Shown here: one piece after another, positions 1-64,000 of the stretch
How the letters are laid out: the number at the start of each line of letters is the position of its first letter
How positions within the stretch are numbered: the stretch's first letter is position 1
NCBI GenBank assembly: GCA_963845185.1
Contig: CAWJRG010000009.1
Coordinates: 320,001-384,000 of the forward strand
Direction: 5' to 3'
DNA from: an uncultured bacterium
Lineage (GTDB): Bacteria > Oederibacteriota > PGYV01 > CAWJRG01
Length of the DNA stretch: 64,000 nucleotides
Program-made: the position numbers and the translations under genes
The notes under the pieces: model-generated
Database searches by the model: none
The model's input: the letters and a program-made list of their open reading frames with translations, nothing else
Told to the model about the DNA's origin: nothing

Positions 1-2
1 AA

Positions 3-1019
3 AGGATACTTGGGTTTATCAAAGAGGAAGCAGACAAGCCGGCAAACCATACTTATCCCATAGGCAGGGGGCATAAAGTTTTTAAGGAAGCAATAATAAG
101 ATGGATGTTGAAAAGATTTGACGTGGATGTAAACGACAAGGAGGTCCTTGCTTTGATAGGCGCCAAGGACGGCATCACGCATCTGCCGCTTGCTTTTGTC
201 AATCCCGGGGATGTTGTCCTGATACCTGACCCTGGTTATCCGGGCTATATTGGCAGCGCCATAATTGCCGGAGCCACGCCTTACATAATGCCGCTGACAA
301 AAGAAAATAATTTTCTGCCTGATATGAAAAAAATTCCCGAGGATGTTTATAAAAAAACAAAAATAATGTTTTTGAACTACCCAAATAACCCTACTTCCGC
401 AATGGCAGGATTTGAGTTTTACGAGGAGGCGCTTTTTTACGCGCAAAAATATGATTTTATAATAGCGCAGGACGCGCCTTATTCCGAAATATATTTCAAG
501 GATCCGCCCATATCGATACTGGAAATAAAGGACGCGAAAAAGAACGTGATTGAGTATTTCTCGATGTCAAAAACCTATAATATGACAGGATGGAGAGTCG
601 GGTTCGCCGTAGGCGGCGAGGATATAATAAACGGGCTTGGCATTGTGAAAGAAAACATGGATTCAGGCACGGTTACCGCGCTTCAGATAGCATCTGCCCG
701 CGCGCTTGATAACTGCGACAAAGAGGCCAGCCAGATAAGGGCGCTTTACAAGAAACGCGCTGAAGTGTTTTATAAAGGCTTAAAATCAGCGGGTTTTGGC
801 GTGCTGGAGCCGGTCGCGACGCTTTATTTGTGGATGGCGATACCGGATAAATATACATCCATGGAATTTGCCTCCAAACTGCTGGATGAAGCAGGAGTTG
901 TGGTTACTCCGGGCATAGGCTTCGGCCAGTCAGGCGATAAATACATAAGGATAGCGCTGACAATCGAGGAAGAAGTGATTGAAAAAGCGCTGGACCGGCT
1001 GGGTAGATTCAAGGCGTAA
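3..1019 (+). CDS. dapL: LL-diaminopimelate aminotransferase (class I/II PLP aminotransferase), 5'-truncated by window edge
   Basis: Frame open from position 3; motifs LIGAKDGITHLPLAF, FLNYPNNPT, FSMSKTYNMTGWRVGF (PLP lysine), PGIGFG. Confidence 0.8.
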   Translation, partial: RILGFIKEEADKPANHTYPIGRGHKVFKEAIIRWMLKRFDVDVNDKEVLALIGAKDGITHLPLAFVNPGDVVLIPDPGYPGYIGSAIIAGATPYIMPLTKENNFLPDMKKIPEDVYKKTKIMFLNYPNNPTSAMAGFEFYEEALFYAQKYDFIIAQDAPYSEIYFKDPPISILEIKDAKKNVIEYFSMSKTYNMTGWRVGFAVGGEDIINGLGIVKENMDSGTVTALQIASARALDNCDKEASQIRALYKKRAEVFYKGLKSAGFGVLEPVATLYLWMAIPDKYTSMEFASKLLDEAGVVVTPGIGFGQSGDKYIRIALTIEEEVIEKALDRLGRFKA

Positions 1020-1119
1020 TCCCTTCTCCCTTTTTTACGGTAATACAGCGCAAACCAGCCAGGCAGGGCGAAAAATCCCCAAAAGCCGGCGGAAAAGAAA
1101 AATTTATGCGGGGTACATC

Positions 1120-2970
1120 ATGAAGATATCAATTTCCAAAATCCGCTTTAATCCCGAAAACCCAAGGCATTTTATCAACCCTGACGGTATAGACAGCCTG
1201 GCCGCGTCCATGGAGGCAGATGGCCAGCTTGAATCCGTGAAAGTCCGCGAACTAACTCCCCAGGACACACCATCGCAGGGGTGCACCGCTATAGAGCCTG
1301 CCGAATACGAGCTTTTTGAGGGCGAGAGGCGCCTGCGGGCAGCAATGAAACTGGGCTGGACCGAGATAGAGGCTGAAGTATTTACGGGAAACAGGGAGGA
1401 CTTTTCCCTGAAGGGGTTCATGAACAATAATGGGGAGCCATACCACTGGCTGGACAAGTACAGGTATATAGCCGATTACATGGCAAAGCACCCCGACCTG
1501 ACACAAAGACAAATTGCAGACAAGCTTAACGTCGGCCTGACCATAGTTAATAACGCAAACAAAGTCATACCCCTGCTAAATGAGGGCGCAATGGCTGAAA
1601 TTGTTCGCATTGCGAACAAAACCACTGACTGGGAGGTGCCTGAAAGGTCAGTAGTTACGCTTTCCGGGCTGGCAAATGGCCAAAATAACGTTCTTGACCT
1701 TATGGAAAGGGCTCTGAAGGTGCTTATAGCCGGGAAAATGACTGAAAAACAGGTCAAAAAGCTGGCGGAGTGGGTAAAAGCAGGCAATTCACCGGAATCC
1801 TTCGGGGAGAGCGGCAAAACACACCCCTCGCCCCCTGAGGCGGGAGAGAGTCAGAGTGAGGGGGCTACTTCTGTAGCTGCAAATTCCGCTGAAGGCGACC
1901 AGGAATCCGGCCTAAACGGCGGGCGGCATGCCAAATTGTTGCAGGAGCTGAAGGATACAGGGTATTTTGAGATAAAAACGCCAGCCAAGAGCGGCCTTAA
2001 TATTATAATACAGGACGAGGACAGCGGCGCATTGGCAGCGCTTGGCGCGGCAGGGGCGATTTGGGCGCTGGGTCATCCGGATGGCGGCAAGCTGGACGAT
2101 AACCCGTATCTGGCAGACTTGCCCGGGCTCATAAAAGAAGTTCAAGGTTCAAGGCTCAATGGTCAACCAGCCTACGCCAACGCTATGGCGCACAAGCAGG
2201 CGGCTAAGGCAGCTCAAGAGGAAAGTAAAGTTCAAGGTTCAAAAGCTCAAGGGGTTCAAAGTGAGGGTATGGTAAGTAAATTCCAAATCCCAAACTCTGA
2301 AAATCCCAAATTGAATTCCCTTGACCTTGTTAAAAATATTTTGACAGCTGCCTCGGGCCACACGCCAAAGACTTTTTCCGGCAAAATATTGAAAACAGCG
2401 GCCATGTGGATGGCAAATAAGTTCAATAGCTCAACGGTCAAGGTTCAAGGTAATGAATTCCAAATTCCAAACTCTGAAAATCCCAAATTGAATAGTGCCA
2501 AATCCCAAATTCCGAATGGCTCTGCCGTAGTACGCAACACGATATTTGTAGTCATTGCTATTGCGATAGGTGCCTTTGCCCTGCTGCTTGGCCTGAAGAA
2601 GATAGCGCCTGGCGGACACTTCAGGGCTGCGTATTCTGCGGCGGCGCAAAAGCCAGGTGTTGTAACGCCTGTCACGTATAATAAGAGCAGGGAGTGGAAA
2701 CAGGCAATGCAGTGTTTTGCGGCAGCGGATTACGCAAGCGCGTTTATGTGGCTTGGAAAAACCGAGGAGAAATACGGCGACCAGGCGGATATTTACAGAT
2801 TAATGGGAGACTGCGAAAATAAACTGGGTAATTATCCGGATGCGGTAGAGCTCTATGAAAAGTATTCGAAAATGAACCCGGACGACGAGGAAATAAAAGC
2901 GAAGATTGAAGAGTTAAAGTCGACTGTGTCGCCGCCCGCCGGAATGGAAGAACCCACGCAGGAGCAGTAG
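1120..2970 (+). CDS. ParB/Spo0J N-terminal domain protein with HTH, long linker, TM helix and C-terminal TPR
   Basis: ISKIRFNPENPR, LAASMEADGQL, EGERRLRA (ParB Arg patch); LTQRQIADKLNV HTH; hydrophobic IFVVIAIAIGAFALLLGL; TPR-like YRLMGDCENKLGNYPDAVELYEKY. ATG at 1120 preferred to 979. Confidence 0.75.
   Translation: MKISISKIRFNPENPRHFINPDGIDSLAASMEADGQLESVKVRELTPQDTPSQGCTAIEPAEYELFEGERRLRAAMKLGWTEIEAEVFTGNREDFSLKGFMNNNGEPYHWLDKYRYIADYMAKHPDLTQRQIADKLNVGLTIVNNANKVIPLLNEGAMAEIVRIANKTTDWEVPERSVVTLSGLANGQNNVLDLMERALKVLIAGKMTEKQVKKLAEWVKAGNSPESFGESGKTHPSPPEAGESQSEGATSVAANSAEGDQESGLNGGRHAKLLQELKDTGYFEIKTPAKSGLNIIIQDEDSGALAALGAAGAIWALGHPDGGKLDDNPYLADLPGLIKEVQGSRLNGQPAYANAMAHKQAAKAAQEESKVQGSKAQGVQSEGMVSKFQIPNSENPKLNSLDLVKNILTAASGHTPKTFSGKILKTAAMWMANKFNSSTVKVQGNEFQIPNSENPKLNSAKSQIPNGSAVVRNTIFVVIAIAIGAFALLLGLKKIAPGGHFRAAYSAAAQKPGVVTPVTYNKSREWKQAMQCFAAADYASAFMWLGKTEEKYGDQADIYRLMGDCENKLGNYPDAVELYEKYSKMNPDDEEIKAKIEELKSTVSPPAGMEEPTQEQ
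1825..1862. repeat. REP-like GC-rich hairpin copy, in frame inside the ParB gene
   Basis: ccctcgccccctgaggcgggagagagtcagagtgaggg closely matches the reverse complement of the split element at 9532-9547 + 10897-10916. Confidence 0.65.
2279..2493 (+). repeat. 38-bp direct repeat (2279-2316, 2456-2493)
   Basis: aattccaaat(c/t)ccaaactctgaaaatcccaaattgaat, 1 mismatch; encodes FQIPNSENPKLN twice. Confidence 0.9.
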
Positions 2971-3174
2971 AAGTGATGCTAAAAAAGCTTTGGACCATTT
3001 TAAGAAGGGTTCGTGAATACCGAATGCCGAATTCCAAATGGCCTTGGCGGAAGGCGGTAAAATGGATATTAAAGAAATTAAAAAAGGGTTCATGATTGGA
3101 ATGCGTTGAGAAAGCAGTGGAAAAGTGGTAAGCTGGACAAAACACCTGATAAAATAACAGAAAGGATCAGGGAA

Positions 3175-4293
3175 ATGAGATTAAATAATCTTATAGAAGT
3201 AATAGAAAAAACACAGCAGGCTCTGAAAAAGAACGCGCTGACGGCGGTTAATGTTTCGCTGACAATACGAAACTGGCTGATAGGATATTATGTAGTAAGG
3301 TATGAACAAAAAGGGGAAGACAGGGCAAAATACGGTGAAAAACTGTTTGTTGAGATTTCTGGAAAACTTAAAAATAAAGGAATAAAGGGAATGTCGGAAA
3401 CGGCGTTAAGGCTATTCAGGCAATTTTATAAAACTTATCCTGAGCTGCTTAATCCGCCAGCCGGGCTTTTGCAGGCGTCCGGAGGAATAATTCATCAGTC
3501 AGTGACTGATGAATTGGTAAAAGAAGCACAAAAAGGCCTGCGTAGTGAAATGATAAAACAGATGTCTTTTACGCATATCGTTGAGCTTCTTAAAGTTGAT
3601 ACGGAATATAAACGCACGTTTTATGAAACTGAAGCAATCAGAGGCAACTGGTCTGTAAGGCAGTTAAAAAGGCAGATGGGTTCTCTACTGTATGAAAGAA
3701 CAGCGCTTTCAAAACGCAAGGCCCATCTTGTAAAAAAGACGGAATCCGTGCCGGACAAATTTAAAATCGAAGATACAATCAAAGACCCATATGTGCTTGA
3801 ATTCGCGGGCCTGCAGGAAAAGCCCGAGTACTCCGAAAACGACCTTGAAAGGGCCCTTATTACACATATTCAGGAATTTCTGCTGGAGCTTGGGACAGGT
3901 TTCTGTTTTGAAGGCAGGCAATACAGGATAACTACAGGCGGGGAACATGACAGGATAGACCTCGTTTTTTATCACAGGATTCTTCGCTGCCATGTCCTGA
4001 TAGACCTGAAAATAAGGGAGTTTTCACATGCCGATGCAGGGCAGATGAATTTTTATCTTAACTATTTCAGGGACAAGGTGATGAAACCGGGAGACAACCC
4101 GCCTGTGGGGTTGATACTATGTACTTATAAAGACAAAGCAAAGGTAAAATACTCCACAATAGGGCTCGACAACAGGTTGTTTGTTTCAAAATACAAAGTA
4201 TATCTGCCTTCGGAGCGCGAATTACTTCAGGAACTTGAAAGGGAAAAAGAGGATTTTATGCTTAAAGAAGAAGCGGCAAAATATGGGGAATGA
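3175..4293 (+). CDS. DUF1016/YhcG-family PD-(D/E)xK nuclease domain protein
   Basis: RNWLIGYY, DRAKYGEKL, WSVRQLKRQ, KDPYVLEF, FLLELGTGFCFEGRQ, IDLVFYHRILRCHVLIDLK, GQMNFYL, NPPVGLILC. Confidence 0.92.
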   Translation: MRLNNLIEVIEKTQQALKKNALTAVNVSLTIRNWLIGYYVVRYEQKGEDRAKYGEKLFVEISGKLKNKGIKGMSETALRLFRQFYKTYPELLNPPAGLLQASGGIIHQSVTDELVKEAQKGLRSEMIKQMSFTHIVELLKVDTEYKRTFYETEAIRGNWSVRQLKRQMGSLLYERTALSKRKAHLVKKTESVPDKFKIEDTIKDPYVLEFAGLQEKPEYSENDLERALITHIQEFLLELGTGFCFEGRQYRITTGGEHDRIDLVFYHRILRCHVLIDLKIREFSHADAGQMNFYLNYFRDKVMKPGDNPPVGLILCTYKDKAKVKYSTIGLDNRLFVSKYKVYLPSERELLQELEREKEDFMLKEEAAKYGE

Positions 4294-4665
4294 ATCCCGT
4301 AAAGACAAGCCTCTGGTTTCTGGTTTCAAGTCTCTATGTAAGGAAGCCTCTGAACAAGAAACCAGGAATCAGAAATTAGAAACTTTTTCAGAATGCCGAA
4401 TCCCGAATGGCCTTTAATGAACCGGCGCAAAAAAGCTGTGGAAGCATTTTAAGAAGGGTTCGTGATGGAATGCCAAATTCCAAATTCCGAATTCCAAATG
4501 GTTTTTAATGAAGAAAGGGGTAAAATGGATTTTAAAGAAATTTAAGAAGGATTTGTGATGGGATGCGTTGAGAAAGCAGTGGAAAAGTGATAAAGTAAGA
4601 TAACATGAAAGAGGATAAATTACCAGGGAACAGGCAAATCAAAACCTAAAGTATAAGGAGCAGGA

Positions 4666-5787
4666 ATGAAAATCATTGAGAAGGCAGGCACTTTTAACAG
4701 CCTTGTATCCGCAATAAAGGACGTAGATAAACAGTTGGCGGCGCAGGCAAACAAAGCGGTTAATGTCAGCCTGACAATGAGAAACTGGTTTATAGGGTTC
4801 TATATACACGAATACGAAATGAATGGCGCCGACCGTTCCAGATATGGCGCGCGCCTGCTGCCTGCATTATCTGAAAAGCTGTCTGCAGTAAATGTAAGCA
4901 ATACAAACCGCAGGCAACTGTACCGGTATTTACGGTTTTACAGATTGTATCCCTCAATTGTGCGGACACTGCCCCCACAATTGGCAAAAGCCCTGCTGCA
5001 AGGCGCTGTAACAGAAAAAGTGGGGACACTGTCCCCACTTTTGGCAAAGAGGCAGGGAGAAATTATAAGCAGACTTTCTTACAGCCATATCGAACTGCTT
5101 GTTGACATGGAAGACGATACTAAACGCGCTTTTTATGAAATGGAATGCATGCGCGGTGGATGGTCGGTCAGGGAACTAGAGCGGCAGATAAACAGCCTGT
5201 ATTACGAACGCTCCGGACTTTCGAAAAATAAGAAGAAATTAAGCGTAATGACTCATGCAAAGGCCGAAAAAAACGAAAACAAACTGGACATAAGGGACCC
5301 GTTTGTTTTTGAGTTTCTAGGCCTTAAAGCAAAGGAAGTCATGGCTGAATCGCAAATAGAGGACGCCCTGATTGACAAACTGCAGGAATTCCTGCTGGAA
5401 CTCGGGCACGGGTTTTGTTTTGAGGCAAGGCAGAAACGTATACTGATAGGCGAAGAAAACGGGTTCATAGACCTGGTGTTTTATCACAGGGTTTTAAAGT
5501 GCCATGTACTTGTGGAGCTGAAACTCGGAAAATTCAGCCATGAGAATATAGGGCAGCTCAATACTTACGTGAGCTGGTATAAAAAGAACATGATGGAAAA
5601 GGGCGATAATCCGCCTGTGGGAATACTCCTTTGCACCAAAAAAGACCATGCGCTTGTCGAATACGCGCTTGCCGGCATGGATAACAAACTTTTCGTGTCG
5701 AAATACAAGCTTGAGCTGCCGAAGAAAGAAGAAATGGAAAGGTTTATGGAGGAACAAATTGAAAGAACCGGGACGGGCAGGTTGTAA
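4666..5787 (+). CDS. DUF1016/YhcG-family PD-(D/E)xK nuclease domain protein (second copy)
   Basis: RNWFIGFY, WSVRELERQI, RDPFVFEFLGL, FLLELGHGFCFEARQKRI, IDLVFYHRVLKCHVLVELK, NPPVGILLC; RBS aggag. Confidence 0.92.
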   Translation: MKIIEKAGTFNSLVSAIKDVDKQLAAQANKAVNVSLTMRNWFIGFYIHEYEMNGADRSRYGARLLPALSEKLSAVNVSNTNRRQLYRYLRFYRLYPSIVRTLPPQLAKALLQGAVTEKVGTLSPLLAKRQGEIISRLSYSHIELLVDMEDDTKRAFYEMECMRGGWSVRELERQINSLYYERSGLSKNKKKLSVMTHAKAEKNENKLDIRDPFVFEFLGLKAKEVMAESQIEDALIDKLQEFLLELGHGFCFEARQKRILIGEENGFIDLVFYHRVLKCHVLVELKLGKFSHENIGQLNTYVSWYKKNMMEKGDNPPVGILLCTKKDHALVEYALAGMDNKLFVSKYKLELPKKEEMERFMEEQIERTGTGRL

Positions 5788-6019
5788 TCCAAAATCTTGA
5801 ATTATTTTTTCATTGAAAATTGGAAATTGATAATTGAGAATTGTTGAATGATGGATTTTAAAGAAATTCAAGAAGGATATTTGATTGAAATGCCAAAGGG
5901 AGGAATATCAGATATCCGATATTTGATACTGGATATTTTAATCCCGGATTCCGAACAGTCTTTACTTCACCAGAAACCAGGAATTAGAAACAAGAAACTT
6001 CAGATAGGAGGAGAATTTT

Positions 6020-6478
6020 ATGGCGCAGCGAACTAAGTACATAGGTTTGGGCAGGTCGGCTTTAAAAATAAAGTACAAAAAGGCTTTTTATGACTGGGTG
6101 AATTTTAACTATAAATACGACGACCCCTGTGGCGTATATCCGGTGAGACCCGAGGAGGAGTACGACACAGGCAATGTGTACCTCATCCGTGAATTGAACG
6201 ACTCACCAATGGTTTGGGAAAAATGGATAAGGAAGAATTTTCTCAAGATATTCAGGCATGAATTGTACATATGGGAAAACCACAGCAACAGATGGCCCAA
6301 GAACCTGACATGGAAGAAATTCGATAAATTTTTCGAGTATGGTTTCAATCTGGGAGTGTACGATCTTGACGAAGGCAGGCCGATTTACGGCCTCAGCCCT
6401 GGCAGCAGTGAATTGAAACTAATGGATAGGCAGGTCAAAACTTTGAAAAAATGGATGCGCATGCGGGGAAAAATATAG
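6020..6478 (+). CDS. Conserved hypothetical protein
   Basis: RBS aggag; pattern F.DWVN...VYLI...IF..EL..W...WPK..T...F..FF resembles a widespread small unknown-function family. Confidence 0.7.
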   Translation: MAQRTKYIGLGRSALKIKYKKAFYDWVNFNYKYDDPCGVYPVRPEEEYDTGNVYLIRELNDSPMVWEKWIRKNFLKIFRHELYIWENHSNRWPKNLTWKKFDKFFEYGFNLGVYDLDEGRPIYGLSPGSSELKLMDRQVKTLKKWMRMRGKI

Positions 6479-6603
6479 AAGCCGGCCGGCCGCCTAAAAA
6501 AAAGCGTGAAAAAGCTGTGGAAGCATTTTAAGAAGGATATTTGATTGGAATGCCGAAGGGTTTGTTGAAGGATGGATTTTGAGGTGAAAGGAGAAACTTT
6601 ATA

Positions 6604-7245
6604 ATGAAAAGAAAAAAAATGAAAAAAATTTTTATCGAATGTCCCTTTTGTAACGATAAAAATGAAGGAGAAATAATTGGAACTAATCTAGAGGATGTTA
6701 ATCCAGAAGATGATATTCCATATACGACGATATCATTAGTTAGATGCAAGAAATGTAGAAAGGCAATTCTGTTAAAAGATGAATTACAACCAATCAAAGA
6801 TACCGATGAGTGGGCCTGTAGTGGTGATGAACGCTTATGGCCAAGTCCGGAATTTATTTTTGACAATGCGATACCAGCAAATATAAGAAAATCCTTGGAA
6901 GAAGCATACAGATGTTATAAAGTTAGAGCTTATGATGCTTGTGCGGTAATGTGCGGAAAAGCACTTGAAGCTGTCGGGAAAGAATATAAGGTTGAGTCTG
7001 ATACTCTTGATAAAATTCTTAAAGAATTAAAAGAAAAAGAAATTATAGATAAAAGAATTGTTGAATGGGGGGATGCATTAAGAAGAATTAGAAATATAGG
7101 AGCTCATGCTTCGACTGCTGAAATAACGAATCAAGATGCGGTTGATTTGCTTGAATTTATAAAGGCCATATGCGAATATATATTTGTATTAACTAAAAGG
7201 TATGATACTTTCAAGGCCAGATTAGGAAAAAAGATAGGTGAATGA
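6604..7245 (+). CDS. DUF4145 (HEPN-like) protein with N-terminal zinc ribbon
   Basis: CPFC...CKKC; EAYRCY...ACAVMCGKALE; LRRIRNIGAH (RxxxxH-type motif). Confidence 0.85.
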   Translation: MKRKKMKKIFIECPFCNDKNEGEIIGTNLEDVNPEDDIPYTTISLVRCKKCRKAILLKDELQPIKDTDEWACSGDERLWPSPEFIFDNAIPANIRKSLEEAYRCYKVRAYDACAVMCGKALEAVGKEYKVESDTLDKILKELKEKEIIDKRIVEWGDALRRIRNIGAHASTAEITNQDAVDLLEFIKAICEYIFVLTKRYDTFKARLGKKIGE

Positions 7246-7431
7246 ATGGACGAGAAATTGGAAAACGTACTAAAAGGACAATCTGAAGCCTCAGAAAAGA
7301 GATTTTGAAGCTGAAACTAAGGAAGGTTATCTCGCTCTTTGAGCGTAACGATAAGCTAAAAATCAACACTGTTTACAGATGAAGAACGCAGAAATAGAGT
7401 TTAAAACTATATAGGGGAAGGTGATAAATTA

Positions 7432-7671
7432 ATGGACACCGTCGTAATAAATGCTAAGGAAGAATATGCATATGGTTATATAATTAATGCGTTAGCGGGA
7501 GGATTATATCCCGATAAATTTCATGTCATAAGAGAATATATTCAAAATGGTTATGATGCAATAATAAATTGGAAGAAGATTTCGAAAGATAAAACTTCAA
7601 GTATTAAGGTTGTATTAAATAAACCTTCTATTATCAGACCTTGCCCTTTGAACAGTTCAGAACTTAACTAA
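7432..7671 (+). pseudogene. Truncated GHKL/HSP90-like ATPase N-terminus
   Basis: LAGGLYPDKFHVIREYIQNGYDA is motif I of GHKL ATPases; ORF ends before the DNG motif. Confidence 0.7.
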
Positions 7672-7719
7672 TTGCTGATTTAAACCAATTATTTAAAGGA
7701 GTGTGAAGGTGTACAAATA

Positions 7720-8562
7720 ATGAGCTTACATGATAAAGTAAAAGAACAAGTGCTGTTAAGCTGTAATAGTCTAGGTTTTCAAGCCAAGGAAGAATACAGT
7801 GGTAAAGATTGGCAAGCAGATGTTTTTGTGCTTACTAATTACGCAAAATATGCCTTTGAAGTTCAAATAACTCAGCAGTCATTGAATGAAACGTTGGCAA
7901 GACAGGAAAAATATAAAAGGGATGGTGTCATCGGCTGTTGGCTGTTTGAAAAAGAGCCAGCTGGGCAAAAAGATGAAAGAGAAGACCTTCCTTTATTTAA
8001 GATAAAAAATGTAGAAGATAAAACTATTGTATCCATCAAAGATAGAAAAGAACTGCCACTAGAAGTTTTTATTAGTGATTATCTTCAGAATAAAATTAAA
8101 TTTTGTCAAACACTTAGGATGCCTATAGCAGAGATTAGATTTGTAAAAGAAAAATGTTGGAAATGTGGCTTCGAATATCATATCTACTATATTGGTAACT
8201 TTATTTCGCCGTGCAATGCAAAAATATTGCCTAATGAAGCAATGTGGGTTTCAGACAAATTAGCATTTAAGCCTGAGATTATTACTAAAGTGAATGACTA
8301 TGCAATATCCGTAAAGGAACAAAACTTGAATATTGGAACAATAAAAGAACGGTACAGTAAAACGACAGAGAGTTCATATGTATCTTTTGGGTGTCCGCAA
8401 TGCGATGCTATATTCGGGGACTGGTTTCTTCACGAAGCAATTATTGACACATTCTATGGAGGAATTGCTGATAAAATACTAATTGAGGGGAATTTTGGTA
8501 CGCAATTAGAACGAAGTATTCCACATTGGTGTCATCCCGGCGAACATATGTTTTGTGAGTGA
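7720..8562 (+). CDS. CoiA-like PD-(D/E)xK nuclease with C-terminal Zn-finger
   Basis: WQADVFV...AFEVQITQQS...RQEKY...CWLF; CWKC and CPQC pairs. Confidence 0.65.
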   Translation: MSLHDKVKEQVLLSCNSLGFQAKEEYSGKDWQADVFVLTNYAKYAFEVQITQQSLNETLARQEKYKRDGVIGCWLFEKEPAGQKDEREDLPLFKIKNVEDKTIVSIKDRKELPLEVFISDYLQNKIKFCQTLRMPIAEIRFVKEKCWKCGFEYHIYYIGNFISPCNAKILPNEAMWVSDKLAFKPEIITKVNDYAISVKEQNLNIGTIKERYSKTTESSYVSFGCPQCDAIFGDWFLHEAIIDTFYGGIADKILIEGNFGTQLERSIPHWCHPGEHMFCE

Positions 8563-8875
8563 CGGGAAAGCTGCTGCCGGATTTTACCCCACGCTAGCGA
8601 GAGAGTTGAAAGTTGAACAGGCGATGGAAAGATAGAAAAGGAAATCGGGAATAGAGAATAGGGAATAGGAGAAGGAAAATGTTGGGTGCAGATTGTAGAG
8701 TGTTGATTGAAAGATGAAAACGTAACTTTTAAGGCCTGACACCAACTTTCCCCGGCTTCCGGTGTCGAAAGTATTGTAATTATAAGTTGATATGCGGCAG
8801 AGGATGTTATATTATGTATTCCTGTAAGGAATATAGAGACAAAAAAAATGCCCTGAGAAGGGCGGGAGGCAACAA

Positions 8876-9352
8876 ATGGCACAGAAAAAGCAACAGGCAA
8901 AAAAGGAAAAGACAGGCAACAGTAATCCGGTAGTTATCTGCATTGCGGCAGTGCTTGCCGTAGCTTTAATCATCGCGGCAGTTAAATTGGGCGGCGCCAA
9001 TAAGAAATTGGCGGCAGCAACCGCCCAGTTAAAAACAGCCCAGGCAACTATTGCCCAGCAGCAAACCCTGCTGGCAGCGAAACCGCCGCTTCCGGTTTCC
9101 ACCGCGCTTTCCACACCCGGCCAGTATAAAAACACCGTGGTTTTTTTAACAAATACAAACGTGCCGCAGCCTCTTACAGTCACGGCAACCCTGTCAAACC
9201 CGGCTCCCAATAAACCAGGCACATACGTGTTAAACATAAATCCCGGCGCGAAAAAGTCTTTTGGCCACGCGCAGGGACTGATTTTTAACCACGGAGACAG
9301 GATCACTTTCCACAACGACAGTTATTCTGATGTCACGGTGGTAATACCGTAA
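8876..9352 (+). CDS. Hypothetical membrane-anchored protein
   Basis: RBS ggagg; N-terminal TM, short coiled coil, beta-rich C-terminal domain; followed by a terminator. Confidence 0.75.
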   Translation: MAQKKQQAKKEKTGNSNPVVICIAAVLAVALIIAAVKLGGANKKLAAATAQLKTAQATIAQQQTLLAAKPPLPVSTALSTPGQYKNTVVFLTNTNVPQPLTVTATLSNPAPNKPGTYVLNINPGAKKSFGHAQGLIFNHGDRITFHNDSYSDVTVVIP

Positions 9353-9371
9353 ATCAGGCGTAAAAAAGAGT

Positions 9372-9418
9372 CCTAAAAAACCACGGGAACAATACGAGCC
9401 CCGTGGTTTTTTTTTAGG
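9372..9418 (+). terminator. Rho-independent (likely bidirectional) terminator
   Basis: cctaaaaaaccacggg-loop-cccgtggtttttttttagg. Confidence 0.85.
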
Positions 9419-9639
9419 AGATGCGCTTTGAAAGCGAAAGAAAAAAGCAAAAAGTGTTAGACCTTGCTTCGTGCTTTATTAAATTTATTTTATGTCAAGA
9501 ACTGTTTTTTTCAGGAGAGGGAGATAAAGCACCCTCACCCTGTTCCTGTTGAAGAATACTTATTATATATTTTATGGACTCTCAACGTTGAATATTCCAC
9601 TGGAATATTCAACCCCTTCTCTGAAAAGGCTTGTCAAGC

Positions 9640-9790
9640 ACAAATCCAAGTATAAGGGCTAAAATGTTAATTAACCTTCTCTTCGCCGCAGTTCTTTTCA
9701 CCCGGCATTATAACAAATCAAATTAAGGCCCTCTAACCTCTCCCACAGCCCAGAAGATTTACTGACTCAGGGGAAAACAGAGCGGCCTAT
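9640..9790 (-). ncRNA. Putative bridge/seek RNA of the IS110 element (approximate limits)
   Basis: Two internal-loop stems; GGGAGAGG (9737-9744) matches the target flank and AGAGAAGG (9675-9682) matches the element end. Confidence 0.6.
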
Positions 9791-10808
9791 AAGTATATTT
9801 TTTATATATCCTTTCTTCATAACCACGATTTTCTTTGAGCATTTTAAATATTATTTCTGCCATGTGCCTTGCAACTGCTATTATTGCCTTGTTTGAACCT
9901 CTGCGGCTTTTTACGTTCAAGTATATTGATTTAAAATACAAAGAACTTCTTACCGCTGTCCAAGCTGCTTCTACAAACGCACATTTTAAATGTTTGTTTG
10001 CCTGCCTTATTATCGGACCTCTATGTATTGTTTTATTACTCGCATATTCGCTTGGAACCAATCCGGCATATGACGCTAATCGTTTTGCCTTAGAGAATCT
10101 ATTTATATCAACTATTTCAAACGCCACTACCTTTGAAAGAACTTCTCCAAATCCAGGTACCGTCTTTATTATTTCCACATATCTATCTTTCCCTGTCATT
10201 TCTTTTGCAAGTTTTTCTGTTGCCTTTATTCCTGTATTAAGTTCGTCCACCAAATGCATCTCGAGGTTCAGCAATTCACGTTCGCTTTTTACCAGTTCGA
10301 CTCTTTCTATTGTGTCCCTGCCTTTTTTCCCAAACAAATCGCTGTGTACGCTTGTATCTATATGGTTCCTTGTCAATAACTGGTGCACCCTATTTTTTAC
10401 AGCTGTCCGTGTGCTCACCAGGAATTGCCTCTCTCTTAATATGTTCTTCTTAAGCCTTATTTCCTTCGACGGCACATATACTTCCGGTATTAAATTTGCT
10501 CTCAACAAATGGGCCAATATCTCCGAATCCCTTACATCGTTTTTTATCTGGCTTTCCGCTATCGCTCTCAGCTTCTGCGCATGCGCCAATTTTGTCTTTA
10601 CGCCGAGTTCCTCCAAAAGGTCGTACACTACTCCCCAGCAGTACGTTGTCTCAATTACCGCTTCGCATTCCTCTCCAATCTCAGCCAGCATTTTCTTAAA
10701 ATCCTCTGTCCTGTTTGAAAGAGCTCCTCTAAATCTGACTTGACCTTCTTTTGTCACCGCTGTAACATAAGACACGTTCTTGTGCACGTCCACACCAAGA
10801 TACAACAT
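9759..10808 (-). CDS. IS110-family DEDD transposase/recombinase
   Basis: YLGVDVHK, VIETT, KNDVRDSEILA, VPGFG, LASYAGLVPSEYAS, KAIIAVARH; RBS aggagg. Confidence 0.95.
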   Translation of the reverse strand: MLYLGVDVHKNVSYVTAVTKEGQVRFRGALSNRTEDFKKMLAEIGEECEAVIETTYCWGVVYDLLEELGVKTKLAHAQKLRAIAESQIKNDVRDSEILAHLLRANLIPEVYVPSKEIRLKKNILRERQFLVSTRTAVKNRVHQLLTRNHIDTSVHSDLFGKKGRDTIERVELVKSERELLNLEMHLVDELNTGIKATEKLAKEMTGKDRYVEIIKTVPGFGEVLSKVVAFEIVDINRFSKAKRLASYAGLVPSEYASNKTIHRGPIIRQANKHLKCAFVEAAWTAVRSSLYFKSIYLNVKSRRGSNKAIIAVARHMAEIIFKMLKENRGYEERIYKKYTYRPLCFPLSQ

Positions 10809-10929
10809 ACGGCACCTCCTAGGTTTTTAATGTTGTGGGTGCTAACACACGCCACGTTACCATTATACCTGGGGGTGCCTTCTTTTCATATTACCTCTCC
10901 CGCAAGTGGGGGAGGGAGATAAGGATAAA

Positions 10930-11421
10930 ATGAAAAATACTATATATCTTTCTCTCGGAAGCAACATAGGAGACAGGAAAAAAAACATAGCTGAAGCTAT
11001 TGATTCACTGGAAAAAGCAGGAATCAGAATAAAAAAAAAATCAGCATTATATGAAACCGAGCCTGTGGGCATAAAGGAACAGGAAAATTTTTATAATATG
11101 TGCTTAGCCGCGGAAACAGAGCTCGAGCCTGAAGATTTATTGAAAAAAATAAAAGAAATAGAAGCGAAAATCGGCAGGCTTCCATCGCAGCGCTGGGGGC
11201 CGAGGATTATAGATATTGACATATTATTTTATAATAATATAATATTTGAGAATGAAGATTTAAAAATTCCGCATCCTGAAATTTTAAACAGGAAATTTGT
11301 GCTTATCCCCATGGCTGAAATAGCAGGTGACTATGTTCATCCGGTAATTAATTCAAAAATCAAGGATATTTTGAAAAATAGCAATTTGATTGAGAAGGTA
11401 ATAAAAATAGGAGTTATATAA
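10930..11421 (+). CDS. folK: 2-amino-4-hydroxy-6-hydroxymethyldihydropteridine diphosphokinase
   Basis: YLSLGSNIGDR, YETEPVG, RWGPRIIDIDIL, IPHP. Confidence 0.95.
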   Translation: MKNTIYLSLGSNIGDRKKNIAEAIDSLEKAGIRIKKKSALYETEPVGIKEQENFYNMCLAAETELEPEDLLKKIKEIEAKIGRLPSQRWGPRIIDIDILFYNNIIFENEDLKIPHPEILNRKFVLIPMAEIAGDYVHPVINSKIKDILKNSNLIEKVIKIGVI

Positions 11422-11424
11422 TTT

Positions 11425-12072
11425 ATGGCGGATTTCCATTATATCGCTATCGAAGGCGTATTAGGGGCAGGAAAGACTTCTTTTGCAAAGAGAATGGCAA
11501 AAGACCTGTCGGCGCGGCTGGTGCTGGAGGAAGTGGACAATAACCCGTTTCTTCCGGGCTTTTACAAGGACATGAAAAATTTCGCTTTGCAGACCCAGCT
11601 TTTTTTCCTTTTAAACAGGGCAAAACAGCAGGCGCCTTTAAAGCAGATGGATTTATTTGAAAACAAGATAGTGGCGGATTATTTGATTGAAAAGGACAGG
11701 ATTTTCGCTTATGTGATACTTGACGAAAACGAACTTAACCTTTATGAGAAAATTTACCCAATAGTGGTTGACGACGCAAAGTTATTAAAACCCGACATTG
11801 TAGTGTATTTGCAGGCAAGCGCCGAGGTTTTAATAGAAAGGATAAAAAGGCGCGGCAGGGACTTTGAAAAGCACATTTCAAAAGAGTATATAGGCAGGCT
11901 TGCAGAGGCGTATACTTATTTTTTTACGCATTTTGACAGCAGGACACCGCTTGTAATAGTAAATACCGATGAAATTGATTTTGTGAACGACGAGGAGCAT
12001 TACCAGATGATTAAACAATTTATTTTTAATATAAAAGGCGGAGTTAATTATTACACCCCGCGCCCAAAATAA
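11425..12072 (+). CDS. Deoxynucleoside kinase
   Basis: IAIEGVLGAGKTS P-loop, NPFLPGFY, QLFFLLNR, RIKRRGRDFE. Confidence 0.9.
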   Translation: MADFHYIAIEGVLGAGKTSFAKRMAKDLSARLVLEEVDNNPFLPGFYKDMKNFALQTQLFFLLNRAKQQAPLKQMDLFENKIVADYLIEKDRIFAYVILDENELNLYEKIYPIVVDDAKLLKPDIVVYLQASAEVLIERIKRRGRDFEKHISKEYIGRLAEAYTYFFTHFDSRTPLVIVNTDEIDFVNDEEHYQMIKQFIFNIKGGVNYYTPRPK

Positions 12073-12076
12073 AAAC

Positions 12077-12865
12077 ATGCTTAATATAAACCAAATAAAA
12101 GCCCTTAAAAACAGAAAAAAAATCGTAATGTTGACTGCTTATGACTACACAATGGCTTCGTTCCTGGAGCAGGCCGGCGTGGACATAATACTCGTGGGAG
12201 ATACGCTGGGAATGGTTTTTGCCGGGAATAAAAGCACCATGCCGGTTAGCGTTGAAGACATGATTTACCATACAAAAGCAGTCAAAAGGGGCGCAAGGAA
12301 CACTTTTATCACGGTTGACATGCCTTTTATGTCTTATCAGGCGTCAATCCGCGACGCAAAGGCAAACGCCGGGAAGATTATGAAGGAAACAGGCGCAAAC
12401 GCTGTAAAGCTCGAGGGCGGCAAGGAAGCAGCCGGGCAGATAAAGGCAATAGTCGATATAGGCATACCGGTTATGGGACATATCGGGCTGCAGCCCCAAT
12501 CGGTAAATAAATACGGCGGTTATGCTTTACAGGGAACAACAGAAGAAGAAAAGGCAAAGCTTATAAAAAGCGCAATTGCGCTTGAAAAAGCAGGAGTGTT
12601 TTCAATCGTTGTGGAAAAGACAAAAAAGGAAACAACCAGGGAAATAACAAATAGCGTGTCCGTGCCTGTCATAGGCATTGGCGCAGGGCCGTTTTGCGAC
12701 GGCCAGGTGCTTGTTACATATGACATGCTCGGCCTCTTTGAGGATTTCAGCCCAAAATTTGTAAAAAAATACGACAACATAGCAGGCAGGATAAAAAAGG
12801 CAGTAAAGTCTTTTATTAGTGATGTAAAAGGCAAAAAATTTCCGGGAAACAAATACAGTTTTTAA
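12077..12865 (+). CDS. panB: 3-methyl-2-oxobutanoate hydroxymethyltransferase
   Basis: MLTAYDY, ILVGDTLGM, DMPFMSY, VKLEGG, IGIGAG..CDGQVLV. Confidence 0.97.
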   Translation: MLNINQIKALKNRKKIVMLTAYDYTMASFLEQAGVDIILVGDTLGMVFAGNKSTMPVSVEDMIYHTKAVKRGARNTFITVDMPFMSYQASIRDAKANAGKIMKETGANAVKLEGGKEAAGQIKAIVDIGIPVMGHIGLQPQSVNKYGGYALQGTTEEEKAKLIKSAIALEKAGVFSIVVEKTKKETTREITNSVSVPVIGIGAGPFCDGQVLVTYDMLGLFEDFSPKFVKKYDNIAGRIKKAVKSFISDVKGKKFPGNKYSF

Positions 12866-12877
12866 CTGCCTTAATTT

Positions 12878-12932
12878 ATCCCCTTTGACAAAGGGGATTT
12901 AAAATCCCCCTCACCCCCTTTATTAAAGGGGG
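12878..12932. repeat. Tandem REP-like hairpins between panB and panC
   Basis: atcccctttg-a-caaaggggat and ccccctttattaaaggggg. Confidence 0.65.
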
Positions 12933-12949
12933 TGGAAAGAAGAAAACGA

Positions 12950-13804
12950 ATGAAAGTAATGAAAAAAGTTTCAGAAGTACAAGAGCACATTAAAAAGCTG
13001 AAAAAAAGAGGGCACCTTATCGGCTTTGTGCCGACTATGGGATATCTGCATGAAGGGCATATTTCACTCGTCGAGCGGGCTGCGCAGGAAACAAAAAAAG
13101 TATTAGTAAGTATTTTTATAAATCCAACCCAGTTTGGGCCGGATGAAGACTTTGGAAGTTACCCCAGAAATGAAAAAAGAGATTTGAAAATGCTGAAAGC
13201 GACCAAAAAAGTGAACTGCGTTTTTATGCCTGAAAAAGAGGAAATGTACAAAGAAGATTTTTCAACTTATGTGAACCTTGAAAATTATATGACTGAGATT
13301 CTTGAGGGCGCGTCAAGGCCCGGGCATTTCAAAGGCGTGACGACAGTTATCGCGAAACTGGTAAATATTGTCCTGCCGGACAGGATATACCTGGGGCAAA
13401 AAGATTTTCAGCAGGCAGCGATACTTGCCAAAATGGCAAAAGACTTAAATTACGCTGCCGAAGTCATCGTATGCCCGACAATAAGGGAAAAAGACGGCCT
13501 TGCCATGAGCTCGAGGAATACTTATCTTTCCGCGGAAGAAAGGGAAAGGGCACTTATAATAAACAAATCCCTGCAGATGGCTGAAAGCATGGTAGAACTG
13601 GGCGAGAGGGATGCCGAAACAGTAATAAAGGAGATAAGGAGAAAAATAAAGGAAGTAAACGTAGAAATTGATTATGTTGAAGTCGTTGACGCAGGGACAC
13701 TGCAAAAAATAAGTAAATTTTCAGGAAAGTCCGCAATAGTCATTGCGGCTGTAGTAGGTAAAACGAGGCTGATAGACAACACGATAATTGAGATTAAAAA
13801 CTAG
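12950..13804 (+). CDS. panC: Pantoate-beta-alanine ligase
   Basis: GFVPTMGYLHEGH, NPTQFGP, RPGHFKGV, GQKDFQQ, GLAMSSRN, RLIDN. Confidence 0.97.
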   Translation: MKVMKKVSEVQEHIKKLKKRGHLIGFVPTMGYLHEGHISLVERAAQETKKVLVSIFINPTQFGPDEDFGSYPRNEKRDLKMLKATKKVNCVFMPEKEEMYKEDFSTYVNLENYMTEILEGASRPGHFKGVTTVIAKLVNIVLPDRIYLGQKDFQQAAILAKMAKDLNYAAEVIVCPTIREKDGLAMSSRNTYLSAEERERALIINKSLQMAESMVELGERDAETVIKEIRRKIKEVNVEIDYVEVVDAGTLQKISKFSGKSAIVIAAVVGKTRLIDNTIIEIKN

Positions 13805-13842
13805 GCGCAGGTTGATTAAAAAAATCAGGAGGTAAAGCATAG

Positions 13843-14217
13843 ATGCTTGTAGAAATGTGCAAGTCGAAAATTCACAGGGCTACTGTAACGGATAAAAACA
13901 TCAATTATGAAGGCAGTATTACAATAGATGGAAAGCTTTTAAATGCCGCAGGAATCAATGTCTATGAAAAAGTGCATGTGTTCAACCTCAACACAGGCGA
14001 CAGGTTTGAGACCTACGCGATAAAAGGCAGGTTGGGCTCAGGAACTGTATGTTTAAACGGCGCCGCGGCTCGGCTTGGAGAAAAAGGCGACCAAATAATT
14101 ATTCTTTCGTATGCCACCGTTCAAGATTACGAGGCAAAAGACTTTAAACCCAGCATTGTTCATGTGGATTCGAAAAACAGGATAAAAAAGTCAGCTTTAA
14201 AGAAGAAAAATAAATAA
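13843..14217 (+). CDS. panD: Aspartate 1-decarboxylase
   Basis: [18 protein letters not shown] (G-S autocleavage site), CLNGAAAR. Confidence 0.97.
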
Positions 14218-14235
14218 GAAAAGGAGAGACTGGAA

Positions 14236-15069
14236 ATGACGGAGCAGGAGAACCAGATAAAAAGGAAAAAACTCGGCATTATAGGATGCGGCAATATAGG
14301 CAATGAAATAGCGCAGGCAATTGATAAGGGTGATATTGATGTTGTTTTGTCCGGATGTTTTGACGTAAAAAAAGAACAATTTGACAATCTGGCCGGGAAG
14401 CTGAAAAATATAAAGCCTCAATTTTTCGAGATGGAAGAACTAATAAAAAACTGCGATATAATACTTGAATGCGCGGTAAAGAGCGCGGTTAAAGGAATAT
14501 TTGAGCTCATTATTAAATACCACAGGGACAGTATATTCTTAAGCGCCGGCGGTGTGCTGGAGAATATGGGCCTTGTTGAAGAAGCCCAGAAAAAAAGGAT
14601 AAATATATACGTGCCTTCCGGCGCGGTCGTGGGGCTTGACGGCCTTGACGCGGCAAAATACAGGGGCTTAAAAAAAGTGACGCTTATAACCAGAAAGCCG
14701 CCCAAGGCTTTCAAGGGAGTGAAATACCTGCAGGAGAAAAATATAGACGTGGATAACATAAAAACAGAAACCGTGGCATTTGAGGGTAATGCAAGGGATG
14801 CCGTCCGGTATTTTCCAGCTAATATAAATGTAGCGGCTACCTTAAGCATAGCCGGAGTTGGACCTGAAAAAACATATGTAAAAATCGTGATAGACCCTTT
14901 TATCACGGCAAACATACATGAAATTATCGTGGAAGGTGATTTCGGCAGGTTCAGGACCATAACCGAAAACCTGCCTTCACCAAACAACCCGAAGACAAGC
15001 TATCTTACTTCGCTTTCTGCCATAGTCCTGATAAAAAAAATAGTGGAACCATTACACATTGGGACTTAA
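14236..15069 (+). CDS. nadX: L-aspartate dehydrogenase
   Basis: GIIGCGNIG, ILECA, PSGAVVGLD, FPANINVAA, PSPNNPKTS. Confidence 0.9.
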   Translation: MTEQENQIKRKKLGIIGCGNIGNEIAQAIDKGDIDVVLSGCFDVKKEQFDNLAGKLKNIKPQFFEMEELIKNCDIILECAVKSAVKGIFELIIKYHRDSIFLSAGGVLENMGLVEEAQKKRINIYVPSGAVVGLDGLDAAKYRGLKKVTLITRKPPKAFKGVKYLQEKNIDVDNIKTETVAFEGNARDAVRYFPANINVAATLSIAGVGPEKTYVKIVIDPFITANIHEIIVEGDFGRFRTITENLPSPNNPKTSYLTSLSAIVLIKKIVEPLHIGT

Positions 15070-16059
15070 ATGATTTACGGAACACCTTCCGCTGTTCCCG
15101 ATTCCCAACTCCCGATTCCCGAACACCTACCCTATTTATCGCTAAATCATTATTTCAGAGAGAAATACAAGAAACGCGTTCAGAAAATTACGGTTTCTCT
15201 CCCTTTTACCTGCCCAAACAGGGACGGGAAAATTTCAAAGGGCGGATGCACATACTGCTATAAGGGCAGCATGCCGCCGAAAAACTCAACAGATATCCCG
15301 CTTGAAAAGCAGATTGAAGAAGGAATATTCAGGGGCAAAAGAAAATTCGGGAAAGACACTTTGTTTATGGTTTATTTTCAGACATACTCAAACACATACG
15401 CTGGTATTGATGAATTAAAAAGCAGATATGATATGGCGCTTAAATATGCGGATGTAATAGGCATTGACGTCGGCACAAGGCCTGACTGCGTTTCGGAGGA
15501 AACCCTTGATTTGCTAAAATCATATTCAAATAAATTGCAGGAAGTATGGATTGAATACGGGCTTCAGTCGGCAAATGACGAGACATTAAAAAGAATAAAC
15601 CGCGGCCATAATGCCGTTGATTTTATAAATGCAGTAAAGCGCACAAAGAAAAAAGGTCTTAAAGTAACAGCGCATATGATTGTTGGGTTCCCATGGGAAA
15701 ACCATGATGATTTCATAAAAACAGCAGAGTTGATATCATCATTGCCAGCTGACGGCATAAAAATACACCCGCTATATATCATGGAAGCTACAAAACTCGG
15801 CGAAGAATATAAAAATAACAAATTTAAATTATTGACCGTTGAAGAATATACCAGTATACTTGCCGATATTGTTGAAATGCTTCCTGAAGATATGGTTATA
15901 ATGCGATTTACAGCAGAAGGTGAAGACAAAGGCCTGCTTGCGCCGGAATACTGCAAGCCGCAGTATAAAAACAGTATAAAAGAAATGCTTATTGAGGAAC
16001 TAAGAAAAAGAGGCACACGCCAAAGTGTGAAATTTAAAGCAAATAGGTCAATAAAATAA
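15070..16059 (+). CDS. TIGR01212 (YhcC-like) radical SAM protein
   Basis: FTCPNRDG..GGCTYC, YFQTYSNTY, GTRPDC, EYGLQS, GIKIHPL. Confidence 0.92.
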   Translation: MIYGTPSAVPDSQLPIPEHLPYLSLNHYFREKYKKRVQKITVSLPFTCPNRDGKISKGGCTYCYKGSMPPKNSTDIPLEKQIEEGIFRGKRKFGKDTLFMVYFQTYSNTYAGIDELKSRYDMALKYADVIGIDVGTRPDCVSEETLDLLKSYSNKLQEVWIEYGLQSANDETLKRINRGHNAVDFINAVKRTKKKGLKVTAHMIVGFPWENHDDFIKTAELISSLPADGIKIHPLYIMEATKLGEEYKNNKFKLLTVEEYTSILADIVEMLPEDMVIMRFTAEGEDKGLLAPEYCKPQYKNSIKEMLIEELRKRGTRQSVKFKANRSIK

Positions 16060-16178
16060 GGAATTTCCGGCTTGTTATCGGCTGTTAAAAGATAATAATA
16101 TACACAACGGAACATTTTATAAAGCAAAGACGTCTAAATTTAGGTTAAAAAACTTTAAAAAGGATTGATACGGCCAAA

Positions 16179-17487
16179 GTGAAGATTATCAGAATACTTA
16201 TACTTGCCATGTTTGTGTTTGTTGGCAGCGTGAAAGCCCAAGATGCCTTAACATGGAAAGACTGCGTTGACGAAACGCTCAAGAACAACCCGACTATAAA
16301 GGCAGCCGCAGCGCAAGTGACGCAAACTAAAGCCCAGGGATGGTCTTCTTTTGCTTCGGCGCTCCCCCAGGTAAGCGCGTATGCAAGCGGGCAGAGAAAC
16401 GGGGAAGACCTGATCTCCAGTACCGAGATAAACGGAATTAATTTTACTACGTTAAACACATCCCATGCCCAAACTTACTCGTATGGAATAACAGCAAAAC
16501 AGCTAATTTTTGACGGGTTCTCGACTTTGCACCTTATGTTAAGCGCATCAGAGAACTCAAAGGCAGCTGAAGAGAATTACAAAGCAAGTTCAGCTTCGGT
16601 AAGGCAGGAGCTTGTTCAGTCATTTGCCGGCCTTTTGGCAGCTCAGGATCTTGTAAAAATAGATACCGATATTCTAAGCCTCAGGAAAAGTCAGCTTAAC
16701 GATATAACCCTTATGTACCAGTCAGGCAGGGAAGATAAAGGGAACTACATGCATACGGAGGCAGCATACGAGCAGTCGGTTTACAGTAAAAATCAGGCTG
16801 TCAGGGGGCTGGAATTGGCAAAGGCCCAGCTGTGTTTCGTATTGGGCAGGAACGAGAAACAGGATATTACAGTGACTGGAGATTTTGCAATATCTTCAGA
16901 CATAAACAGCGAGCCGGATTATAATGCGCTTGCCAAAGATAACCCTTCAATGCAGGCGCTGACAGCCCAGAAAAAATTCGGCTGATTATGCTTCAAAGGC
17001 AGCTCTCGGCAACTTTCTGCCGTCGGTTTATATAACTGGAAGCGCTGGCAGGGAGGACGATGTATGGCTGCCTCAAGCCCAAAGAGTATGGAGCGTTGGC
17101 GTTAGCGCGTCGATGCCGCTTTTTGAAGGCGGCGCACTTGTAGCGAAAGCAATCCAGACACACGCTGCGGCAGATCAGGCAGAAGCAAATGAGAAAGCCG
17201 GCAGGGACCAGATAATACAGGCGCTTATACAGTCGTGGAAGAGCCTTAAAGATGCATATGAATTTGTCGGCGTTCAGAAAAAAAATCTCGACGCTGAAGC
17301 TGAAAGGGCAAAAATTGCCGACGTGGAATACCAGACAGGCCTGATGAATTTTAATGATTGGACAGTAATACAGGATTCTTTTATAGGCTCAAAGACATCA
17401 TACCTTAACTCTCAAACTAATCTGCTTACAACCGAAGCAGCCTGGATACAGGCCAAAGGAGGAACACTCGAAGATGAAAAAAAATAG
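16179..17487 (+). pseudogene. TolC-family outer-membrane efflux protein, split by a frameshift near 16971-16976
   Basis: Signal peptide, NNPTIKAA...LPQVS; removing one A from the A6 run continues KNSADYASKAALGNFLPSVY into the 17113-17487 ORF (PLFEGG, YQTG). May be a sequencing error. Confidence 0.8.
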
Positions 17488-18460
17488 AAGATGGATAACA
17501 ATTTCCGCTGTTGTTGTGGCGGTAATCCTGTTGATAATTATAATTAAAGCAGTGAACGGCAAGGATAAAACAGTCAAAACCATTAACCCGGTTCGCGGAG
17601 AAATCAAGCTTGTGGTTAGTACCACGGGCAGTGTTACCCCGCAGAACAGGCTGGCGATAGAGCCTCCTGTTCCAGGGCGCCTTGACAAGATACTTGTTGT
17701 TGAGGGGCAAAAGGTAAAAGCAGGGCAAACGCTGGTCCTTATGAGTTCGAGTGACAGGGCGGCTATTATGGACGCGGCAGCAGGTTCAGGTAACAAAGAC
17801 CTAAAAGCCTGGACCGATGTTTACAAACCAATTCCGCTTATAGCGCCGATAAACGGTGAAGTAATAGTATCTCAAATGCAGCCCGGGCAGTCAGTATCCA
17901 CTACTGACGCGGTAGTTGTACTGTCAGACAGGCTCATAGTCCGCGCACAGGTGGACGAAACAGACATAGGGAAGGTGCAACTCGGGCAGACTGCTGAAAT
18001 TACGCTTGACGCTTATCAGAATACTGTAGTTGCCGCGACAGTTGACCACATTTACTATGAATCGCAGGTAGTGAACAATGTTACAATTTATGATGTCGAT
18101 ATCCTTGCCAATAACGTGCCTGATTATTTCCGTTCGGGCATGAGCGCCAATATAAATATTATTCTAGCTGACCATAAAGATGTCCTTACGCTTCCTATTG
18201 ACGCAGTAAAAAGGCAGAAAGACGGCAAGGCTTTTGTTATAGTACAGCTGCCAAATGGCAAGCATGAGAAACGCGATGTGATAACAGGGATTCAAGATGA
18301 TAATAATACCAATACTATTGAAATTGCATCCGGCCTCAGCGAAACAGATAACGTAATAGAGAAAAGCCAGAATTATAGTGCTTCGCAAAATTCGGGTGCA
18401 GTTAATCCGTTCATGCCACAAAGGCCAAGAGGAGCCGGAGGCGGCGGTGGAGGCCGTTAG
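17474..18460 (+). CDS. MacA-like periplasmic adaptor subunit
   Basis: N-terminal TM, VVEGQKVKAGQ, APINGEV, VDETDIGKVQLGQ, RSGMSA. Confidence 0.9.
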   Translation: MKKNRRWITISAVVVAVILLIIIIKAVNGKDKTVKTINPVRGEIKLVVSTTGSVTPQNRLAIEPPVPGRLDKILVVEGQKVKAGQTLVLMSSSDRAAIMDAAAGSGNKDLKAWTDVYKPIPLIAPINGEVIVSQMQPGQSVSTTDAVVVLSDRLIVRAQVDETDIGKVQLGQTAEITLDAYQNTVVAATVDHIYYESQVVNNVTIYDVDILANNVPDYFRSGMSANINIILADHKDVLTLPIDAVKRQKDGKAFVIVQLPNGKHEKRDVITGIQDDNNTNTIEIASGLSETDNVIEKSQNYSASQNSGAVNPFMPQRPRGAGGGGGGR

Positions 18461-18471
18461 AAGGGTAGCAC

Positions 18472-20427
18472 ATGATTAAAATAAAAAATTTAAGTAAGAC
18501 TTATGCCACAGGATTAATAAAATTTAAGGCACTTGATAATGTATCGCTTACAATAGATGACGGCGAGTTTGTCGCAATAATGGGGCCCTCAGGTTCGGGC
18601 AAATCCACACTTTTACATCTTATGGGTTTCCTTGACTCGCCGGATTCAGGCTCATATATAATTGATGGAATTGAGACCTCGAAGCTCAAGGACGAGGAAT
18701 ACGCGGAAATGAGGAAAAACAAGATTGGTTTTGTTTTTCAGCAGTTTTTTCTGCTGCCGAGGGTAAATACGCTGGGTAATGTATCACTTCCTTTGATATA
18801 TTCGGGAAAGCCACCTGAGCAAACCCCGTCGCAACTCCTTGCGGAAGTTGGGCTTGCATCAAAAGAAAAGAACATGCCGAATGAACTTTCCGGCGGAGAG
18901 CGTCAGAGAGTTGCCGTAGCCAGGTCGCTGGTTAATGCGCCTGATATAATAATGGCTGACGAGCCGACGGGAAACCTTGACTCGAAGAGCCAGACCGAAA
19001 TAATGGAACTTCTCGTTGCTTTAAATAAAAAAGGCAAGACAGTAGTGGTGGTTACGCATGACGATGAAGTTTCTCAATATGCCAGGAGGATAATAAGGAT
19101 AAGGGACGGCAAAATAATATCCGATGAAAAGAAGAAAAACAAAACAGGAGAAAGCAAGGTAAAGCCGGTTCGGACGAAAAAAGAAATTGAGCATAATGTG
19201 GTTACGATGAACAGGATAGAATTTCTCGATTTTGTAAAGCAGGCGCTTGACGCCATGCTGGGCAATAAACTGCGCTCATTGTTATCAATGCTTGGAATCC
19301 TTATCGGTGTTGCCGCGGTCATAGCCATGCTTGCCCTCGGCGCAGGCGCAAAAGCCATGATAGAAAAGGCCCTGTCGTCACTTGGCTCAAACCTACTTAT
19401 GGTAATGCCAGGTGCGACCATGATGGGCGGAGTAAATACGGCAGCCGGTACAGTCACAAGGTTTACTGTCCTGGATGTAGAGGCTATTGCAAAACTTCCT
19501 GAAATTCAAGCTACATCAGGCAATGTCAACGGCAGGGTGCAGACAGTTTACGGGGCCAACAACTGGAACACGAGAGTACAGGGAGCAGGCGCCAATTACT
19601 TTACAATACATAATGCAATGCCGACATTTGGTGTTCCTTTCACAGATAATGACGTCAGGATGAGGGCAAGAGTGGCTGAAATAGGTACAACGGTAGCGAA
19701 CAACCTGTTTGGCGATTCAAACCCCATAGGGCAGACTATAAAGATAAACAAAATAGCTTTTAAAGTTATTGGCGTATTGCCGTCAAAAGGCTCGACAGGA
19801 TTTATGGACCAGGATGATATTATTGTAATACCGTTATTAACAGGCATGTACAGACTTTTAGGACAGGATTATGTCGGTACGATAGACTGCCAGGCAAAGG
19901 ATGCTTCGCTGACAACACCGGCAATTGCCAGTATAACAGCCCTGCTAAGGAAAAGGCACGGTATAACAAATCCAAGAGACACGAGTTTCCAGATAAGAAA
20001 TATGGCTGATATACAGGCGGCAATGTCGGCCTCGACTAATGCCATGACAATGCTTCTTGGGTTTATAGCAGCTATTTCGCTTATAGTCGGAGGCATAGGA
20101 ATAATGAATATAATGCTCGTATCTGTGACCGAGAGAACAAGGGAAATAGGCCTGCGGAAAGCCATAGGCGCGCGCAGGAGCGATATACTAACGCAGTTTA
20201 TAATTGAAGCAGTACTTATGACCGTAATAGGAGGCATAGGAGGCATTATACTAGGAGCAGGAGCGTCTCTGCTCCTTTCGGCAGTTGCACATTGGAATAC
20301 AATAATATCCGTATTTTCTATTTTTATTTCAACTTTCTTTTCGATTTTGATAGGATTGATTTTCGGTATATGGCCAGCGAGAATGGCAGCCAAGCTCAGC
20401 CCTATAGACGCACTAAGATACGAGTAA
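18472..20427 (+). CDS. macB: MacB-type fused ABC ATPase/permease
   Basis: GPSGSGKST, LSGGERQRVA, ADEPTGNLD, IGIMNIMLVSVTERTREIGLRKAIGA, PIDALRYE. Confidence 0.9.
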   Translation: MIKIKNLSKTYATGLIKFKALDNVSLTIDDGEFVAIMGPSGSGKSTLLHLMGFLDSPDSGSYIIDGIETSKLKDEEYAEMRKNKIGFVFQQFFLLPRVNTLGNVSLPLIYSGKPPEQTPSQLLAEVGLASKEKNMPNELSGGERQRVAVARSLVNAPDIIMADEPTGNLDSKSQTEIMELLVALNKKGKTVVVVTHDDEVSQYARRIIRIRDGKIISDEKKKNKTGESKVKPVRTKKEIEHNVVTMNRIEFLDFVKQALDAMLGNKLRSLLSMLGILIGVAAVIAMLALGAGAKAMIEKALSSLGSNLLMVMPGATMMGGVNTAAGTVTRFTVLDVEAIAKLPEIQATSGNVNGRVQTVYGANNWNTRVQGAGANYFTIHNAMPTFGVPFTDNDVRMRARVAEIGTTVANNLFGDSNPIGQTIKINKIAFKVIGVLPSKGSTGFMDQDDIIVIPLLTGMYRLLGQDYVGTIDCQAKDASLTTPAIASITALLRKRHGITNPRDTSFQIRNMADIQAAMSASTNAMTMLLGFIAAISLIVGGIGIMNIMLVSVTERTREIGLRKAIGARRSDILTQFIIEAVLMTVIGGIGGIILGAGASLLLSAVAHWNTIISVFSIFISTFFSILIGLIFGIWPARMAAKLSPIDALRYE

Positions 20428-20599
20428 CAATATATGGAAAAATAAAAGGCAGGAAAAATTCTTTTATCTACTATCCAATATCTAAATATCAAATATTGCA
20501 CCTCTTGACTGTCTATTTTTTTGGGGATATAATAAATGCAATCAAGTATTTAACATGTGAAATTTGGGACTTGAAATATCAAAAAATAAGGAGGAAAAA

Positions 20600-21625
20600 A
20601 TGGGCACTAAAAACATCGGGGAATTCCTATTAGGCTACCGTTTTAAACTAGTAGTTTATTTTATTTTGCTTTTATTATGTAGCAGCACAATGATAGTCTG
20701 TCAACAGGGTAACGAGGATGAAAAGACATTAATGAACCAAAGGATTGACAGCGTGGAAAACAAGGTAAATGCCGAAATCAAGCTTTTAAGATTGGAAGTT
20801 GCCAAGCTGGAAAAGGAAAAGCAATATTTGGAAAACGAAAAAGACGAAATAAGAAAAGAAAACGTCGAAGGCATAAGCAAAATACTGGCAAGCGCACAAA
20901 ACAACTCGTTTAAGCAAATACTTGCAATAATAATAGGCATTATTGCGACCGCATTTTTTGCGTATAAAATCAACGATAGCAAGATAAAGGAAGAAAAAAG
21001 GCTTCACCACCTTTCGAAAATCAAGAGATATCTTAGGAGCGCAGAAAACGACGAGGAATTTTTCAGGAACCCGCTTTACGAGGATCTGAGCAGCCATTTT
21101 AAGCCTCTTTATCAGGAAACGGAAAAATATAAGAAAATCTGGGATATAAAGAACAGTTTAATAAACAAATCAATTGAAGAGTTTTTAAGCTCGTTTAAGA
21201 AACGCGTGCCTTTTGAAATACAGATTGTCAAAAGCAATATTTATAATTTGTTTGGGAATCCGAATTTAAAGATTTTTACAATGCTGAAATACGATACGCA
21301 AAACGGCACAATAGGCGCGGCGGGCATGAACTATGTGGGCTTTTCAACCGGAAAACCGGAAAATTTTGTTTCGCTTGCAGATAAATTCACAGAGAAGATG
21401 CAAAAATGGAGGGATGGCAAAGACGCTATGGAAATAAAAAAATGCAATGCCGATTTATCCGAAATAAGCGCTGTTATCAAAAAGATACGCGACGAAGCCG
21501 ACAAATATGAAAACTTGCCAGGCAAATGTAAATTCATCAACAATATGAATAATACGAAGCAAAAATCCGGCTCATATGTTTATGGAATTTCAGACGAACG
21601 AAGAAAATTAGGGAAGAAGACATAA
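20600..21625 (+). CDS. Hypothetical membrane protein with coiled coil
   Basis: RBS aggagg; two hydrophobic segments flanking a coiled coil; no recognised family. Confidence 0.7.
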   Translation: MGTKNIGEFLLGYRFKLVVYFILLLLCSSTMIVCQQGNEDEKTLMNQRIDSVENKVNAEIKLLRLEVAKLEKEKQYLENEKDEIRKENVEGISKILASAQNNSFKQILAIIIGIIATAFFAYKINDSKIKEEKRLHHLSKIKRYLRSAENDEEFFRNPLYEDLSSHFKPLYQETEKYKKIWDIKNSLINKSIEEFLSSFKKRVPFEIQIVKSNIYNLFGNPNLKIFTMLKYDTQNGTIGAAGMNYVGFSTGKPENFVSLADKFTEKMQKWRDGKDAMEIKKCNADLSEISAVIKKIRDEADKYENLPGKCKFINNMNNTKQKSGSYVYGISDERRKLGKKT

Positions 21626-21658
21626 ACTTGGAGAGTTCGCGAGTTTTTATGTATACAA

Positions 21659-23647
21659 ATGAACCAAAATACTAAAAAATTACTAACTAGCTGCGGAGTT
21701 TTTTTTGTAGTATTTATTATTTTATGGCAGATATGCATACTAAAAGTCGCGCCATGCTTTAACGCAGACGACAGTCCTGAAACTACGGTCGCTTTTTCCA
21801 CGCTCGGCATCCAGCACCCGCCAGGATATCCCTTAAATACTTTAGTAGGCAAAATTTTTACTTTGATCCCGGTGGGTGATGTAATGTTCAGAAGCAATTT
21901 AATGTCAATGTTTTTCCTTTTTGCCGCATGCATATTTTTATTTTTTTTCCTTAAGAAAAATATCAATTTCGGAAGAAACAAGGAATTTGAAGATTACTTT
22001 TTTGCGTTTCTTGCGGTAGTTTTTTTTATATCTGGGCATACCACGTTTTTTCAGGCTACATTCGCAAAAGGCAGTATTTATTCAATGAATGCCTTTTTTG
22101 TAACAGCTATACTTTTTTTTGCCGCGGGTAAGGGAAATAATATAAAGAATTTCTATATTACGCTGTTCTTATACGGATTATCGCTTGGAAACCACTGGCA
22201 GAGCATGACCGTACTCTTTCCTGCGTTTTTAATATACCTGTTTTGGGGCGCAAAAAAACTACCTAATGGAGCACTTTTTACAGGGCTTGTTTTCTTTTTC
22301 TTTGGCGCTAGCATTTATATTTTTGCTGCAATAAGGAGCAATACTGCTCCTGTTTACGCGTGGGGTCATATAAAAAATGTTGATGATTTTATTTGGTTGG
22401 TAAGTAGAAGCCAGTATGCTGGGGCAGAAGGAAGACATTCTTTTAGCGACACAATTAATCTTTTACGATATTATTTTACAGAATTTATAGGTAGGGAATA
22501 TCCGCTTTTCGTGGCTGCTCTTTCAGTGCCAGGGATTTATTTTTTGCTTAAAAATTCAAAACGAGAATGCATGGTTTTTCTAACGGCATATTTATCAATT
22601 ATTGTATCTATTTTTATTTTTGCGACACCTCCGGAATCAATGACATGGCTAATAAAACCCTATCTTGTATCATCCAATATTTTTCTTTCTGTTTTTATGG
22701 CTGCGGGAATATGTTTCTTTATAAGAATGGCGACTAACATTAAAAGAATATTTGCGTACCCGATTATAGTAGTTTTTATTTTAACGATTTTTTGTATAGA
22801 AGCACCAAACAACTCGCACTATATGATAGGTTACGATTATTCCGAGAATATTATTAAATCAATGCATGAAAATTCCATTATTTTTGTGGAACAGGACATG
22901 AATATAGGGAGCGTGCTTTATCAAAGCTTTATAAAAAAAGAAAAAATTATCCCTGTAATACCTTCGGTGCTTGGTTCTAAATGGTACGGCGAACAATTGA
23001 AAAGAAATTTTGGGAGTTTTTTGTCATTCCCGGAACTGGGACGCGATGTAGGCGCTGACATTACCGGCATTATTAATGCGAATCCCAGTAAAGATTCATA
23101 CTATTCAATAGTTTATTCCAAGCAATGGAGAAATTTTCCGGTGAGGCAGAAAGGTATTGTTTATGAAATAAAAAATAATGGCAAAGTTGGATTGGCAGCG
23201 GATGAAGAAATTTTTAAATTATACAGTTTCAGGGGGCTGCTTGATGATAAAATCGAATACGACGAATTCACAAAATCCTACGCAGTTGAGAATTATGGTA
23301 TAAGTTTTTTTAACATGGGGGATTCTTACATGAATGCAGGGCAATACGATGAGGCTCTGCGATATTATAAAAAAGGGATTATTTTTTTAAAAAATGAAGG
23401 TGTTTTTATCAACATGGGCAGTATTTATTATAGAAAAAATAGTTTTTCGGAAGCCGAGGAGTGCTGGCAGGAAGCAATAAAGCTGGATAATAAATCGGTT
23501 TATGCATATGCGAATCTCGCATTACTGCATTTTAACCGGAATGATAAGGAGAAGGCTTACGAATACGTTCAAAAGGCTTTGATTTTGGACGGAAATAATG
23601 CAACTGCAATGCAGGTAAAGGGAATGCTTGAAAATCAGATGAAATAA
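21659..23647 (+). CDS. DUF2723 (TMEM260-like, GT-C fold) membrane glycosyltransferase with C-terminal TPRs
   Basis: DSPET...LGIQHPPGYPL..L.GKIF, LSLGNH, many TM helices, TPR tail. Confidence 0.85.
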   Translation: MNQNTKKLLTSCGVFFVVFIILWQICILKVAPCFNADDSPETTVAFSTLGIQHPPGYPLNTLVGKIFTLIPVGDVMFRSNLMSMFFLFAACIFLFFFLKKNINFGRNKEFEDYFFAFLAVVFFISGHTTFFQATFAKGSIYSMNAFFVTAILFFAAGKGNNIKNFYITLFLYGLSLGNHWQSMTVLFPAFLIYLFWGAKKLPNGALFTGLVFFFFGASIYIFAAIRSNTAPVYAWGHIKNVDDFIWLVSRSQYAGAEGRHSFSDTINLLRYYFTEFIGREYPLFVAALSVPGIYFLLKNSKRECMVFLTAYLSIIVSIFIFATPPESMTWLIKPYLVSSNIFLSVFMAAGICFFIRMATNIKRIFAYPIIVVFILTIFCIEAPNNSHYMIGYDYSENIIKSMHENSIIFVEQDMNIGSVLYQSFIKKEKIIPVIPSVLGSKWYGEQLKRNFGSFLSFPELGRDVGADITGIINANPSKDSYYSIVYSKQWRNFPVRQKGIVYEIKNNGKVGLAADEEIFKLYSFRGLLDDKIEYDEFTKSYAVENYGISFFNMGDSYMNAGQYDEALRYYKKGIIFLKNEGVFINMGSIYYRKNSFSEAEECWQEAIKLDNKSVYAYANLALLHFNRNDKEKAYEYVQKALILDGNNATAMQVKGMLENQMK

Positions 23648-23701
23648 TGGAACAGTTTGCATAAACGAAACACGCGGTAATGGATGCTTTTTGCCGGAGA
23701 C

Positions 23702-24079
23702 TTAATGCCTTTTTTTGAATTCTCTCTTTTTCTTTTCTTTTTCCTTTTTTTTCTGCGCTTCCTTAAGTTCAGATACCTTATCGATACAATCCTGGCATAA
23801 GGTGCCTTTTTTTACATCTTTTCCGCAAAGCCTGCATTTGAGGGCTTCGGGCGGGGCTGTCAATATCAGGCTGCCTTGCCTTACAAACCTGAGAATCTGC
23901 GTGGCTGATACGCCAGTGTGTTCGCTTACCTCGGTTATATTGGCAAGCGGGAAACTCCGTAGGTATTCAACGACTGTTTTTAAATCATCTTTTTCTTTGA
24001 TGGTGCAGTCGGGGCAGATATTGGTATTTTTGTCAGGAGCAAAAACATTGCCACACCTTATGCAATTCACGATTGGCAT
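23702..24079 (-). CDS. YvyF/TIGR03826-like zinc-finger protein
   Basis: NCIRCGNVF...ICPDC, V.EYLR, EVSEHTGV...ILRFVRQG.L, CRLCG...GTLCQDC. Confidence 0.8.
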   Translation of the reverse strand: MPIVNCIRCGNVFAPDKNTNICPDCTIKEKDDLKTVVEYLRSFPLANITEVSEHTGVSATQILRFVRQGSLILTAPPEALKCRLCGKDVKKGTLCQDCIDKVSELKEAQKKKEKEKKKREFKKRH

Positions 24080-24236
24080 AAATTCAACTCCAATATAATA
24101 ATTTATTTTATCTTTTATATTATACATTATTTTCATAAATATTAAAGTTTTAAAAGGGATTATTTGAGTTATTTAAAGTTTCGTTTTGATTTAGCCAAAC
24201 TTTGATAAACCAGCATAACTTTTTTTTAAATTAATA

Positions 24237-24265
24237 TTGCCCGTTTTAATATAGGTTGCTATAAT
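24237..24265 (+). promoter_or_regulatory. Sigma70-type promoter
   Basis: TTGCCC-17-TATAAT with TGn extension, upstream of aggagg and ATG 24295. Confidence 0.6.
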
Positions 24266-24294
24266 CAACTTATAAATTTTGCAGGAGGATTTAG

Positions 24295-25623
24295 ATGAAT
24301 TTTAAAAGATTGGTAGTATTTATACTTTCTATAGCCGTTATTATTTTGGCTTACGCTATTTATTATGAATATTTTTCAAAGCAATTCCCGTTGCCTTTCC
24401 GGTTTAATCTTAACGAAAAAAGCGCGGTGGGCACACCTGTTTCGCCACCTGACTCGAGAAAACTGGATTTAAACCCAGCTGCTGCTTATCTGTCAGACGC
24501 ATATCTTTCTAATAGCGAAGCTGTAATACTTGGCAGGAGTGAAAATGACAAGGTGATATGCCTTTTAACATTGGAAAATCTACCTAAAACCAGCATTTTA
24601 AACCCGGGGCTGATATTCGACAATAAGGCTTTTAATTGCGCTGTATTGTCACCAGACTTCAAAAAAGTGGCTTTTTCAGTAGCCGGGCAAAACAGCTGGG
24701 CAGGAGTATTGGATACGGCTACGAGCAGTCTGACAGGGCTGGTATATGTGGAAAACGGTAATATAGGAAAACTTTTATGGTCGCCTGACAACACCTATCT
24801 GGCAGCGTCGGTTTTTAACAACAACGGAACCCTGGTTATTAAAGTGGCGGATGTTGGAAACGCAAAGATTGTCACGGAGTTTGGCAGCGTGGATAAAAGG
24901 ATAAATGCGTATGAACCTCAATGGTCTCCGAGCGGCGTGAGAATTGCATACAAAATGAAGATAAAAAATACTGGACAAATAAAAGAGGCGGCTTATGATT
25001 TTTTGCCGGAAGGGGAGAAACCCGTAACTCAGACAGCCGGGGCAATTGATATCAAATATTTTCAAAAACAACTTGCCGGTATTGAGTATGAGTTAAATAA
25101 ATACGATGCTGAATTTATGAAAAAGGGAACGGAGAATCAAAAAGAGCTAAATACTATTATAAATAGGCTGTTGAAACTTCTTAAAAACAATATAGGCGAC
25201 GGATGCTGCAACCGCGTTAAAAATATATTAAATAAAAGAGACGATGATTACCCGGAACCGTACCAGGAAGGGATAAAATATTCGAGCGGTTATAAAGAAT
25301 TTACATATGAACGATTTATGGACATGATGAAAACAGGTGAACACCCTGCCGGTGGGGTGGGAGTTGAGACCACAATATCCGATGCCTGCGAAGGCCTTGG
25401 TGCGCTGAATAATAAAAAGGCCATACCCGCACTCAGACAAAGAGTTATTAAGGAACTTGATAAGTTGATATGGAATAATATAAGCGAAGAACAGGTAAAT
25501 TCAGAAGCAGGGGAGCCTGAGATGTTCAGTGTTTTAATAAGTGCGTCACGGGCACTTGTACGTCTAACCGATACCGATAAAAAATTAAGGTACAGACCGC
25601 ATTATTTTCACATGCAGTATTGA
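24295..25623 (+). CDS. Membrane-anchored protein with TolB/WD40-like partial propeller and helical C-terminus
   Basis: N-terminal TM; repeats LSPDFKKVAF, WSPDNTYLAA, WSPSGVRIAY; HEAT-like ACEGLGALNNKKAIPAL. Confidence 0.7.
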   Translation: MNFKRLVVFILSIAVIILAYAIYYEYFSKQFPLPFRFNLNEKSAVGTPVSPPDSRKLDLNPAAAYLSDAYLSNSEAVILGRSENDKVICLLTLENLPKTSILNPGLIFDNKAFNCAVLSPDFKKVAFSVAGQNSWAGVLDTATSSLTGLVYVENGNIGKLLWSPDNTYLAASVFNNNGTLVIKVADVGNAKIVTEFGSVDKRINAYEPQWSPSGVRIAYKMKIKNTGQIKEAAYDFLPEGEKPVTQTAGAIDIKYFQKQLAGIEYELNKYDAEFMKKGTENQKELNTIINRLLKLLKNNIGDGCCNRVKNILNKRDDDYPEPYQEGIKYSSGYKEFTYERFMDMMKTGEHPAGGVGVETTISDACEGLGALNNKKAIPALRQRVIKELDKLIWNNISEEQVNSEAGEPEMFSVLISASRALVRLTDTDKKLRYRPHYFHMQY

Positions 25624-25686
25624 AAAATTTTGGATGCCTGGCTATTATTGGGACAACTGCCAGGAAGCAAAGTGCGAAAGGATAAA

Positions 25687-27747
25687 ATGAAAATAATACT
25701 TGCAATCATATCGCTGGCGATATTCGGCATATTTTTAACCACAATACCTCCGACCGTTTATATCGGCGACAGCGGTGAAATATCCGCAGCTGCATATACG
25801 CTCGGAATAAGCCATCCTCCTGGATATCCGCTTTATATGCTACTGGGAAAAATAGCCTCGTTTGTCCCGGTAGGAGATATGGCATTTAGGATAAACATGC
25901 TTGCTGCATTCCTTGCAATAATGGTATTTCTGGCATTATACAAATCGGTTGTTTATGCAATAAAAATAACTTTCGAAGAAAGAGAAAACTCAAGCATAAG
26001 TCTTACGGCAATAGTAATTGCGTTGGTTTATATGTTTTCTTATATTTTTTGGTTTGAGGCCATAAACGCAAAAGGCGGCATTTATGTATTAACCATCCTC
26101 GCGGAGATTTTATGCATCTATTACTGTGTGAGGTTTACTTTTGAAAGGGGGAAAAAGCATCTTTATATTTCTGCATATATCGCGGGTTTGCTGCCGGCTT
26201 TACACCATACAACAGGTTTAATAACTTTTTTTGTTATTGTGGCATTAATAGTAAATTTTAAGGATATAAAAACACGTTCGAAATTAACAGCAATGGCCAT
26301 GTTTTTATTTTCATTTACAACCCCATATCTCTATCTATTTATAAGGGTAAAAGCAGCACCCGCGATATGTTGGGGAGATATAAATACCGCGGGCCAGGTA
26401 GTAAGTCATATTTTAAGAAGAGTATATTACAATTTCCCTTTTATAGCTTTTACCAGCGAGACGGAATTTTTTAAGCTAAAAAACTATATTTTGCAATACT
26501 GGGTAAGTTACAAATTTGCCTTTGTTTTTGTTTTAGTCGGATTGATCGTATTGTACAATAAAAAAAAGGGATTATTTTTTGCGGCTGGCTTGTTTATAGT
26601 CTTAAACATCCTTGCGCTTTTTTATTTTACTGGAAATTCTTTTTCACCTGCTTCTATTTATATGAATAGCGGGTTTTACCTTATAGTGGATATTATTACG
26701 TTAATAATAGCTGGCATGGGATTATACCGATTGGCAGGGTTTATAAGCGACAAAGCAGGCATAAAAATGATTTATTGTGTCATGGCTGCTCTGATATTGC
26801 CAGTTATTTTAATTTTTACATATTATGGCCCTGATAATCTATCCAGGAGATACCTTGCTTATGATTATGCAGAAAATATGTTAAGGACGCTGAACAGTAA
26901 GGACTTTTTATTTGCCGACGAAGATGAAGCTGTGTTTAATCTTCTTTATCTGCAGTATGTAAAGGGTTTATACAGGGACATAAAGACGTTTGACAGGCTG
27001 GGAAATTTTCTTGATACTTCAATCTATAAAGAAGCAAAGGACGCAAACATAAAAGTTGTTTACAGGCAGGGCAATCCTAACGAAGAAAAATATAATGCAA
27101 TAAAATTAAGGGCCACTGAAATGTTGGAACGTAAAACGGAGATGGAGATATATAATAATAATCCGGCTAGGTTGTTTTACGCCTCCTTTGACGAGTTCCA
27201 AAAAGAAAAAATGGAATCAAGGCCCTATGGAATAATTTTTAAGTTGTATAAAGAAAACGAAAAAATTACAGATACAAGCGCAATGATGAGGCTCTGCACA
27301 ATCAGAGATTATTATTACAACAAAGGTTACGATTTTTTCAGCAGGTCGCTTCTGGCACGATATTTTTTACAATATGCAAGGTATGCAGCTATCAAGAAAG
27401 ATGAAGAACGATTCCAGATATACCTGTCGAAAGTTGAAGAACTGGCGTATGATAGCCCGGTTATTTTGAATTTAATAAGCTCAATTTATTATTATGACTT
27501 GAAAGAATATCAGACCGCAATAGAATACATGGAAAGAATAATGAAAATTGATCCGTACGATTTTAAATCTCTGGAAGTGCTTATCAATATGTGCCTGTCT
27601 TATGCTCCGGAAAAAGCAATAGATTGGCTTAGATATTATTATTACAGGACAAATGACGAGGAAAAAAAGGATAAGATTTTGATTTTAATAAGCAAAGTCA
27701 GGGATGCCATTGCGAATAAAGCAAATACATCCAAAACAAATAAATAG
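25687..27747 (+). CDS. DUF2723 (TMEM260-like) membrane glycosyltransferase, second copy
   Basis: PTVYIGDSGEISAAAYTLGISHPPGYPLYMLLGK, many TM helices, TPR-like tail. Confidence 0.88.
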   Translation: MKIILAIISLAIFGIFLTTIPPTVYIGDSGEISAAAYTLGISHPPGYPLYMLLGKIASFVPVGDMAFRINMLAAFLAIMVFLALYKSVVYAIKITFEERENSSISLTAIVIALVYMFSYIFWFEAINAKGGIYVLTILAEILCIYYCVRFTFERGKKHLYISAYIAGLLPALHHTTGLITFFVIVALIVNFKDIKTRSKLTAMAMFLFSFTTPYLYLFIRVKAAPAICWGDINTAGQVVSHILRRVYYNFPFIAFTSETEFFKLKNYILQYWVSYKFAFVFVLVGLIVLYNKKKGLFFAAGLFIVLNILALFYFTGNSFSPASIYMNSGFYLIVDIITLIIAGMGLYRLAGFISDKAGIKMIYCVMAALILPVILIFTYYGPDNLSRRYLAYDYAENMLRTLNSKDFLFADEDEAVFNLLYLQYVKGLYRDIKTFDRLGNFLDTSIYKEAKDANIKVVYRQGNPNEEKYNAIKLRATEMLERKTEMEIYNNNPARLFYASFDEFQKEKMESRPYGIIFKLYKENEKITDTSAMMRLCTIRDYYYNKGYDFFSRSLLARYFLQYARYAAIKKDEERFQIYLSKVEELAYDSPVILNLISSIYYYDLKEYQTAIEYMERIMKIDPYDFKSLEVLINMCLSYAPEKAIDWLRYYYYRTNDEEKKDKILILISKVRDAIANKANTSKTNK

Positions 27748-27997
27748 CAGAAAGAATTAATGGTAAAAACCCAATGAAAGTTTTGATATAAGTATATATA
27801 TAATACCATTTTGGGGTAGTTTATATATTATATAACTTATAGAATCTACCCGTTAAATATTCTACTAGACTATTTTACTAGTCCGTCTATTATTTCTAGG
27901 CATGACGGCTTGGGCTGGGCGGTTGAAAGATAATATAATATTTTGTTGCTGTTTTCGGCTTGACAAAATAAATATATTCACGGAAAGCGAGACGAAT

Positions 27998-29486
27998 ATG
28001 AATGACGTGTTTTTAATCTTAGAGATATCAGCGCTTATAATTGTAAGCGTTTTGGCTAGCAAAGTATCCGATAAATTCGGAGTACCGGCCTTGCTTATTT
28101 TTCTTATTATTGGCATGCTTGCCGGCGCTGAAGGCCCGGGAAAAATATATTTTGCAAATGTAGTATTTGCAAAATCGCTTGGAATAATGGCGCTTGCCCT
28201 GATTCTTTTTTACGGCGGACTTGATACAGACCTTGTAAAGATAAAACCGGTTTTATTCAGAGGCATCAGTTTAGCTACGATAGGAGTACTTATAACCGCA
28301 GCAATACTTGCGATACTTTCAATGATTTTTCTTAAGTTTTCACTTGCGGAAGGTTTGCTTGTAGGCGCAATCGTTTCATCTACAGATGCAGCTGCTGTTT
28401 TTTCTGTTTTAAGATCAAGAAACGTAAATTTAAAAGGCAATATAAAACCGCTTTTGGAGCTTGAGTCAGGCATTAATGACCCGATGGCGGTTTTTTTGAC
28501 GGTTGGTATGGTAAGCCTTATTAAGTTTAAAGCCTCTATAATTGAACTTATTCCGGAATTTTTTCTTGAAATGACAATTGGAGTTATAATAGGGTATCTG
28601 GTAGCAAAAATAATGATTTATGTCATAAACAGAATAAAACTCAGAGCATGAAGGTTTATATCCGGTTTTAGCCATGGCTTTTGTTATTTTTGACTATTCC
28701 TTGGCGGCGGCTGTGCACGGTAATGGATTTCTTTCAGTTTATATTACAGGCCTGATAGTCGGCAATTCGGAATTTCTACATAAAAAAAGCCTTATACACT
28801 TTCATGCAGGGCTTGCATGGCTTATGCAAATATCAATGTTTTTAACCCTGGGTCTTTTGATTTCACCGGCTAAAATTGTCCCTGTAATTGGCGACGGGCT
28901 GCTGCTTTCCATATTGCTTATGTTTTTGGCAAGGCCCATAAGCATTTTTATCTGCCTTATTGGCTCTGGATTCAATTTCCGGGAGCAACTTATGATTGCG
29001 TGGGTAGGACTGCGCGGAGCAGTCCCGATTATTCTTGCCATATTCCCATTGATAGCAGGGGTGCCGAAAGCGGATGTGATATTTAATGTTGTTTTTTTTA
29101 TTGTGCTTTCTTCCGCATTGCTACAGGGCACTTCGATAACGGCTGTTTCAAAATTTCTCGGAGTTTACGAGCCAATGAAAAACAAGCCACGCTACCCAAT
29201 AGAATTCGAAAATATGCCCGGGATGAACGCGGAGTTAAACGAGGTTTTTATCCCGTTTGAGTCAAAAGTGGCCGGCATATCGCTTTTTGAAGTTGGCGTG
29301 CCGAAAGAAGCACTCGTTACTCTTGTTTCTCGTGAAGATAAATTTATAATACCTAACGGCTCAACAGTATTAGAAGGCGGGGATGTCCTTCTGGTATTGT
29401 CCAATAAGGACGATTTAAAAAAGCTGGAAAATAGAGTCAATAAGATAAAGTCTAAAAACAACGAAGAAAAAGGAAATGGGAATTAA
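27998..29486 (+). pseudogene. cvrA: K+/H+ antiporter CvrA/NhaP2, split by a frameshift near 28643
   Basis: GVPALLIFL, SSTDAAAVFSVLR, LELESGINDPMA; removing A28643 gives LEHEGLYPVLAM into the second ORF (WVGLRGAVPIILA, TrkA-C). May be a sequencing error. Confidence 0.82.
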
Positions 29487-29508
29487 CAAATTTTAAATCA
29501 AAAATTAA

Positions 29509-29537
29509 TTGACAAGTCATGTATTTTATGTTATAAG
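29509..29537 (+). promoter_or_regulatory. Sigma70-type promoter
   Basis: TTGACA-17-TATAAG with TGn extension. Confidence 0.65.
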
Positions 29538-29581
29538 TTCTGCTAATTTAAGTTGAACTTTTAAAGCAAGAGGTATAACTA

Positions 29582-29989
29582 ATGAAAAAGTTTTTGGCAA
29601 TAGTAAATATCCTAGTGCTGATGGCGGTTACAGTTTATGCGGATAGAGGTCCTGTTTCCGTTGAAAATGAGTACAAGCAATTTTTAAACAGTCATCATAT
29701 AATTATTTTTACATCAAAGAAACATCACAGAAACTATGTGAAAATTAGAAGTAATTTTTTGAAAACAGAAAAATACCCCGGTGCACCTTGTTATGCCAAA
29801 AGGCAAATGATTGAATTCGTAGATGAGACAGATTCAATTGAAGCTACGGTAGCCAATGAAAACAACAAGCTAGACATAGCCGTAATTCCGGAGATAAGAA
29901 AACTGGAAATCGAAAGAAGTTTAACCGGGGAAAATAAATATATAAGCGAGTCCTTTTTATTCAATAACACCAACCAACAGCGAAAATAA
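29582..29989 (+). CDS. Hypothetical secreted protein
   Basis: RBS gaggt; signal peptide ending VYA. Confidence 0.7.
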   Translation: MKKFLAIVNILVLMAVTVYADRGPVSVENEYKQFLNSHHIIIFTSKKHHRNYVKIRSNFLKTEKYPGAPCYAKRQMIEFVDETDSIEATVANENNKLDIAVIPEIRKLEIERSLTGENKYISESFLFNNTNQQRK

Positions 29990-30102
29990 TACCTCTTATA
30001 CCCTTTTTTGCGCATGGCATGTTTTAACAGTCTTGCGCAATACTATAATAAGTTATAAAAAAACTTATTAATTTATCTCAAGGAAGGAAGGAGGTGAATC
30101 TA

Positions 30103-30342
30103 ATGAAGAAATTAATCGTAGTTTTAATGGCACTTGCGTTTTCAGCAGCAGTGTTAATGGCAGATGAGGCGGCAGCTCCGGCTACGTCAACAACGCCAGT
30201 CGCAGCGGCAGCAGCAGCTCCAGCAGCACCAGCAAAGGTTGTTAAGAAAAAAGTGAAAAAAGCAAAAAAAGCCAAAAAGGCAGCGGCAGCAGCAGCGGCG
30301 GTAACGCCAGCAGCGGCAGCAGAAACACCAGTAGCAAAGTAA
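30103..30342 (+). CDS. Small secreted Ala/Lys/Pro-rich protein
   Basis: Strong RBS aggaggtga; signal peptide MKKLIVVLMALAFSAAVLMA; KKKVKKAKKAKK tract; followed by a terminator. Confidence 0.85.
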   Translation: MKKLIVVLMALAFSAAVLMADEAAAPATSTTPVAAAAAAPAAPAKVVKKKVKKAKKAKKAAAAAAAVTPAAAAETPVAK

Positions 30343-30360
30343 TTAGCTGCAAAATATCGT

Positions 30361-30398
30361 CAAAAAGGGCATGGACGTAACAATCCATGCCTTTTTTG
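30361..30398 (+). terminator. Rho-independent terminator
   Basis: aaaaagggcatgga-loop-tccatgcctttttt. Confidence 0.85.
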
Positions 30399-30481
30399 TT
30401 TTTTATTATTCTACTATACATTTTGAAGAGTAAATATAAGAATTAATTTTTAGCCTAAAAAGTTATAATTTAATTTTTTAT

Positions 30482-30510
30482 TTGACAGGGTAAATGTACT
30501 GTAATATAAT
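30482..30510 (+). promoter_or_regulatory. Consensus sigma70 promoter of the yceD-rpmF-fab operon
   Basis: Perfect TTGACA-17-TATAAT. Confidence 0.85.
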
Positions 30511-30562
30511 ACCAATCGTTTTCTTATCTTGCCCGGATAAAATAATTCCATGAAGAGGTTAT

Positions 30563-31060
30563 TTGAAAATGTTTAAATTTAATCTGGCGTCTTTTGATGT
30601 CAGGGAAGAATATTTCCTGGAAATAAAGCAGGGTGATGTTGTTTTTGACCCTGCACTTATAATTGGAGATGTTTTAAAAATAAAAGTAGTCCTTACAAAA
30701 GATAAAGACAATAGCGTAATCGCGGAAGGAGGAATTAAGGGAGATATTCTTCTTAAGTGCGGCAGGTGCCTTGAAGACTATAAAAAACTTATTGACATTA
30801 ATTTCGCGACGGTTTATAAAGGGAAAAAAGCTTATACAAAAGAAGATGAGGAAAGCGGATATAATATATATAAAAACAATGAAATAGATATGTATGATTA
30901 TATACGAGACACGCTTATTCTTGAAATTCCGATTAAGCTTGTCTGCCGGGAAGATTGTAAAGGACTTTGCCCTGTGTGCGGTAAAAATTTAAATAAACAA
31001 AAATGTGATTGTGCCAGACAAAGCCGTTTTAACATTTTTGAGGACTTAAAATTGGAATAA
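30563..31060 (+). CDS. yceD: DUF177/YceD protein
   Basis: CGRCLE, LEIPIKLVCREDCKGLCPVCGKNLN; position before rpmF. Confidence 0.9.
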   Translation: MKMFKFNLASFDVREEYFLEIKQGDVVFDPALIIGDVLKIKVVLTKDKDNSVIAEGGIKGDILLKCGRCLEDYKKLIDINFATVYKGKKAYTKEDEESGYNIYKNNEIDMYDYIRDTLILEIPIKLVCREDCKGLCPVCGKNLNKQKCDCARQSRFNIFEDLKLE

Positions 31061-31131
31061 TGATTGTAAAACTTCTGTATCATTGATTTTGATAGGAGAC
31101 GTGAGGAAAATATTCTGAAGGAGGTTTTAAA

Positions 31132-31317
31132 TTGGGTAATGTTACATGGCGAATATCAAAAAGAAAAACAAGACAGCGAAGGTCTGCAAACCTGAAATTA
31201 AAACAAAGTTTAAATTTGTCCGAATGCCCAAATTGCCATCATAAAAAAATGCCGCACAGGGTATGCCCGAATTGTGGTTTTTATGACGGCAGAGATGTTT
31301 TGCATTCGGCCGAATAA
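31132..31317 (+). CDS. rpmF: 50S ribosomal protein L32
   Basis: SKRKTRQRRS, CPNC...PHRVCPNCGFY; RBS ggagg, TTG start. Confidence 0.95.
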   Translation: MGNVTWRISKRKTRQRRSANLKLKQSLNLSECPNCHHKKMPHRVCPNCGFYDGRDVLHSAE

Positions 31318-31332
31318 TAAGCGGAAACTGTT

Positions 31333-32355
31333 TTGAATATAGTACTTGATGCAATGGGCGGCGATAACGCACCTGCAATTGAAGTTGAAGGAGCTATCGA
31401 AGCCCTTAGAGAAAATAAGGATATCAACGTTATTCTGGTTGGAATAAAGGATAAACTTGAAAAACTGATACATGAAAAGTTAGGCGAAAAAAATAAAACA
31501 GTGACTTCAAGGCTTTCGATTGTCAATGCAAGTGAAGTAATAAACATGTCTGATTCACCAGCCACTGCGCATAAACAAAAACCCGACGCTTCTTTAGTTG
31601 TTGCTGGCAAACTCTTGAAAGAAGAAAAAGCTGACGCACTGGTATCAGCCGGGAATACAGGCGCTGTAATGGTGACCGCGCTTTTTTCTGTAGGGAGAAT
31701 TAAGGGCATTGTCAGGCCGGCCCTTTTAGCACCTATACCTTCCAAAAAAAATTACACAGCCATGCTTGACGCTGGCGCAAATGTCGATTGTAAACCGATT
31801 CATCTTGTGCAATTTGCCATTATGGGTGAACTTTATGCGAGATATATTTTAAATATTGAAAAGCCGCTTGTCGGACTTTTAAGCGTGGGCGAAGAAGATG
31901 TTAAAGGAAACGAATTGTCGCTGGCGACCTTGGATTTGATAAAAAAAACCAGCTTGAATTTTAAAGGAAATGTTGAAGGCAGGGATATAACAAACGGCTC
32001 GGTTGACGTTGTAGTGTGCGACGGATTTGTAGGCAACGCGATTTTAAAGCTTGCCGAGGGGATAGCGGATTTGATAGTAAATATGTTAAAAAATAGTATT
32101 AAAAATTTAAGCTTACGGGGTATGCTGGGAGCTCTGCTTCTAAAGCCGGTTTTTAGCGAGTTGAAAAAGAAGGTAAGCTATGACGAGTATGGAGGAGCGC
32201 CGCTGCTTGGCGTAAAAAAACCGGTGATAATAACACACGGCAGCGCCACGGCCAAGGCAATAAAAAATTCAATTAAAGTAGCGGCTCAGTTCATCAGGCG
32301 CCATATAAACGAAGAAATAGAACAGAAAATAAAAGAATACGGGGTGATTGAATGA
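31333..32355 (+). CDS. plsX: Phosphate acyltransferase
   Basis: LDAMGGDNAP, SAGNTGA, LDAGANVD, VVCDGFVGN, GGAPLLG. Confidence 0.97.
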   Translation: MNIVLDAMGGDNAPAIEVEGAIEALRENKDINVILVGIKDKLEKLIHEKLGEKNKTVTSRLSIVNASEVINMSDSPATAHKQKPDASLVVAGKLLKEEKADALVSAGNTGAVMVTALFSVGRIKGIVRPALLAPIPSKKNYTAMLDAGANVDCKPIHLVQFAIMGELYARYILNIEKPLVGLLSVGEEDVKGNELSLATLDLIKKTSLNFKGNVEGRDITNGSVDVVVCDGFVGNAILKLAEGIADLIVNMLKNSIKNLSLRGMLGALLLKPVFSELKKKVSYDEYGGAPLLGVKKPVIITHGSATAKAIKNSIKVAAQFIRRHINEEIEQKIKEYGVIE

Positions 32356-33338
32356 TAAAAAAGGCTGCAATACTTGGCATAGGATATTATGTGCCTGAAA
32401 AGATTCTTACCAATTTTGACCTAGAGAAAATCATGGATACAACTGACGAGTGGATATTCCGCCGTACAGGAATAAAAGAGCGGCATATATCGGCAAAAGA
32501 CGAGCCGACTTCGGAACTGGCGGTCAGAGCAGCTGAAAAAGCTTTAAAAAACGCAGGCATCGAAAAGGAAGATATTGATTTAGTAATAATGGGAACATTA
32601 ACTGGCGATTATGTCTGGCCGGCCACAGCCAATATAGTTGTCGATAAGATGGGTATAAACGGCGTGCCTTCCTTTGACATATCAGCCGCATGCTCAGCTT
32701 TTGTTTACGGGTTGTCTATAGCAAAGGCATTTGTAGAGTCCGGTATTTATAAAAATATCCTACTTATTGCGGCTGATGAATTTGCGAAAGTCGCTGACTG
32801 GAACGACAGGTCTACATGCGTACTTTTTGGAGACGGTGCAGGCGCGGCAATAATAGGCGAAAGCAGGAAAGACGGCGGAGAAATAATGTCCACTTACATC
32901 GCTTCCGACGGCACAAAACTTCTATATCTTTTTCAACCTGGTGGCGGGACTGTTCACCAGTTCACGCAGGAGGTTCTTGATAAAAAAATGCAATTTTTGC
33001 AGATGAACGGCAAGGAAGTTTTTAAATCGGCTGTGGTTAAAATGCCGGAGGCCATGGAAAAAGCGATGCAAATAGCCGGAGTGACAGCCGAACAGATAGA
33101 TTATTTTATTTTTCATCAGGCGAATAAAAGGATAGTAGATGCCGTAGTAGAAAGGCTTAAATTAAACGAGAATAAAGTTATAATTAATATCCAGAAGTAC
33201 GCTAATACATCCGCTGCCACCATCCCCATAGCGATTGCCGAGGCAATCGAGCAGGGTAAAATAAAAAAAGGCCATCTTCTTGGTTTTTCAGCTTTAGGAG
33301 CAGGATTTACATGGGGAGCAGCTGTAGTAAGACTATAA
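32352..33338 (+). CDS. fabH: 3-oxoacyl-ACP synthase III
   Basis: RTGIKERH, DISAACSAF, LFGDGAGA, HQAN, ANTSAATIP. Confidence 0.96.
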   Translation: MIKKAAILGIGYYVPEKILTNFDLEKIMDTTDEWIFRRTGIKERHISAKDEPTSELAVRAAEKALKNAGIEKEDIDLVIMGTLTGDYVWPATANIVVDKMGINGVPSFDISAACSAFVYGLSIAKAFVESGIYKNILLIAADEFAKVADWNDRSTCVLFGDGAGAAIIGESRKDGGEIMSTYIASDGTKLLYLFQPGGGTVHQFTQEVLDKKMQFLQMNGKEVFKSAVVKMPEAMEKAMQIAGVTAEQIDYFIFHQANKRIVDAVVERLKLNENKVIINIQKYANTSAATIPIAIAEAIEQGKIKKGHLLGFSALGAGFTWGAAVVRL

Positions 33339-33506
33339 TCTATTTGTTAAACATAATTTGAGGTTTTTCCAGATTGATAAAATAAATAATATCTAATACC
33401 GCTTGTCCTCGGTATAGATACTTCGGACTTGAGCAGGTATAAAATAGCATAATATTTTGTCGTCGACTTTGGCTTGACAAAATAAACGCTATCTAAGGAG
33501 GCAATA

Positions 33507-34442
33507 ATGTCATTAGCGCTGGTATTTCCCGGCCAGGGCGCGCAGTCAGTAGGCATGGGAATTGAATTCTATGAAACAAATGAAAAGGCAAAGGCAATAT
33601 TTGAACAGGCAGATTTAATTCTGCGGGGGTCTCTTTCAATCAGCCTGAAACAAGTAATGTTTAAAGGGCCAGAAGAGGAATTAAAAAAAACAGATTATAC
33701 CCAGCCTGCGATTTTTACAATAAGTTGCGCAATATTTGAATCCTTTAAAGATAAATTTTCAGGCAAAGTATTCTTTACTGCTGGGCATTCGCTGGGTGAA
33801 TACAGCGCATTATACGCTGCAGGAGCCTTTGATTTTGAAACAGGAATCAAGCTCGTTAGCCGAAGAGGTGAATTGATGCAGGAAGCATCGGTCAAAAATA
33901 AGGGATCCATGGCAGCGGTACTCGGACTTGAAAAAGACCAGATATTAGCGTTATGCGAAAAAGTAAAATCTATAGGGTATATGGCGCCGGCAAATTTTAA
34001 CTCTCCGGGACAAATTGTGGTATCTGGCGATACTGCGGCAATAGAAGCCGGAGAAGCAATAGCAAAAGAACTCGGTGCAAAAAGATACATCAAACTTGCA
34101 GTGGCAGGAGCGTTTCATTCAAATCACATGCAAGCAGCAGCGGACGCTTTCGCAATGGAAGTGGACAGATATGATATAAAAGATATCAAAATTCCAGTGA
34201 TATCTAATTTTTACGCAAAAGAAGTCAGCAAAAAGGAAGAAATTAAGGACGCGTTAATAAAACAAATAACAGGATCGGTAAGGTGGATCGAAAGTACGGA
34301 ATACATGAAATCAAAAGGCGTTGATACTTTTATTGAACTTGGTCCTGGCACGGTGCTTTCGGGGCTTATAAAAAAGATTGACAAGAATTTAAAAGTATAT
34401 AACATAGAAAAGCCGACAGATGAGGCAAAGATAGTTTTATAA
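33507..34442 (+). CDS. fabD: Malonyl-CoA:ACP transacylase
   Basis: FPGQGAQ, AGHSLGEYSAL, VAGAFHS, ELGPG. Confidence 0.97.
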   Translation: MSLALVFPGQGAQSVGMGIEFYETNEKAKAIFEQADLILRGSLSISLKQVMFKGPEEELKKTDYTQPAIFTISCAIFESFKDKFSGKVFFTAGHSLGEYSALYAAGAFDFETGIKLVSRRGELMQEASVKNKGSMAAVLGLEKDQILALCEKVKSIGYMAPANFNSPGQIVVSGDTAAIEAGEAIAKELGAKRYIKLAVAGAFHSNHMQAAADAFAMEVDRYDIKDIKIPVISNFYAKEVSKKEEIKDALIKQITGSVRWIESTEYMKSKGVDTFIELGPGTVLSGLIKKIDKNLKVYNIEKPTDEAKIVL

Positions 34443-34471
34443 CAATAAACTAAAAAATAAAGGTGAAAAAA

Positions 34472-35215
34472 ATGGGATTATTGGAAGGTAAAGTAGCACT
34501 TATTACAGGAGGGGCACAGGGAATAGGGGAGGCAATAGCCATGACCCTTGCGAAAGAGGGTGCGGCAATTGCTGTGGTTGACATAAATCCAGAAAAAGCG
34601 GCTGAAACAGCTGTAAAAATAAAAGCCTTAGGCGTTGATTCACAGGAATATAAGGCAGATGTATCAAATACATCAGAAGTCGAAACTGTCGTGGATAAAA
34701 TTATTGACAAATTTAAAAGGATTGATATACTTGTCAACAATGCCGGAATTACCAGGGATAATCTTATAATAAGGATGTCCGAGCAGGAATGGGATATGGT
34801 AATAGGCATAAACCTTAAAGGTGTGTTCAATTTTACTAAAGCTGTTTCAAAGGTAATGATGAAACAAAAATCAGGAAGTATAATCAACATATCCTCTGTT
34901 GTAGGAATTTTCGGCAACGCCGGCCAGATAAATTATTCGGCATCCAAAGCCGGAGTGATAGGCATGACTAAGACAGCGGCGAAAGAACTTGCTTCAAGAA
35001 ACATAAGGGTAAATGCAGTGGCGCCAGGATTTATCAAAACAGCGATGACGGACAAACTTACCGAAGAGCAAAAAGTCAAGCTCGCAGAGTATATACCGGC
35101 AAAAACGCTTGGAGAACCACAGGATGTCGCAAATGCGGTGCTTTTTTTAGCATCTTTAATGTCGTCATACATAACCGGAGAAGTTATAAGGGTTGATGGC
35201 GGAATGGCTATGTAA
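34472..35215 (+). CDS. fabG: 3-oxoacyl-ACP reductase
   Basis: TGGAQGIG, NNAGITRD, NYSASKAG, VAPGFI. Confidence 0.96.
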   Translation: MGLLEGKVALITGGAQGIGEAIAMTLAKEGAAIAVVDINPEKAAETAVKIKALGVDSQEYKADVSNTSEVETVVDKIIDKFKRIDILVNNAGITRDNLIIRMSEQEWDMVIGINLKGVFNFTKAVSKVMMKQKSGSIINISSVVGIFGNAGQINYSASKAGVIGMTKTAAKELASRNIRVNAVAPGFIKTAMTDKLTEEQKVKLAEYIPAKTLGEPQDVANAVLFLASLMSSYITGEVIRVDGGMAM

Positions 35216-35301
35216 ATGCGGATTGAGGTGTTAAAAGCTAAAGTTGTAAAATTCCCAATACTTAAAAAATGAGTTAAACCAATTCAAGGAGGTAATAAGA
35301 A

Positions 35302-35547
35302 ATGGCAGAAGAAAAGACAATTGAAGAAAGAGTAAAGAATGTTATTGTAGCGCAGCTTGGAGTAGACCCATCTGAAGTTAAGCCTGAAGCATCATACATT
35401 GACGATCTTGGCGCAGATTCCCTGGACACGGTCGAGCTTGTTATGGCGCTTGAGGAAGAGTTTGGGCTCGAAATACCTGACGAGGACGCAGAAAAAATCA
35501 GGTCAGTTGGTGAAACTATAGAGTACATTAAAGGAAAGACAGCGTAG
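35302..35547 (+). CDS. acpP: Acyl carrier protein
   Basis: [20 protein letters not shown]. Confidence 0.98.
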
Positions 35548-35582
35548 GGCTGTTTCTTAAAAAAAATTCAAACAAAATTTTT

Positions 35583-36821
35583 ATGAAAAAACGCATTGTT
35601 GTTACAGGCATGGGAACAATAACTCCCGTTGGAAACACAGTAAAAGACACATGGGAATCACTTCTTGCCGGAAAATCGGGGATAGGGCAAATAACTATTT
35701 TTGACTCATCCCAGCATGATGTCCATATAGCGGGTGAAATAAAGAATTTCGACCCACTTGAAGTGCTTGAGAAAAAGGAATTAAAAAGGATACCCAGGTT
35801 CATACAGTACGCGCTTAAAGCTTCAAAAGAAGCCATTGAGATGTCAAAACTTGACCTTGCTACCATAAATAAAGACAGAGTTGCAGTGCTTATCGGTTCG
35901 GGCATAGGCGGCTTGAATGTTATAGAAGAGCAACAGACCGTATTTTTACAGAAGGGGCCAGGAAGAGTTTCGCCCTTCCTAATTCCCATGCTTATTCCAA
36001 ACATGGCAGCGGCATTTGTTTCAATAAAATACGGTTTCCGGGGGCCAAATTTTACTATAGTTACGGCATGTGCTACGGGCTCGCATTCAATAGGCGAAGC
36101 CTTTAAGTTGATACAAAGGGGCGATGCGGATATAGCTTTGGCAGGAGGCGTGGAGGGTGCACTGACGCCTCTGGGACTGGCAGGTTTCTGCGCCGCGCGA
36201 AGTTTGTCGACAAGAAACAATGAGCCCGAAAAAGCTTCACGTCCGTTTGATAAAGACAGGGATGGATTTGTTATGTCGGACGGCGGTGGTGTAATTGTAC
36301 TTGAAACCCTGGAGGGAGCGCTTGCGCGAGGCGCCGAAATACTGGGCGAGATTGCCGGTTACGGCGCATCCGACGATGCTTTTCATATGACAGCACCTCC
36401 TGAAAACGGCGAGGGAGGAGCGCTTGCGATGTCAAATGCTATAAACGACGCTGAGATAAAACCGGAAGATATAAATTACATTAATGCACATGGTACATCG
36501 ACTTTGATAGGGGACATAGCGGAAACAAGGGGAATTAAATCAGTTTTCGGCAGCCACGCAAAAAAAGTGGCGATAAATTCTACGAAATCAATGACAGGGC
36601 ATATGCTCGGAGGCACGGGTGCAGTTGAGTTTATTGTTACAATGTTGTCAATAAAAAACAATATTGTTCATCCCACAATAAACCTCGACAATCCGGATCC
36701 TGAATTAGACCTTGATTATGTGCCTAAAGTAAAAAGGGATATGGAAGTAAATTACGGGTTGTCAAATTCATTCGGGTTCGGCGGACACAACGCCACATTA
36801 ATAGCCAAAAAATACAGATGA
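35583..36821 (+). CDS. fabF: 3-oxoacyl-ACP synthase II
   Basis: TACATG, NAHGTST, STKSMTGH, SNSFGFGGHN. Confidence 0.97.
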   Translation: MKKRIVVTGMGTITPVGNTVKDTWESLLAGKSGIGQITIFDSSQHDVHIAGEIKNFDPLEVLEKKELKRIPRFIQYALKASKEAIEMSKLDLATINKDRVAVLIGSGIGGLNVIEEQQTVFLQKGPGRVSPFLIPMLIPNMAAAFVSIKYGFRGPNFTIVTACATGSHSIGEAFKLIQRGDADIALAGGVEGALTPLGLAGFCAARSLSTRNNEPEKASRPFDKDRDGFVMSDGGGVIVLETLEGALARGAEILGEIAGYGASDDAFHMTAPPENGEGGALAMSNAINDAEIKPEDINYINAHGTSTLIGDIAETRGIKSVFGSHAKKVAINSTKSMTGHMLGGTGAVEFIVTMLSIKNNIVHPTINLDNPDPELDLDYVPKVKRDMEVNYGLSNSFGFGGHNATLIAKKYR

Positions 36822-37516
36822 TCTGGAACAAAAACTCAAATTACCTTGAAAATTACCTCAAAAAAAACAAATTATTTAGCACTGATGAAATACGGCATGC
36901 CCTGACGCATAAGTCTATTAACATGGAAAACTACGAAAAACTTGAATTTTTAGGCGATTCAATACTTAACCTTATAATAAGCGAGTTTTTGTATAAAAAT
37001 AGGCCTGAGTTTGACGTGGGCGAGCTGGCAAAAATAAAAAGTTACCTTGTCAGCAAAGAAGTGCTTTTTAAACTGGGACGGAACAACAACGTTATCAATT
37101 ACCTGAAATTCAGCAAGGCATTAAGCAAAAAAGAAGTTGGAAATAATAAAAAGATAATCAGTGACGCGGTTGAGTCGCTGCTGGGTGCTTTATACATGAC
37201 AAAAGGTTTTGATACAACAAGGGAAATAATACTTAATATTTTTGAAAAAGAGCTCAAATTGGTTAAGGAAAAAGGATATTCCGGCGATTACAAGTCCGAG
37301 CTGCAGATGAAGACTCTGGGTGCTTTCAGCCAACTTCCTGAATATTCAGTAGTAAAAACCGAAGGCGAGGAACACAGAAAGATTTTTTACGTGAATGTAT
37401 CGTTAAAAGGCAAGGTTATAGGCCACGGGAAAGGCAAGTCGATAAAGGATGCGGAAAAAATCGCAGCAGGTGAGGCTTTAAATAATTCGATATTTAAAGG
37501 AGGTATTGAAAAGTGA
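36818..37516 (+). CDS. rnc: Ribonuclease III
   Basis: ALTHKS, EKLEFLGDS, DAVESLLGA, dsRBD (DYKSELQ...GKSIKDAE). Confidence 0.95.
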   Translation: MIWNKNSNYLENYLKKNKLFSTDEIRHALTHKSINMENYEKLEFLGDSILNLIISEFLYKNRPEFDVGELAKIKSYLVSKEVLFKLGRNNNVINYLKFSKALSKKEVGNNKKIISDAVESLLGALYMTKGFDTTREIILNIFEKELKLVKEKGYSGDYKSELQMKTLGAFSQLPEYSVVKTEGEEHRKIFYVNVSLKGKVIGHGKGKSIKDAEKIAAGEALNNSIFKGGIEK

Positions 37517-38685
37517 ATTATTTTCTTACAGAAGAACAACAAATGATAATTGATACGGCAAGGGAACTTGCGCAAAAAAAGATAAAACCAGTCAGAGAAA
37601 AATATGATGAGGAAGGAATATTTCCGTGGGACATAGTAAAAGAAATGTCCGACGCCGGATTGATGGGGCTTTACATACCGGAGGAATACGGCGGCATGGC
37701 AAAAACAGGAGAGCACGGGATCATGAATTTATGCCTCGCGGTGGAAGAACTCAGTAAAGTATGCGGCGGAATATCGCTGGCGATGGCAGCCACGGCACTC
37801 GGAACCTTCCCAATTTTACTTTTTGGAAGTGATGAGCAGAAGAAAAAATACCTTCCTGACATAGCTTCCGGTAAAAAGCTCGCGGCTTTTGCGCTCACTG
37901 AAGCTGGAGCAGGCAGCGACGCGGGAAACATGCTTACCACAGCGAAAAAAGACGGGGATAATTATATTTTAAACGGCACGAAACAGTGGATAACAAACGG
38001 CGGTGAAGCAGAAATATATTCCGTAATCGCGATGACAAATAAAGCAAAAGGAACCCGCGGCGCCACGGCCTTTATTATAGAAAAAGGAACGCCGGGTTTT
38101 ACATTCGGGAAAAAGGAAAATAAAATGGGCATAAGGGCTTCGGCAACGAGGGAGCTTGTGTTTCAGGACTGCAAAGTGCCGGCTTCAAGCATACTGGCAA
38201 AAGAAGGCATGGGATTTATTGTTGCTGTGAATACACTGAATAATTCAAGACCTGGAGTTGCGGCACAAGCGCTGGGCATTGCAGCAGGCGCACTTGAAGA
38301 AGCCCTACAGTATTCGCGTCAGAGGATACAATTTGGGCATACGATATCATCAATTCAGGCAGTACAGCATATGCTGGCGAACATGGCGGTAGAAGTTGAA
38401 GCGGCGCGTGCACTTCTTTATTCCACGGCAAAAACAATAGACGCGGGAGCTGAAGGCTTTGCAAAAGAATCGGCAATGTCAAAATATTTCGCCGCGGAAG
38501 TGGCAATGAGGGTTACAACGAACGCGGTGCAGGTAATGGGCGGTTACGGATATATGAAGGAATACCCTGTAGAGAAAATGATGAGGGACGCTAAAATAAC
38601 CCAAATATACGAGGGTACGAGCCAGATACAGTTAAACGAGATAGCATTGCAAATGATAAAGGAAGCGGCGCAGAGGAAAAAATAA
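37513..38685 (+). CDS. Acyl-CoA dehydrogenase (butyryl-CoA dehydrogenase-like)
   Basis: FALTEAGAGSDA, NGTKQWITNG, KMGIRAS, QVMGGYGY, QIYEGT. Confidence 0.95.
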   Translation: MNYFLTEEQQMIIDTARELAQKKIKPVREKYDEEGIFPWDIVKEMSDAGLMGLYIPEEYGGMAKTGEHGIMNLCLAVEELSKVCGGISLAMAATALGTFPILLFGSDEQKKKYLPDIASGKKLAAFALTEAGAGSDAGNMLTTAKKDGDNYILNGTKQWITNGGEAEIYSVIAMTNKAKGTRGATAFIIEKGTPGFTFGKKENKMGIRASATRELVFQDCKVPASSILAKEGMGFIVAVNTLNNSRPGVAAQALGIAAGALEEALQYSRQRIQFGHTISSIQAVQHMLANMAVEVEAARALLYSTAKTIDAGAEGFAKESAMSKYFAAEVAMRVTTNAVQVMGGYGYMKEYPVEKMMRDAKITQIYEGTSQIQLNEIALQMIKEAAQRKK

Positions 38686-38798
38686 TTAGTGTTTGATAGG
38701 CGATAAAGGAAAAGTAAAAGGTGAAAAAAGACAGTTGATAGAGTATAGATTAAGGTTAAAATTATATAAACTTTCAAGTTTAAATAGGAGTTCAAACC

Positions 38799-39587
38799 AT
38801 GGATATAGTAGTTTGCGTAAAGCAGGTTCCTGACACCACGAATATAACAGTTAATCCTGAAACAGGAACTTTAAAAAGAGAAACAGCAGGCACAATATTA
38901 AACCCTTTTGACTTGTACGCCATAGAGGAAGGTTTGAGGATAAAGGAAAAGCTCGGCGGCAAGGTGACTGTAATAACTATGGGCCCTCCCATGTCCAAGG
39001 AAATATTAAAAACAGCTATAGCTATGGGTGTCGATGAGGCTGTTTTAATTTCAGACAGGCGCGTGGCAGGTTCGGATACATGGGCGACGTCTTATGTGCT
39101 TTCAAAAGCAATACAGAAGCTTGGATTTAATCTTGTGCTCTTCGGCAAACAGGCAATAGACGGAGATACTGCGCAGGTAGGTCCGTCAACAGCCGAATTT
39201 TTAAAAATTCCTTGCATAACATGGGTAAAAAAAATAAGGGAAATATCAGACAAGGAAATGGTAGCTGAAATGATGATGGAAGACGGAGTGGACGTTGTTA
39301 AAGTTTCAATTCCTGCCGCAATTACAGTAGTGAAAGACATTAATTCGCCGCGGCTTGAATCTTTAAAAGGTAAAATGAGGGCAAAAAAATACGAGCCTGC
39401 CACATGGACGCTTGATGATATAGGCGGGGAAGAAGCCAAAGCAGGCTTGAAAGGCTCGCCCACGAGGGTCAAGCAGACTTGGTCCCCACAGAGGGATTTT
39501 GGGCATGCGGAAATTTTCCAGGGTGAAACAGAAGAAAAAGTCACGAAGTTGTATGATAAATTAAAATCCATGGGATTTATCAAGTGA
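38799..39587 (+). CDS. etfB: Electron transfer flavoprotein beta subunit
   Basis: CVKQVPD, NPFDLYAIE, AGSDTWAT, GKQAIDGDTAQVGP. Confidence 0.95.
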   Translation: MDIVVCVKQVPDTTNITVNPETGTLKRETAGTILNPFDLYAIEEGLRIKEKLGGKVTVITMGPPMSKEILKTAIAMGVDEAVLISDRRVAGSDTWATSYVLSKAIQKLGFNLVLFGKQAIDGDTAQVGPSTAEFLKIPCITWVKKIREISDKEMVAEMMMEDGVDVVKVSIPAAITVVKDINSPRLESLKGKMRAKKYEPATWTLDDIGGEEAKAGLKGSPTRVKQTWSPQRDFGHAEIFQGETEEKVTKLYDKLKSMGFIK

Positions 39588-39602
39588 TTAAGGAGGCTTT
39601 AC

Positions 39603-40610
39603 ATGGCTGAAATAACAAAAGAAAACTGCAAAGGCGTATGGGTTGTAGCGGAGCAGAGGAAAAACGAATATCATAATGTAACATTTGAACTTTTGGGCAA
39701 GGCCAGGGAGCTTGCGGATATTTTAAAAGAAGAGCTTGCAGCTGTTCTCATAGGCGAAAACGTAAAGAGCATGGCAGCTGAACTGGTAAAATATGGCGCC
39801 GACAAAGTATATGTTATAGATCACGCCAAACTTAAAGACTATAACGACGAACTTTACTCAGAAGCGCTTAGCGACCTCGCAAAACAATACAAACCAAGCA
39901 TAATGATTACAGGTGCGACAGCAATCGGCAGGTCTTTTTTTCCGAGAGTATCAATAAAACTTGAGGCGGGCCTGACAGCTGACTGCACCGCCTTTGAAAT
40001 AGACCCAGAAACAAAAAATCTGTTTCAGATAAGGCCTGCTTTCGGTGGAAACCTCATGGCAAAAATTATGACTCCTGACAGGAGGCCGCAGATGGCAACT
40101 GCAAGGTATAAAGTATTCAAGCCGCTTGCGATTGACGAGGCGAGAAAAGGCGAGATAATAGATGCAAAAATTCCTGTGGATACATATAAAACATCAAGCC
40201 AGATGCTTGAATTTATAGAGGAAGTTGAGACAACCGTAAACCTGTCAGAGGCCGATATTATAGTTTCCGGAGGCAGGGGAATCGGAGGCGCAGAAAATTT
40301 TAAAATAATAAGGGAGCTGGCAGAAGCCATTCAGGGCGCTGTGGGTGCTTCAAGGGCGGCTGTTGATTCAGGCTGGATACCTTATTCGCACCAGGTAGGC
40401 CAGACAGGCAAAACAGTTTCACCCAAGATTTATATTGCGTGCGGCATTTCAGGCGCGGTCCAGCACCTCGCAGGCATGTCATCATCGGACATTATTGTTG
40501 CTATTAATAAAGACCCGGAGGCCCCGATATTTTCAGTGGCAAAATACGGAATTGTTGGGGATATTTTTGAGATAGTCCCTGCGCTGACAAGGAAAATTAA
40601 GGGAGCGTAA
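39603..40610 (+). CDS. etfA: Electron transfer flavoprotein alpha subunit
   Basis: [34 protein letters not shown]. Confidence 0.95.
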
Positions 40611-40611
40611 A

Positions 40612-41217
40612 ATGGCGAAAAAACCTTTCTGGGAAAAAGCATATAAGGATGCTTCAGTCAGCACATTCGGCAAACCAAGCGATGAGTTTAACTCGCTAGT
40701 TAAAAAGCTTCCGCAAGGCGCGAAAGTGCTCGACCTTGGCGCAGGCGATGGAAGGAATGCGATTTTTCTTGCAAAAAAAGGTTTTGATGTTACTGCAGTT
40801 GATGTTTCCGAAGCGGGGATAAAAAAACTCGAAAAGATTGCAGGGGAAAAAGGCGCTAAGGTAAAAACAAAAGTACAGGATATGAGGGAATTTAAATTTG
40901 ATGAACAATATGATCTTATAATATCCCATGGCTGCCTTCACATGATTGAAAGAAAAGAATGGCAGAAACTGATTGAACGGATAAGGGAAAACACAAAGCT
41001 TGGTGGTTATAACGTAATACTGGTTTTTACAGATAAAATTGAACCTTCGAAAAATTTAAAGGAATTTATGGTTGGACTTTTCAGGGAAGGCGAAATTTTT
41101 AGCTTGTATTCGGACTGGGAAATAATACAGCAAAAAAGTTATGTTTTTAACGACAAACATCCCGGGGGAGTAAGGCATACACATTCTGTTAATAAGATAG
41201 TGGCAAAAAAAATATAA
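40612..41217 (+). CDS. Class I SAM-dependent methyltransferase (TehB-like)
   Basis: [33 protein letters not shown]. Confidence 0.88.
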
Positions 41218-43012
41218 TTTTTTCTTTTTTGGGGAAACAAACAAACCTATCAACACACAATAGTGTACATTAACCCCTTTGCATCGCCCTTTATTTTTTG
41301 CTAAATAAGGTGTATAATTGAAATAGAAAGGAGGTTAAAAAGAATGGTTAGGCACGCTTTAAATCTTCCACTTATCTATAAGCCGAAAACCTCAAAAAAC
41401 ACCACCCCGTTACAGCATTTAAAAAAGCCACACATATTTATAATATCCCTGCTTTTTATTGTCAGCATCGCATTGCCTGTTTATGTTTACGGCGACGACG
41501 TCTGGGCCGATTTCTTCGGCACATCAAGCACATCAGGCACGTGGGATACAGGCACAAGATATAACCCAAATACAACAATGAAACCGCCTCTTGTATTATT
41601 ATGGCAGAGTTACGACTGGAGAGGAAATACAATTAATGTTAATCCAACATGGAATGGCGCAAGTATAGTAAATGGAGTTGTATATTATGGTGAAGGCTCT
41701 CAAATTGGTATTCCACCCGGCTATTTATGGGCATGGGACAGCGCAACCGGAATTACAAAAACAGGTTTTCCTTTACAAACTTTAAACGGCATAGGCGATA
41801 CGCCTTGTATATTAGGAGAATATATCGGAGCAGGAACACTTCCTATAGAGGGTACTGGTAATAATTATTTATGGGATAGTTTAAGTTTAAATATAATTTC
41901 TGGATTTCCCGTTACAGTAGCTGCAAATACGGAAATTGAAGGTAGCCCGATTATACAAAATAATAGAATATATTTTTGTAATGGTGATACTGTCGGCACT
42001 AATAATTATTATTTATATTGTTATGACACAACAACCGGGAATTTAATATATAAAAATCCATTGCCTGCGTATGGCTCGGATTCAACGCCGTTTATTTATC
42101 AGGGCAAAATAATAATAACAAACTGGAACACAGGGCTTCGTGTATATTGTTTCAATGAATCCGACGGAAGCACGGTGCCGGGATATCCTTTGCAATTATC
42201 CGCAAACGGCGGGACAAACGCCTCGCCGGTCGTATATAACAACCGGATATATATTGATTCCGGAGAGGCGTTTTGGGCAATTGACATAAACACGGCTACA
42301 GTGCCAGCGCCTTTTCCGCTGACAATCACAGGCGGCAATATGTCCTCAACAATCGCGGCAGGGAATGGAAAAGTATATTTTGGGACAGCAGGCGGTTATA
42401 TATATGGAAATTATTTATACGGAATTGACGCGACAACAGGAGCAAATATTGCGGGTTTTCCTGTTACGCTTAACGGCAGCGCCAACATAGACGGCCCGAT
42501 AACTCTTGCAAACGGCGTGGCATATTTTGGAACTGATGAAAATAAAGTTTATGCCGTTGACGCGAATAACGGAACAAATTTATGGAGTTATCAATTGCCT
42601 GCGGGCATTGGTTATAGTGGTATTCAGTACATAATGGCGTCGGTTGCAGAAAATAAACTGGCAGTAACTAGTGTAAGTGGAAACGGGGTTTTTGTATTTT
42701 GTATGCCAAGCCCGACAATAACGCCGACAATAACTGAAACAGCAACACCAACTATGACCGAAACCATAACGCCTACTATGACTTACACAAACACATCTAC
42801 TTTGACCGGTACTTATACAATAACAGCCACGATTACGCAAAGCCAGACAATCTCACAGACAACGACAGAAACAATTACGCCGACAATATCAATGACATCA
42901 ACAATAACTCAAACTCTGATAATATGTTAAGTGTTTATTAGAATGCACGTGGGTTCCAAATCTTTGTTAAAATAGTTATGCGAGTAACAAAATAACAAAG
43001 GAGGAACCACAC

Positions 43013-44047
43013 ATGCATTATGTCGGAGTTGATCTTCACAAAGAACAGTCATGGTTTTACGTTTCAGATCATGAAGGCAAAAGACTTATCAGTAAGAGTA
43101 TATCAAATTCGGAAGAGGAATTGAAACGGATATTTGAAATGATCCCAAAGCCATTCAAGTTGGGAGTAGAGGCCACAAGAAACTGGTACTTTTTTGTTGA
43201 TTTAGCCGAGCTTTATGCGGAAGAAGTCAATCTCGCGAATTCTTTCGAGCTCAAGGCTTTTGCAAAACGAAATAAGAAAACCGACAAGATAGACGCAAAA
43301 CTAATTTGCGATGTTCTGCGAATGGGTTTTCTTCCGAAAGTCAACATACCGCCAAAGCCCATAAGAGAAATACGTGAATTAATAAAATATAGAATGTCCC
43401 TTGTGTATGAGCGAACTTATAATATCAACAGGCTCAAAAATACGATGGGAAAACTAGGGCACGAATGTTGCAGCGATCTTACAAGATATAAACACTTAGA
43501 CAAAGTACAGACGGAGGAATTACCGGAGATATATAAAACTGTTATTAAAGGGCATCAAGAAAGGATTAGATTTTTAACTGAAAAAATTAATAGTATGAAA
43601 TTGTATCTCAAAGAAACGTTTGAAAATGACCCTGATATTAAGAACCTGATTACAATACCAGGCTTGAGTTATCTAAGCGCGGCAATAGTAAAGAGCGAGA
43701 TGATAGATGTAGCAAATTTTGCATCTTTTAACCGCCTTTGTTCCTTTGCCGGACTAGCTCCGCGAGTGAGCCGGAGTGCTAAAAAAGATATACACGGGCC
43801 TTTAAGCAGAAACAGGCGTAAATTACTTCAGTGGATATTGTTGGAAATAGTTCCTCATTATGTTAGAGCCTCAGAGGAAAAGAAAGCAAGATTCGATGAA
43901 ATAGTTAAAAGAAAAAGTTATAATACGGCAAAAGTTGTATTGGCCAGGGATCTTTTAAAGGTAATATATAATGTGCTACGAGATAAAAGAGAATATTATA
44001 GAAATACAATTCGGTCAACGGCGGGTGTCGCGCTCCACGGTGTCTGA
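43013..44047 (+). CDS. IS110-family DEDD transposase/recombinase
   Basis: YVGVDLHK, GVEAT, KTDKIDA, IPGL, SFAGLAPRVSRS, AKVVLAR; RBS aggagg. Confidence 0.95.
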   Translation: MHYVGVDLHKEQSWFYVSDHEGKRLISKSISNSEEELKRIFEMIPKPFKLGVEATRNWYFFVDLAELYAEEVNLANSFELKAFAKRNKKTDKIDAKLICDVLRMGFLPKVNIPPKPIREIRELIKYRMSLVYERTYNINRLKNTMGKLGHECCSDLTRYKHLDKVQTEELPEIYKTVIKGHQERIRFLTEKINSMKLYLKETFENDPDIKNLITIPGLSYLSAAIVKSEMIDVANFASFNRLCSFAGLAPRVSRSAKKDIHGPLSRNRRKLLQWILLEIVPHYVRASEEKKARFDEIVKRKSYNTAKVVLARDLLKVIYNVLRDKREYYRNTIRSTAGVALHGV

Positions 44048-44190
44048 AGTGCGTTTTTTAACGCAGCTTCGTTAGGTCTGATTAGCGGGCATCCGCTGTC
44101 CAAGATTATCAAGCAGGCAGGCAATAGTCCTGCGCTGCCAATGGGTGACTGAAACCGGATTATTCCGGGTTTCTTGAGATAACAACGGAC
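44011..44190 (+). ncRNA. Putative bridge/seek RNA (approximate limits)
   Basis: Target guides ACGGTGTC (44037-44044) and TCTGA (44077-44081); donor guides ATTATCA (44105-44111) and AATGGGTGA (44140-44148); each pair flanks a hairpin. Confidence 0.72.
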
Positions 44191-44680
44191 GGCTGAATGA
44201 AATTACAGAGGATTAACAAGGATTGGAATTCATTAACGTGATACGTGTCTTTATATTTGACAAACACTTAAATGGGTGACACCGTCGCCCACATATACTA
44301 TAACGCCGACAAAGACTGAAGTTCCGGCATCTTTTTATTTTAGATTAATAGCAAACTCTCCAAACCCAGCGAATAACTATACTTATATTATTTATGAGAT
44401 AGGCATAGGAGCAGAAGTAAAAGTAATAATATACACAATAAGCGGTGAAAAAGTAACTACGCTTGAGCAAGAAGGCTCGCAGGGAAGAAACCGCCTTCGA
44501 TGGAACTGCAAAAATTTTGCAGGCCATGACGTAGCAAGCGGAGTATATATTTATAGAATTGAAGCAGTATCAGGCAGCAATAAAGCAAAAGCGTGGAGTA
44601 AACTGGCGGTTTTAAGGTGATAGAACTATCTTAAGTGGTGTTTTATATGGTGAAAACCATTTCTGTTTATTAAAATTAAC

Positions 44681-44709
44681 TTGACCTTTTGAATTTTATG
44701 CTATATAAT
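44681..44709 (+). promoter_or_regulatory. Sigma70-type promoter for the GH74 gene
   Basis: TTGACC-17-TATAAT. Confidence 0.7.
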
Positions 44710-44815
44710 TTATATAAAAGGTGAGGCAGCAGGTTAATAATACTTAATTTGTTTTGGGAAAAATTATAGCAAATTAAAATTATTTAACCAAATATAAAAT
44801 CCAAAAGGAAAAACC

Positions 44816-47800
44816 GTGAACACAAGAAACCAGGTCAATAAATTCAAAAATACAATAATATTATTATTTTTATTTATGATATTTCTTTCATTAGTCCAAA
44901 GCCTTTCAGCCGCGGCAGCTTATACGTGGACGAATGTAGTTGTTCCAGCCGGAGGATTTGTGGCTGGCGTGGATTACAGCCCGGTGCAGCAAGGGCTTAT
45001 TTATGCCAGAACCGATATGGGCGGTTTTTACCGCTGGGATAACACCAACAACGTCTGGATACCTTTAACCGATATGTATGGCCTAAGCCAGTATACCTAT
45101 CACGGCGGTGAAAGCATAGCACCTGACCCGGTCAATGCTAATAACGTTTATGCGGCGGCTGGAATGTATTTAACCAACGGTAATGGGGCTATACTCAGTT
45201 CAACTAACCAGGGCACTTCCTGGACAATCAATCCAATTGCAGTTCCCATGGGAGGCAATAATGACGGCAGGGAAGCAGGTGAACGCCTTGCTGTCGACCC
45301 GAACCTAAACAGCATACTCTATTTCGCTTCACGTAATAACGGTCTTTGGAAAAGCACCAATTCAGCTGCCACTTGGGCACAGGTCGCAAGTTTCCCGACA
45401 AACGGCGACGCCAATTATGGATTAACCTATGTAATTTTTCTTCCTGGCGGAAATCCTTCCTCCGGCACAGAAACTATTTTTGTCGGCGTGGATTCCATGA
45501 GCGCGGGAAACAGCAGCCTCTACCGTTCCACGAACGCCGGCAGTAGCTGGGCCGTGGTCCCAGGCGGGCCTACCAACATGATAACTCCACATGCTTCATT
45601 AGGAACAGACGGGACTTTGTGGATTGTATATGACAGCGGCGGATACGGTCCCAACAGCATTACCACGGGGCAAATTTGGAAATTAAACACCAGCACACTG
45701 GCTTGGACACAGGTAACTTTACCTGGACCGGCTGCAGGTAACGGGGGATATGGTGGGATATGCGTGGACCATCAAAACGCCCAACACGTAGTTGTCTCAA
45801 CCCTGGATTGGTGGGGTGGCCCAGACCATATCTACAGTACCACCAATGGCGGGACAAGCTGGTCAGTCATAGGGAACGCACAAAACAGCTGGGACGCTGC
45901 GCCTTATGCTGTTTACAACAACAATGGAGCATTATGGACAAGATTTTGCGGTACATATGACGGAGGTACAGGATGGCAGGGGGACATCAAGATAGACCCT
46001 TTTAATTCAAACAATGCTATATATACCACAGGAGGAGGCGTTTGGAGCAGTACCAGTATAGAGGCAGGGACGCAGCCCGCTGGTGTCACCTGGATTTTCA
46101 CCGACTATGGATTGGAGGAAACGGCTGTAACCGATATGATAACTTCAGCACCGGGTGGGGTTTTCTTCAGCGCAGTGGGGGATATAACCGGGATGCGGCA
46201 TCCAAACGTAACACAATCTCCTCCGCTTGGAATGTATTGTGACCCATCCATGAGTACCACAGACGGCATTGATTATGCTGAACTTAACACGAATTTTGTG
46301 GTTCGCGAGGGGCACAGTTTATCAAGCGGCACCACTTCTGCCGGCGGATATTCCACTGATAACGGGCAGACCTGGACAGCTTTTGGCTCAAACCCGAACG
46401 GTTATTCTACAAGCGGCGGAAACGGGCAAATATCAGTAAATGCCAACGGTACTGTGATTCTTTGGGCGCTGCCTTCCAGCACAGCAGTATATTCTTCAAA
46501 CAACGGCACGACCTGGAATAATACATCAGGACTCCCTAACGGAGCTCAAATATGTTCGGACAGGGCAAATAATACTATATTTTATGGTATTTCAGGCACA
46601 ACACTTTATGTCAGTACAAACAGCGGGGCCAGCTTTTCCAGCGCGGGTACATATTCAGGCAGCATATCATGGGCTAACAGGCCAAGGGCTGTTTTTGGCA
46701 TAGCAGGTGAAGTCTGGGTTCCGACAGGCAGTGGCCTCTATCGGTTTACTAATGTAGGTTTGGGAACTGTGGCAACCACGCAGATTGCAAATGTGTCAAG
46801 CGCAGTGGCTGTAGGATTTGGCAAGGCGGCTTCAGGACAAACACATCCAGCGGTTTACCTGGCTGGGACTTTGAGCGGAACCTATGGCTTTTTCCGTTGC
46901 GATGACGGAGTCGGTACCACCTGGACCCAAATAAACGACGCTAATCACCAGTTCGGCGCGGCTGAATTCGCAGCAGGGGACGAAACGGTTTACGGCCGCA
47001 TGTATGTAGGTACCAATGGAAGGGGCATTCTTTATGGCGACATTTCTACTTCAGGTACTTCTACTGTAACACCGGCAATAACTTTAACTTATACAAGTAC
47101 AGCTACGCCAAATCCGACGAGAACTTTTACACCAACATATTCATACACATTGACTTCAACAAGGACGTCAAGCCCGACATATACCAGCACCCAGCAGATG
47201 ACACCGACTTCGACAGGAACAGCAACCGCAACTGTTACGAACACATCTTCATACACTTCAACTTCTACACGAACAGCAACGCAGACCTCAACGCTATCGC
47301 GGACATCTACCTTTACTCCAACAAATACGCCGACATATACAATTACAATAACATCAACAAGCACGCAACAGAATACGGTTACTTTAACAGAAACAAGGAC
47401 AAATACCGGCACTTATACAGCGACAGGGACTAATACCCCGGTACCCACAGGAACAAATACTGTAACACCTTCTTTAACGGCAACAAGAACAAACACGGTA
47501 ACATCTACCTTGACTGCGACTTCTACATCAACATATACAGTAACTCTGACATGGACAAACACCTTACAGAATACTGAAACTTTAACGGCTACAGGGACAA
47601 ATACAACATTGTCAACGGCAACAAGGACAAATACAAGCACATATACTGCGACAGAAACAAATACAGCAACACAGACATCAACAGCAACACGGACAAACAC
47701 TGCAACGACGACATTTACTGCGACAGCTACTCCAACATACACAATTACTCTGACATGGACAAGCACGTCACAAAACACAGTAACTTTAACTTCAACAGGA

Positions 47801-50161
47801 ACAAATACTGCAACACCTTCCTTAACGGCAACACGAACAAATACGGTAACGTCGACTTTGACTGCTACACCTACGCCAACATATACAGTTACATTAACAT
47901 GGACAAACACGTTGCAGAACACGGCAACTTTAACGGCGACACGTACAAATACATCAACGCTGACATTCACTGAGACAATTACGCCAACATATACAGTTAC
48001 ATTAACATGGACAAACACGTTGCAGAACACAGCAACTTTAACGGCGACACGTACAAATACATCAACGCTGACATTCACTGAGACAGTTACACCAACATAT
48101 ACAGTTACATTAACTTGGACAAATACACCACAGAACACGGCAACTTTATCAACGACATCTACTCTTACGGCGACAAGGACAAATACTGCGACGAATACAC
48201 CCACATATTCTGCTACAGCGACATGGACACTTACATTTACAACTACTTTTACGGTGACAGGAACATTCACGGAGACATTAACTTTAACAAGAACGATAAC
48301 ATCAACGCTAACTAATTCACCTGTGGTATCAGAAACACCAACTTATACAGCAACGATTTTTACCCCGACAATTACGCCAACGTCCACAATATCACCGACA
48401 ATTACATTGACAGATACAGCATCGCCTACTGGGACACCAACTTTTACTGCGACAAGGACAAACACAGGCACAAATACGCCGACTTATACAGTAACTTTGA
48501 CATGGACAAACACATCACAGAACACAGTAACATTTACAGCTACGGGAACAAATACGACAAATCCTACAGGTACAAGTACAGGGACACCTACACTTACAGT
48601 TACACGGACAACTACAGTTACAAATACGCCGATAAACACACCTTCATATACAGTAACATTGACTTATACATTGACAGTTACATCAACATTTACCAATTCA
48701 CCGGTGGTATCACCTACGCCGACATTTACTAATATAATATTCACATGGACAATTACGCAGACTTCTACCTCATCGCCAACAATCACATTGACAAATACAC
48801 CATTACCAACAGGTACAGATACGGAGACGGTTACGTTCACTGCGACAAAAACAGACTCCGCAACCACAACCTTCACTGTTACACCTACGCCAACATATAC
48901 AGTTACATTAACATGGACAAGTACGTTGCAGAATACTGCCACTTTAACAGCAACAGGAACAAATATAGCGTCGCCTACAGTTACATATACAAATACCTGC
49001 GATTGTACGGGCACAGAAACAGTGACACCTACATTTACGTTTGTAGCGACAAGGACAAACACCGGAACATCGACAGTGACGAATACGTCCACAAATACAC
49101 CTTCGTTTACAGAAACATTGACATCCACAACAACAATTACATTAACATTAACTAATACTGAGGTTGTGTCAGAAACACCGACTTATACAGCGACAATTTT
49201 TACGCCGACAATTTCACCGACGTCTACCGTAACACCAACAATAACATTGACAGATACACCATCACTAACAGACACGGTAACGTCGACTGCAACAGAAACA
49301 GAGACAAGGACAAATACATTATTACCTACACTTACAAATACGCCAGAGAATACCGCAACAAGCACAGTGACGCCTACTGTAGGAGCAAACCTTGTAGCGG
49401 ATATTACTATTTCACAGGGGAGTGCAATGATAGGGCAGGATATAACCGTAATAATGCAGGTAGTAAATACAGGGACAAATGGCGTGAATAATTTACAGCC
49501 TTCAGCGCTGGCTCAAACAGGCGGTGGAACAGCTATCCTTATAAGCGGGCCCATGCCTGCAAGCACTGCAATAGTCTCAGATTCATCAGGATCATTTACG
49601 TGGGTATATACAGTGACTTCCGTGGCAGGAAATATAGCATTCAGCGGGTCGGCAAGCGGCACAGACGCGATAAACGGCACAATAGTATCAACTGCGATAG
49701 TGACCAGCAATCCATTAATATGCGTTACAGCCACGGCAACAATAGCAAATTCAATTACAATTACCGTAACGCCGACATATACAATAACGCCTAGTATTAC
49801 GACAACAAATCCAGTTGCGACAGCCAGCTTTACACCGACAAACCAGGTTCCTGTTTTCACGGCTACAGCCACATTTGTAATTACTACACAGCCGCCAGGG
49901 CCGCCAAGGATATATCCAAACCCAGTAAAAGACAGGTTTAGATATGTATTTACCCTGACGGAAGATGCAGATATAGAAATAACTATATATACAGCGTCAT
50001 ACAGGCTGATAGCAAAATTTGATCAGTGGCAGAGCGCAGGATTAAATACTATTATAATCGGCGTACAAGGCTTGGCAAACGGTACATATTTTATCGTATA
50101 CAAGCAAAAAGGTCAGACAACAAATACAAAGAGAATTGATAAATTTATCATTTTAAAATAA
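44816..50161 (+). CDS. Secreted GH74 xyloglucanase with ~800-aa Thr-rich stalk, Ig-like domain and C-terminal sorting-like domain
   Basis: Signal peptide; IYARTDMGG, GGNNDGREAGERLAVDP, IDPFNSN, GLEET, YVGTNGRGILYGD; C-terminus IYPNP...GLANGTY...KFIILK. Confidence 0.92.
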   Translation: MNTRNQVNKFKNTIILLFLFMIFLSLVQSLSAAAAYTWTNVVVPAGGFVAGVDYSPVQQGLIYARTDMGGFYRWDNTNNVWIPLTDMYGLSQYTYHGGESIAPDPVNANNVYAAAGMYLTNGNGAILSSTNQGTSWTINPIAVPMGGNNDGREAGERLAVDPNLNSILYFASRNNGLWKSTNSAATWAQVASFPTNGDANYGLTYVIFLPGGNPSSGTETIFVGVDSMSAGNSSLYRSTNAGSSWAVVPGGPTNMITPHASLGTDGTLWIVYDSGGYGPNSITTGQIWKLNTSTLAWTQVTLPGPAAGNGGYGGICVDHQNAQHVVVSTLDWWGGPDHIYSTTNGGTSWSVIGNAQNSWDAAPYAVYNNNGALWTRFCGTYDGGTGWQGDIKIDPFNSNNAIYTTGGGVWSSTSIEAGTQPAGVTWIFTDYGLEETAVTDMITSAPGGVFFSAVGDITGMRHPNVTQSPPLGMYCDPSMSTTDGIDYAELNTNFVVREGHSLSSGTTSAGGYSTDNGQTWTAFGSNPNGYSTSGGNGQISVNANGTVILWALPSSTAVYSSNNGTTWNNTSGLPNGAQICSDRANNTIFYGISGTTLYVSTNSGASFSSAGTYSGSISWANRPRAVFGIAGEVWVPTGSGLYRFTNVGLGTVATTQIANVSSAVAVGFGKAASGQTHPAVYLAGTLSGTYGFFRCDDGVGTTWTQINDANHQFGAAEFAAGDETVYGRMYVGTNGRGILYGDISTSGTSTVTPAITLTYTSTATPNPTRTFTPTYSYTLTSTRTSSPTYTSTQQMTPTSTGTATATVTNTSSYTSTSTRTATQTSTLSRTSTFTPTNTPTYTITITSTSTQQNTVTLTETRTNTGTYTATGTNTPVPTGTNTVTPSLTATRTNTVTSTLTATSTSTYTVTLTWTNTLQNTETLTATGTNTTLSTATRTNTSTYTATETNTATQTSTATRTNTATTTFTATATPTYTITLTWTSTSQNTVTLTSTGTNTATPSLTATRTNTVTSTLTATPTPTYTVTLTWTNTLQNTATLTATRTNTSTLTFTETITPTYTVTLTWTNTLQNTATLTATRTNTSTLTFTETVTPTYTVTLTWTNTPQNTATLSTTSTLTATRTNTATNTPTYSATATWTLTFTTTFTVTGTFTETLTLTRTITSTLTNSPVVSETPTYTATIFTPTITPTSTISPTITLTDTASPTGTPTFTATRTNTGTNTPTYTVTLTWTNTSQNTVTFTATGTNTTNPTGTSTGTPTLTVTRTTTVTNTPINTPSYTVTLTYTLTVTSTFTNSPVVSPTPTFTNIIFTWTITQTSTSSPTITLTNTPLPTGTDTETVTFTATKTDSATTTFTVTPTPTYTVTLTWTSTLQNTATLTATGTNIASPTVTYTNTCDCTGTETVTPTFTFVATRTNTGTSTVTNTSTNTPSFTETLTSTTTITLTLTNTEVVSETPTYTATIFTPTISPTSTVTPTITLTDTPSLTDTVTSTATETETRTNTLLPTLTNTPENTATSTVTPTVGANLVADITISQGSAMIGQDITVIMQVVNTGTNGVNNLQPSALAQTGGGTAILISGPMPASTAIVSDSSGSFTWVYTVTSVAGNIAFSGSASGTDAINGTIVSTAIVTSNPLICVTATATIANSITITVTPTYTITPSITTTNPVATASFTPTNQVPVFTATATFVITTQPPGPPRIYPNPVKDRFRYVFTLTEDADIEITIYTASYRLIAKFDQWQSAGLNTIIIGVQGLANGTYFIVYKQKGQTTNTKRIDKFIILK
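47873..48150 (+). repeat. 108-bp (36-aa) near-identical tandem repeat, about 2.5 copies
   Basis: atatacagttacattaac recurs at 47881, 47989, 48097. Confidence 0.85.
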
Positions 50162-50311
50162 AATATAATTTTATCATTTAAACAAGAAATTTTACTTTAA
50201 AATGTTCTTAAAAAGGGAAAAGAAAAATTTTTTTAATACTTCGGAACTTTTTTGGAAAATATTTGTCTAATAATTATGAGATATTACCGAAAACTACCCG
50301 GAGGCAATTTG

Positions 50312-50674
50312 ATGAATATTATAAAAGAAGACTTTAGGGACATTTTATCATATAAAGAAGCCCTTGCAATAATATGTATATCCATAAATTATGCTTATCA
50401 TCAGGCCATAATAGATATTGAACGAATGGCGAAATTTATTGGTTTATCAACTGACGATTTAAAAAAAATGGGAAGAGTATTTGAAATTCTCAAGCTTGGA
50501 AAAATTCAGTTAAAAGACGGCAGGGAAATACTTGAAGTTTATGATGTTAAAGATGAAGAAGTAAAAAATACCATGTATGAGGCAATCTGGAATAAAAAGG
50601 ATGACTATGCAGCAATCTGCCAAAAGCTTATTGCGGATGGCATAGAAGGTGTATACGAGATAAACGCGAATTAA
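50312..50674 (+). CDS. Hypothetical protein
   Basis: RBS ggagg before ATG 50312; 120 aa; no recognised family. Confidence 0.65.
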   Translation: MNIIKEDFRDILSYKEALAIICISINYAYHQAIIDIERMAKFIGLSTDDLKKMGRVFEILKLGKIQLKDGREILEVYDVKDEEVKNTMYEAIWNKKDDYAAICQKLIADGIEGVYEINAN

Positions 50675-50738
50675 TTATTCTATTCAAGTGTTCGTGAATT
50701 ATTGCTAAGCATGATAAACCATTCAAAACAAAGCCAAG

Positions 50739-50767
50739 TTGACAAGCACTGTTTTATATAGTAAACT
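50739..50767 (+). promoter_or_regulatory. Sigma70-type promoter for the GH30 gene
   Basis: TTGACA-17-TAAACT. Confidence 0.6.
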
Positions 50768-50829
50768 TAGTTAAAGGTTTAAACAAGTGTGAATTGTGAA
50801 CAATACCAAGTCCGGGAGAATTCAGTCAA

Positions 50830-53800
50830 ATGAAAATCAAAGTAATATCCATATTAATTTGCCTTATTGCATTAGGCATGTCATCAATTATTTATGGTGG
50901 AAACTGCACTGTTGATTGGGGAACAGTGCATCAAAGCATAAGAGGTTTTGGCGCATGCAGTGCATGGAGCAGTACTGCCTTTCCGAGTGCACTTGCCGAC
51001 TTTTTTTTCGATACCAGCGGGTCAAATTTAGGCATATCAATTTACCGAACAAGAATACCCCCCGACGGAACAATGACAGGAGAAATTTCTTCAGTGCAGG
51101 AAGCTCTTGCCCGGAATGCAAATATTATTGTTTGGGCAGCGCCGTGGTCGCCGCCAGCGAGCATGAAAAACACCGATAATGTCGATACTGGTGTACTTTT
51201 GACATCGGATTACCAAGCATATGCAAATTATCTCACTACTTACGCTAAAAATTTCCAAACGGCAGCCGGTGTAGGATTGTATGCTATGTCAGCACAGAAT
51301 GAACCTGATTGGCCCACAGGCTCTTATGAGGGTTGCACATGGAGCGCCCAGCAACTGCATGATTTTATATTAAATAACCTTGGCCCAGCAATGGCATCAA
51401 GCAACCCAAATGTAAAAATAATGATGCCAGAATCTTTTGGCGATAATCTGGCTATGTCAGACACTACATTAAATGATTCCAATGCGGCGAAATATGTAAG
51501 TGTAGTAGGAGAGCATCTGTACGGCCTGAGCGGAAATGAACCCAAAACTCCCAATGCTTATCCATTGGCTGTTTCACTCGGCAAGGAGTACTGGGAAACA
51601 GAATTCTACAATAACAGCCTTTCTTCTTATGACGCCACCATGACCGAAGGGTTAAATACAGCAGTCCAAATGCATGATGCCCTTACAATAGCAAATTTTA
51701 ATGCCTACCATTACTGGTGGTTTGTCTCGAGCGGGACAGACAACGGCGGTTTGGTGCCAACCGGCACCACATCATCATCAGGTGCGCCAAAAACGGCTTT
51801 TTGTTTTGGCCAATTCTCGAAGTTTATTAGGCCCGGTTATGTCAGGATGGACAGTACTGTCAATCCTACAAGCGGAGTTTATGTATCGGCATATCAATTG
51901 GCATCAACCGGCGCCTTCGTAATAGTAGCCATTAATACAAATTCATCCACAACGAGCCAGTCGTTTACCCTGAATGCAATGTCTGTTTCATCAGTTACAC
52001 CGTGGGTTACCGACCCAAACAACAGCCTGACACAGCAAGGCGCTCAGGCGGTATCGGGAAATAGCTTTACATACAATTTGACTGCCAGCAGCGTAACAAC
52101 TTTTATCGGAGTAAGCGGGAATATTACTGTTTCACCCACTGTTACGTTTACGATAACGCAGACTCCCACGCCGGTTTGCGGAGTGGAGCTTGATAATTTT
52201 GCCTCGTGCAGCACCACAAATGCCTGGGGTGCAGGCTGGTATGATTTTGCTGATACAGGTACTACTTTAACACCATCACCATTAACGCTTGCATCAACTT
52301 CATCTGGATCGTCGGGATGTTCCGCACAGATAAGCGGAACACAGAGTACCAGTGGTTATGCCGGTCTTGGCACAAACCTGGATTCCGCTGGAACAACAGT
52401 GAATATGACTGCTTATACGGGTGTCCAATTTTACGTGAAGGGAGATGGTGGTACATATTGGTTTCAGGTTACAGAACCAAGTGTAACAGATGGGGATAAT
52501 TTTGGACATTCTTTTACTGCTCCGACAACATGGACGCTAGTTACCATATACTTTTCAAGTCTTGCGCAGCGCGGATTCGGGACAGCAGAAACTTTTACTC
52601 AAAATCAACTTGAAGCCCTTCAGTGGATGACAACTGCAGCGGGAAGCTTTAATCTTGATATTGATGATATAGTTTTGATCAGCTCTGCGTGCAATTCTCC
52701 CACTAATACGCCAAATATGACTAAAACTAATACGCCGACTCTTACAAGGACTCCTACGTCAGCACAAAGTCCGACATCTTCTTCAACCGCAAGTTATACT
52801 GTAACAGCAACAAGGACAAGCACATTAACAACAACAGCCACGGCAACTCTAACAGGCACATATACGGCAACAGGAACATTAACGCCTGTTAATACTGCCA
52901 CATTGACCATAACTCAGACTTTCACACTAACGTCAAGCAGGACAGCTACTTCTTCAAATACAGCAACAGGCACGTTAACATTCACACCGACACTTACAGT
53001 TACAAAAACAAACACATTAACAAATACGCCTACATATACAGTCACTCTGACTTGGACAATAACATCACAAAACACAGCAACTTTAACAGCCACAAATACA
53101 AATACAGCATTGCCGGCAGCTACAAGGACAAATACCGGGACAAATACCATTACAATGACAGAGACAAGCACAGGAACGCCTACGCTTACTGTGACAAAAA
53201 CAAACACATTGACAAATACTCCTACTTATACAGTTACGCTGACCTGGACAAACACGGCACAGAACACGATAACTTTAACAGCAACAGGGACAAACACACT
53301 ATTGCCGACAGGGACAAGTACATCGACGCCTACATTTACTTCGACAAGGACAAATACACCGACATATACATTAACTCTGACTTGGACAAATACACCGCAG
53401 AACACGTCGACTTTAACTTCAACGGGCACAAACACAGTATCAATGACGGCTACAAGGACAAATAGCGGGACAAATACAATTACAATGACAGAAACCAGCA
53501 CGCCATTGAATACAGCGACTTTAACAGCAACAGACACAAATACTGCAACGCTAACGCTTACTACTACAAGAACAAATACTTTAACTGTCACTTTGACAAG
53601 TACAATGTCCAACACAGCGACGCCGACATTGACAGTGACATTAACTTTCACGAGGACAGTTACACCAACAAATACAAATTCACCAGCAGTATCACCAACG
53701 CCGACATTTACGAATATAGTATTTACGTGGACAATTACGCAAACATTCACTGTATCGCCGACAATTACATTGACAGATACACCGCTGCCAACGGGAACTA

Positions 53801-55773
53801 ATACGGGGACGCCAACATTTACAGTAACAAGAACAAACACGGTGACAAATACGCCGACGTATACAGTTACACTAACTTGGACAAGCACACTACAAAACAC
53901 GGCAACTTTAACGGCAACAGGCACAAGCACTACGACAAGGACGCCCACGTACACAATTACACTGACTTTTACATCGACAGTTACACCGACAAATACCAAT
54001 TCACCTGTGGTGTCACCCACACCTACATTTACTAATATAGTTTTTACATGGACAATAACGCAGACATTTACTATATCGCCGACAATAACAATAACAAATA
54101 CACCTCTGCCGACTGGAACAAATACGGGAACACCTACGTTTACTACAACAAGGACAAACACAGAAACATCAACTTTTACTATGACACATACGCCAACGAA
54201 CACAGCAACTCTGACTTGGACAAGCACAGCACAGAATACGGCGACTTTAACAGCAACAGATACAAATACACCGTTACCGACAAGCACAAGCACAAACACA
54301 ACGACACCTACTTTTACAGCTACGAGGACAAACACAGCGACTGATACTCCGACAAACGCGCCTTCATATACAGTAACATTGACTTTTACATTGACGGTTA
54401 CATCAACATTTACCAATTCGCCGGTGGTATCACCTACGCCGACATTTACTAATATAATATTCACGTGGACGATTACGCAAACATTTACAATATCGCCGAC
54501 AATAACAATTACAAACACTCCTACGCATACACCGAGCGATACTCCAACAAATACACTTACTAATACAGAAACAAACACACTGGTAAATACAGCGACAGAT
54601 ACGCTTGTTAATACAAAGACAAACACGCCAGTAAATACAGCAACTGATACACCCATCAATACAGAGACAGATACACCGGTTAATACTGCGACAGATACAC
54701 CAATAAATACAGCAACGGATACACCAGTAAATACAGCAACAGACACACCGGTTGATACAGATACAGACACGCCGGTTGTGTCAGAAACACCGACTTATAC
54801 AGCGACAATTTTTACGCCGACAATTTCACCGACGTCTACCATAACACCAACAATAACATTGACAGATACACCATCATTAACAGACACGGCAACATCGACT
54901 GCAACAGAAACAGAGACTTGGACAAATACATTATTACCTACACTTACAAATACGCCAGAGAATACCGCAACAAGCACAGTGACGCCTACTGTGGGAGCAA
55001 ATCTTGTAGTGGCTATTACTATTTCGCCAGGGAATGCAATGGTTGGCCAGAATATAACCGTAATAATGCAGGTAGTAAATACAGGGACAAATGGTGTGAA
55101 TAATTTACAACCTTCAGCGCTGGCTCAAACAGGCGGTGGAACAGCTGTCCTTGTAAGCGGACCCATGCCTGTAAGCACTGCAATAGTTTCAGATTCAACA
55201 GGATCATTTACATGGGTATATACAGTGACTTCCGTGGCAGGAAATATAGCATTTAGCGGGTCGGCAAGCGGAACAGACGCGATAAACGGCACAATAGTAT
55301 CAAGCTCAATAGTATCAAGTAGTCCATTAATATGCGTTACAGCCACAGCAACAATAGCAAATTCAATTACAGTTACCGTAACATCAACATATACGATAAC
55401 GCCGAGTATTACGGCGACAAATCCAGTGGCGACAGCCAGCTTTACACCGACAAACCAGGTTCCTGTTTTCACGGCTACAGCCACATTTGTAATTACTACG
55501 CAGTTGCCAGGGCCGCCAAGGATATATCCAAACCCGGTAAAAGACAGGTTTAGATATGTATTTCCCCTGACGGAAGATGCAGATATAGAAATAACCATAT
55601 ATACAGCGTCATACAGGTTGATAGCAAGATTTGACCAGAGACAGAGCGCGGGATTAAACACTATTGTAATAGACACACAAGGCATGGCAAACGGAACATA
55701 TTTTATAGTATATAAGCAAAAAGGGCAGACAACAAATACAAAGAGAATTGATAAATTTATTGTATTAAAATAA
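50830..55773 (+). CDS. Secreted GH30 (glucuronoxylanase-like) + CBM11/CIA30-like module + Thr-rich stalk + C-terminal sorting-like domain
   Basis: QSIRGFG, WAAPWSPPASMK, QNEPD, YWETE, AYHYWW, FGQFSKFIRPGYVR; then GVQFYVKGDG...WTLVTIYFSSL..RGFG...LDIDDI. Confidence 0.9.
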   Translation: MKIKVISILICLIALGMSSIIYGGNCTVDWGTVHQSIRGFGACSAWSSTAFPSALADFFFDTSGSNLGISIYRTRIPPDGTMTGEISSVQEALARNANIIVWAAPWSPPASMKNTDNVDTGVLLTSDYQAYANYLTTYAKNFQTAAGVGLYAMSAQNEPDWPTGSYEGCTWSAQQLHDFILNNLGPAMASSNPNVKIMMPESFGDNLAMSDTTLNDSNAAKYVSVVGEHLYGLSGNEPKTPNAYPLAVSLGKEYWETEFYNNSLSSYDATMTEGLNTAVQMHDALTIANFNAYHYWWFVSSGTDNGGLVPTGTTSSSGAPKTAFCFGQFSKFIRPGYVRMDSTVNPTSGVYVSAYQLASTGAFVIVAINTNSSTTSQSFTLNAMSVSSVTPWVTDPNNSLTQQGAQAVSGNSFTYNLTASSVTTFIGVSGNITVSPTVTFTITQTPTPVCGVELDNFASCSTTNAWGAGWYDFADTGTTLTPSPLTLASTSSGSSGCSAQISGTQSTSGYAGLGTNLDSAGTTVNMTAYTGVQFYVKGDGGTYWFQVTEPSVTDGDNFGHSFTAPTTWTLVTIYFSSLAQRGFGTAETFTQNQLEALQWMTTAAGSFNLDIDDIVLISSACNSPTNTPNMTKTNTPTLTRTPTSAQSPTSSSTASYTVTATRTSTLTTTATATLTGTYTATGTLTPVNTATLTITQTFTLTSSRTATSSNTATGTLTFTPTLTVTKTNTLTNTPTYTVTLTWTITSQNTATLTATNTNTALPAATRTNTGTNTITMTETSTGTPTLTVTKTNTLTNTPTYTVTLTWTNTAQNTITLTATGTNTLLPTGTSTSTPTFTSTRTNTPTYTLTLTWTNTPQNTSTLTSTGTNTVSMTATRTNSGTNTITMTETSTPLNTATLTATDTNTATLTLTTTRTNTLTVTLTSTMSNTATPTLTVTLTFTRTVTPTNTNSPAVSPTPTFTNIVFTWTITQTFTVSPTITLTDTPLPTGTNTGTPTFTVTRTNTVTNTPTYTVTLTWTSTLQNTATLTATGTSTTTRTPTYTITLTFTSTVTPTNTNSPVVSPTPTFTNIVFTWTITQTFTISPTITITNTPLPTGTNTGTPTFTTTRTNTETSTFTMTHTPTNTATLTWTSTAQNTATLTATDTNTPLPTSTSTNTTTPTFTATRTNTATDTPTNAPSYTVTLTFTLTVTSTFTNSPVVSPTPTFTNIIFTWTITQTFTISPTITITNTPTHTPSDTPTNTLTNTETNTLVNTATDTLVNTKTNTPVNTATDTPINTETDTPVNTATDTPINTATDTPVNTATDTPVDTDTDTPVVSETPTYTATIFTPTISPTSTITPTITLTDTPSLTDTATSTATETETWTNTLLPTLTNTPENTATSTVTPTVGANLVVAITISPGNAMVGQNITVIMQVVNTGTNGVNNLQPSALAQTGGGTAVLVSGPMPVSTAIVSDSTGSFTWVYTVTSVAGNIAFSGSASGTDAINGTIVSSSIVSSSPLICVTATATIANSITVTVTSTYTITPSITATNPVATASFTPTNQVPVFTATATFVITTQLPGPPRIYPNPVKDRFRYVFPLTEDADIEITIYTASYRLIARFDQRQSAGLNTIVIDTQGMANGTYFIVYKQKGQTTNTKRIDKFIVLK
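54585..54775 (+). repeat. 24-bp (8-aa, NTATDTP[V/I]) tandem repeats
   Basis: About 8 units visible in the translation and DNA. Confidence 0.8.
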
Positions 55774-55876
55774 CCGATATAAATAAGCACGCAATAGAAA
55801 ATAAATTGCGGCCATATTTTTTTAATGATGATTATCTAACTGGCAAAATAATTATTGCAAAGGTGAACGAAATAAA

Positions 55877-58800
55877 ATGAAAAAAAAATTACAGAATACC
55901 TTGAGAGTCATAACTGCATATTTAATAATATTATTTTTATTTTCATTTAAACTTTTTGCAGCAAATACTGATATTCGCCTGAATTCGCTGGGTTTCCAGC
56001 CAAGTTACAATAAATATGCATCAATAGATTTGACTTGTACAAATTTCTATGTTGTAACTGTACCAGCTGGTGTGACTGTTTATACTGGCACGGTTGGAAA
56101 TGCCATTAACGCAACAGACAGCGGGGAAACAGTAAGAGTAGCAGATTTTTCATCGTTAACGACCGAAGGAACATATTGCGTTAATGTACCTGGAGTCGGG
56201 AACTCAGCGACCTTTTCAATAAATAAAACGGTTTATAATAATGCATTTTATATGGCCATGAAAGCAATGTATTTGTGGAGATGCGGAACAGCGGTATCAT
56301 ATACATATCCGGCAGACGGTAATACTTATTCCCATGCAGCCTGCCATGAAAATGACGCTTATCTTGATGATGTAGGAGGGCCTAATGGGACTATTAAAAC
56401 AGCCACAGAAGGCTGGCATGATGCAGGTGATTATAATAAATATACTGTAAACGCGGCTATAACACTGGGCATGATGTATATGGCCTGGGAACAGTTCCAA
56501 AATAAGATTAACCAAATACCTTTGAACCTTCCTGTAACTGCTGCCGGATACCCGGAATACCTCGAAGAAACAAAATGGGAGACTGACTGGCTGCTTACAA
56601 TGCAGGCTTCAAATGGAGGAGTATATGACAAGGTAAGTGAAGCTGCTTTCTGCGCTTTTATAATGCCTGAAGCAAATACCGTAGACAGGTACTTTTGGGG
56701 TTATGGCAATATTGGGACGGTTGAAACGGCAACATTCTGCGCTGTGATGGCGATGGGCGCGAGAATATATTCACCTTATGATTCTGCTTATTCGACGAAA
56801 TGCCTTAATGCAGCATCAGCCGCCTATAGTTATCTGACAAATAATGCGACTAACACCACGGCAAACCTTACGGGATGCACGACCGGGAACTATAGCACAA
56901 GCGATGCCAATGAAGGAAGACTTTGGGCAGCTGCGGAAATGTGGGAGACGACAGGTACCGCTACGTTTTTGAATGATTTTGAAACAAGGGCAAATGGATA
57001 TTCTCCAACTTATGTTGATTCTGATTTTGACTGGTCGAATGATAAAAACCTTGGCATGTATACATACGTTCTGTCAACAAAATCAGGAAAGAATGCCACG
57101 CTTCTGACAAATATTAAAAATAATATCATATCCGATGCTAATGGAATCACGACAACTGCATTCAGCCATCCTTATGGACGTCCGCTTGGCACAAACTATT
57201 ACTGGGGATGCAACGGAGGCAATGAGAGGACGGCCATGCTCCTGCAAATAGCAAACCAAATATCGCCGAGTACTAATTATCTTAACGGCGTACTTGATGC
57301 TGTTGCTTATGTCTTTGGCAGAAATATGCATGACAGGTCGTATATTACAGGTGTTGGAATCAACCCGCCGATGAACCCGCACCACAGGCCTTCGGGAGCA
57401 GACGGCATTACCAATCCATGGCCGGGATACATGGTCGGAGGGTCATCAGGAGCAAACAGCAATGACCCTGTTGAAACACTCACGCCGACAGGGCTACCGC
57501 CTGCAGAATACTGGACAGACCAGCAGGGAGCGTATTCGTCAAATGAGGTTGCAATAAATTGGGAGGGCGCGCTTATTTACGCTCTTGCAGGGTTTATAGA
57601 TTTTGATATAACTAATACAGTGACAGTATCGCCGACCCTTACAAAGACAACACAACCAACGTTCACAATTACTCCAACACAAACAGCCACAGGGACTAGG
57701 ACAGATACTTTTACCATAACTCCGACAAGTACTCCAAGCAGAACTGCTTCAGGCACTTTTACAGCTACGGCAACGTTTTCCGGAACCCAAACGTTGACAT
57801 TAACGCAAACATTTACTTATTCTGTAACTGCCACATGGTCGCCTACGAGAACAGGCACACCCACTTATTCAAGCACTGTTTCCGCTACGTCTACATTCAC
57901 CGGGACAGTGACACCAAGTTTTTCCCAAACCAACACAATACTTTTATCAAGGACAGCAACTCCTACTTTCAGCTTTACGGCAACAATGTCATTTACAGCG
58001 ACAGGGACAGAAACGCCAACCAGCACTCCTACAGCTTCCAATACCATTACAAGCACATTTACTGGAACAACGACACAGACACGCACGTCGTCATTTACAG
58101 ATACGGCTACTTTTACCTTGACAGTAACGTCAACATTTTCTCCTACGTCGACTTATACGCAGACTTCTACCGCCACAAGAACAGCTACTTTGACATATAC
58201 TTTGACTAATACGGCCACTTCAACTTTTAGTGCAACGGGCACGGATACACTTACAGCCTCGGCTACCAGAACTCCTTCGGCAAGTTTAACAATAAGCATT
58301 ACACTCACGAATACGTCAACGCCATCATTTACGCAAAGCGCGACAGTAACTAATTCAAGTACATTAACACAAACAGCTTTTTATACTGCAACAAAGACAT
58401 TTACGTTAACAGCGACAGGGACAGAAACGCCAACCAGCACTCCTACAGCTTCCAATACCATTACAAGCACATTTACTGGTACAACGACGCAGACACGCAC
58501 ACCTTCGTTTACAAATACATTGACTTTTACTTTCACATCAACATCAACTCTTTCTGTCACGCCGACAGATACACGGACTTCTACCTTGACCGCCACAATA
58601 ACAAATTCGCCGGTAGTATCGCCAACTCCCACATTTACAAATATTGTGTTTACATGGACAATAACACCAACATATTCCATTTCCCCAACGGTAACGCTGA
58701 CGTCGAGTAGCACACTAACGAATACGGCAACGCCCTCGTTTACAGCGAGTGTTACAGGAACTAATTCAAGTACGGCAACACAAACAGTTTCTTATACAGC

Positions 58801-60478
58801 AACAAGGACATTTACATTAACGGCGACAGGGACAGCAACGCCAACCAGTACGCCTACAGCTTCAAATACCATTACAAGCACTTTGACTGGCACAGCGACG
58901 CAGACGCGGACGCCTTCGGTTACAGATACGGGCACTTTTACTGCAACAACAACATTAACCATCTCTAATACACCAACACATACACCAACTTTTACTTTGA
59001 CAATTACAATTACAAATTCGCCGACCATTACATTAACAGCGACAGGGACAAGTACGCCAACCAGTACTCCCACAGCTTCAAATTCAATAACAGTCACTTT
59101 TACGGGTACAGCGACTCATACTCAGACACCTACACTTACAGATACGCCGACTTTTACTTTAACAGTAACGTTAACACTTTCTTATACTCCAACACATACC
59201 CCTACTTTCACTTTGACCGTCACAATAACAAATTCACCGGTTGTATCGCCAACACCCACATTCACAAATATAGTGTTTACGTGGACAATAACACCGACAT
59301 ATACTATTTCCCCAACAATAACACTTACGATGACGTCGAGCAATACACTAACAAATACAGCAACACCGACAAGCACATTTACAGGGACTGTGACACAGAC
59401 ACCTTCATTTACATATTCGGCAACTTTCACTTTGACGGCTACATTAACTCTGTCTCCAACGCAGACATATAGCTCAACTTCTACTTTGACAATAACACTA
59501 ACGCTTTCTTCCACGAAAACAGAAACGACGACTTGCACTTTGACAGCCACAATTACAGATTCGCCAGTAATATCACCGACACCTACATTTACTTCTATTA
59601 TTTTTACATGGACAATAACACCGACATTAACAATTTCCCCAACGATAACACTGACTCAGGCAAATACATTTACAAATACTCCAACATCCTCTATCACAGT
59701 TACAAGCACGGAGACACAGACACCTTCGTATACAGATACGGAGACTCTTACTCTGACATTAACGTCAACGCTTTCTTCGACGGCTACAGAAACGTCGACT
59801 TGCACTTTGACAGTCACAATTACAAATTCTCCTGTGGTAACGCCAACGCCGACATTCACAAATATTGTGTTTACGTGGACAATAACGCCGACATATACTA
59901 TTTCCGCAACAATAACGCTGACGCCAAGCAATACACTTACAAATACACCAACGATTTCATTGACACCAAGCGCTACAGGAACTAATTCGAGCACAGAGAC
60001 GCAAACAGTTTCCTTTACAGCAACCGCAACAGTTACATTTACAAATTCAATAACGCCTTCAGAAACATTAACACTTTCTCAAACACTTACAGCTTCAACC
60101 ACATTAACTCCAACGATAAACCCCATATTAACAATAACAGCGACAGCCACTGTAGAGCAGGAAAAACACAAAAAGCCAAAACCATATCCCAACCCTTTGA
60201 ATCCAAAAATAATACCGGAATTATATATTGCATATAGTTTTGATGATACAGATATTGACAGTGTAAAGTTCAGAATGTATACATCGGCTTACAGATTAAT
60301 AAGGGAAATAAAATTTGAAAAGTCAGAAGCCATGGCAATGGCACAACAGGGAATAATAACGTGCTCGACGGACGGGTTAAAAGATTTAAGCAGCGGTTCA
60401 TATTTTTATATTATTTTAACAGAAAAAGCAGGAAAAGAACAAAGTTCAAAAATCGATACTATTATTATTTTAAAATGA
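55877..60478 (+). CDS. Secreted GH9 endoglucanase (CelD-N Ig + catalytic) + Thr-rich stalk + C-terminal sorting-like domain
   Basis: [49 protein letters not shown]-terminus PYPNP...LSSGSYFY...IIILK. Confidence 0.93.
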
Positions 60479-60575
60479 CCGGTATTTTTAAATCTGCAAT
60501 GAAATAAAATCAAATGAATTCCAAAATATTTATTTCACAATGGGGGACTTTTTATGATTATAATGAAAAAATCTG

Positions 60576-60604
60576 TTTACAACAAATAATTTTAATAATA
60601 TAAT
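60576..60604 (+). promoter_or_regulatory. Sigma70-type promoter
   Basis: TTTACA-17-TATAAT (AT-rich context lowers specificity). Confidence 0.5.
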
Positions 60605-60675
60605 AAAAGGGATATAACAGAAAATAAAGTAAAATATTATAAAATCTAAGGTATCATATGGTGAAATGAGTTAAC

Positions 60676-62526
60676 ATGAAAATAACAAGAAAAACAAGGA
60701 AATTAAAAAAGGCATTATCGAAACATACAAACAAATCAAAAAATATAAAAAAATACTTAAATAATATAAAATCAAAACTCCATTTTTCTGAAGAATTCTG
60801 CAACAAACTTGTCATGACATCGCCTGACTCCGTTGTTCTTATTGATACAAAAAGCAAAATTATTTACGTGTCCGAAAGAACCGTTGAAATGTGCGGGTGC
60901 AAGTCCAGCGATGATTTAATCGGCAAAAACGCGTTTGATTTTTTCGCTTCCGAAGACAGGCAAAGGGCAACCTTCAATCTCCAAAAAACATTTGGCGAAG
61001 GTTTTGTCGGCAAAACGCAATACACAATGCTCAAAAGCAATGGGGAAAAATATTTAGCTGAATTAAACGCCACGGTTATCAAAGACATTAAAGGTACACC
61101 TATGGCTGTCATGGCTACAATAAGAGATATGACGGAATCCAAGAAAAAGGATGAAAAGGTAAAAACGAGCGAGGAAAAATATGAAACTCTTTTTAATTCT
61201 GCGAATGATTCAATATTTGTCCACGAAATAACAAAAGACCTTCAACCAGGCAGGTTTATAGAGGCAAATGAAATATCATACAAGAGACTCGGATATACAA
61301 GGGAGGAATTTTTAAAATTAGGACCATTTGACATAATTCCGCAGGGGAATATGCAAAAGACATTGTGGGCATGGGAAAAAATTTTTAAAGAAAAGAGTGC
61401 AGTATTTGAAACCGAGGCAAAAACCAAAAACGGCAATATGATTCCTATTGAAGTGAACGCCCATTTAATTGAAAAAAATGGCGGACTTCAATTATTGGTT
61501 ATAGCCCGCGATATTACTCAGCGAAAGCGAGATGAGGAAATTTTAAGGATTTCGGAGTCAAATTACAGGTCTATTTTCAACGGAATGGATGATTCGGTAG
61601 TGCTTTTAGACATTGAAACCAAAAAAGTAATTGACATGAACGAAGCCGCCGTAGAAAAACTCAGCATTGCCAATAAAGAAATTAAAAATTTTAATATAAA
61701 AGATTTTGGCTCTGCTGAGCCGCCGTATTCAAAACAGGACGTGATGAAGTGGATTGAAAAGACCATAAACGAAGGGCCGCAGTTATTTGAGTGGAAAAGA
61801 ATAGACAGCAAAGGCGATATTATGTGGATGGAAGTCAGCTTGAGAAAAACAGTAATAAACAACAGAGAATGCCTGCTTGCTATAAACAGAAATATAAACG
61901 CACGGAAAAAAGCGGAGGATGAATCAAAGCAAAGCTATAAAATGATTGAAAAAATTTTGGATGGTGTTATCCAGACAATGGAAAATCTTGTTGAAAAAAA
62001 AGACATATATACCGTGGGGCATCAGCGCAGGACAGCTGAAGTCGCCACTTTAATAGCGCTTGATATGGGTTTTTCTGAATCCAGGGCAAACGGCGTTTAT
62101 ACGGCCGCAAGGATACACGATATAGGGAAAATATTTGTACCGGGCAATATATTAAATAAAGTTGAACCACTGACTGGGGAAGAATTTGGGCAGATAAAGA
62201 TGCATGCGCAGGCCGGTTATGAAATATTAAAAGCAATAGATTTCCCGTGGCCCATAGCACAGATGATTCGACAGCACCACGAAAGAATGGACGGTTCCGG
62301 ATACCCATTGGGATTAAAAGGCGAGGATATACTCATCGAAGCAAGGATAATCGCTGTGGCTGACGTTGTAGAGGCAATCACGTTTGAGCGGCCATACAGG
62401 GCAGCTTTTGGCCTTAACATAGCACTTAACGAATTAAAAAAGAACCGAGGAAGGCTTTATGATGAGAAAGTTGTAGATGCATGCCTTAAAATATTCGAGG
62501 AAAATAAGTTTGTATTCAAAAAATAA
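60676..62526 (+). CDS. 3xPAS + HD-GYP cyclic dinucleotide phosphodiesterase
   Basis: PAS ends RDMT, RDIT, RNIN; YTVGHQRR, IHDIGK, HHERMDGSGYPLGL, RIIAVADV, RPYR. Confidence 0.93.
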   Translation: MKITRKTRKLKKALSKHTNKSKNIKKYLNNIKSKLHFSEEFCNKLVMTSPDSVVLIDTKSKIIYVSERTVEMCGCKSSDDLIGKNAFDFFASEDRQRATFNLQKTFGEGFVGKTQYTMLKSNGEKYLAELNATVIKDIKGTPMAVMATIRDMTESKKKDEKVKTSEEKYETLFNSANDSIFVHEITKDLQPGRFIEANEISYKRLGYTREEFLKLGPFDIIPQGNMQKTLWAWEKIFKEKSAVFETEAKTKNGNMIPIEVNAHLIEKNGGLQLLVIARDITQRKRDEEILRISESNYRSIFNGMDDSVVLLDIETKKVIDMNEAAVEKLSIANKEIKNFNIKDFGSAEPPYSKQDVMKWIEKTINEGPQLFEWKRIDSKGDIMWMEVSLRKTVINNRECLLAINRNINARKKAEDESKQSYKMIEKILDGVIQTMENLVEKKDIYTVGHQRRTAEVATLIALDMGFSESRANGVYTAARIHDIGKIFVPGNILNKVEPLTGEEFGQIKMHAQAGYEILKAIDFPWPIAQMIRQHHERMDGSGYPLGLKGEDILIEARIIAVADVVEAITFERPYRAAFGLNIALNELKKNRGRLYDEKVVDACLKIFEENKFVFKK

Positions 62527-62592
62527 AATCCAAAAGATATTGCTTTCGCAAAAAAATATGATTGGGGAAATCAATGACACAAGAGGTGAAAA

Positions 62593-64000
62593 ATGAAAAA
62601 AATATATTTTTGTATAATTAATATTGTAATAATTTTATCATCTTCAATTTTTGTATCGGCGGTAGATATTACTATCGATACATCGAAGGGAAGAACGAAG
62701 ATAAGTCAATATATTTATGGGACCAATCAGCCGATTGAAGGCGGGGAAAATTTTACAGCATGGCGGCTTGGCGGAAACAGGATGACGGGTTATAATTGGG
62801 AAAACAACGCGTCAAATGCCGGCAATGACTGGCAGCATTCAAGCGATAATTACATGATTGATTCGCTTGCAATTTCCACAAACCAGTCAAACGAGCCGGC
62901 AAGGACAATCACTTATTTCCATGAGAAATCCCTTTCAATGAATGCGTATTCGCTTGTAACACTCCAAATGGCAGGTTATGTTGCAAAAGATAAAAATGGT
63001 ACGGTGACGGAGCAGGAAACAGCTCCTTCGCCAAGATGGGCGCAGGTCGTGTTCTCAAAAGGCAAGCCTTTTTCCATGAACCCGGATACAGAAGATAATT
63101 TTGTTTATATGGATGAGGAAGTAAATTATTTAGTTAATAAATTCGGCAATGCATCCACGCCGAAAGGCATTAAGGGCTATGCGCTCGACAACGAACCTGA
63201 TATCTGGATGGGTACTCATCCGAGAATACATCCCAAAAAGCAGACGTGTGAGGAAATTATTTCAAAATCCGTCGCACTGGCAAAAGCAGTGAAAAACGTG
63301 GATCCTTACGCCGAAATATTCGGGCCTGCATCTTATGGGTTTAACGGGTTTAAAACTTTTCAGGATGCTCCTGACTGGTACAGTAAATACCAGGATAAAT
63401 ATGACTGGTTTTTATCCTATTATCTTGACATGATGAGAAAGGAATCAAAAAAAGCAGATAAAAGGCTGCTTGATGTTCTGGATGTTCACTGGTATCCTGA
63501 AGCACAGGGAGAAGGCAAAAGAATTGTAACCAACGGAGTTTTTCCCGGGATAAATGCCGCTGCAAGGGTACAGGCGCCAAGATCTTTATGGGACCCAACA
63601 TATACGGAAACAAGTTGGATATGCCAAACAGGCGGTTGCCCAATACAATTGATTCCACACCTGCAAAAATCCATAAAAAAATATTATCCGGGTACCAAAA
63701 TAGGCATCACCGAATATGATTACGGAGGCGGTGAACATATATCGGGCGGCATAGCCATGGCTGATGTACTAGGGATATTCGGCAAATACAGCATCTATTT
63801 TGCCACTTACTGGAATTCAGAAAGCGGCACATATACATCTGCTGCCTTTAAACTTTACAGGAACTATGACGGTAATTACGGGACATTCGGCGACACCAAG
63901 GTAAAATCAGAAACCGATGATGTAGCCGATATGCCTGTATATGCTTCGATAAATGGCAAGGATGACTCATCACTCCATGTTATCGTTATCAACAGGGATA
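62593..64000 (+). CDS. Secreted GH44 endoglucanase/xyloglucanase, 3'-truncated by window edge (absent from the ORF track)
   Basis: Partly translated by hand from ATG 62593 (RBS gaggtg): ISQYIYGTN, RLGGNRMTGYNWENNASNAGNDW, YALDNEPDIW, LDVHWYPE, ITEYDYGG, YRNYDG. Confidence 0.92.
   Translation, partial: MKKIYFCIINIVIILSSSIFVSAVDITIDTSKGRTKISQYIYGTNQPIEGGENFTAWRLGGNRMTGYNWENNASNAGNDWQHSSDNYMIDSLAISTNQSNEPARTITYFHEKSLSMNAYSLVTLQMAGYVAKDKNGTVTEQETAPSPRWAQVVFSKGKPFSMNPDTEDNFVYMDEEVNYLVNKFGNASTPKGIKGYALDNEPDIWMGTHPRIHPKKQTCEEIISKSVALAKAVKNVDPYAEIFGPASYGFNGFKTFQDAPDWYSKYQDKYDWFLSYYLDMMRKESKKADKRLLDVLDVHWYPEAQGEGKRIVTNGVFPGINAAARVQAPRSLWDPTYTETSWICQTGGCPIQLIPHLQKSIKKYYPGTKIGITEYDYGGGEHISGGIAMADVLGIFGKYSIYFATYWNSESGTYTSAAFKLYRNYDGNYGTFGDTKVKSETDDVADMPVYASINGKDDSSLHVIVINRD

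Follow-up and report, generated by a model that had tools for sequence, protein, structure and literature searches.

The three palindromes found in the two DUF1016/YhcG genes of the window (the 64,000-nt stretch of DNA analysed here as a whole; Table 1) are local copies of a family-wide feature. A comparison of 172 non-identical DUF1016 genes from the same phylum, from IMG/VR contigs and from many bacterial and archaeal phyla rendered 152 genes with at least one site (1-3 palindromes each) and 20 with none, and the centre of symmetry fell on the first position of a codon in 198 of 203 sites. The palindrome is specific to each gene and varies in step with a single helix of the protein, and it is therefore most likely the docking site of the gene's own product. 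We give such a putative self-encoded cognate binding site about an even chance of being the correct explanation.

Table 1. Genes, helix-coding segments and palindromes of the window
Feature	Position	Strand	Remarks
ParB-like gene	1120..2970	+	ParB_N, GERRLRAA box (1321-1344), HTH, TPR tail
Perfect 9-1-9 palindrome TTGTTCGCA-T-TGCGAACAA	1601..1619		Peptide IVRIANK; centre at codon position 2; candidate parS-like site
DUF1016/YhcG gene a	3175..4293	+	DUF1016_N and YhcG_C PD-(D/E)XK nuclease domains; PADLOC candidate PDC-S02
Gene a codons, residues 74-85 (SETALRLFRQFY)	3394..3429	+	Positional counterpart of the core-covarying helix
Perfect 13-1-13 palindrome AATTCATCAGTCA-G-TGACTGATGAATT	3489..3515		Peptide IIHQSVTDEL; candidate binding site of the gene a product, with its centre at codon position 1
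DUF1016/YhcG gene b	4666..5787	+	43.8% identical to gene a
Gene b codons, residues 79-94 (NTNRRQLYRYLRFY)	4900..4947	+	Turn plus helix H82-94; helix in AF2 models
11/13 palindrome AATTGTGCGGACA-C-TGCCCCCACAATT	4956..4982		Peptide IVRTLPPQL; the first of two arrayed sites
Perfect 13-1-13 palindrome AAAAGTGGGGACA-C-TGTCCCCACTTTT	5016..5042		Peptide KVGTLSPLL; conserved slot, with the anchor His 19 codons downstream
27-bp REP-like family member, perfect 13-1-13 (GTYAAATAGTCC-NNN-GGACTATTTRAC)	9587..9613		Outside the nuclease/ParB system

Both genes show the YhcG/DUF1016 domain order, DUF1016_N (PF17761) followed by YhcG_C (PF06250), above the curated Pfam cut-offs of 32.8 and 32.5 bits, respectively. 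Gene a scored 98.8 bits (E 3.7e-28) and 194.2 bits (E 1.6e-57) for the two domains and E 1.6e-129 against PDC-S02 of PADLOC, the corresponding figures for gene b being 88.0 bits, 185.6 bits and E 4e-124. The AF2 model of the gene b product has a mean pLDDT of 86.6, and a Foldseek search with the C-domain gave weak matches to MGME1 (5zyv, E 5.7e-3), Cas4 SSO0001 (4ic1), NucS (2vld) and Hjc (2wiw). Four of the five DUF1016 genes of this genome bear perfect arms of 13-14 bp and the fifth an 8-1-8 palindrome at the same spot, and in 28 of 30 genes of the same phylum the gene's best palindrome overall lies at this spot of the linker and in this phase. The yhcG gene of E. coli K-12, which was examined separately, has two in-gene sites and a copy with the same core 28 nt past its stop codon. 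A literature search rendered no paper describing a DUF1016 palindrome.

All five palindromes that an earlier note had located in the window were confirmed at their positions and with the arms given in Table 1. Perfect centres with arms of at least 9 bp and a 1-nt loop number six in the window, against a mean of 0.17 (maximum 1) in 30 block shuffles. The common codon phase noted for the three DUF1016 copies, with the centre at the first base of a codon, also held. The five palindromes, however, are three different things (those of the DUF1016/YhcG genes, that of the ParB-like gene and the intergenic one), and the CANTG centre and 27-bp length by which the note united them do not define a set, since the intergenic copy belongs to a 65-member family with a variable centre. 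The palindrome of the ParB-like gene was rightly included, as all six paralogues of the genome bear a perfect 9-1-9 at the homologous spot, although it differs from the DUF1016 copies in phase. In the coding regions of the genome, such palindromes mark two DNA-binding families, DUF1016/YhcG and ParB-like.

The intergenic palindrome was rejected as part of the nuclease system: it has no relation to the nucleases and represents an ordinary repeat dispersed over the genome. REP elements are repetitive extragenic palindromes, and the likeness lies in the arms and the copy number, this being a short palindrome with conserved arms, present in 65 copies whose centres vary (CTGTG in 18, CAGTG in 7, CACTG and CACAG in 6 each). 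Copies with the same arms, the centre base excepted, are located at C10:190924 and C5:752945, and of the five identical IS110 copies of full length, only one has a family member nearby. Among the five palindromes this is the only one that occurs at many unrelated loci, as REP/RPE-like elements do, and the conserved arms of the genome's REP-like families are unlike those of the DUF1016 palindromes.

That the DUF1016 palindromes are DNA-level elements and not a by-product of the protein sequence, as had been proposed, was borne out both by shuffling synonymous codons and by the covariation of the arms. Perfect arms average 9.5 bp in 96 linkers, compared with 4.1 bp in the shuffles; 51 linkers exceed all 300 of their shuffles, and p<0.05 was obtained for 73. 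For the gene a palindrome, an arm of 13 was reached by none of 300 shuffles. Within the arms, positions k=3-9 show all four Watson-Crick pair types, and k=1-2 and k=10-13 are conserved.

The two-fold symmetry is of the duplex-DNA type, reaching the central base and showing no G:U bias. Arm mismatches (A:C 21, G:T 17, other 14) lack any bias of the G:U or strand-specific kind, and in 73 sites defined by their outer pairs only, both innermost pairs are complementary in 52, against 8.1 expected. These figures bear on two readings in which a folded strand would be the active form. In the first of them, which we consider quite improbable, a cruciform or single-stranded DNA hairpin would be recognised by its shape, and perhaps cut, by the PD-(D/E)XK nuclease or a host factor, serving recombination, gene conversion, or the sensing of damage or infection. 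The maintenance of complementarity rather than sequence at k=3-9 would suit such an element, as would the presumed PD-(D/E)XK fold of the C-domain, whose weak matches include the Holliday-junction resolvase Hjc and NucS/EndoMS. The two innermost pairs, however, could not form at the tip of a hairpin and are nonetheless kept, which neither the cruciform suggested earlier nor a hairpin explains, and recognition by shape gives no reason for a covariation between core and helix or for a sequence shared within a gene. A hairpin in the mRNA, acting as a translation pause at the domain boundary, an RNase site or an attenuator, is disfavoured and seems very improbable: the palindrome does occupy an interdomain linker and is always found on the gene's sense strand, but G:U-compatible mismatches are not in excess and the pairs beside the 1-nt "loop" are conserved. 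A search of Rfam with positions 1-12000 of the window (E<=1) gave no relevant family and one chance match to a lncRNA.

The sites of one gene resemble each other. At conserved slots, core similarity is 6.7/9 within genes and 4.3/9 between genes, and 33 of 46 within-gene pairs share at least 7 of the 9 core positions. In gene b the two sites, 60 nt (20 codons) apart, have inner 19-mers that differ at 2 positions, the upstream copy having one change per arm with respect to its partner. In the mosaic gene L124 the core of the -19 site is of a class unlike that of the -51 and -38 sites, which would be in line with a structure-specific element. Linkers hold arrays of 1-3 sites, and the spacing was a multiple of 3 in 40 of 40 cases. 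Such arrays and spacing, together with the presence of palindromic repeat families in the genome, could be taken to indicate a small mobile unit of 9 codons that inserts in frame in the manner of Rickettsia palindromic elements or REP. Such a unit had been among the earlier suggestions, but it is disfavoured and has in our judgement scarcely any likelihood, because every core is unique: each DUF1016 core, searched as a 17-mer with up to 2 mismatches, is confined to its own gene in the genome, the core 17-mer of gene a included. Moreover, the slots of the linker are conserved across phyla, and the REP-like families of the genome have other arms, which are conserved.

The helix with which the core covaries lies in the N-domain, directly upstream of the palindrome-bearing linker. 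Residues 79-94 predict how similar two cores are (standardised beta 0.39, reached by none of 500 permutations, in tests that ignore phylogeny); the flanking segments and the nuclease domain do not (betas from -0.06 to 0.09). The same beta, again reached by none of 500 permutations, was obtained with sites at least 15 codons away from the helix. The top 12 sliding windows all overlap residues 79-94, whose r of 0.46 was matched by none of 300 equally variable column sets, and columns 83, 84, 86 and 87 show the highest APC-MI with the core. In the short-linker subset the helix (beta 0.25) is not the sole predictor, and since the nuclease predicts as well as the helix (beta 0.27), subfamily structure contributes. 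Co-inheritance in a recombining cassette could also mimic recognition, because the helix codons adjoin the first palindrome. H82-94 of gene b, a helix in the AF2 models, is a candidate for the DNA-recognition helix that covaries with the core and would contact DNA; residues 74-85 of gene a are its presumed equivalent, by the pattern (S/T)..L...R.FY..YP. The GTGGGGACA core of the downstream gene b site recurs in relatives with an RRQLYRYLRFY helix.

It could also be the case that the palindrome perpetuates itself without function, bound by nothing, and that template switching keeps its arms symmetric in a linker where the protein tolerates it. We regard this as unlikely, though several observations agree with it. 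When replication switches template at a quasi-palindrome, one arm is rewritten from the other, so that changes would be reverted or made symmetric, and relatives with 80-88% identical flanks do show mostly paired changes (1 paired and 0 single in one comparison, 3 paired and 1 single in another). Mismatches are free of strand bias, and perfect symmetry spans as much as 20 bp, the centre included; perfection over 13-20 bp goes beyond what is usual for operators and fits a copying mechanism. Quasipalindromes are known hotspots of template-switch mutagenesis in E. coli (PMC7202029). On the other hand, template switching gives no reason why two DNA-binding families are marked among the coding regions of the genome, and it leaves unexplained both why the core covaries with a single helix but not with columns that vary as much, and why two sites separated by 30-99 nt, at anciently conserved slots, keep the same core. 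In addition, the upstream copy of gene b retains an uncorrected change in each arm. Template switching may instead be how the symmetry of a binding site is maintained.

The fold of the N-domain, judged from models, may be of the ParB/KorB HTH type. VIA-align gave as best match a ParB-parS complex (6s6h, Z 5.4, 103 aligned, rmsd 4.8), a weak one, followed by Spo0J (1vz0, Z 5.1, 90 aligned, rmsd 2.6), the KorB-operator complex (1r71, Z 4.6), 8qa8 (Z 4.4), SopB (4.0), VirB (3.9) and P1 ParB (3.7), all under the tool's caution line of 8-13 for helical models. DUF1016_N matched Pfam HTH_ParB (PF17762) with E 0.0075, below the cut-off; a sequence search of the PDB gave no match to it, and profile-profile comparison with the ParB-like family by hhalign found no homology (probability 0.2).

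Among the options raised in the earlier note, the self-encoded binding site is thus the favoured one, on account of the duplex-type symmetry, the covariation with one helix and the weak ParB/KorB likeness of the N-domain. Each gene would carry duplex-DNA sites for its own product, as units of about 27 bp (AATT-N7-CA-N-TG-N7-AATT) placed in the flexible linker, immediately 3' of the stretch that encodes one N-terminal-domain helix. With the centre at codon position 1, the second positions of the codons all face wobble positions, which leaves the protein least constrained. The palindrome would be bound by a dimeric N-domain, and variable residues at the start of the helix would read the variable 7-bp core. 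Being part of the ORF, the site would be inherited along with its reader, and a single-gene "guest" cassette could move between operons and genomes with both. The most likely use would be self-contained autoregulation of a potentially toxic nuclease, the palindrome acting within the gene as an operator or roadblock ahead of the half that encodes the nuclease, although it might also be a loading or cleavage site. An extra promoter-side copy, as a classical operator would have, was present at only three of the loci searched (L070, L073 and L074).

The neighbouring ParB-like family would have the same arrangement, except that its site is a 9-1-9 with the centre at codon position 2. The gene of the window belongs to the ParB/Spo0J family: it has a ParB_N domain (PF02195, E 2.2e-08, 34.5 bits against a cut-off of 26.3), the GERRxRAA box and the ParB HTH, and the family profile matches Spo0J (1vz0, E 6.7e-24, with the HTH aligned) and Noc (1.4e-23). 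A role as chromosomal partition protein is unlikely for its product, because there are 6-7 paralogues in the genome and it has a TPR tail. The palindromes of the six paralogues comprise 4 different sequences, for one paralogue a copy with identical arms also lies outside genes, and perfect arms of at least 7 bp occur at that spot and phase in 15 of 23 ORFs of the family. By analogy with a parS located inside parB, the palindrome may be a parS-like site of the ParB-like protein.

Among known phenomena, quasipalindrome template switching resembles the present case in its symmetric arm changes, as between close relatives here; however, it is a mutational mechanism and predicts neither family specificity nor covariation with a helix. 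Perfect inverted repeats embedded in coding sequence likewise combine DNA symmetry and coding in a compromise that keeps protein function, but they extend up to 284 bp and affect conserved protein regions in many genes of one genome, whereas the DUF1016 palindromes are short, belong to one gene family, lie in a variable linker and covary with a helix.

ParB, KorB and Noc are HTH proteins with palindromic sites, some of them within or beside their own gene, and a parS inside B. subtilis spo0J was reportedly described by Lin and Grossman in 1998. As may be the case for DUF1016, the ParB-parS, KorB-OB and Noc-NBS systems pair a dimeric HTH protein with a palindromic duplex site, and they also have in common with it a site located within the protein's own ORF and differing between paralogues. 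The ParB-like gene of the window is a ParB family member by sequence, and ParB, Spo0J, KorB, SopB and VirB are among the best, if weak, fold matches of DUF1016_N. Unlike ParB, DUF1016 lacks the ParB_N CTPase domain, having a PD-(D/E)XK nuclease instead, and its sequence shows no detectable homology to that of the ParB-like family. Unlike parS, its site is 27 bp long, has an odd centre and keeps one fixed codon phase in a linker, and it occurs in arrays of 1-3 and is unique in the genome, with no centromere cluster. Finally, intragenic operators and transcriptional roadblocks are exemplified by purR, gal OI and lac O2. As proposed for DUF1016, these are repressor-type sites within a coding region that act on the expression of their own gene, but they are species-specific, imperfect and found alongside promoter operators, whereas the DUF1016 site is conserved at one spot of the ORF in bacteria, archaea and viral contigs alike, its sequence diversifying with that of the protein.

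All five palindromes that an earlier note had grouped as one set on account of their CA-N-TG centres were found at the coordinates claimed, and perfect centres with arms of at least 9 bp and a loop of 1 nt amount to six in the window, against a mean of 0.17 and a maximum of 1 in 30 block shuffles. A scan of the whole genome (3.50 Mb in 11 contigs, designated C below, the window being C9:320001-384000) rendered 172 perfect palindromes (arms of 11 bp or more, loops of 0-5 nt), the majority of which fall in repeat families. The five palindromes of the window are three different things, namely the in-gene sites of two DUF1016/YhcG genes (genes a and b), the in-gene site of a ParB-like gene, and an intergenic repeat.

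Palindromes (arm-loop-arm) and open reading frames of the window
Feature	Coordinates	Strand	Description
ParB-like gene	1120-2970		ORF
Palindrome in ParB-like gene	1601-1619		perfect 9-1-9
DUF1016/YhcG gene a	3175-4293		ORF
Palindrome in gene a	3489-3515		perfect 13-1-13
DUF1016/YhcG gene b	4666-5787		ORF
First palindrome in gene b	4956-4982		11/13
Second palindrome in gene b	5016-5042		perfect 13-1-13
Intergenic palindrome	9587-9613		perfect 13-1-13
IS110 transposase	9759-10808	minus	ORF

The intergenic copy does not belong with the nuclease genes to which it had been ascribed. It is a REP-like repeat without relation to them, one of a family GTYAAATAGTCC-NNN-GGACTATTTRAC with 65 members in the genome at up to 3 substitutions, all 27-bp palindromes in which the arms are conserved and the 3-nt centre varies (CTGTG in 18, CAGTG in 7, CACTG in 6 and CACAG in 6). 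The IS110-family transposase is present in the genome in five full-length identical copies, one of them interrupted, and a link of the intergenic palindrome to this element was rejected, since only one of the five copies has a family member within 150 bp. A second palindromic family has constant outer arms, GTAGAGAC...GTCTCTAC (e.g., C1:230569, C10:399706, C5:146716 and C9:193371), and inner parts that take at least three alternatives, ACGCCATGGCGT, GTTTTGCAAAAC and GACCCGSCGGGTC, which are likewise symmetric. A third repeated palindrome, (AT)CCCCCTTTA-T-TAAAGGGGG(AT), occurs twice in the window, at 12878-12898 and 12912-12934 (34 nt apart), and about 15 more times in the genome.

The ParB-like gene of the window matches Spo0J with an E-value of 6.7e-24 and contains a GERRLRAA box, and by these sequence features it is a true ParB relative. 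It belongs to a multicopy family, with 6-7 paralogues in this genome and up to 15 matches in related genomes. Inclusion of its palindrome in the original set was right, as a perfect 9-1-9 palindrome is found at the homologous spot in all six paralogues of the genome, in four different sequences (TTGTTCGCA, TTTACCGAA, AACTCCGGA and TTTACCGGA); the protein family and the codon phase, on the other hand, differ from those of the DUF1016 palindromes. Perfect arms of at least 7 bp are present there in 15 of 23 ParB-like ORFs, all centred on codon position 2, so that pairing is codon-for-codon. These palindromes fit a putative parS-like site located within the gene. Outside the window, an ORF-poor stretch (C9:673873-674169) holds three different TTTA...TAAA 9-1-9 palindromes within 300 bp, one of which shares its arms with the site inside the ParB-like paralogue at C9:608240; similar pairs are found at C5:412744/413002 and C10:731540/731664. 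The stretch in C9 may be an array of candidate sites for several ParB-like paralogues. The low-complexity middle of the ParB-like gene of the window also contains a 38-nt direct repeat (2279-2316 and 2456-2493, 97% identical), and intergenic motifs rich in CCAAAT/CCGAAT, at 3016-3041 and 4385-4501, are related to it.

Five DUF1016 genes were detected in the genome by tblastn; in four of them the arms are perfect over 13-14 bp, with place and phase in common, and the fifth has an 8-1-8 palindrome there. The sequences are unique, each core being confined to its own gene, and a search of the genome for the 17-mer cores rendered no extra copies at up to two mismatches and no enrichment of half-sites. 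That the palindrome is a mobile unit of nine codons is hardly credible in our estimation.

For a wider view, DUF1016 DNA was collected from 30 loci of the same phylum, 80 IMG/VR contigs and 80 genome records, the latter from Chlorobi, Nitrospirae, Spirochaetes, Lentisphaerota, Planctomycetes, Verrucomicrobia, Desulfobacterota, Proteobacteria, Clostridia, Bacteroidota, Cyanobacteria, Deinococcales and two archaeal orders. The genome records are biased to the long-linker subfamily because the broad alignment has no sufficiently conserved stretch and a narrower one was used. ORFs were taken as stop-to-stop frames, and sites were sought only between two alignment anchors. For 28 of the 30 genes from the same phylum, the best palindrome anywhere in the gene is centred on codon position 1 and falls within the linker that precedes the (L/I)(S/P)W.H motif, most commonly directly ahead of it. 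At least one site was found in 152 of 172 non-identical genes of all sets, and 198 of 203 sites are centred on codon position 1, counts that overstate independence since many of the loci are related. Two in-gene sites (12/13 and 15/16) in this same phase are present in Escherichia coli K-12 yhcG, and a further palindrome, perfect (12-1-12) and with the same core (GCAGACA-G-TGTCTGC), is located 28 nt past the yhcG stop codon, between yhcG and nanQ (positions 8971-8995 of the collected locus, L211).

Two DUF1016 paralogues (C9:655470-656478 and C9:929536-930534), one of them frameshifted, are near-identical on either side of a divergent patch of ca. 35 codons that holds the palindrome and the next helix. 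The 3' end of gene a (4230-4330 in the window), consisting of the peptide ...LKEEAAKYGE and the DNA just past the gene end, is common to two paralogues that are 29-33% identical to gene a (C9:656425-656490 and C9:929527-929589), as if the gene end belonged to a common cassette boundary. A leader-like segment is repeated in the window (2978-3131, 4420-4593, 5839-5889 and 6499-6549) upstream of four successive genes, the two DUF1016 genes, an unknown 152-aa ORF and a DUF4145 gene, with partial copies close to further ParB-like or DUF1016 paralogues (C1:4300-5550, C9:930651-931219, C9:673608-674315 and C10:317118-317157), which suggests a recurrent type of island made up of a ParB-like gene and cargo.

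The palindromes exceed what the encoded protein would impose. The comparison with synonymous-codon shuffles on which the earlier note had made its proposal depend came out in favour of a DNA-level feature: with protein and codon usage kept, the mean perfect arm was 9.5 bp, against 4.1 bp in shuffled sequences, 73 of 96 linkers reached p<0.05, and 51 of the 96 lay above all 300 shuffles. The unit can be written as AATT-N7-CA-N-TG-N7-AATT, in which base pairs 3-9 counted outward from the centre include all four Watson-Crick types, and pairs 1-2 and 10-13 are conserved. As read from the sequence, a centre on codon position 1 makes second positions pair with third and first with first, the phase that should place least constraint on the peptide. 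In relatives with 80-88% identical flanks the changes within the palindrome are mostly paired. A hairpin in the mRNA is in our view very improbable: the mismatches (21 A:C, 17 G:T and 14 other) show no G:U-type bias, and in positions 1-12000 of the window no Rfam family matched at E<=1 except for a chance lncRNA hit. A cruciform or hairpin substrate in the DNA is decidedly unlikely as well, as the two innermost pairs cannot form in a hairpin and yet both are complementary in 52 of 73 sites defined by pairs from the third outward only, against 8.1 expected from the codon usage of the gene itself (pair statistics were obtained with our own scripts on centre-anchored, ungapped segments). The retention of the innermost pairs, together with the lack of G:U bias, therefore indicates a symmetry proper to duplex DNA, or to a copying process, rather than to a stem-loop in RNA or DNA. 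Template switching could be what keeps the symmetry perfect, and a palindrome that perpetuates itself without any function is an unlikely alternative to a duplex site.

Long-linker genes, including genes a and b, carry 0, 1, 2 or 3 sites in 10, 32, 29 and 6 cases, respectively, in conserved slots at about -19 and -40 to -50 codons from the anchor His. Sites are spaced by a multiple of 3 nt in all 40 cases. Cores are more alike within a gene (6.7/9) than between genes (4.3/9), with at least 7/9 identity in 33 of 46 pairs; the two copies of gene b, with 2 differences in their 19 inner positions and a distance of 60 nt, are such a pair. A search for promoter-side copies, starting from the phase-0 sites (those centred on codon position 1) of L001-L110 and the genes of this genome, found a near-identical second copy, ca. 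340 nt upstream and close to the start of the gene, in three loci only (L070, L073 and L074). An invertible coding segment between two sites gained no support: the antisense frame that inversion would put in register stays open in 23 of the 40 intervals, and the two control frames in 27 and 16. One locus from a Desulfobacteraceae MAG (L124) is a mosaic, with the CGGAAATC core, matching its own helix class, at -51 and -38, and the GTGGGGACA core, that of another helix class, at -19.

The core (the variable 7 bp of each arm) varies together with one helix of the protein. In 60 non-redundant long-linker genes, APC-corrected mutual information between protein columns and half-site bases was highest for residues 83, 140, 86 and 87, followed by 82, 84, 81 and 79, with a maximum of 0.49 against 0.21 in the best of 20 permutations; this set was used because in the pooled set the signal is partly trivial, some short-linker match columns encoding the palindrome itself. 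The pairing can be seen by eye: RRQLYRYLRFY goes with GTGGGGACA (gene b among them), RELRRYR with CGGGAG(T/A)CA (in Methanomicrobium and a Deinococcales genome, among others), SR(S/T)LRQ with TTGGCAGACA (a similar helix and core are found in E. coli YhcG), NERRFREF with TTCGGCACACA, and TAPELSR with CTTGGGT. In a pairwise regression on 56 genes, residues 79-94 predicted core identity with a standardised beta of 0.39, reached in 0 of 500 permutations, and the same values were obtained with sites at least 15 codons from the helix alone; betas for the other segments were 0.08 (57-77), 0.09 (12-52), 0.09 (138-160), -0.06 (161-189) and 0.03 (nuclease domain). The best 12 windows of 16 columns all overlap residues 79-94. 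A faster rate of change does not account for the covariation: among windows elsewhere that evolve equally fast the best gave an r of 0.22, and when sets of columns were drawn from the 60 most variable of the others, none of 300 attained the r of 0.46 of this segment. Among 41 short-linker genes the core is predicted by both the helix (0.25) and the nuclease domain (0.27), and therefore subfamily structure matters there. The permutations ignore phylogeny, and helix and palindromes may also covary through co-inheritance as one recombining block.

The AlphaFold2 models (full protein, mean pLDDT 86.6; N-domain, 87.3) place the palindrome-encoded peptides of gene b (97-106 and 117-126) in a linker of low confidence (pLDDT 63-70) between helix 82-94 and later helices. 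A PDB sequence search with the DUF1016 profile gave no matches, and Foldseek found nothing at E<=0.001 with the full model and weak PD-(D/E)XK matches for the C-domain. In a search independent of Foldseek, the best fold matches of the N-domain were ParB-parS 6s6h (Z 5.4), Spo0J 1vz0 (5.1) and KorB-operator 1r71 (4.6), followed by KorB 8qa8 (4.4), SopB-DNA (4.0), VirB-DNA (3.9) and P1 ParB-DNA (3.7), values that are low for a helical model and only suggestive of a ParB/KorB-type fold. A sub-threshold Pfam HTH_ParB match agrees with such a fold; profile-profile comparison by hhalign detected no relation between DUF1016_N and the ParB-like family.

We give an even chance to the proposal that each in-gene palindrome is a duplex site cognate to the protein in whose gene it lies, to which this protein would be predicted to bind. 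For DUF1016, portable autoregulation would be the likeliest use. The family is known as a guest gene inside type I restriction-modification and other operons (PMC9881135); because a guest gene cannot depend on an operator at the promoter, the operator would be carried within the ORF, 5' of the nuclease-coding half. A bolder version, which we consider quite unlikely, is that the gene is a self-addressed cassette, reader plus address, in which the predicted target of the nuclease is a 27-bp site existing only in its own gene, where the enzyme may cut or load, and that the site serves for self/non-self discrimination between competing copies rather than for mere autoregulation. Were this true, genes with different cores would be mutually orthogonal, and self/non-self use could take the form of exclusion, of gene conversion akin to homing, or of a sensor of genome integrity in defence. 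New specificities would come about when template switching alters the palindrome symmetrically and the helix next to it then changes, and thousands of genes would make up a natural key from which the match of helix residues to DNA bases could be read.

The YhcG/DUF1016 nucleases, an uncharacterised family of very wide occurrence and a PADLOC defence candidate, range from E. coli K-12 to phage and plasmid contigs and the interior of type I restriction-modification and other defence operons. If the in-ORF palindrome is the cognate site, the gene sequence alone would reveal the DNA recognised by each member, and an orphan family would gain a directly testable target together with a natural helix-to-site specificity table. 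It would also point to a general design, that of promoter-less single-gene cassettes with their own operator or address in the ORF, in the codon phase least costly to the protein, and the parallel feature in the multicopy ParB-like family suggests that the design is not limited to one family. No published description of the DUF1016 palindrome was found in the searchable literature, that is, outside subscription-only papers and supplements. Where DUF1016 and palindromes occur in one paper, the passages on palindromes concern Rickettsia palindromic elements only (PMC4316617) or palindromes of cif genes only (PMC13734603).

Follow-up and report, generated by a model that had tools for sequence, protein, structure and literature searches.

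Why does a mobile element lie inside the threonine-rich (Thr-rich) linker of a surface-protein gene, and was it aimed there? The window analysed here, a stretch of 64,000 nucleotides of DNA from an uncultured bacterium, contains a 1360-bp element of the IS110 family, IS1111 type, belonging to a little-known branch (42920-44279; coordinates are those of the window), which splits such a gene in two. A first-pass annotation of the same DNA had described an IS110 element with four guide segments, aimed at Thr-linker coding DNA and perhaps acting as a reversible switch. The data make it very probable that this is indeed an IS1111-type IS110 element with a guide RNA, and that its insertion in the Thr linker was incidental, at a near-cognate site.

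The element and its transposase

Judged by its sequence, the element is a member of the IS110 family. Its transposase matches PF01548 (DEDD_Tnp_IS110, 5.6e-23, residues 4-145) and PF02371 (Transposase_20, 2.7e-13, residues 211-292) in Pfam, and scores 195.4 bits against a cut-off of 140 with the NCBIfam equivalog model NF033542, 'IS110 family RNA-guided transposase'. Its matches in the PDB are ISCro4 (2.2e-7) and IS621 (1.8e-6): the GVD, VEAT and KTDKID of the transposase align with ISCro4, and FAGLAPRVSRSA stands opposite FAGLTPRRYESG of ISCro4, with the two Ser residues in register. We take the aligned C-terminal Ser and D..E..D..D positions to include the catalytic residues. The C-terminal motif, GLAPRVSRSA, ends in SA, to be compared with the GL-P----S(t)G of the IS1111 group, where SG or TG, occasionally TA, is described at that position (PMC11187229).

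We assign the element to the IS1111 type because a non-coding RNA is predicted downstream of the transposase gene and because inverted repeats lie subterminally at its ends (Table 1). These repeats, TTAAGTGTTT and AAACACTTAA, are 10 bp long and perfect, and leave terminal extensions of 7 bp on the left (TAATATG) and 5 bp on the right (ATGGG) plus TGA, a count that depends on how the core is assigned. Both junctions carry TGA, in this element as in every relative with both ends found; since an arbitrary 3-bp duplication would vary, the same TGA at every junction speaks against a duplication of the target. As in the IS110 family at large, there are neither terminal inverted repeats nor a target duplication, and the guides take in the short shared core. 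Relatives keep the left end TGATAATATG, and wherever their right end was found TTGAC lies at the same spacing from it. The element is intact and apparently young.

Table 1. Features of the element and of the interrupted gene, in window coordinates
Feature	Position	Strand	Remarks
Host gene, N-terminal part	41344-42930	+	signal-like start, PQQ/BamB-like beta-propeller, Thr-rich linker
Left TGA core	42917-42919	+	common to target and element; junction caaactc-TGA-taatat
Left non-coding end	42920-43012	+	93 nt
TAATAT	42920-42925	+	would-be -10 of the circle-junction promoter, read from sequence
Left subterminal inverted repeat TTAAGTGTTT	42927-42936	+	
GGAGG	43000-43004	+	inside the left non-coding end
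Transposase (bridge recombinase)	43013-44047	+	344 aa; DEDD/RuvC-like N-terminal and Transposase_20 C-terminal domains
Predicted bridge/seek RNA gene	44021-44175	+	about 155 nt; ends placed from conserved structure
Guide 1 ACGGTGTC	44037-44044	+	target loop, 5' side; reverse complement of GACACCGT
Target-loop hairpin	44046-44055 / 44060-44070	+	
Right non-coding end	44048-44276	+	229 nt
Guide 2 AGGTCTGA	44074-44081	+	target loop, 3' side; same sense as left flank and core
Guide 3 ATTATCA	44105-44111	+	donor loop, 5' side; reverse complement of core and left end TGATAAT, 7 nt
Donor-loop hairpin	44113-44121 / 44129-44138	+	
Guide 4 AATGGGTGA	44140-44148	+	donor loop, 3' side; same sense as right end and core, 9 nt
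Terminator-like hairpin, then GTTTCTT	44155-44168	+	third conserved RNA helix
TTGACA	44257-44262	+	would supply the -35 of the circle-junction promoter
Right subterminal inverted repeat AAACACTTAA	44262-44271	+	overlaps TTGACA
Host gene, C-terminal part	44276-44620	+	end of Thr/Pro linker and type IX secretion-type C-terminal sorting domain
Right TGA core	44277-44279	+	junction aaatggg-TGA-caccgt
Predicted target sequences			AGGTCTGACACCGT; linker site of insertion AACTCTGACACCGT

The interrupted gene

The insertion separates a head from its sorting-like domain, as had been proposed, and Pfam bears this out: the part before the element carries PF13360 (9.8e-14) and PF01011 (9.8e-9), the part after it PF18962 (Por_Secre_tail, 2.7e-6) and PF13860 (FlgD_ig, 4e-6). 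The last four codons and the stop of the N-terminal part (42919-42930) come from the left end of the element; both gene halves are otherwise open and intact. Deleting 42920-44279 in silico keeps the frame (act ctg aca ccg), and two paralogues, C6:70428 and C6:72577, read uninterrupted through the same junction as TITQTLTPS/Q, in agreement with the earlier suggestion that excision would restore the gene. The C-terminal part is 77-85% identical to these paralogues, whose sorting domains follow directly after the heads, and a homologue (P0004) unites head and sorting domain in a single protein. The insertion leaves the interrupted protein without its sorting domain. When the 528-aa head was used as the query of a protein search, it found no intact allele at 90% identity or more, and only the interrupted form was recovered (P0002, 100%); the next head relative, P0003, is 73% identical and gave no clear match to the C-terminal piece.

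A predicted bridge RNA with four readable guides

The RNA gene starts within the last transposase codons and comprises two internal loops, one for binding the target and one for the donor, followed by a terminal hairpin. Its predicted fold has a minimum free energy of -65.5 kcal/mol (z -3.38) and beats 199 of 200 shuffles, and RNAalifold on 12 homologous sequences gives 52 pairs, 27 of them with compensatory changes; such changes are also found in the third helix (columns 140-166). An Rfam 15 search of 42700-44500 in E-value mode matched no family. One further candidate helix, in which the donor guide ATTATC would pair with a downstream GATAA (RNAalifold columns 94-99 / 171-176), was set aside: its positions are mostly invariant, and it is broken in relatives L023 and L029, whose guide has changed.

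Each guide can be read against its junction. Guide 1 is complementary over 8 nt to the top strand of the core GA and the right flank CACCGT. Guide 2 agrees with its own site, AACTCTGA, at 6 of 8 positions, 5 of them contiguous, and the TCTGA pointed out in the first-pass annotation (44077-44081) is the 3' part of this 8-nt guide. We compared the longest core-anchored match per junction half with those obtained in 20000 mononucleotide shuffles of 44018-44190. The 5-nt left target match was reached by 3229 shuffles, so that TCTGA alone is not significant; the 8-nt right target match was reached by 70, the 7-nt left end match by 132 and the 9-nt right end match by 14, while the four lengths jointly were reached by none. 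The strings quoted for the four guide segments are all present, and both the family models and the covariation across relatives agree with the description of an IS110 element that carries them.

Covariation of the guides with flanks and ends

In relatives, each of the four guides changes in step with the DNA that it matches; these relatives come from other genomes and metagenomes and share 45-83% protein identity with the element; among 61 genomes, its own included, three hold a match at E <= 1e-40. The measure was taken on 14 complete insertions with 20000 permutations in which elements were treated as independent, kinship being ignored, a condition that applies to each of the following counts. 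Left guide and flank agree at 58 of 70 positions for cognate pairs against a permuted mean of 41.3, a value reached in none of the 20000 permutations; the corresponding figures are 85/98 against 79.3 for right end and guide (10/20000), 75/98 against 71.9 for left end and guide (242/20000) and 60/84 against 53.8 for right guide and flank (486/20000), which is the weakest signal.

Individual cases illustrate the pattern. The right flank predicted by the guide is the one observed in the element itself (GACACCGT and GACACCGT), in L025 (GACCCCGT and GACCCCGT) and in L024 (GACCCCTT and GACCCCTT). L023 and L029 combine the left guide AGGTGTGA with the left flank AGGTGTGA, and the left end TGATACT with a correspondingly changed guide AGTATCA. 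The right ends ATGGGTGA, ATAGGTGA and ATGAGTGA each occur with their matching guide 4. In two relatives with 81% identity, the left guide fits the flank at 9 of 9 positions (L044, AGGCTCTGA) and 8 of 8 (L047, GGGTCTGA); the right guide of L047 predicts GACCCCAT, against an observed flank GACCCCAG. In L018 and L019, close relatives with the same right guide, the right flanks match at 1 and 3 of 6 positions, which means that pairing of the right guide is not always visible. The right flank of L020 has a tRNA-like 3' part; ARAGORN calls no tRNA in that flank.

Target sites in the genome and in the family

The occupied site matches 12 of 14 target positions, with a perfect right half and two mismatches in the left half; the sequence that the guides fit best is AGGTCTGA-CACCGT. 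The 3.5-Mb genome has 105036 TGA sites, and just six of them match at 9 or more of the 11 non-core guide positions; a random TGA site most commonly scores 3, and the occupied site scores 9. None of the six best unoccupied sites is Thr-rich. The genome holds only one full copy, and the target preference of this exact element therefore rests on two sites, the other being that of a truncated second copy. This copy is found within an intergenic repeat, where it adjoins the end of an inverted repeat (agaccttgctt/aagcaaggtct), and has a left guide match of 8/8; a paralogous copy of its repeat reads ...aagcaaggggTGAcaccgtc. A possible relic of a left end at 7641 on the minus strand (AGGTCTGATAATA) was unconvincing, its local alignment score being reached by 10 of 500 shuffles.

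The idea that the element is aimed at Thr-linker coding DNA predicts Thr-rich flanks elsewhere in the family. In the family, 44 distinct sites of insertion are available; a Thr-rich flank occurs at one, the element's own, and at none of the other 43. The aiming proposed in the first-pass annotation does not hold. L026, with the same TGACACCGT flank, has an apparently intergenic setting. The recurrence of TGACACC in the neighbouring stalk genes is real: the motif is present at 47199, 49023, 57909 and 59961, each time in a Thr-rich frame, and occurs 11 times in the window against 4.0 +/- 1.8 expected, a number reached in none of 100 shuffles. Genome-wide it occurs 256 times on both strands of the 3.5 Mb, at or below a rough 1-in-4^7 estimate, with no visible enrichment. 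However, the four neighbouring sites match at just 4-5 of the 11 non-core guide positions, near the random score, which speaks against exploitation of an abundant repeat-gene family.

Comparison with known systems

The closest system is the IS1111 group (ISEc11, ISKpn4, ISPa11) in the accounts of Siddiquee et al. 2024 (PMC11187229) and Durrant et al. 2024 (PMC11208160). Common features are (i), a DEDD transposase of 330-350 aa; (ii), a longer non-coding region downstream of the gene than upstream; (iii), subterminal inverted repeats with short terminal extensions; (iv), a circle-junction promoter, here predicted, and the lack of a target duplication; and (v), an RNA in which the match to the top strand of the target lies 5' of the match to the bottom strand, as PMC11187229 describes, here ACGGUGUC (complement of the top strand, 44037-44044) before AGGUCUGA (complement of the bottom strand, 44074-44081). 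Right-end bridge RNAs are predicted in 93% of IS1111 elements according to PMC11208160. The inverted repeat of 10 bp falls inside the range of 7-17 bp given in PMC11208160 and one base below the 11-13 bp that PMC11187229 gives as usual. The right extension, 5 nt plus the core, differs from the 3 bp described in PMC11187229 (where the left one is 7, or 6, bp), and the C-terminal SA differs from SG/TG. Protein identity to plasmid-borne family members is at most about 31%, and the best places of these matches are all below 60%, among 15 listed from at least 5000 matching records. The hosts here are uncultured lineages, and the records of relatives are labelled Omnitrophota, Elusimicrobiota, Endomicrobiales and others.

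IS621 has the dinucleotide CT as its core, unlike the TGA (or the GA within it) of the present element. With IS621 and ISCro4 (structures 8wt6 and 9t56) it shares a two-loop RNA, target loop before donor loop, each loop reading both strands around a short common core. In IS621 it is the left end, ahead of the gene, that carries the RNA (PMC11208160), whereas the RNA lies downstream here, and the order of the strand matches is reversed relative to the IS621 group, as PMC11187229 describes for the two groups.

Some IS1111-family elements target palindromic or repeated DNA such as REP sequences, attC sites and the inverted repeats of Tn21. Many relatives likewise lie in the arm or centre of an inverted repeat GGGGTCAGACC...GGTCTGACCCC (L047, L036, L022, L018). 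Unlike these, the full copy in the present genome is inserted in coding DNA, away from any such repeat.

Discussion

How would such an element move, and what does its position mean? On the pattern of bridge-RNA/seekRNA elements, the right end would give rise to an RNA of about 155 nt with two loops, to which the DEDD transposase would bind. The target loop of this RNA would pair with both strands of AGGTC-TGA-CACCGT; in a circular intermediate, the donor loop would do the same with the joined ends of the element, AATGGG-TGA-TAATAT. Recombination would take place at the shared TGA core, leaving no target duplication. Joining of the ends would assemble a TTGACA-17 nt-TAATAT promoter ahead of the transposase gene. 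We infer RNA production, circle formation and the activity of the junction promoter from the DNA. The interrupted gene would owe the insertion to its likeness to the preferred landing sequence, and not to any aiming at its family. Indeed, the insertion looks like an incidental near-cognate event, given that a single one of 44 sites is Thr-rich, that the TGACACC sites of the stalk genes score poorly and that the truncated copy has a perfect left match.

A bolder version, to which we give a small chance, sees in this clade the natural drift of guides that re-aims an RNA-guided transposon, with an insertion that could still excise as an occasional on/off switch. Sister elements have right guides for GACCCC.. 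and are sited in a palindromic motif of the type GGGGTC-TGA-CCCC, and in this copy and the relatives nearest to it, one or two bases of the guide have changed (GACACCGT). Such changed bases would open new sites, Thr-Pro codons included. Two mismatches of the left guide may be tolerated given perfect right pairing, and L018 and L019 may be the converse.

That the locus is a true phase-variation switch, in which the sorting domain is lost on insertion and regained by precise RNA-guided excision, is improbable. Much of what such a switch needs is in place: with the element removed down to a single TGA core, the frame is open again and the junction reads TITQTLTPS as in the paralogues, the halves of the gene are preserved, and each of the four guides fits its junction, a match that excision would require. 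There is also a precedent in IS492 of Pseudoalteromonas atlantica, an IS110-family element that likewise interrupts a surface-related gene which its removal would restore; PMC2536512 attributes phase variation of an extracellular polymer to its mobilisation. Against this, there is a single copy in a single gene, its left guide fits its own site at only 6 of 8 positions, and the scores of 4-5/11 make the paralogous genes poor targets, so that re-insertion into the gene family is not favoured. In the database, no protein other than the interrupted form of 528 aa reaches 90% identity to the head. Moreover, IS621 excision is given as less efficient than insertion in PMC13626964, and a preprint (10.1101/2025.10.25.684509) reports a copy-out process that keeps the donor copy, in which case excision would not restore the gene.

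It is very unlikely that the element evolved to target Thr-rich linker genes, with TGACACC (Leu/Val/Met-Thr-Pro codons) as a landing pad. The abundance of the motif in the window, its four further copies in Thr-rich frames of neighbouring genes and the perfect 8-nt match of the right guide to Thr-Pro-Ser codons at the occupied site would fit this view, but the low guide scores of those four sites, the six best unoccupied sites, the 43 other family sites, the intergenic position of the truncated copy and the apparently intergenic one of L026 bring it already close to refutation. Hardly credible at all is the reading that the resemblance to guides arose by chance, or merely repeats the element's own ends, with target choice determined by the protein. 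The chance level of TCTGA alone and the misfit of L018 and L019 would fit it; against it stand the joint occurrence of four matches, their concerted change across relatives and their place in internal loops whose flanking helices keep pairing through compensatory changes.

We thus retain an IS1111-type element with a guide RNA and an incidental insertion. For the bacterium, this insertion most likely just abolishes the surface display of one among many paralogous beta-propeller proteins. The established knowledge of IS110 and IS1111 elements is unchanged by the finding, and the element is a textbook-like example in which all four guide segments are readable against both junctions. The natural sites point to an asymmetric tolerance of mismatches between the two target guides. 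The clade brings about 40 natural covarying pairs of guide and target, and may be mined as a set of diverse bridge-recombinase orthologues; if guides do drift as suggested above, it would amount to a natural map of the mismatches that each guide half tolerates.

An IS110-family element with four guides

Within the region 42300-45000, the sequence and the ORF list delimit an insert of 1360 bp that is bounded on both sides by the same trinucleotide, the core TGA. Its single ORF (43013-44047, 344 aa) contains the Pfam domains DEDD_Tnp_IS110 (5.6e-23) and Transposase_20 (2.7e-13), and reaches 195.4 bits (cut-off 140) with the NCBIfam equivalog 'IS110 family RNA-guided transposase'. The only solved structures related to it by sequence are ISCro4 (2.2e-7) and IS621 (1.8e-6); the acidic positions of GVD, VEAT and KTDKID and the C-terminal Ser align with ISCro4 and, from the IS621 literature, we take them to be the catalytic residues.

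Each loop of the RNA region reads the right half through its 5' segment (top strand) and the left half through its 3' segment (bottom strand), a strand order identical to that described for IS1111-type seekRNAs by Siddiquee et al. (PMC11187229). The left terminal extension is 7 nt long, and TTGACA (44257-44262) and TAATAT (42920-42925) form a perfect candidate promoter with a 17-nt spacer only once the right end joins the left end. TTGAC and the spacing are kept in relatives, and circle-junction promoters are reported for both families (PMC11187229). Guide order, subterminal repeat, left extension and putative junction promoter, taken together, identify the element as an RNA-guided member of the IS110 family and more precisely of the IS1111 type. 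Its deviations from the IS1111 group are minor: a motif GL-P----SA instead of SG/TG, a right extension of 5 nt plus core, and an inverted repeat one base short of the 'usually 11-13'.

Features of the element, its RNA region and the interrupted gene
Feature	Position	Sequence or size	Description
Left junction	TGA 42917-42919	...caaactc-TGA-taatatg...	read from sequence
Right junction	TGA 44277-44279	...aaatggg-TGA-caccgtc...	read from sequence
Subterminal inverted repeat	42927-42936 / 44262-44271	10 bp	perfect
Outer helix of consensus RNA	44021-44034 / 44084-44096		
Guide 1	44037-44044	ACGGTGTC	complement of GA + CACCGT, right flank
Guide 2	44074-44081	AGGTCTGA	same sense as left flank + core
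Guide 3	44105-44111	ATTATCA	complement of TGA + TAAT, left end
Guide 4	44140-44148	AATGGGTGA	same sense as right end + core
Terminator-like hairpin	44155-44168		
Upstream host part	41344-42930	528 aa	PQQ/BamB-like beta-propeller, then Thr-rich linker
Downstream host part	44276-44620		Por_Secre_tail/FlgD_ig sorting domain (Pfam)

The right non-coding end comprises 229 nt, and the conserved RNA structure starts within the last transposase codons. The fold of 44020-44185 (-65.5 kcal/mol, z = -3.38) was equalled in stability by 1 of 200 shuffles, and a consensus with 11 homologues has 52 pairs, 27 of them kept through changes on both sides. Inside the outer helix, an internal loop surrounds a conserved inner hairpin; beyond this first loop come a second hairpin, with an unpaired stretch on either side, and a third, terminal hairpin. 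The guides are single-stranded segments of this predicted structure. When the RNA region was shuffled 20000 times and matches as long as those observed were counted, the left-target match (5 nt) was reached in 3229 shuffles, the right-target match (8 nt) in 70, the left-end match (7 nt) in 132, the right-end match (9 nt) in 14, and all four at once in none. The first-pass annotation had proposed an IS110 element with four guides, and domains, NCBIfam score, shuffles and covariation (see below) bear this out well beyond chance.

The donor guide AUUAUC (44106-44111) can also pair with a conserved GAUAA (around 44183-44188; columns 94-99 and 171-176 of the alignment of the RNA region with its homologues), a pairing lost where the guide differs (L023 and L029, two loci with relatives). 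A self-masking helix and a sequence coincidence are both conceivable.

Transposase relatives at 83-45% identity occupy 24 loci in genome contigs and 50 in metagenome contigs, several of which are the same contigs present in both collections, and the layout of the element is common to all. At least 5000 plasmid records match the transposase, every best place below 60% identity, and among the 15 matches listed the plasmid-borne relatives are 29-31% identical. The clade is divergent and comes from uncultured bacteria; the element itself adds one more member to a kind already known.

The same genome carries a second, unrelated IS110-family element (window 9613-10901, minus strand, about 1288 bp, protein 28% identical) with further copies at C1:322483-323481, C5:335693-336691 and C10:445301-446299. 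Three of the four copies are 100% identical over their shared block and the fourth 99.3%; the ends read GGGAGAGGTAATATG... and ...TTGACAAGCCTTTTCAGAGAAGGG, and the left flanks are ctccc-rich. The genome also has two IS110-like ORFs that are more distant, at C9:95566 and C6:73846.

The interrupted gene

As first proposed, the insertion parts a head, here a beta-propeller and linker, from a C-terminal sorting domain. With 42920-44279 deleted in silico, the sequence runs ...act ctg aca ccg tcg... and stays in frame with the two host parts; many paralogues in the genome have head and sorting domain contiguous, TITQTLTPS/Q exactly spanning the insertion position in two of them (C6:70428 and C6:72577), and P0004, a 557-aa homologue from another sample, joins head (50% identity) and sorting domain (48%) in one protein. 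The claim that excision would restore the gene is thus correct as a statement about sequence. That the element is a dedicated switch of this gene is a different matter, and we consider it very improbable because a single copy sits in one of many paralogues. IS492 provides a precedent for phase variation in the wider family (PMC2536512), but a protein search with the host-gene head turned up no allele of at least 90% identity that lacks the interruption, IS621 excision is described as less efficient than insertion (PMC13626964), and copy-out preserving the donor is reported in a 2025 preprint (10.1101/2025.10.25.684509).

Near the interrupted gene lies a very large ORF (44816-50161, 1781 aa) with a C-terminal Por_Secre_tail domain (Pfam), followed by two others of very large size (50830-55773, 1647 aa; 55877-60478, 1533 aa). 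Together they form a surface-protein cluster adjoining the gene; the first and third have Thr-rich frames at sampled sites.

Target choice

The insertion site appears clearly guide-selected, yet the proposal that the element is aimed at Thr-linker coding DNA did not hold. The full left guide has 8 nt, of which the occupied site matches 6 (AACTCTGA). Only 6 of the 105036 TGA sites in the genome reach the 9/11 non-core positions of the occupied site, and none of these six is Thr-rich; the linker genes hold no reservoir of good predicted sites. TGACACC does recur at the positions noted, 47199, 49023, 57909 and 59961, each time in a Thr-rich frame, but these copies match only 4-5 of 11 positions as guide targets and reflect x-TG ACA CCx codons. 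Among the family's 44 distinct insertion sites with enough left flank, the window's site is the only Thr-rich one.

The sole other trace of the element in the genome is a 153-bp left-end fragment, 100% identical (C9:610057-610209), at AAGGTCTGA. This site matches the left guide perfectly and lies where an inverted repeat ends, within an intergenic repeat unit. At C9:14031, the paralogous copy of the repeat has the sequence ...aagcaaggggTGAcaccgtc. From these two sites, the guides probably fit AGGTCTGA-CACCGT in that intergenic repeat, an inference since the fragment has lost its own right flank. In relatives, the insertion site often falls within one arm of an inverted repeat, or in its middle, the pattern being GGGGTCAGACC...GGTCTGACCCC, as at L047, L036, L022 and L018; at L047 the target flanking the core is perfectly palindromic (14+14). 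These sites suggest that the ancestral target of the clade was a palindromic, REP-like or terminator-like motif.

The fragment's junction with its neighbour is abrupt and falls inside a gene; the sequence of this gene recurs about 800 bp away, reflecting either a deletion or rearrangement beside the element or an assembly join. A small repeat family starting gtgccagaccttgcttcgtgcgtttt was found in five copies (window 9456-9480; C9:609557, 610306, 14140 and 14771), two with a distal arm gcaacaagcaagg..TGA carrying the element's best target. At L020, the right flank resembles a tRNA gene lacking its 5' third, with sequence like an anticodon arm and a T arm and the ending ...cacttacccca; ARAGORN called no tRNA in the locus, and the element there may have disrupted a tRNA gene.

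Covariation of guides and their DNA partners

Across the relatives, guides and their predicted DNA partners change together. Guides, ends (the element's own termini) and flanks (the target DNA beside it) were taken via short conserved anchors, some loci being read by eye. The right flank predicted by the guide is the one observed in the window (GACACCGT / GACACCGT), L025 (GACCCCGT / GACCCCGT) and L024 (GACCCCTT / GACCCCTT), and compares as GACCACGT / GACCACTG in L020 and GACCCCAT / GACCCCAG in L047. Left guide equals left flank in L023 and L029 (AGGTGTGA / AGGTGTGA), L028 (GGAGTTGA / GGAGTTGA) and L044 (AGGCTCTGA / AGGCTCTGA). The left end TGATACT goes with guide AGTATCA in L023 and L029, and the right ends ATGGGTGA, ATAGGTGA and ATGAGTGA are each paired with their matching guide. 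In 20000 permutations of 14 complete insertions, which ignore kinship and hence overstate significance, cognate matches were 58/70 for the left flank (permuted 41.3; reached by 0 permutations), 60/84 for the right flank (53.8; 486), 75/98 for the left end (71.9; 242) and 85/98 for the right end (79.3; 10).

The exceptions are L018 and L019 (83% and 82% relatives, one genome), which have the window's right guide but right flanks matching it at 1/6 and 3/6 positions; on the left, flank and guide agree well. Insertion there may have gone off target with only the left guide driving it, or the guide may have been altered afterwards. The interest of the element is modest and lies in naturally occurring guide/target pairs that co-vary cleanly, with hints of asymmetric mismatch tolerance.
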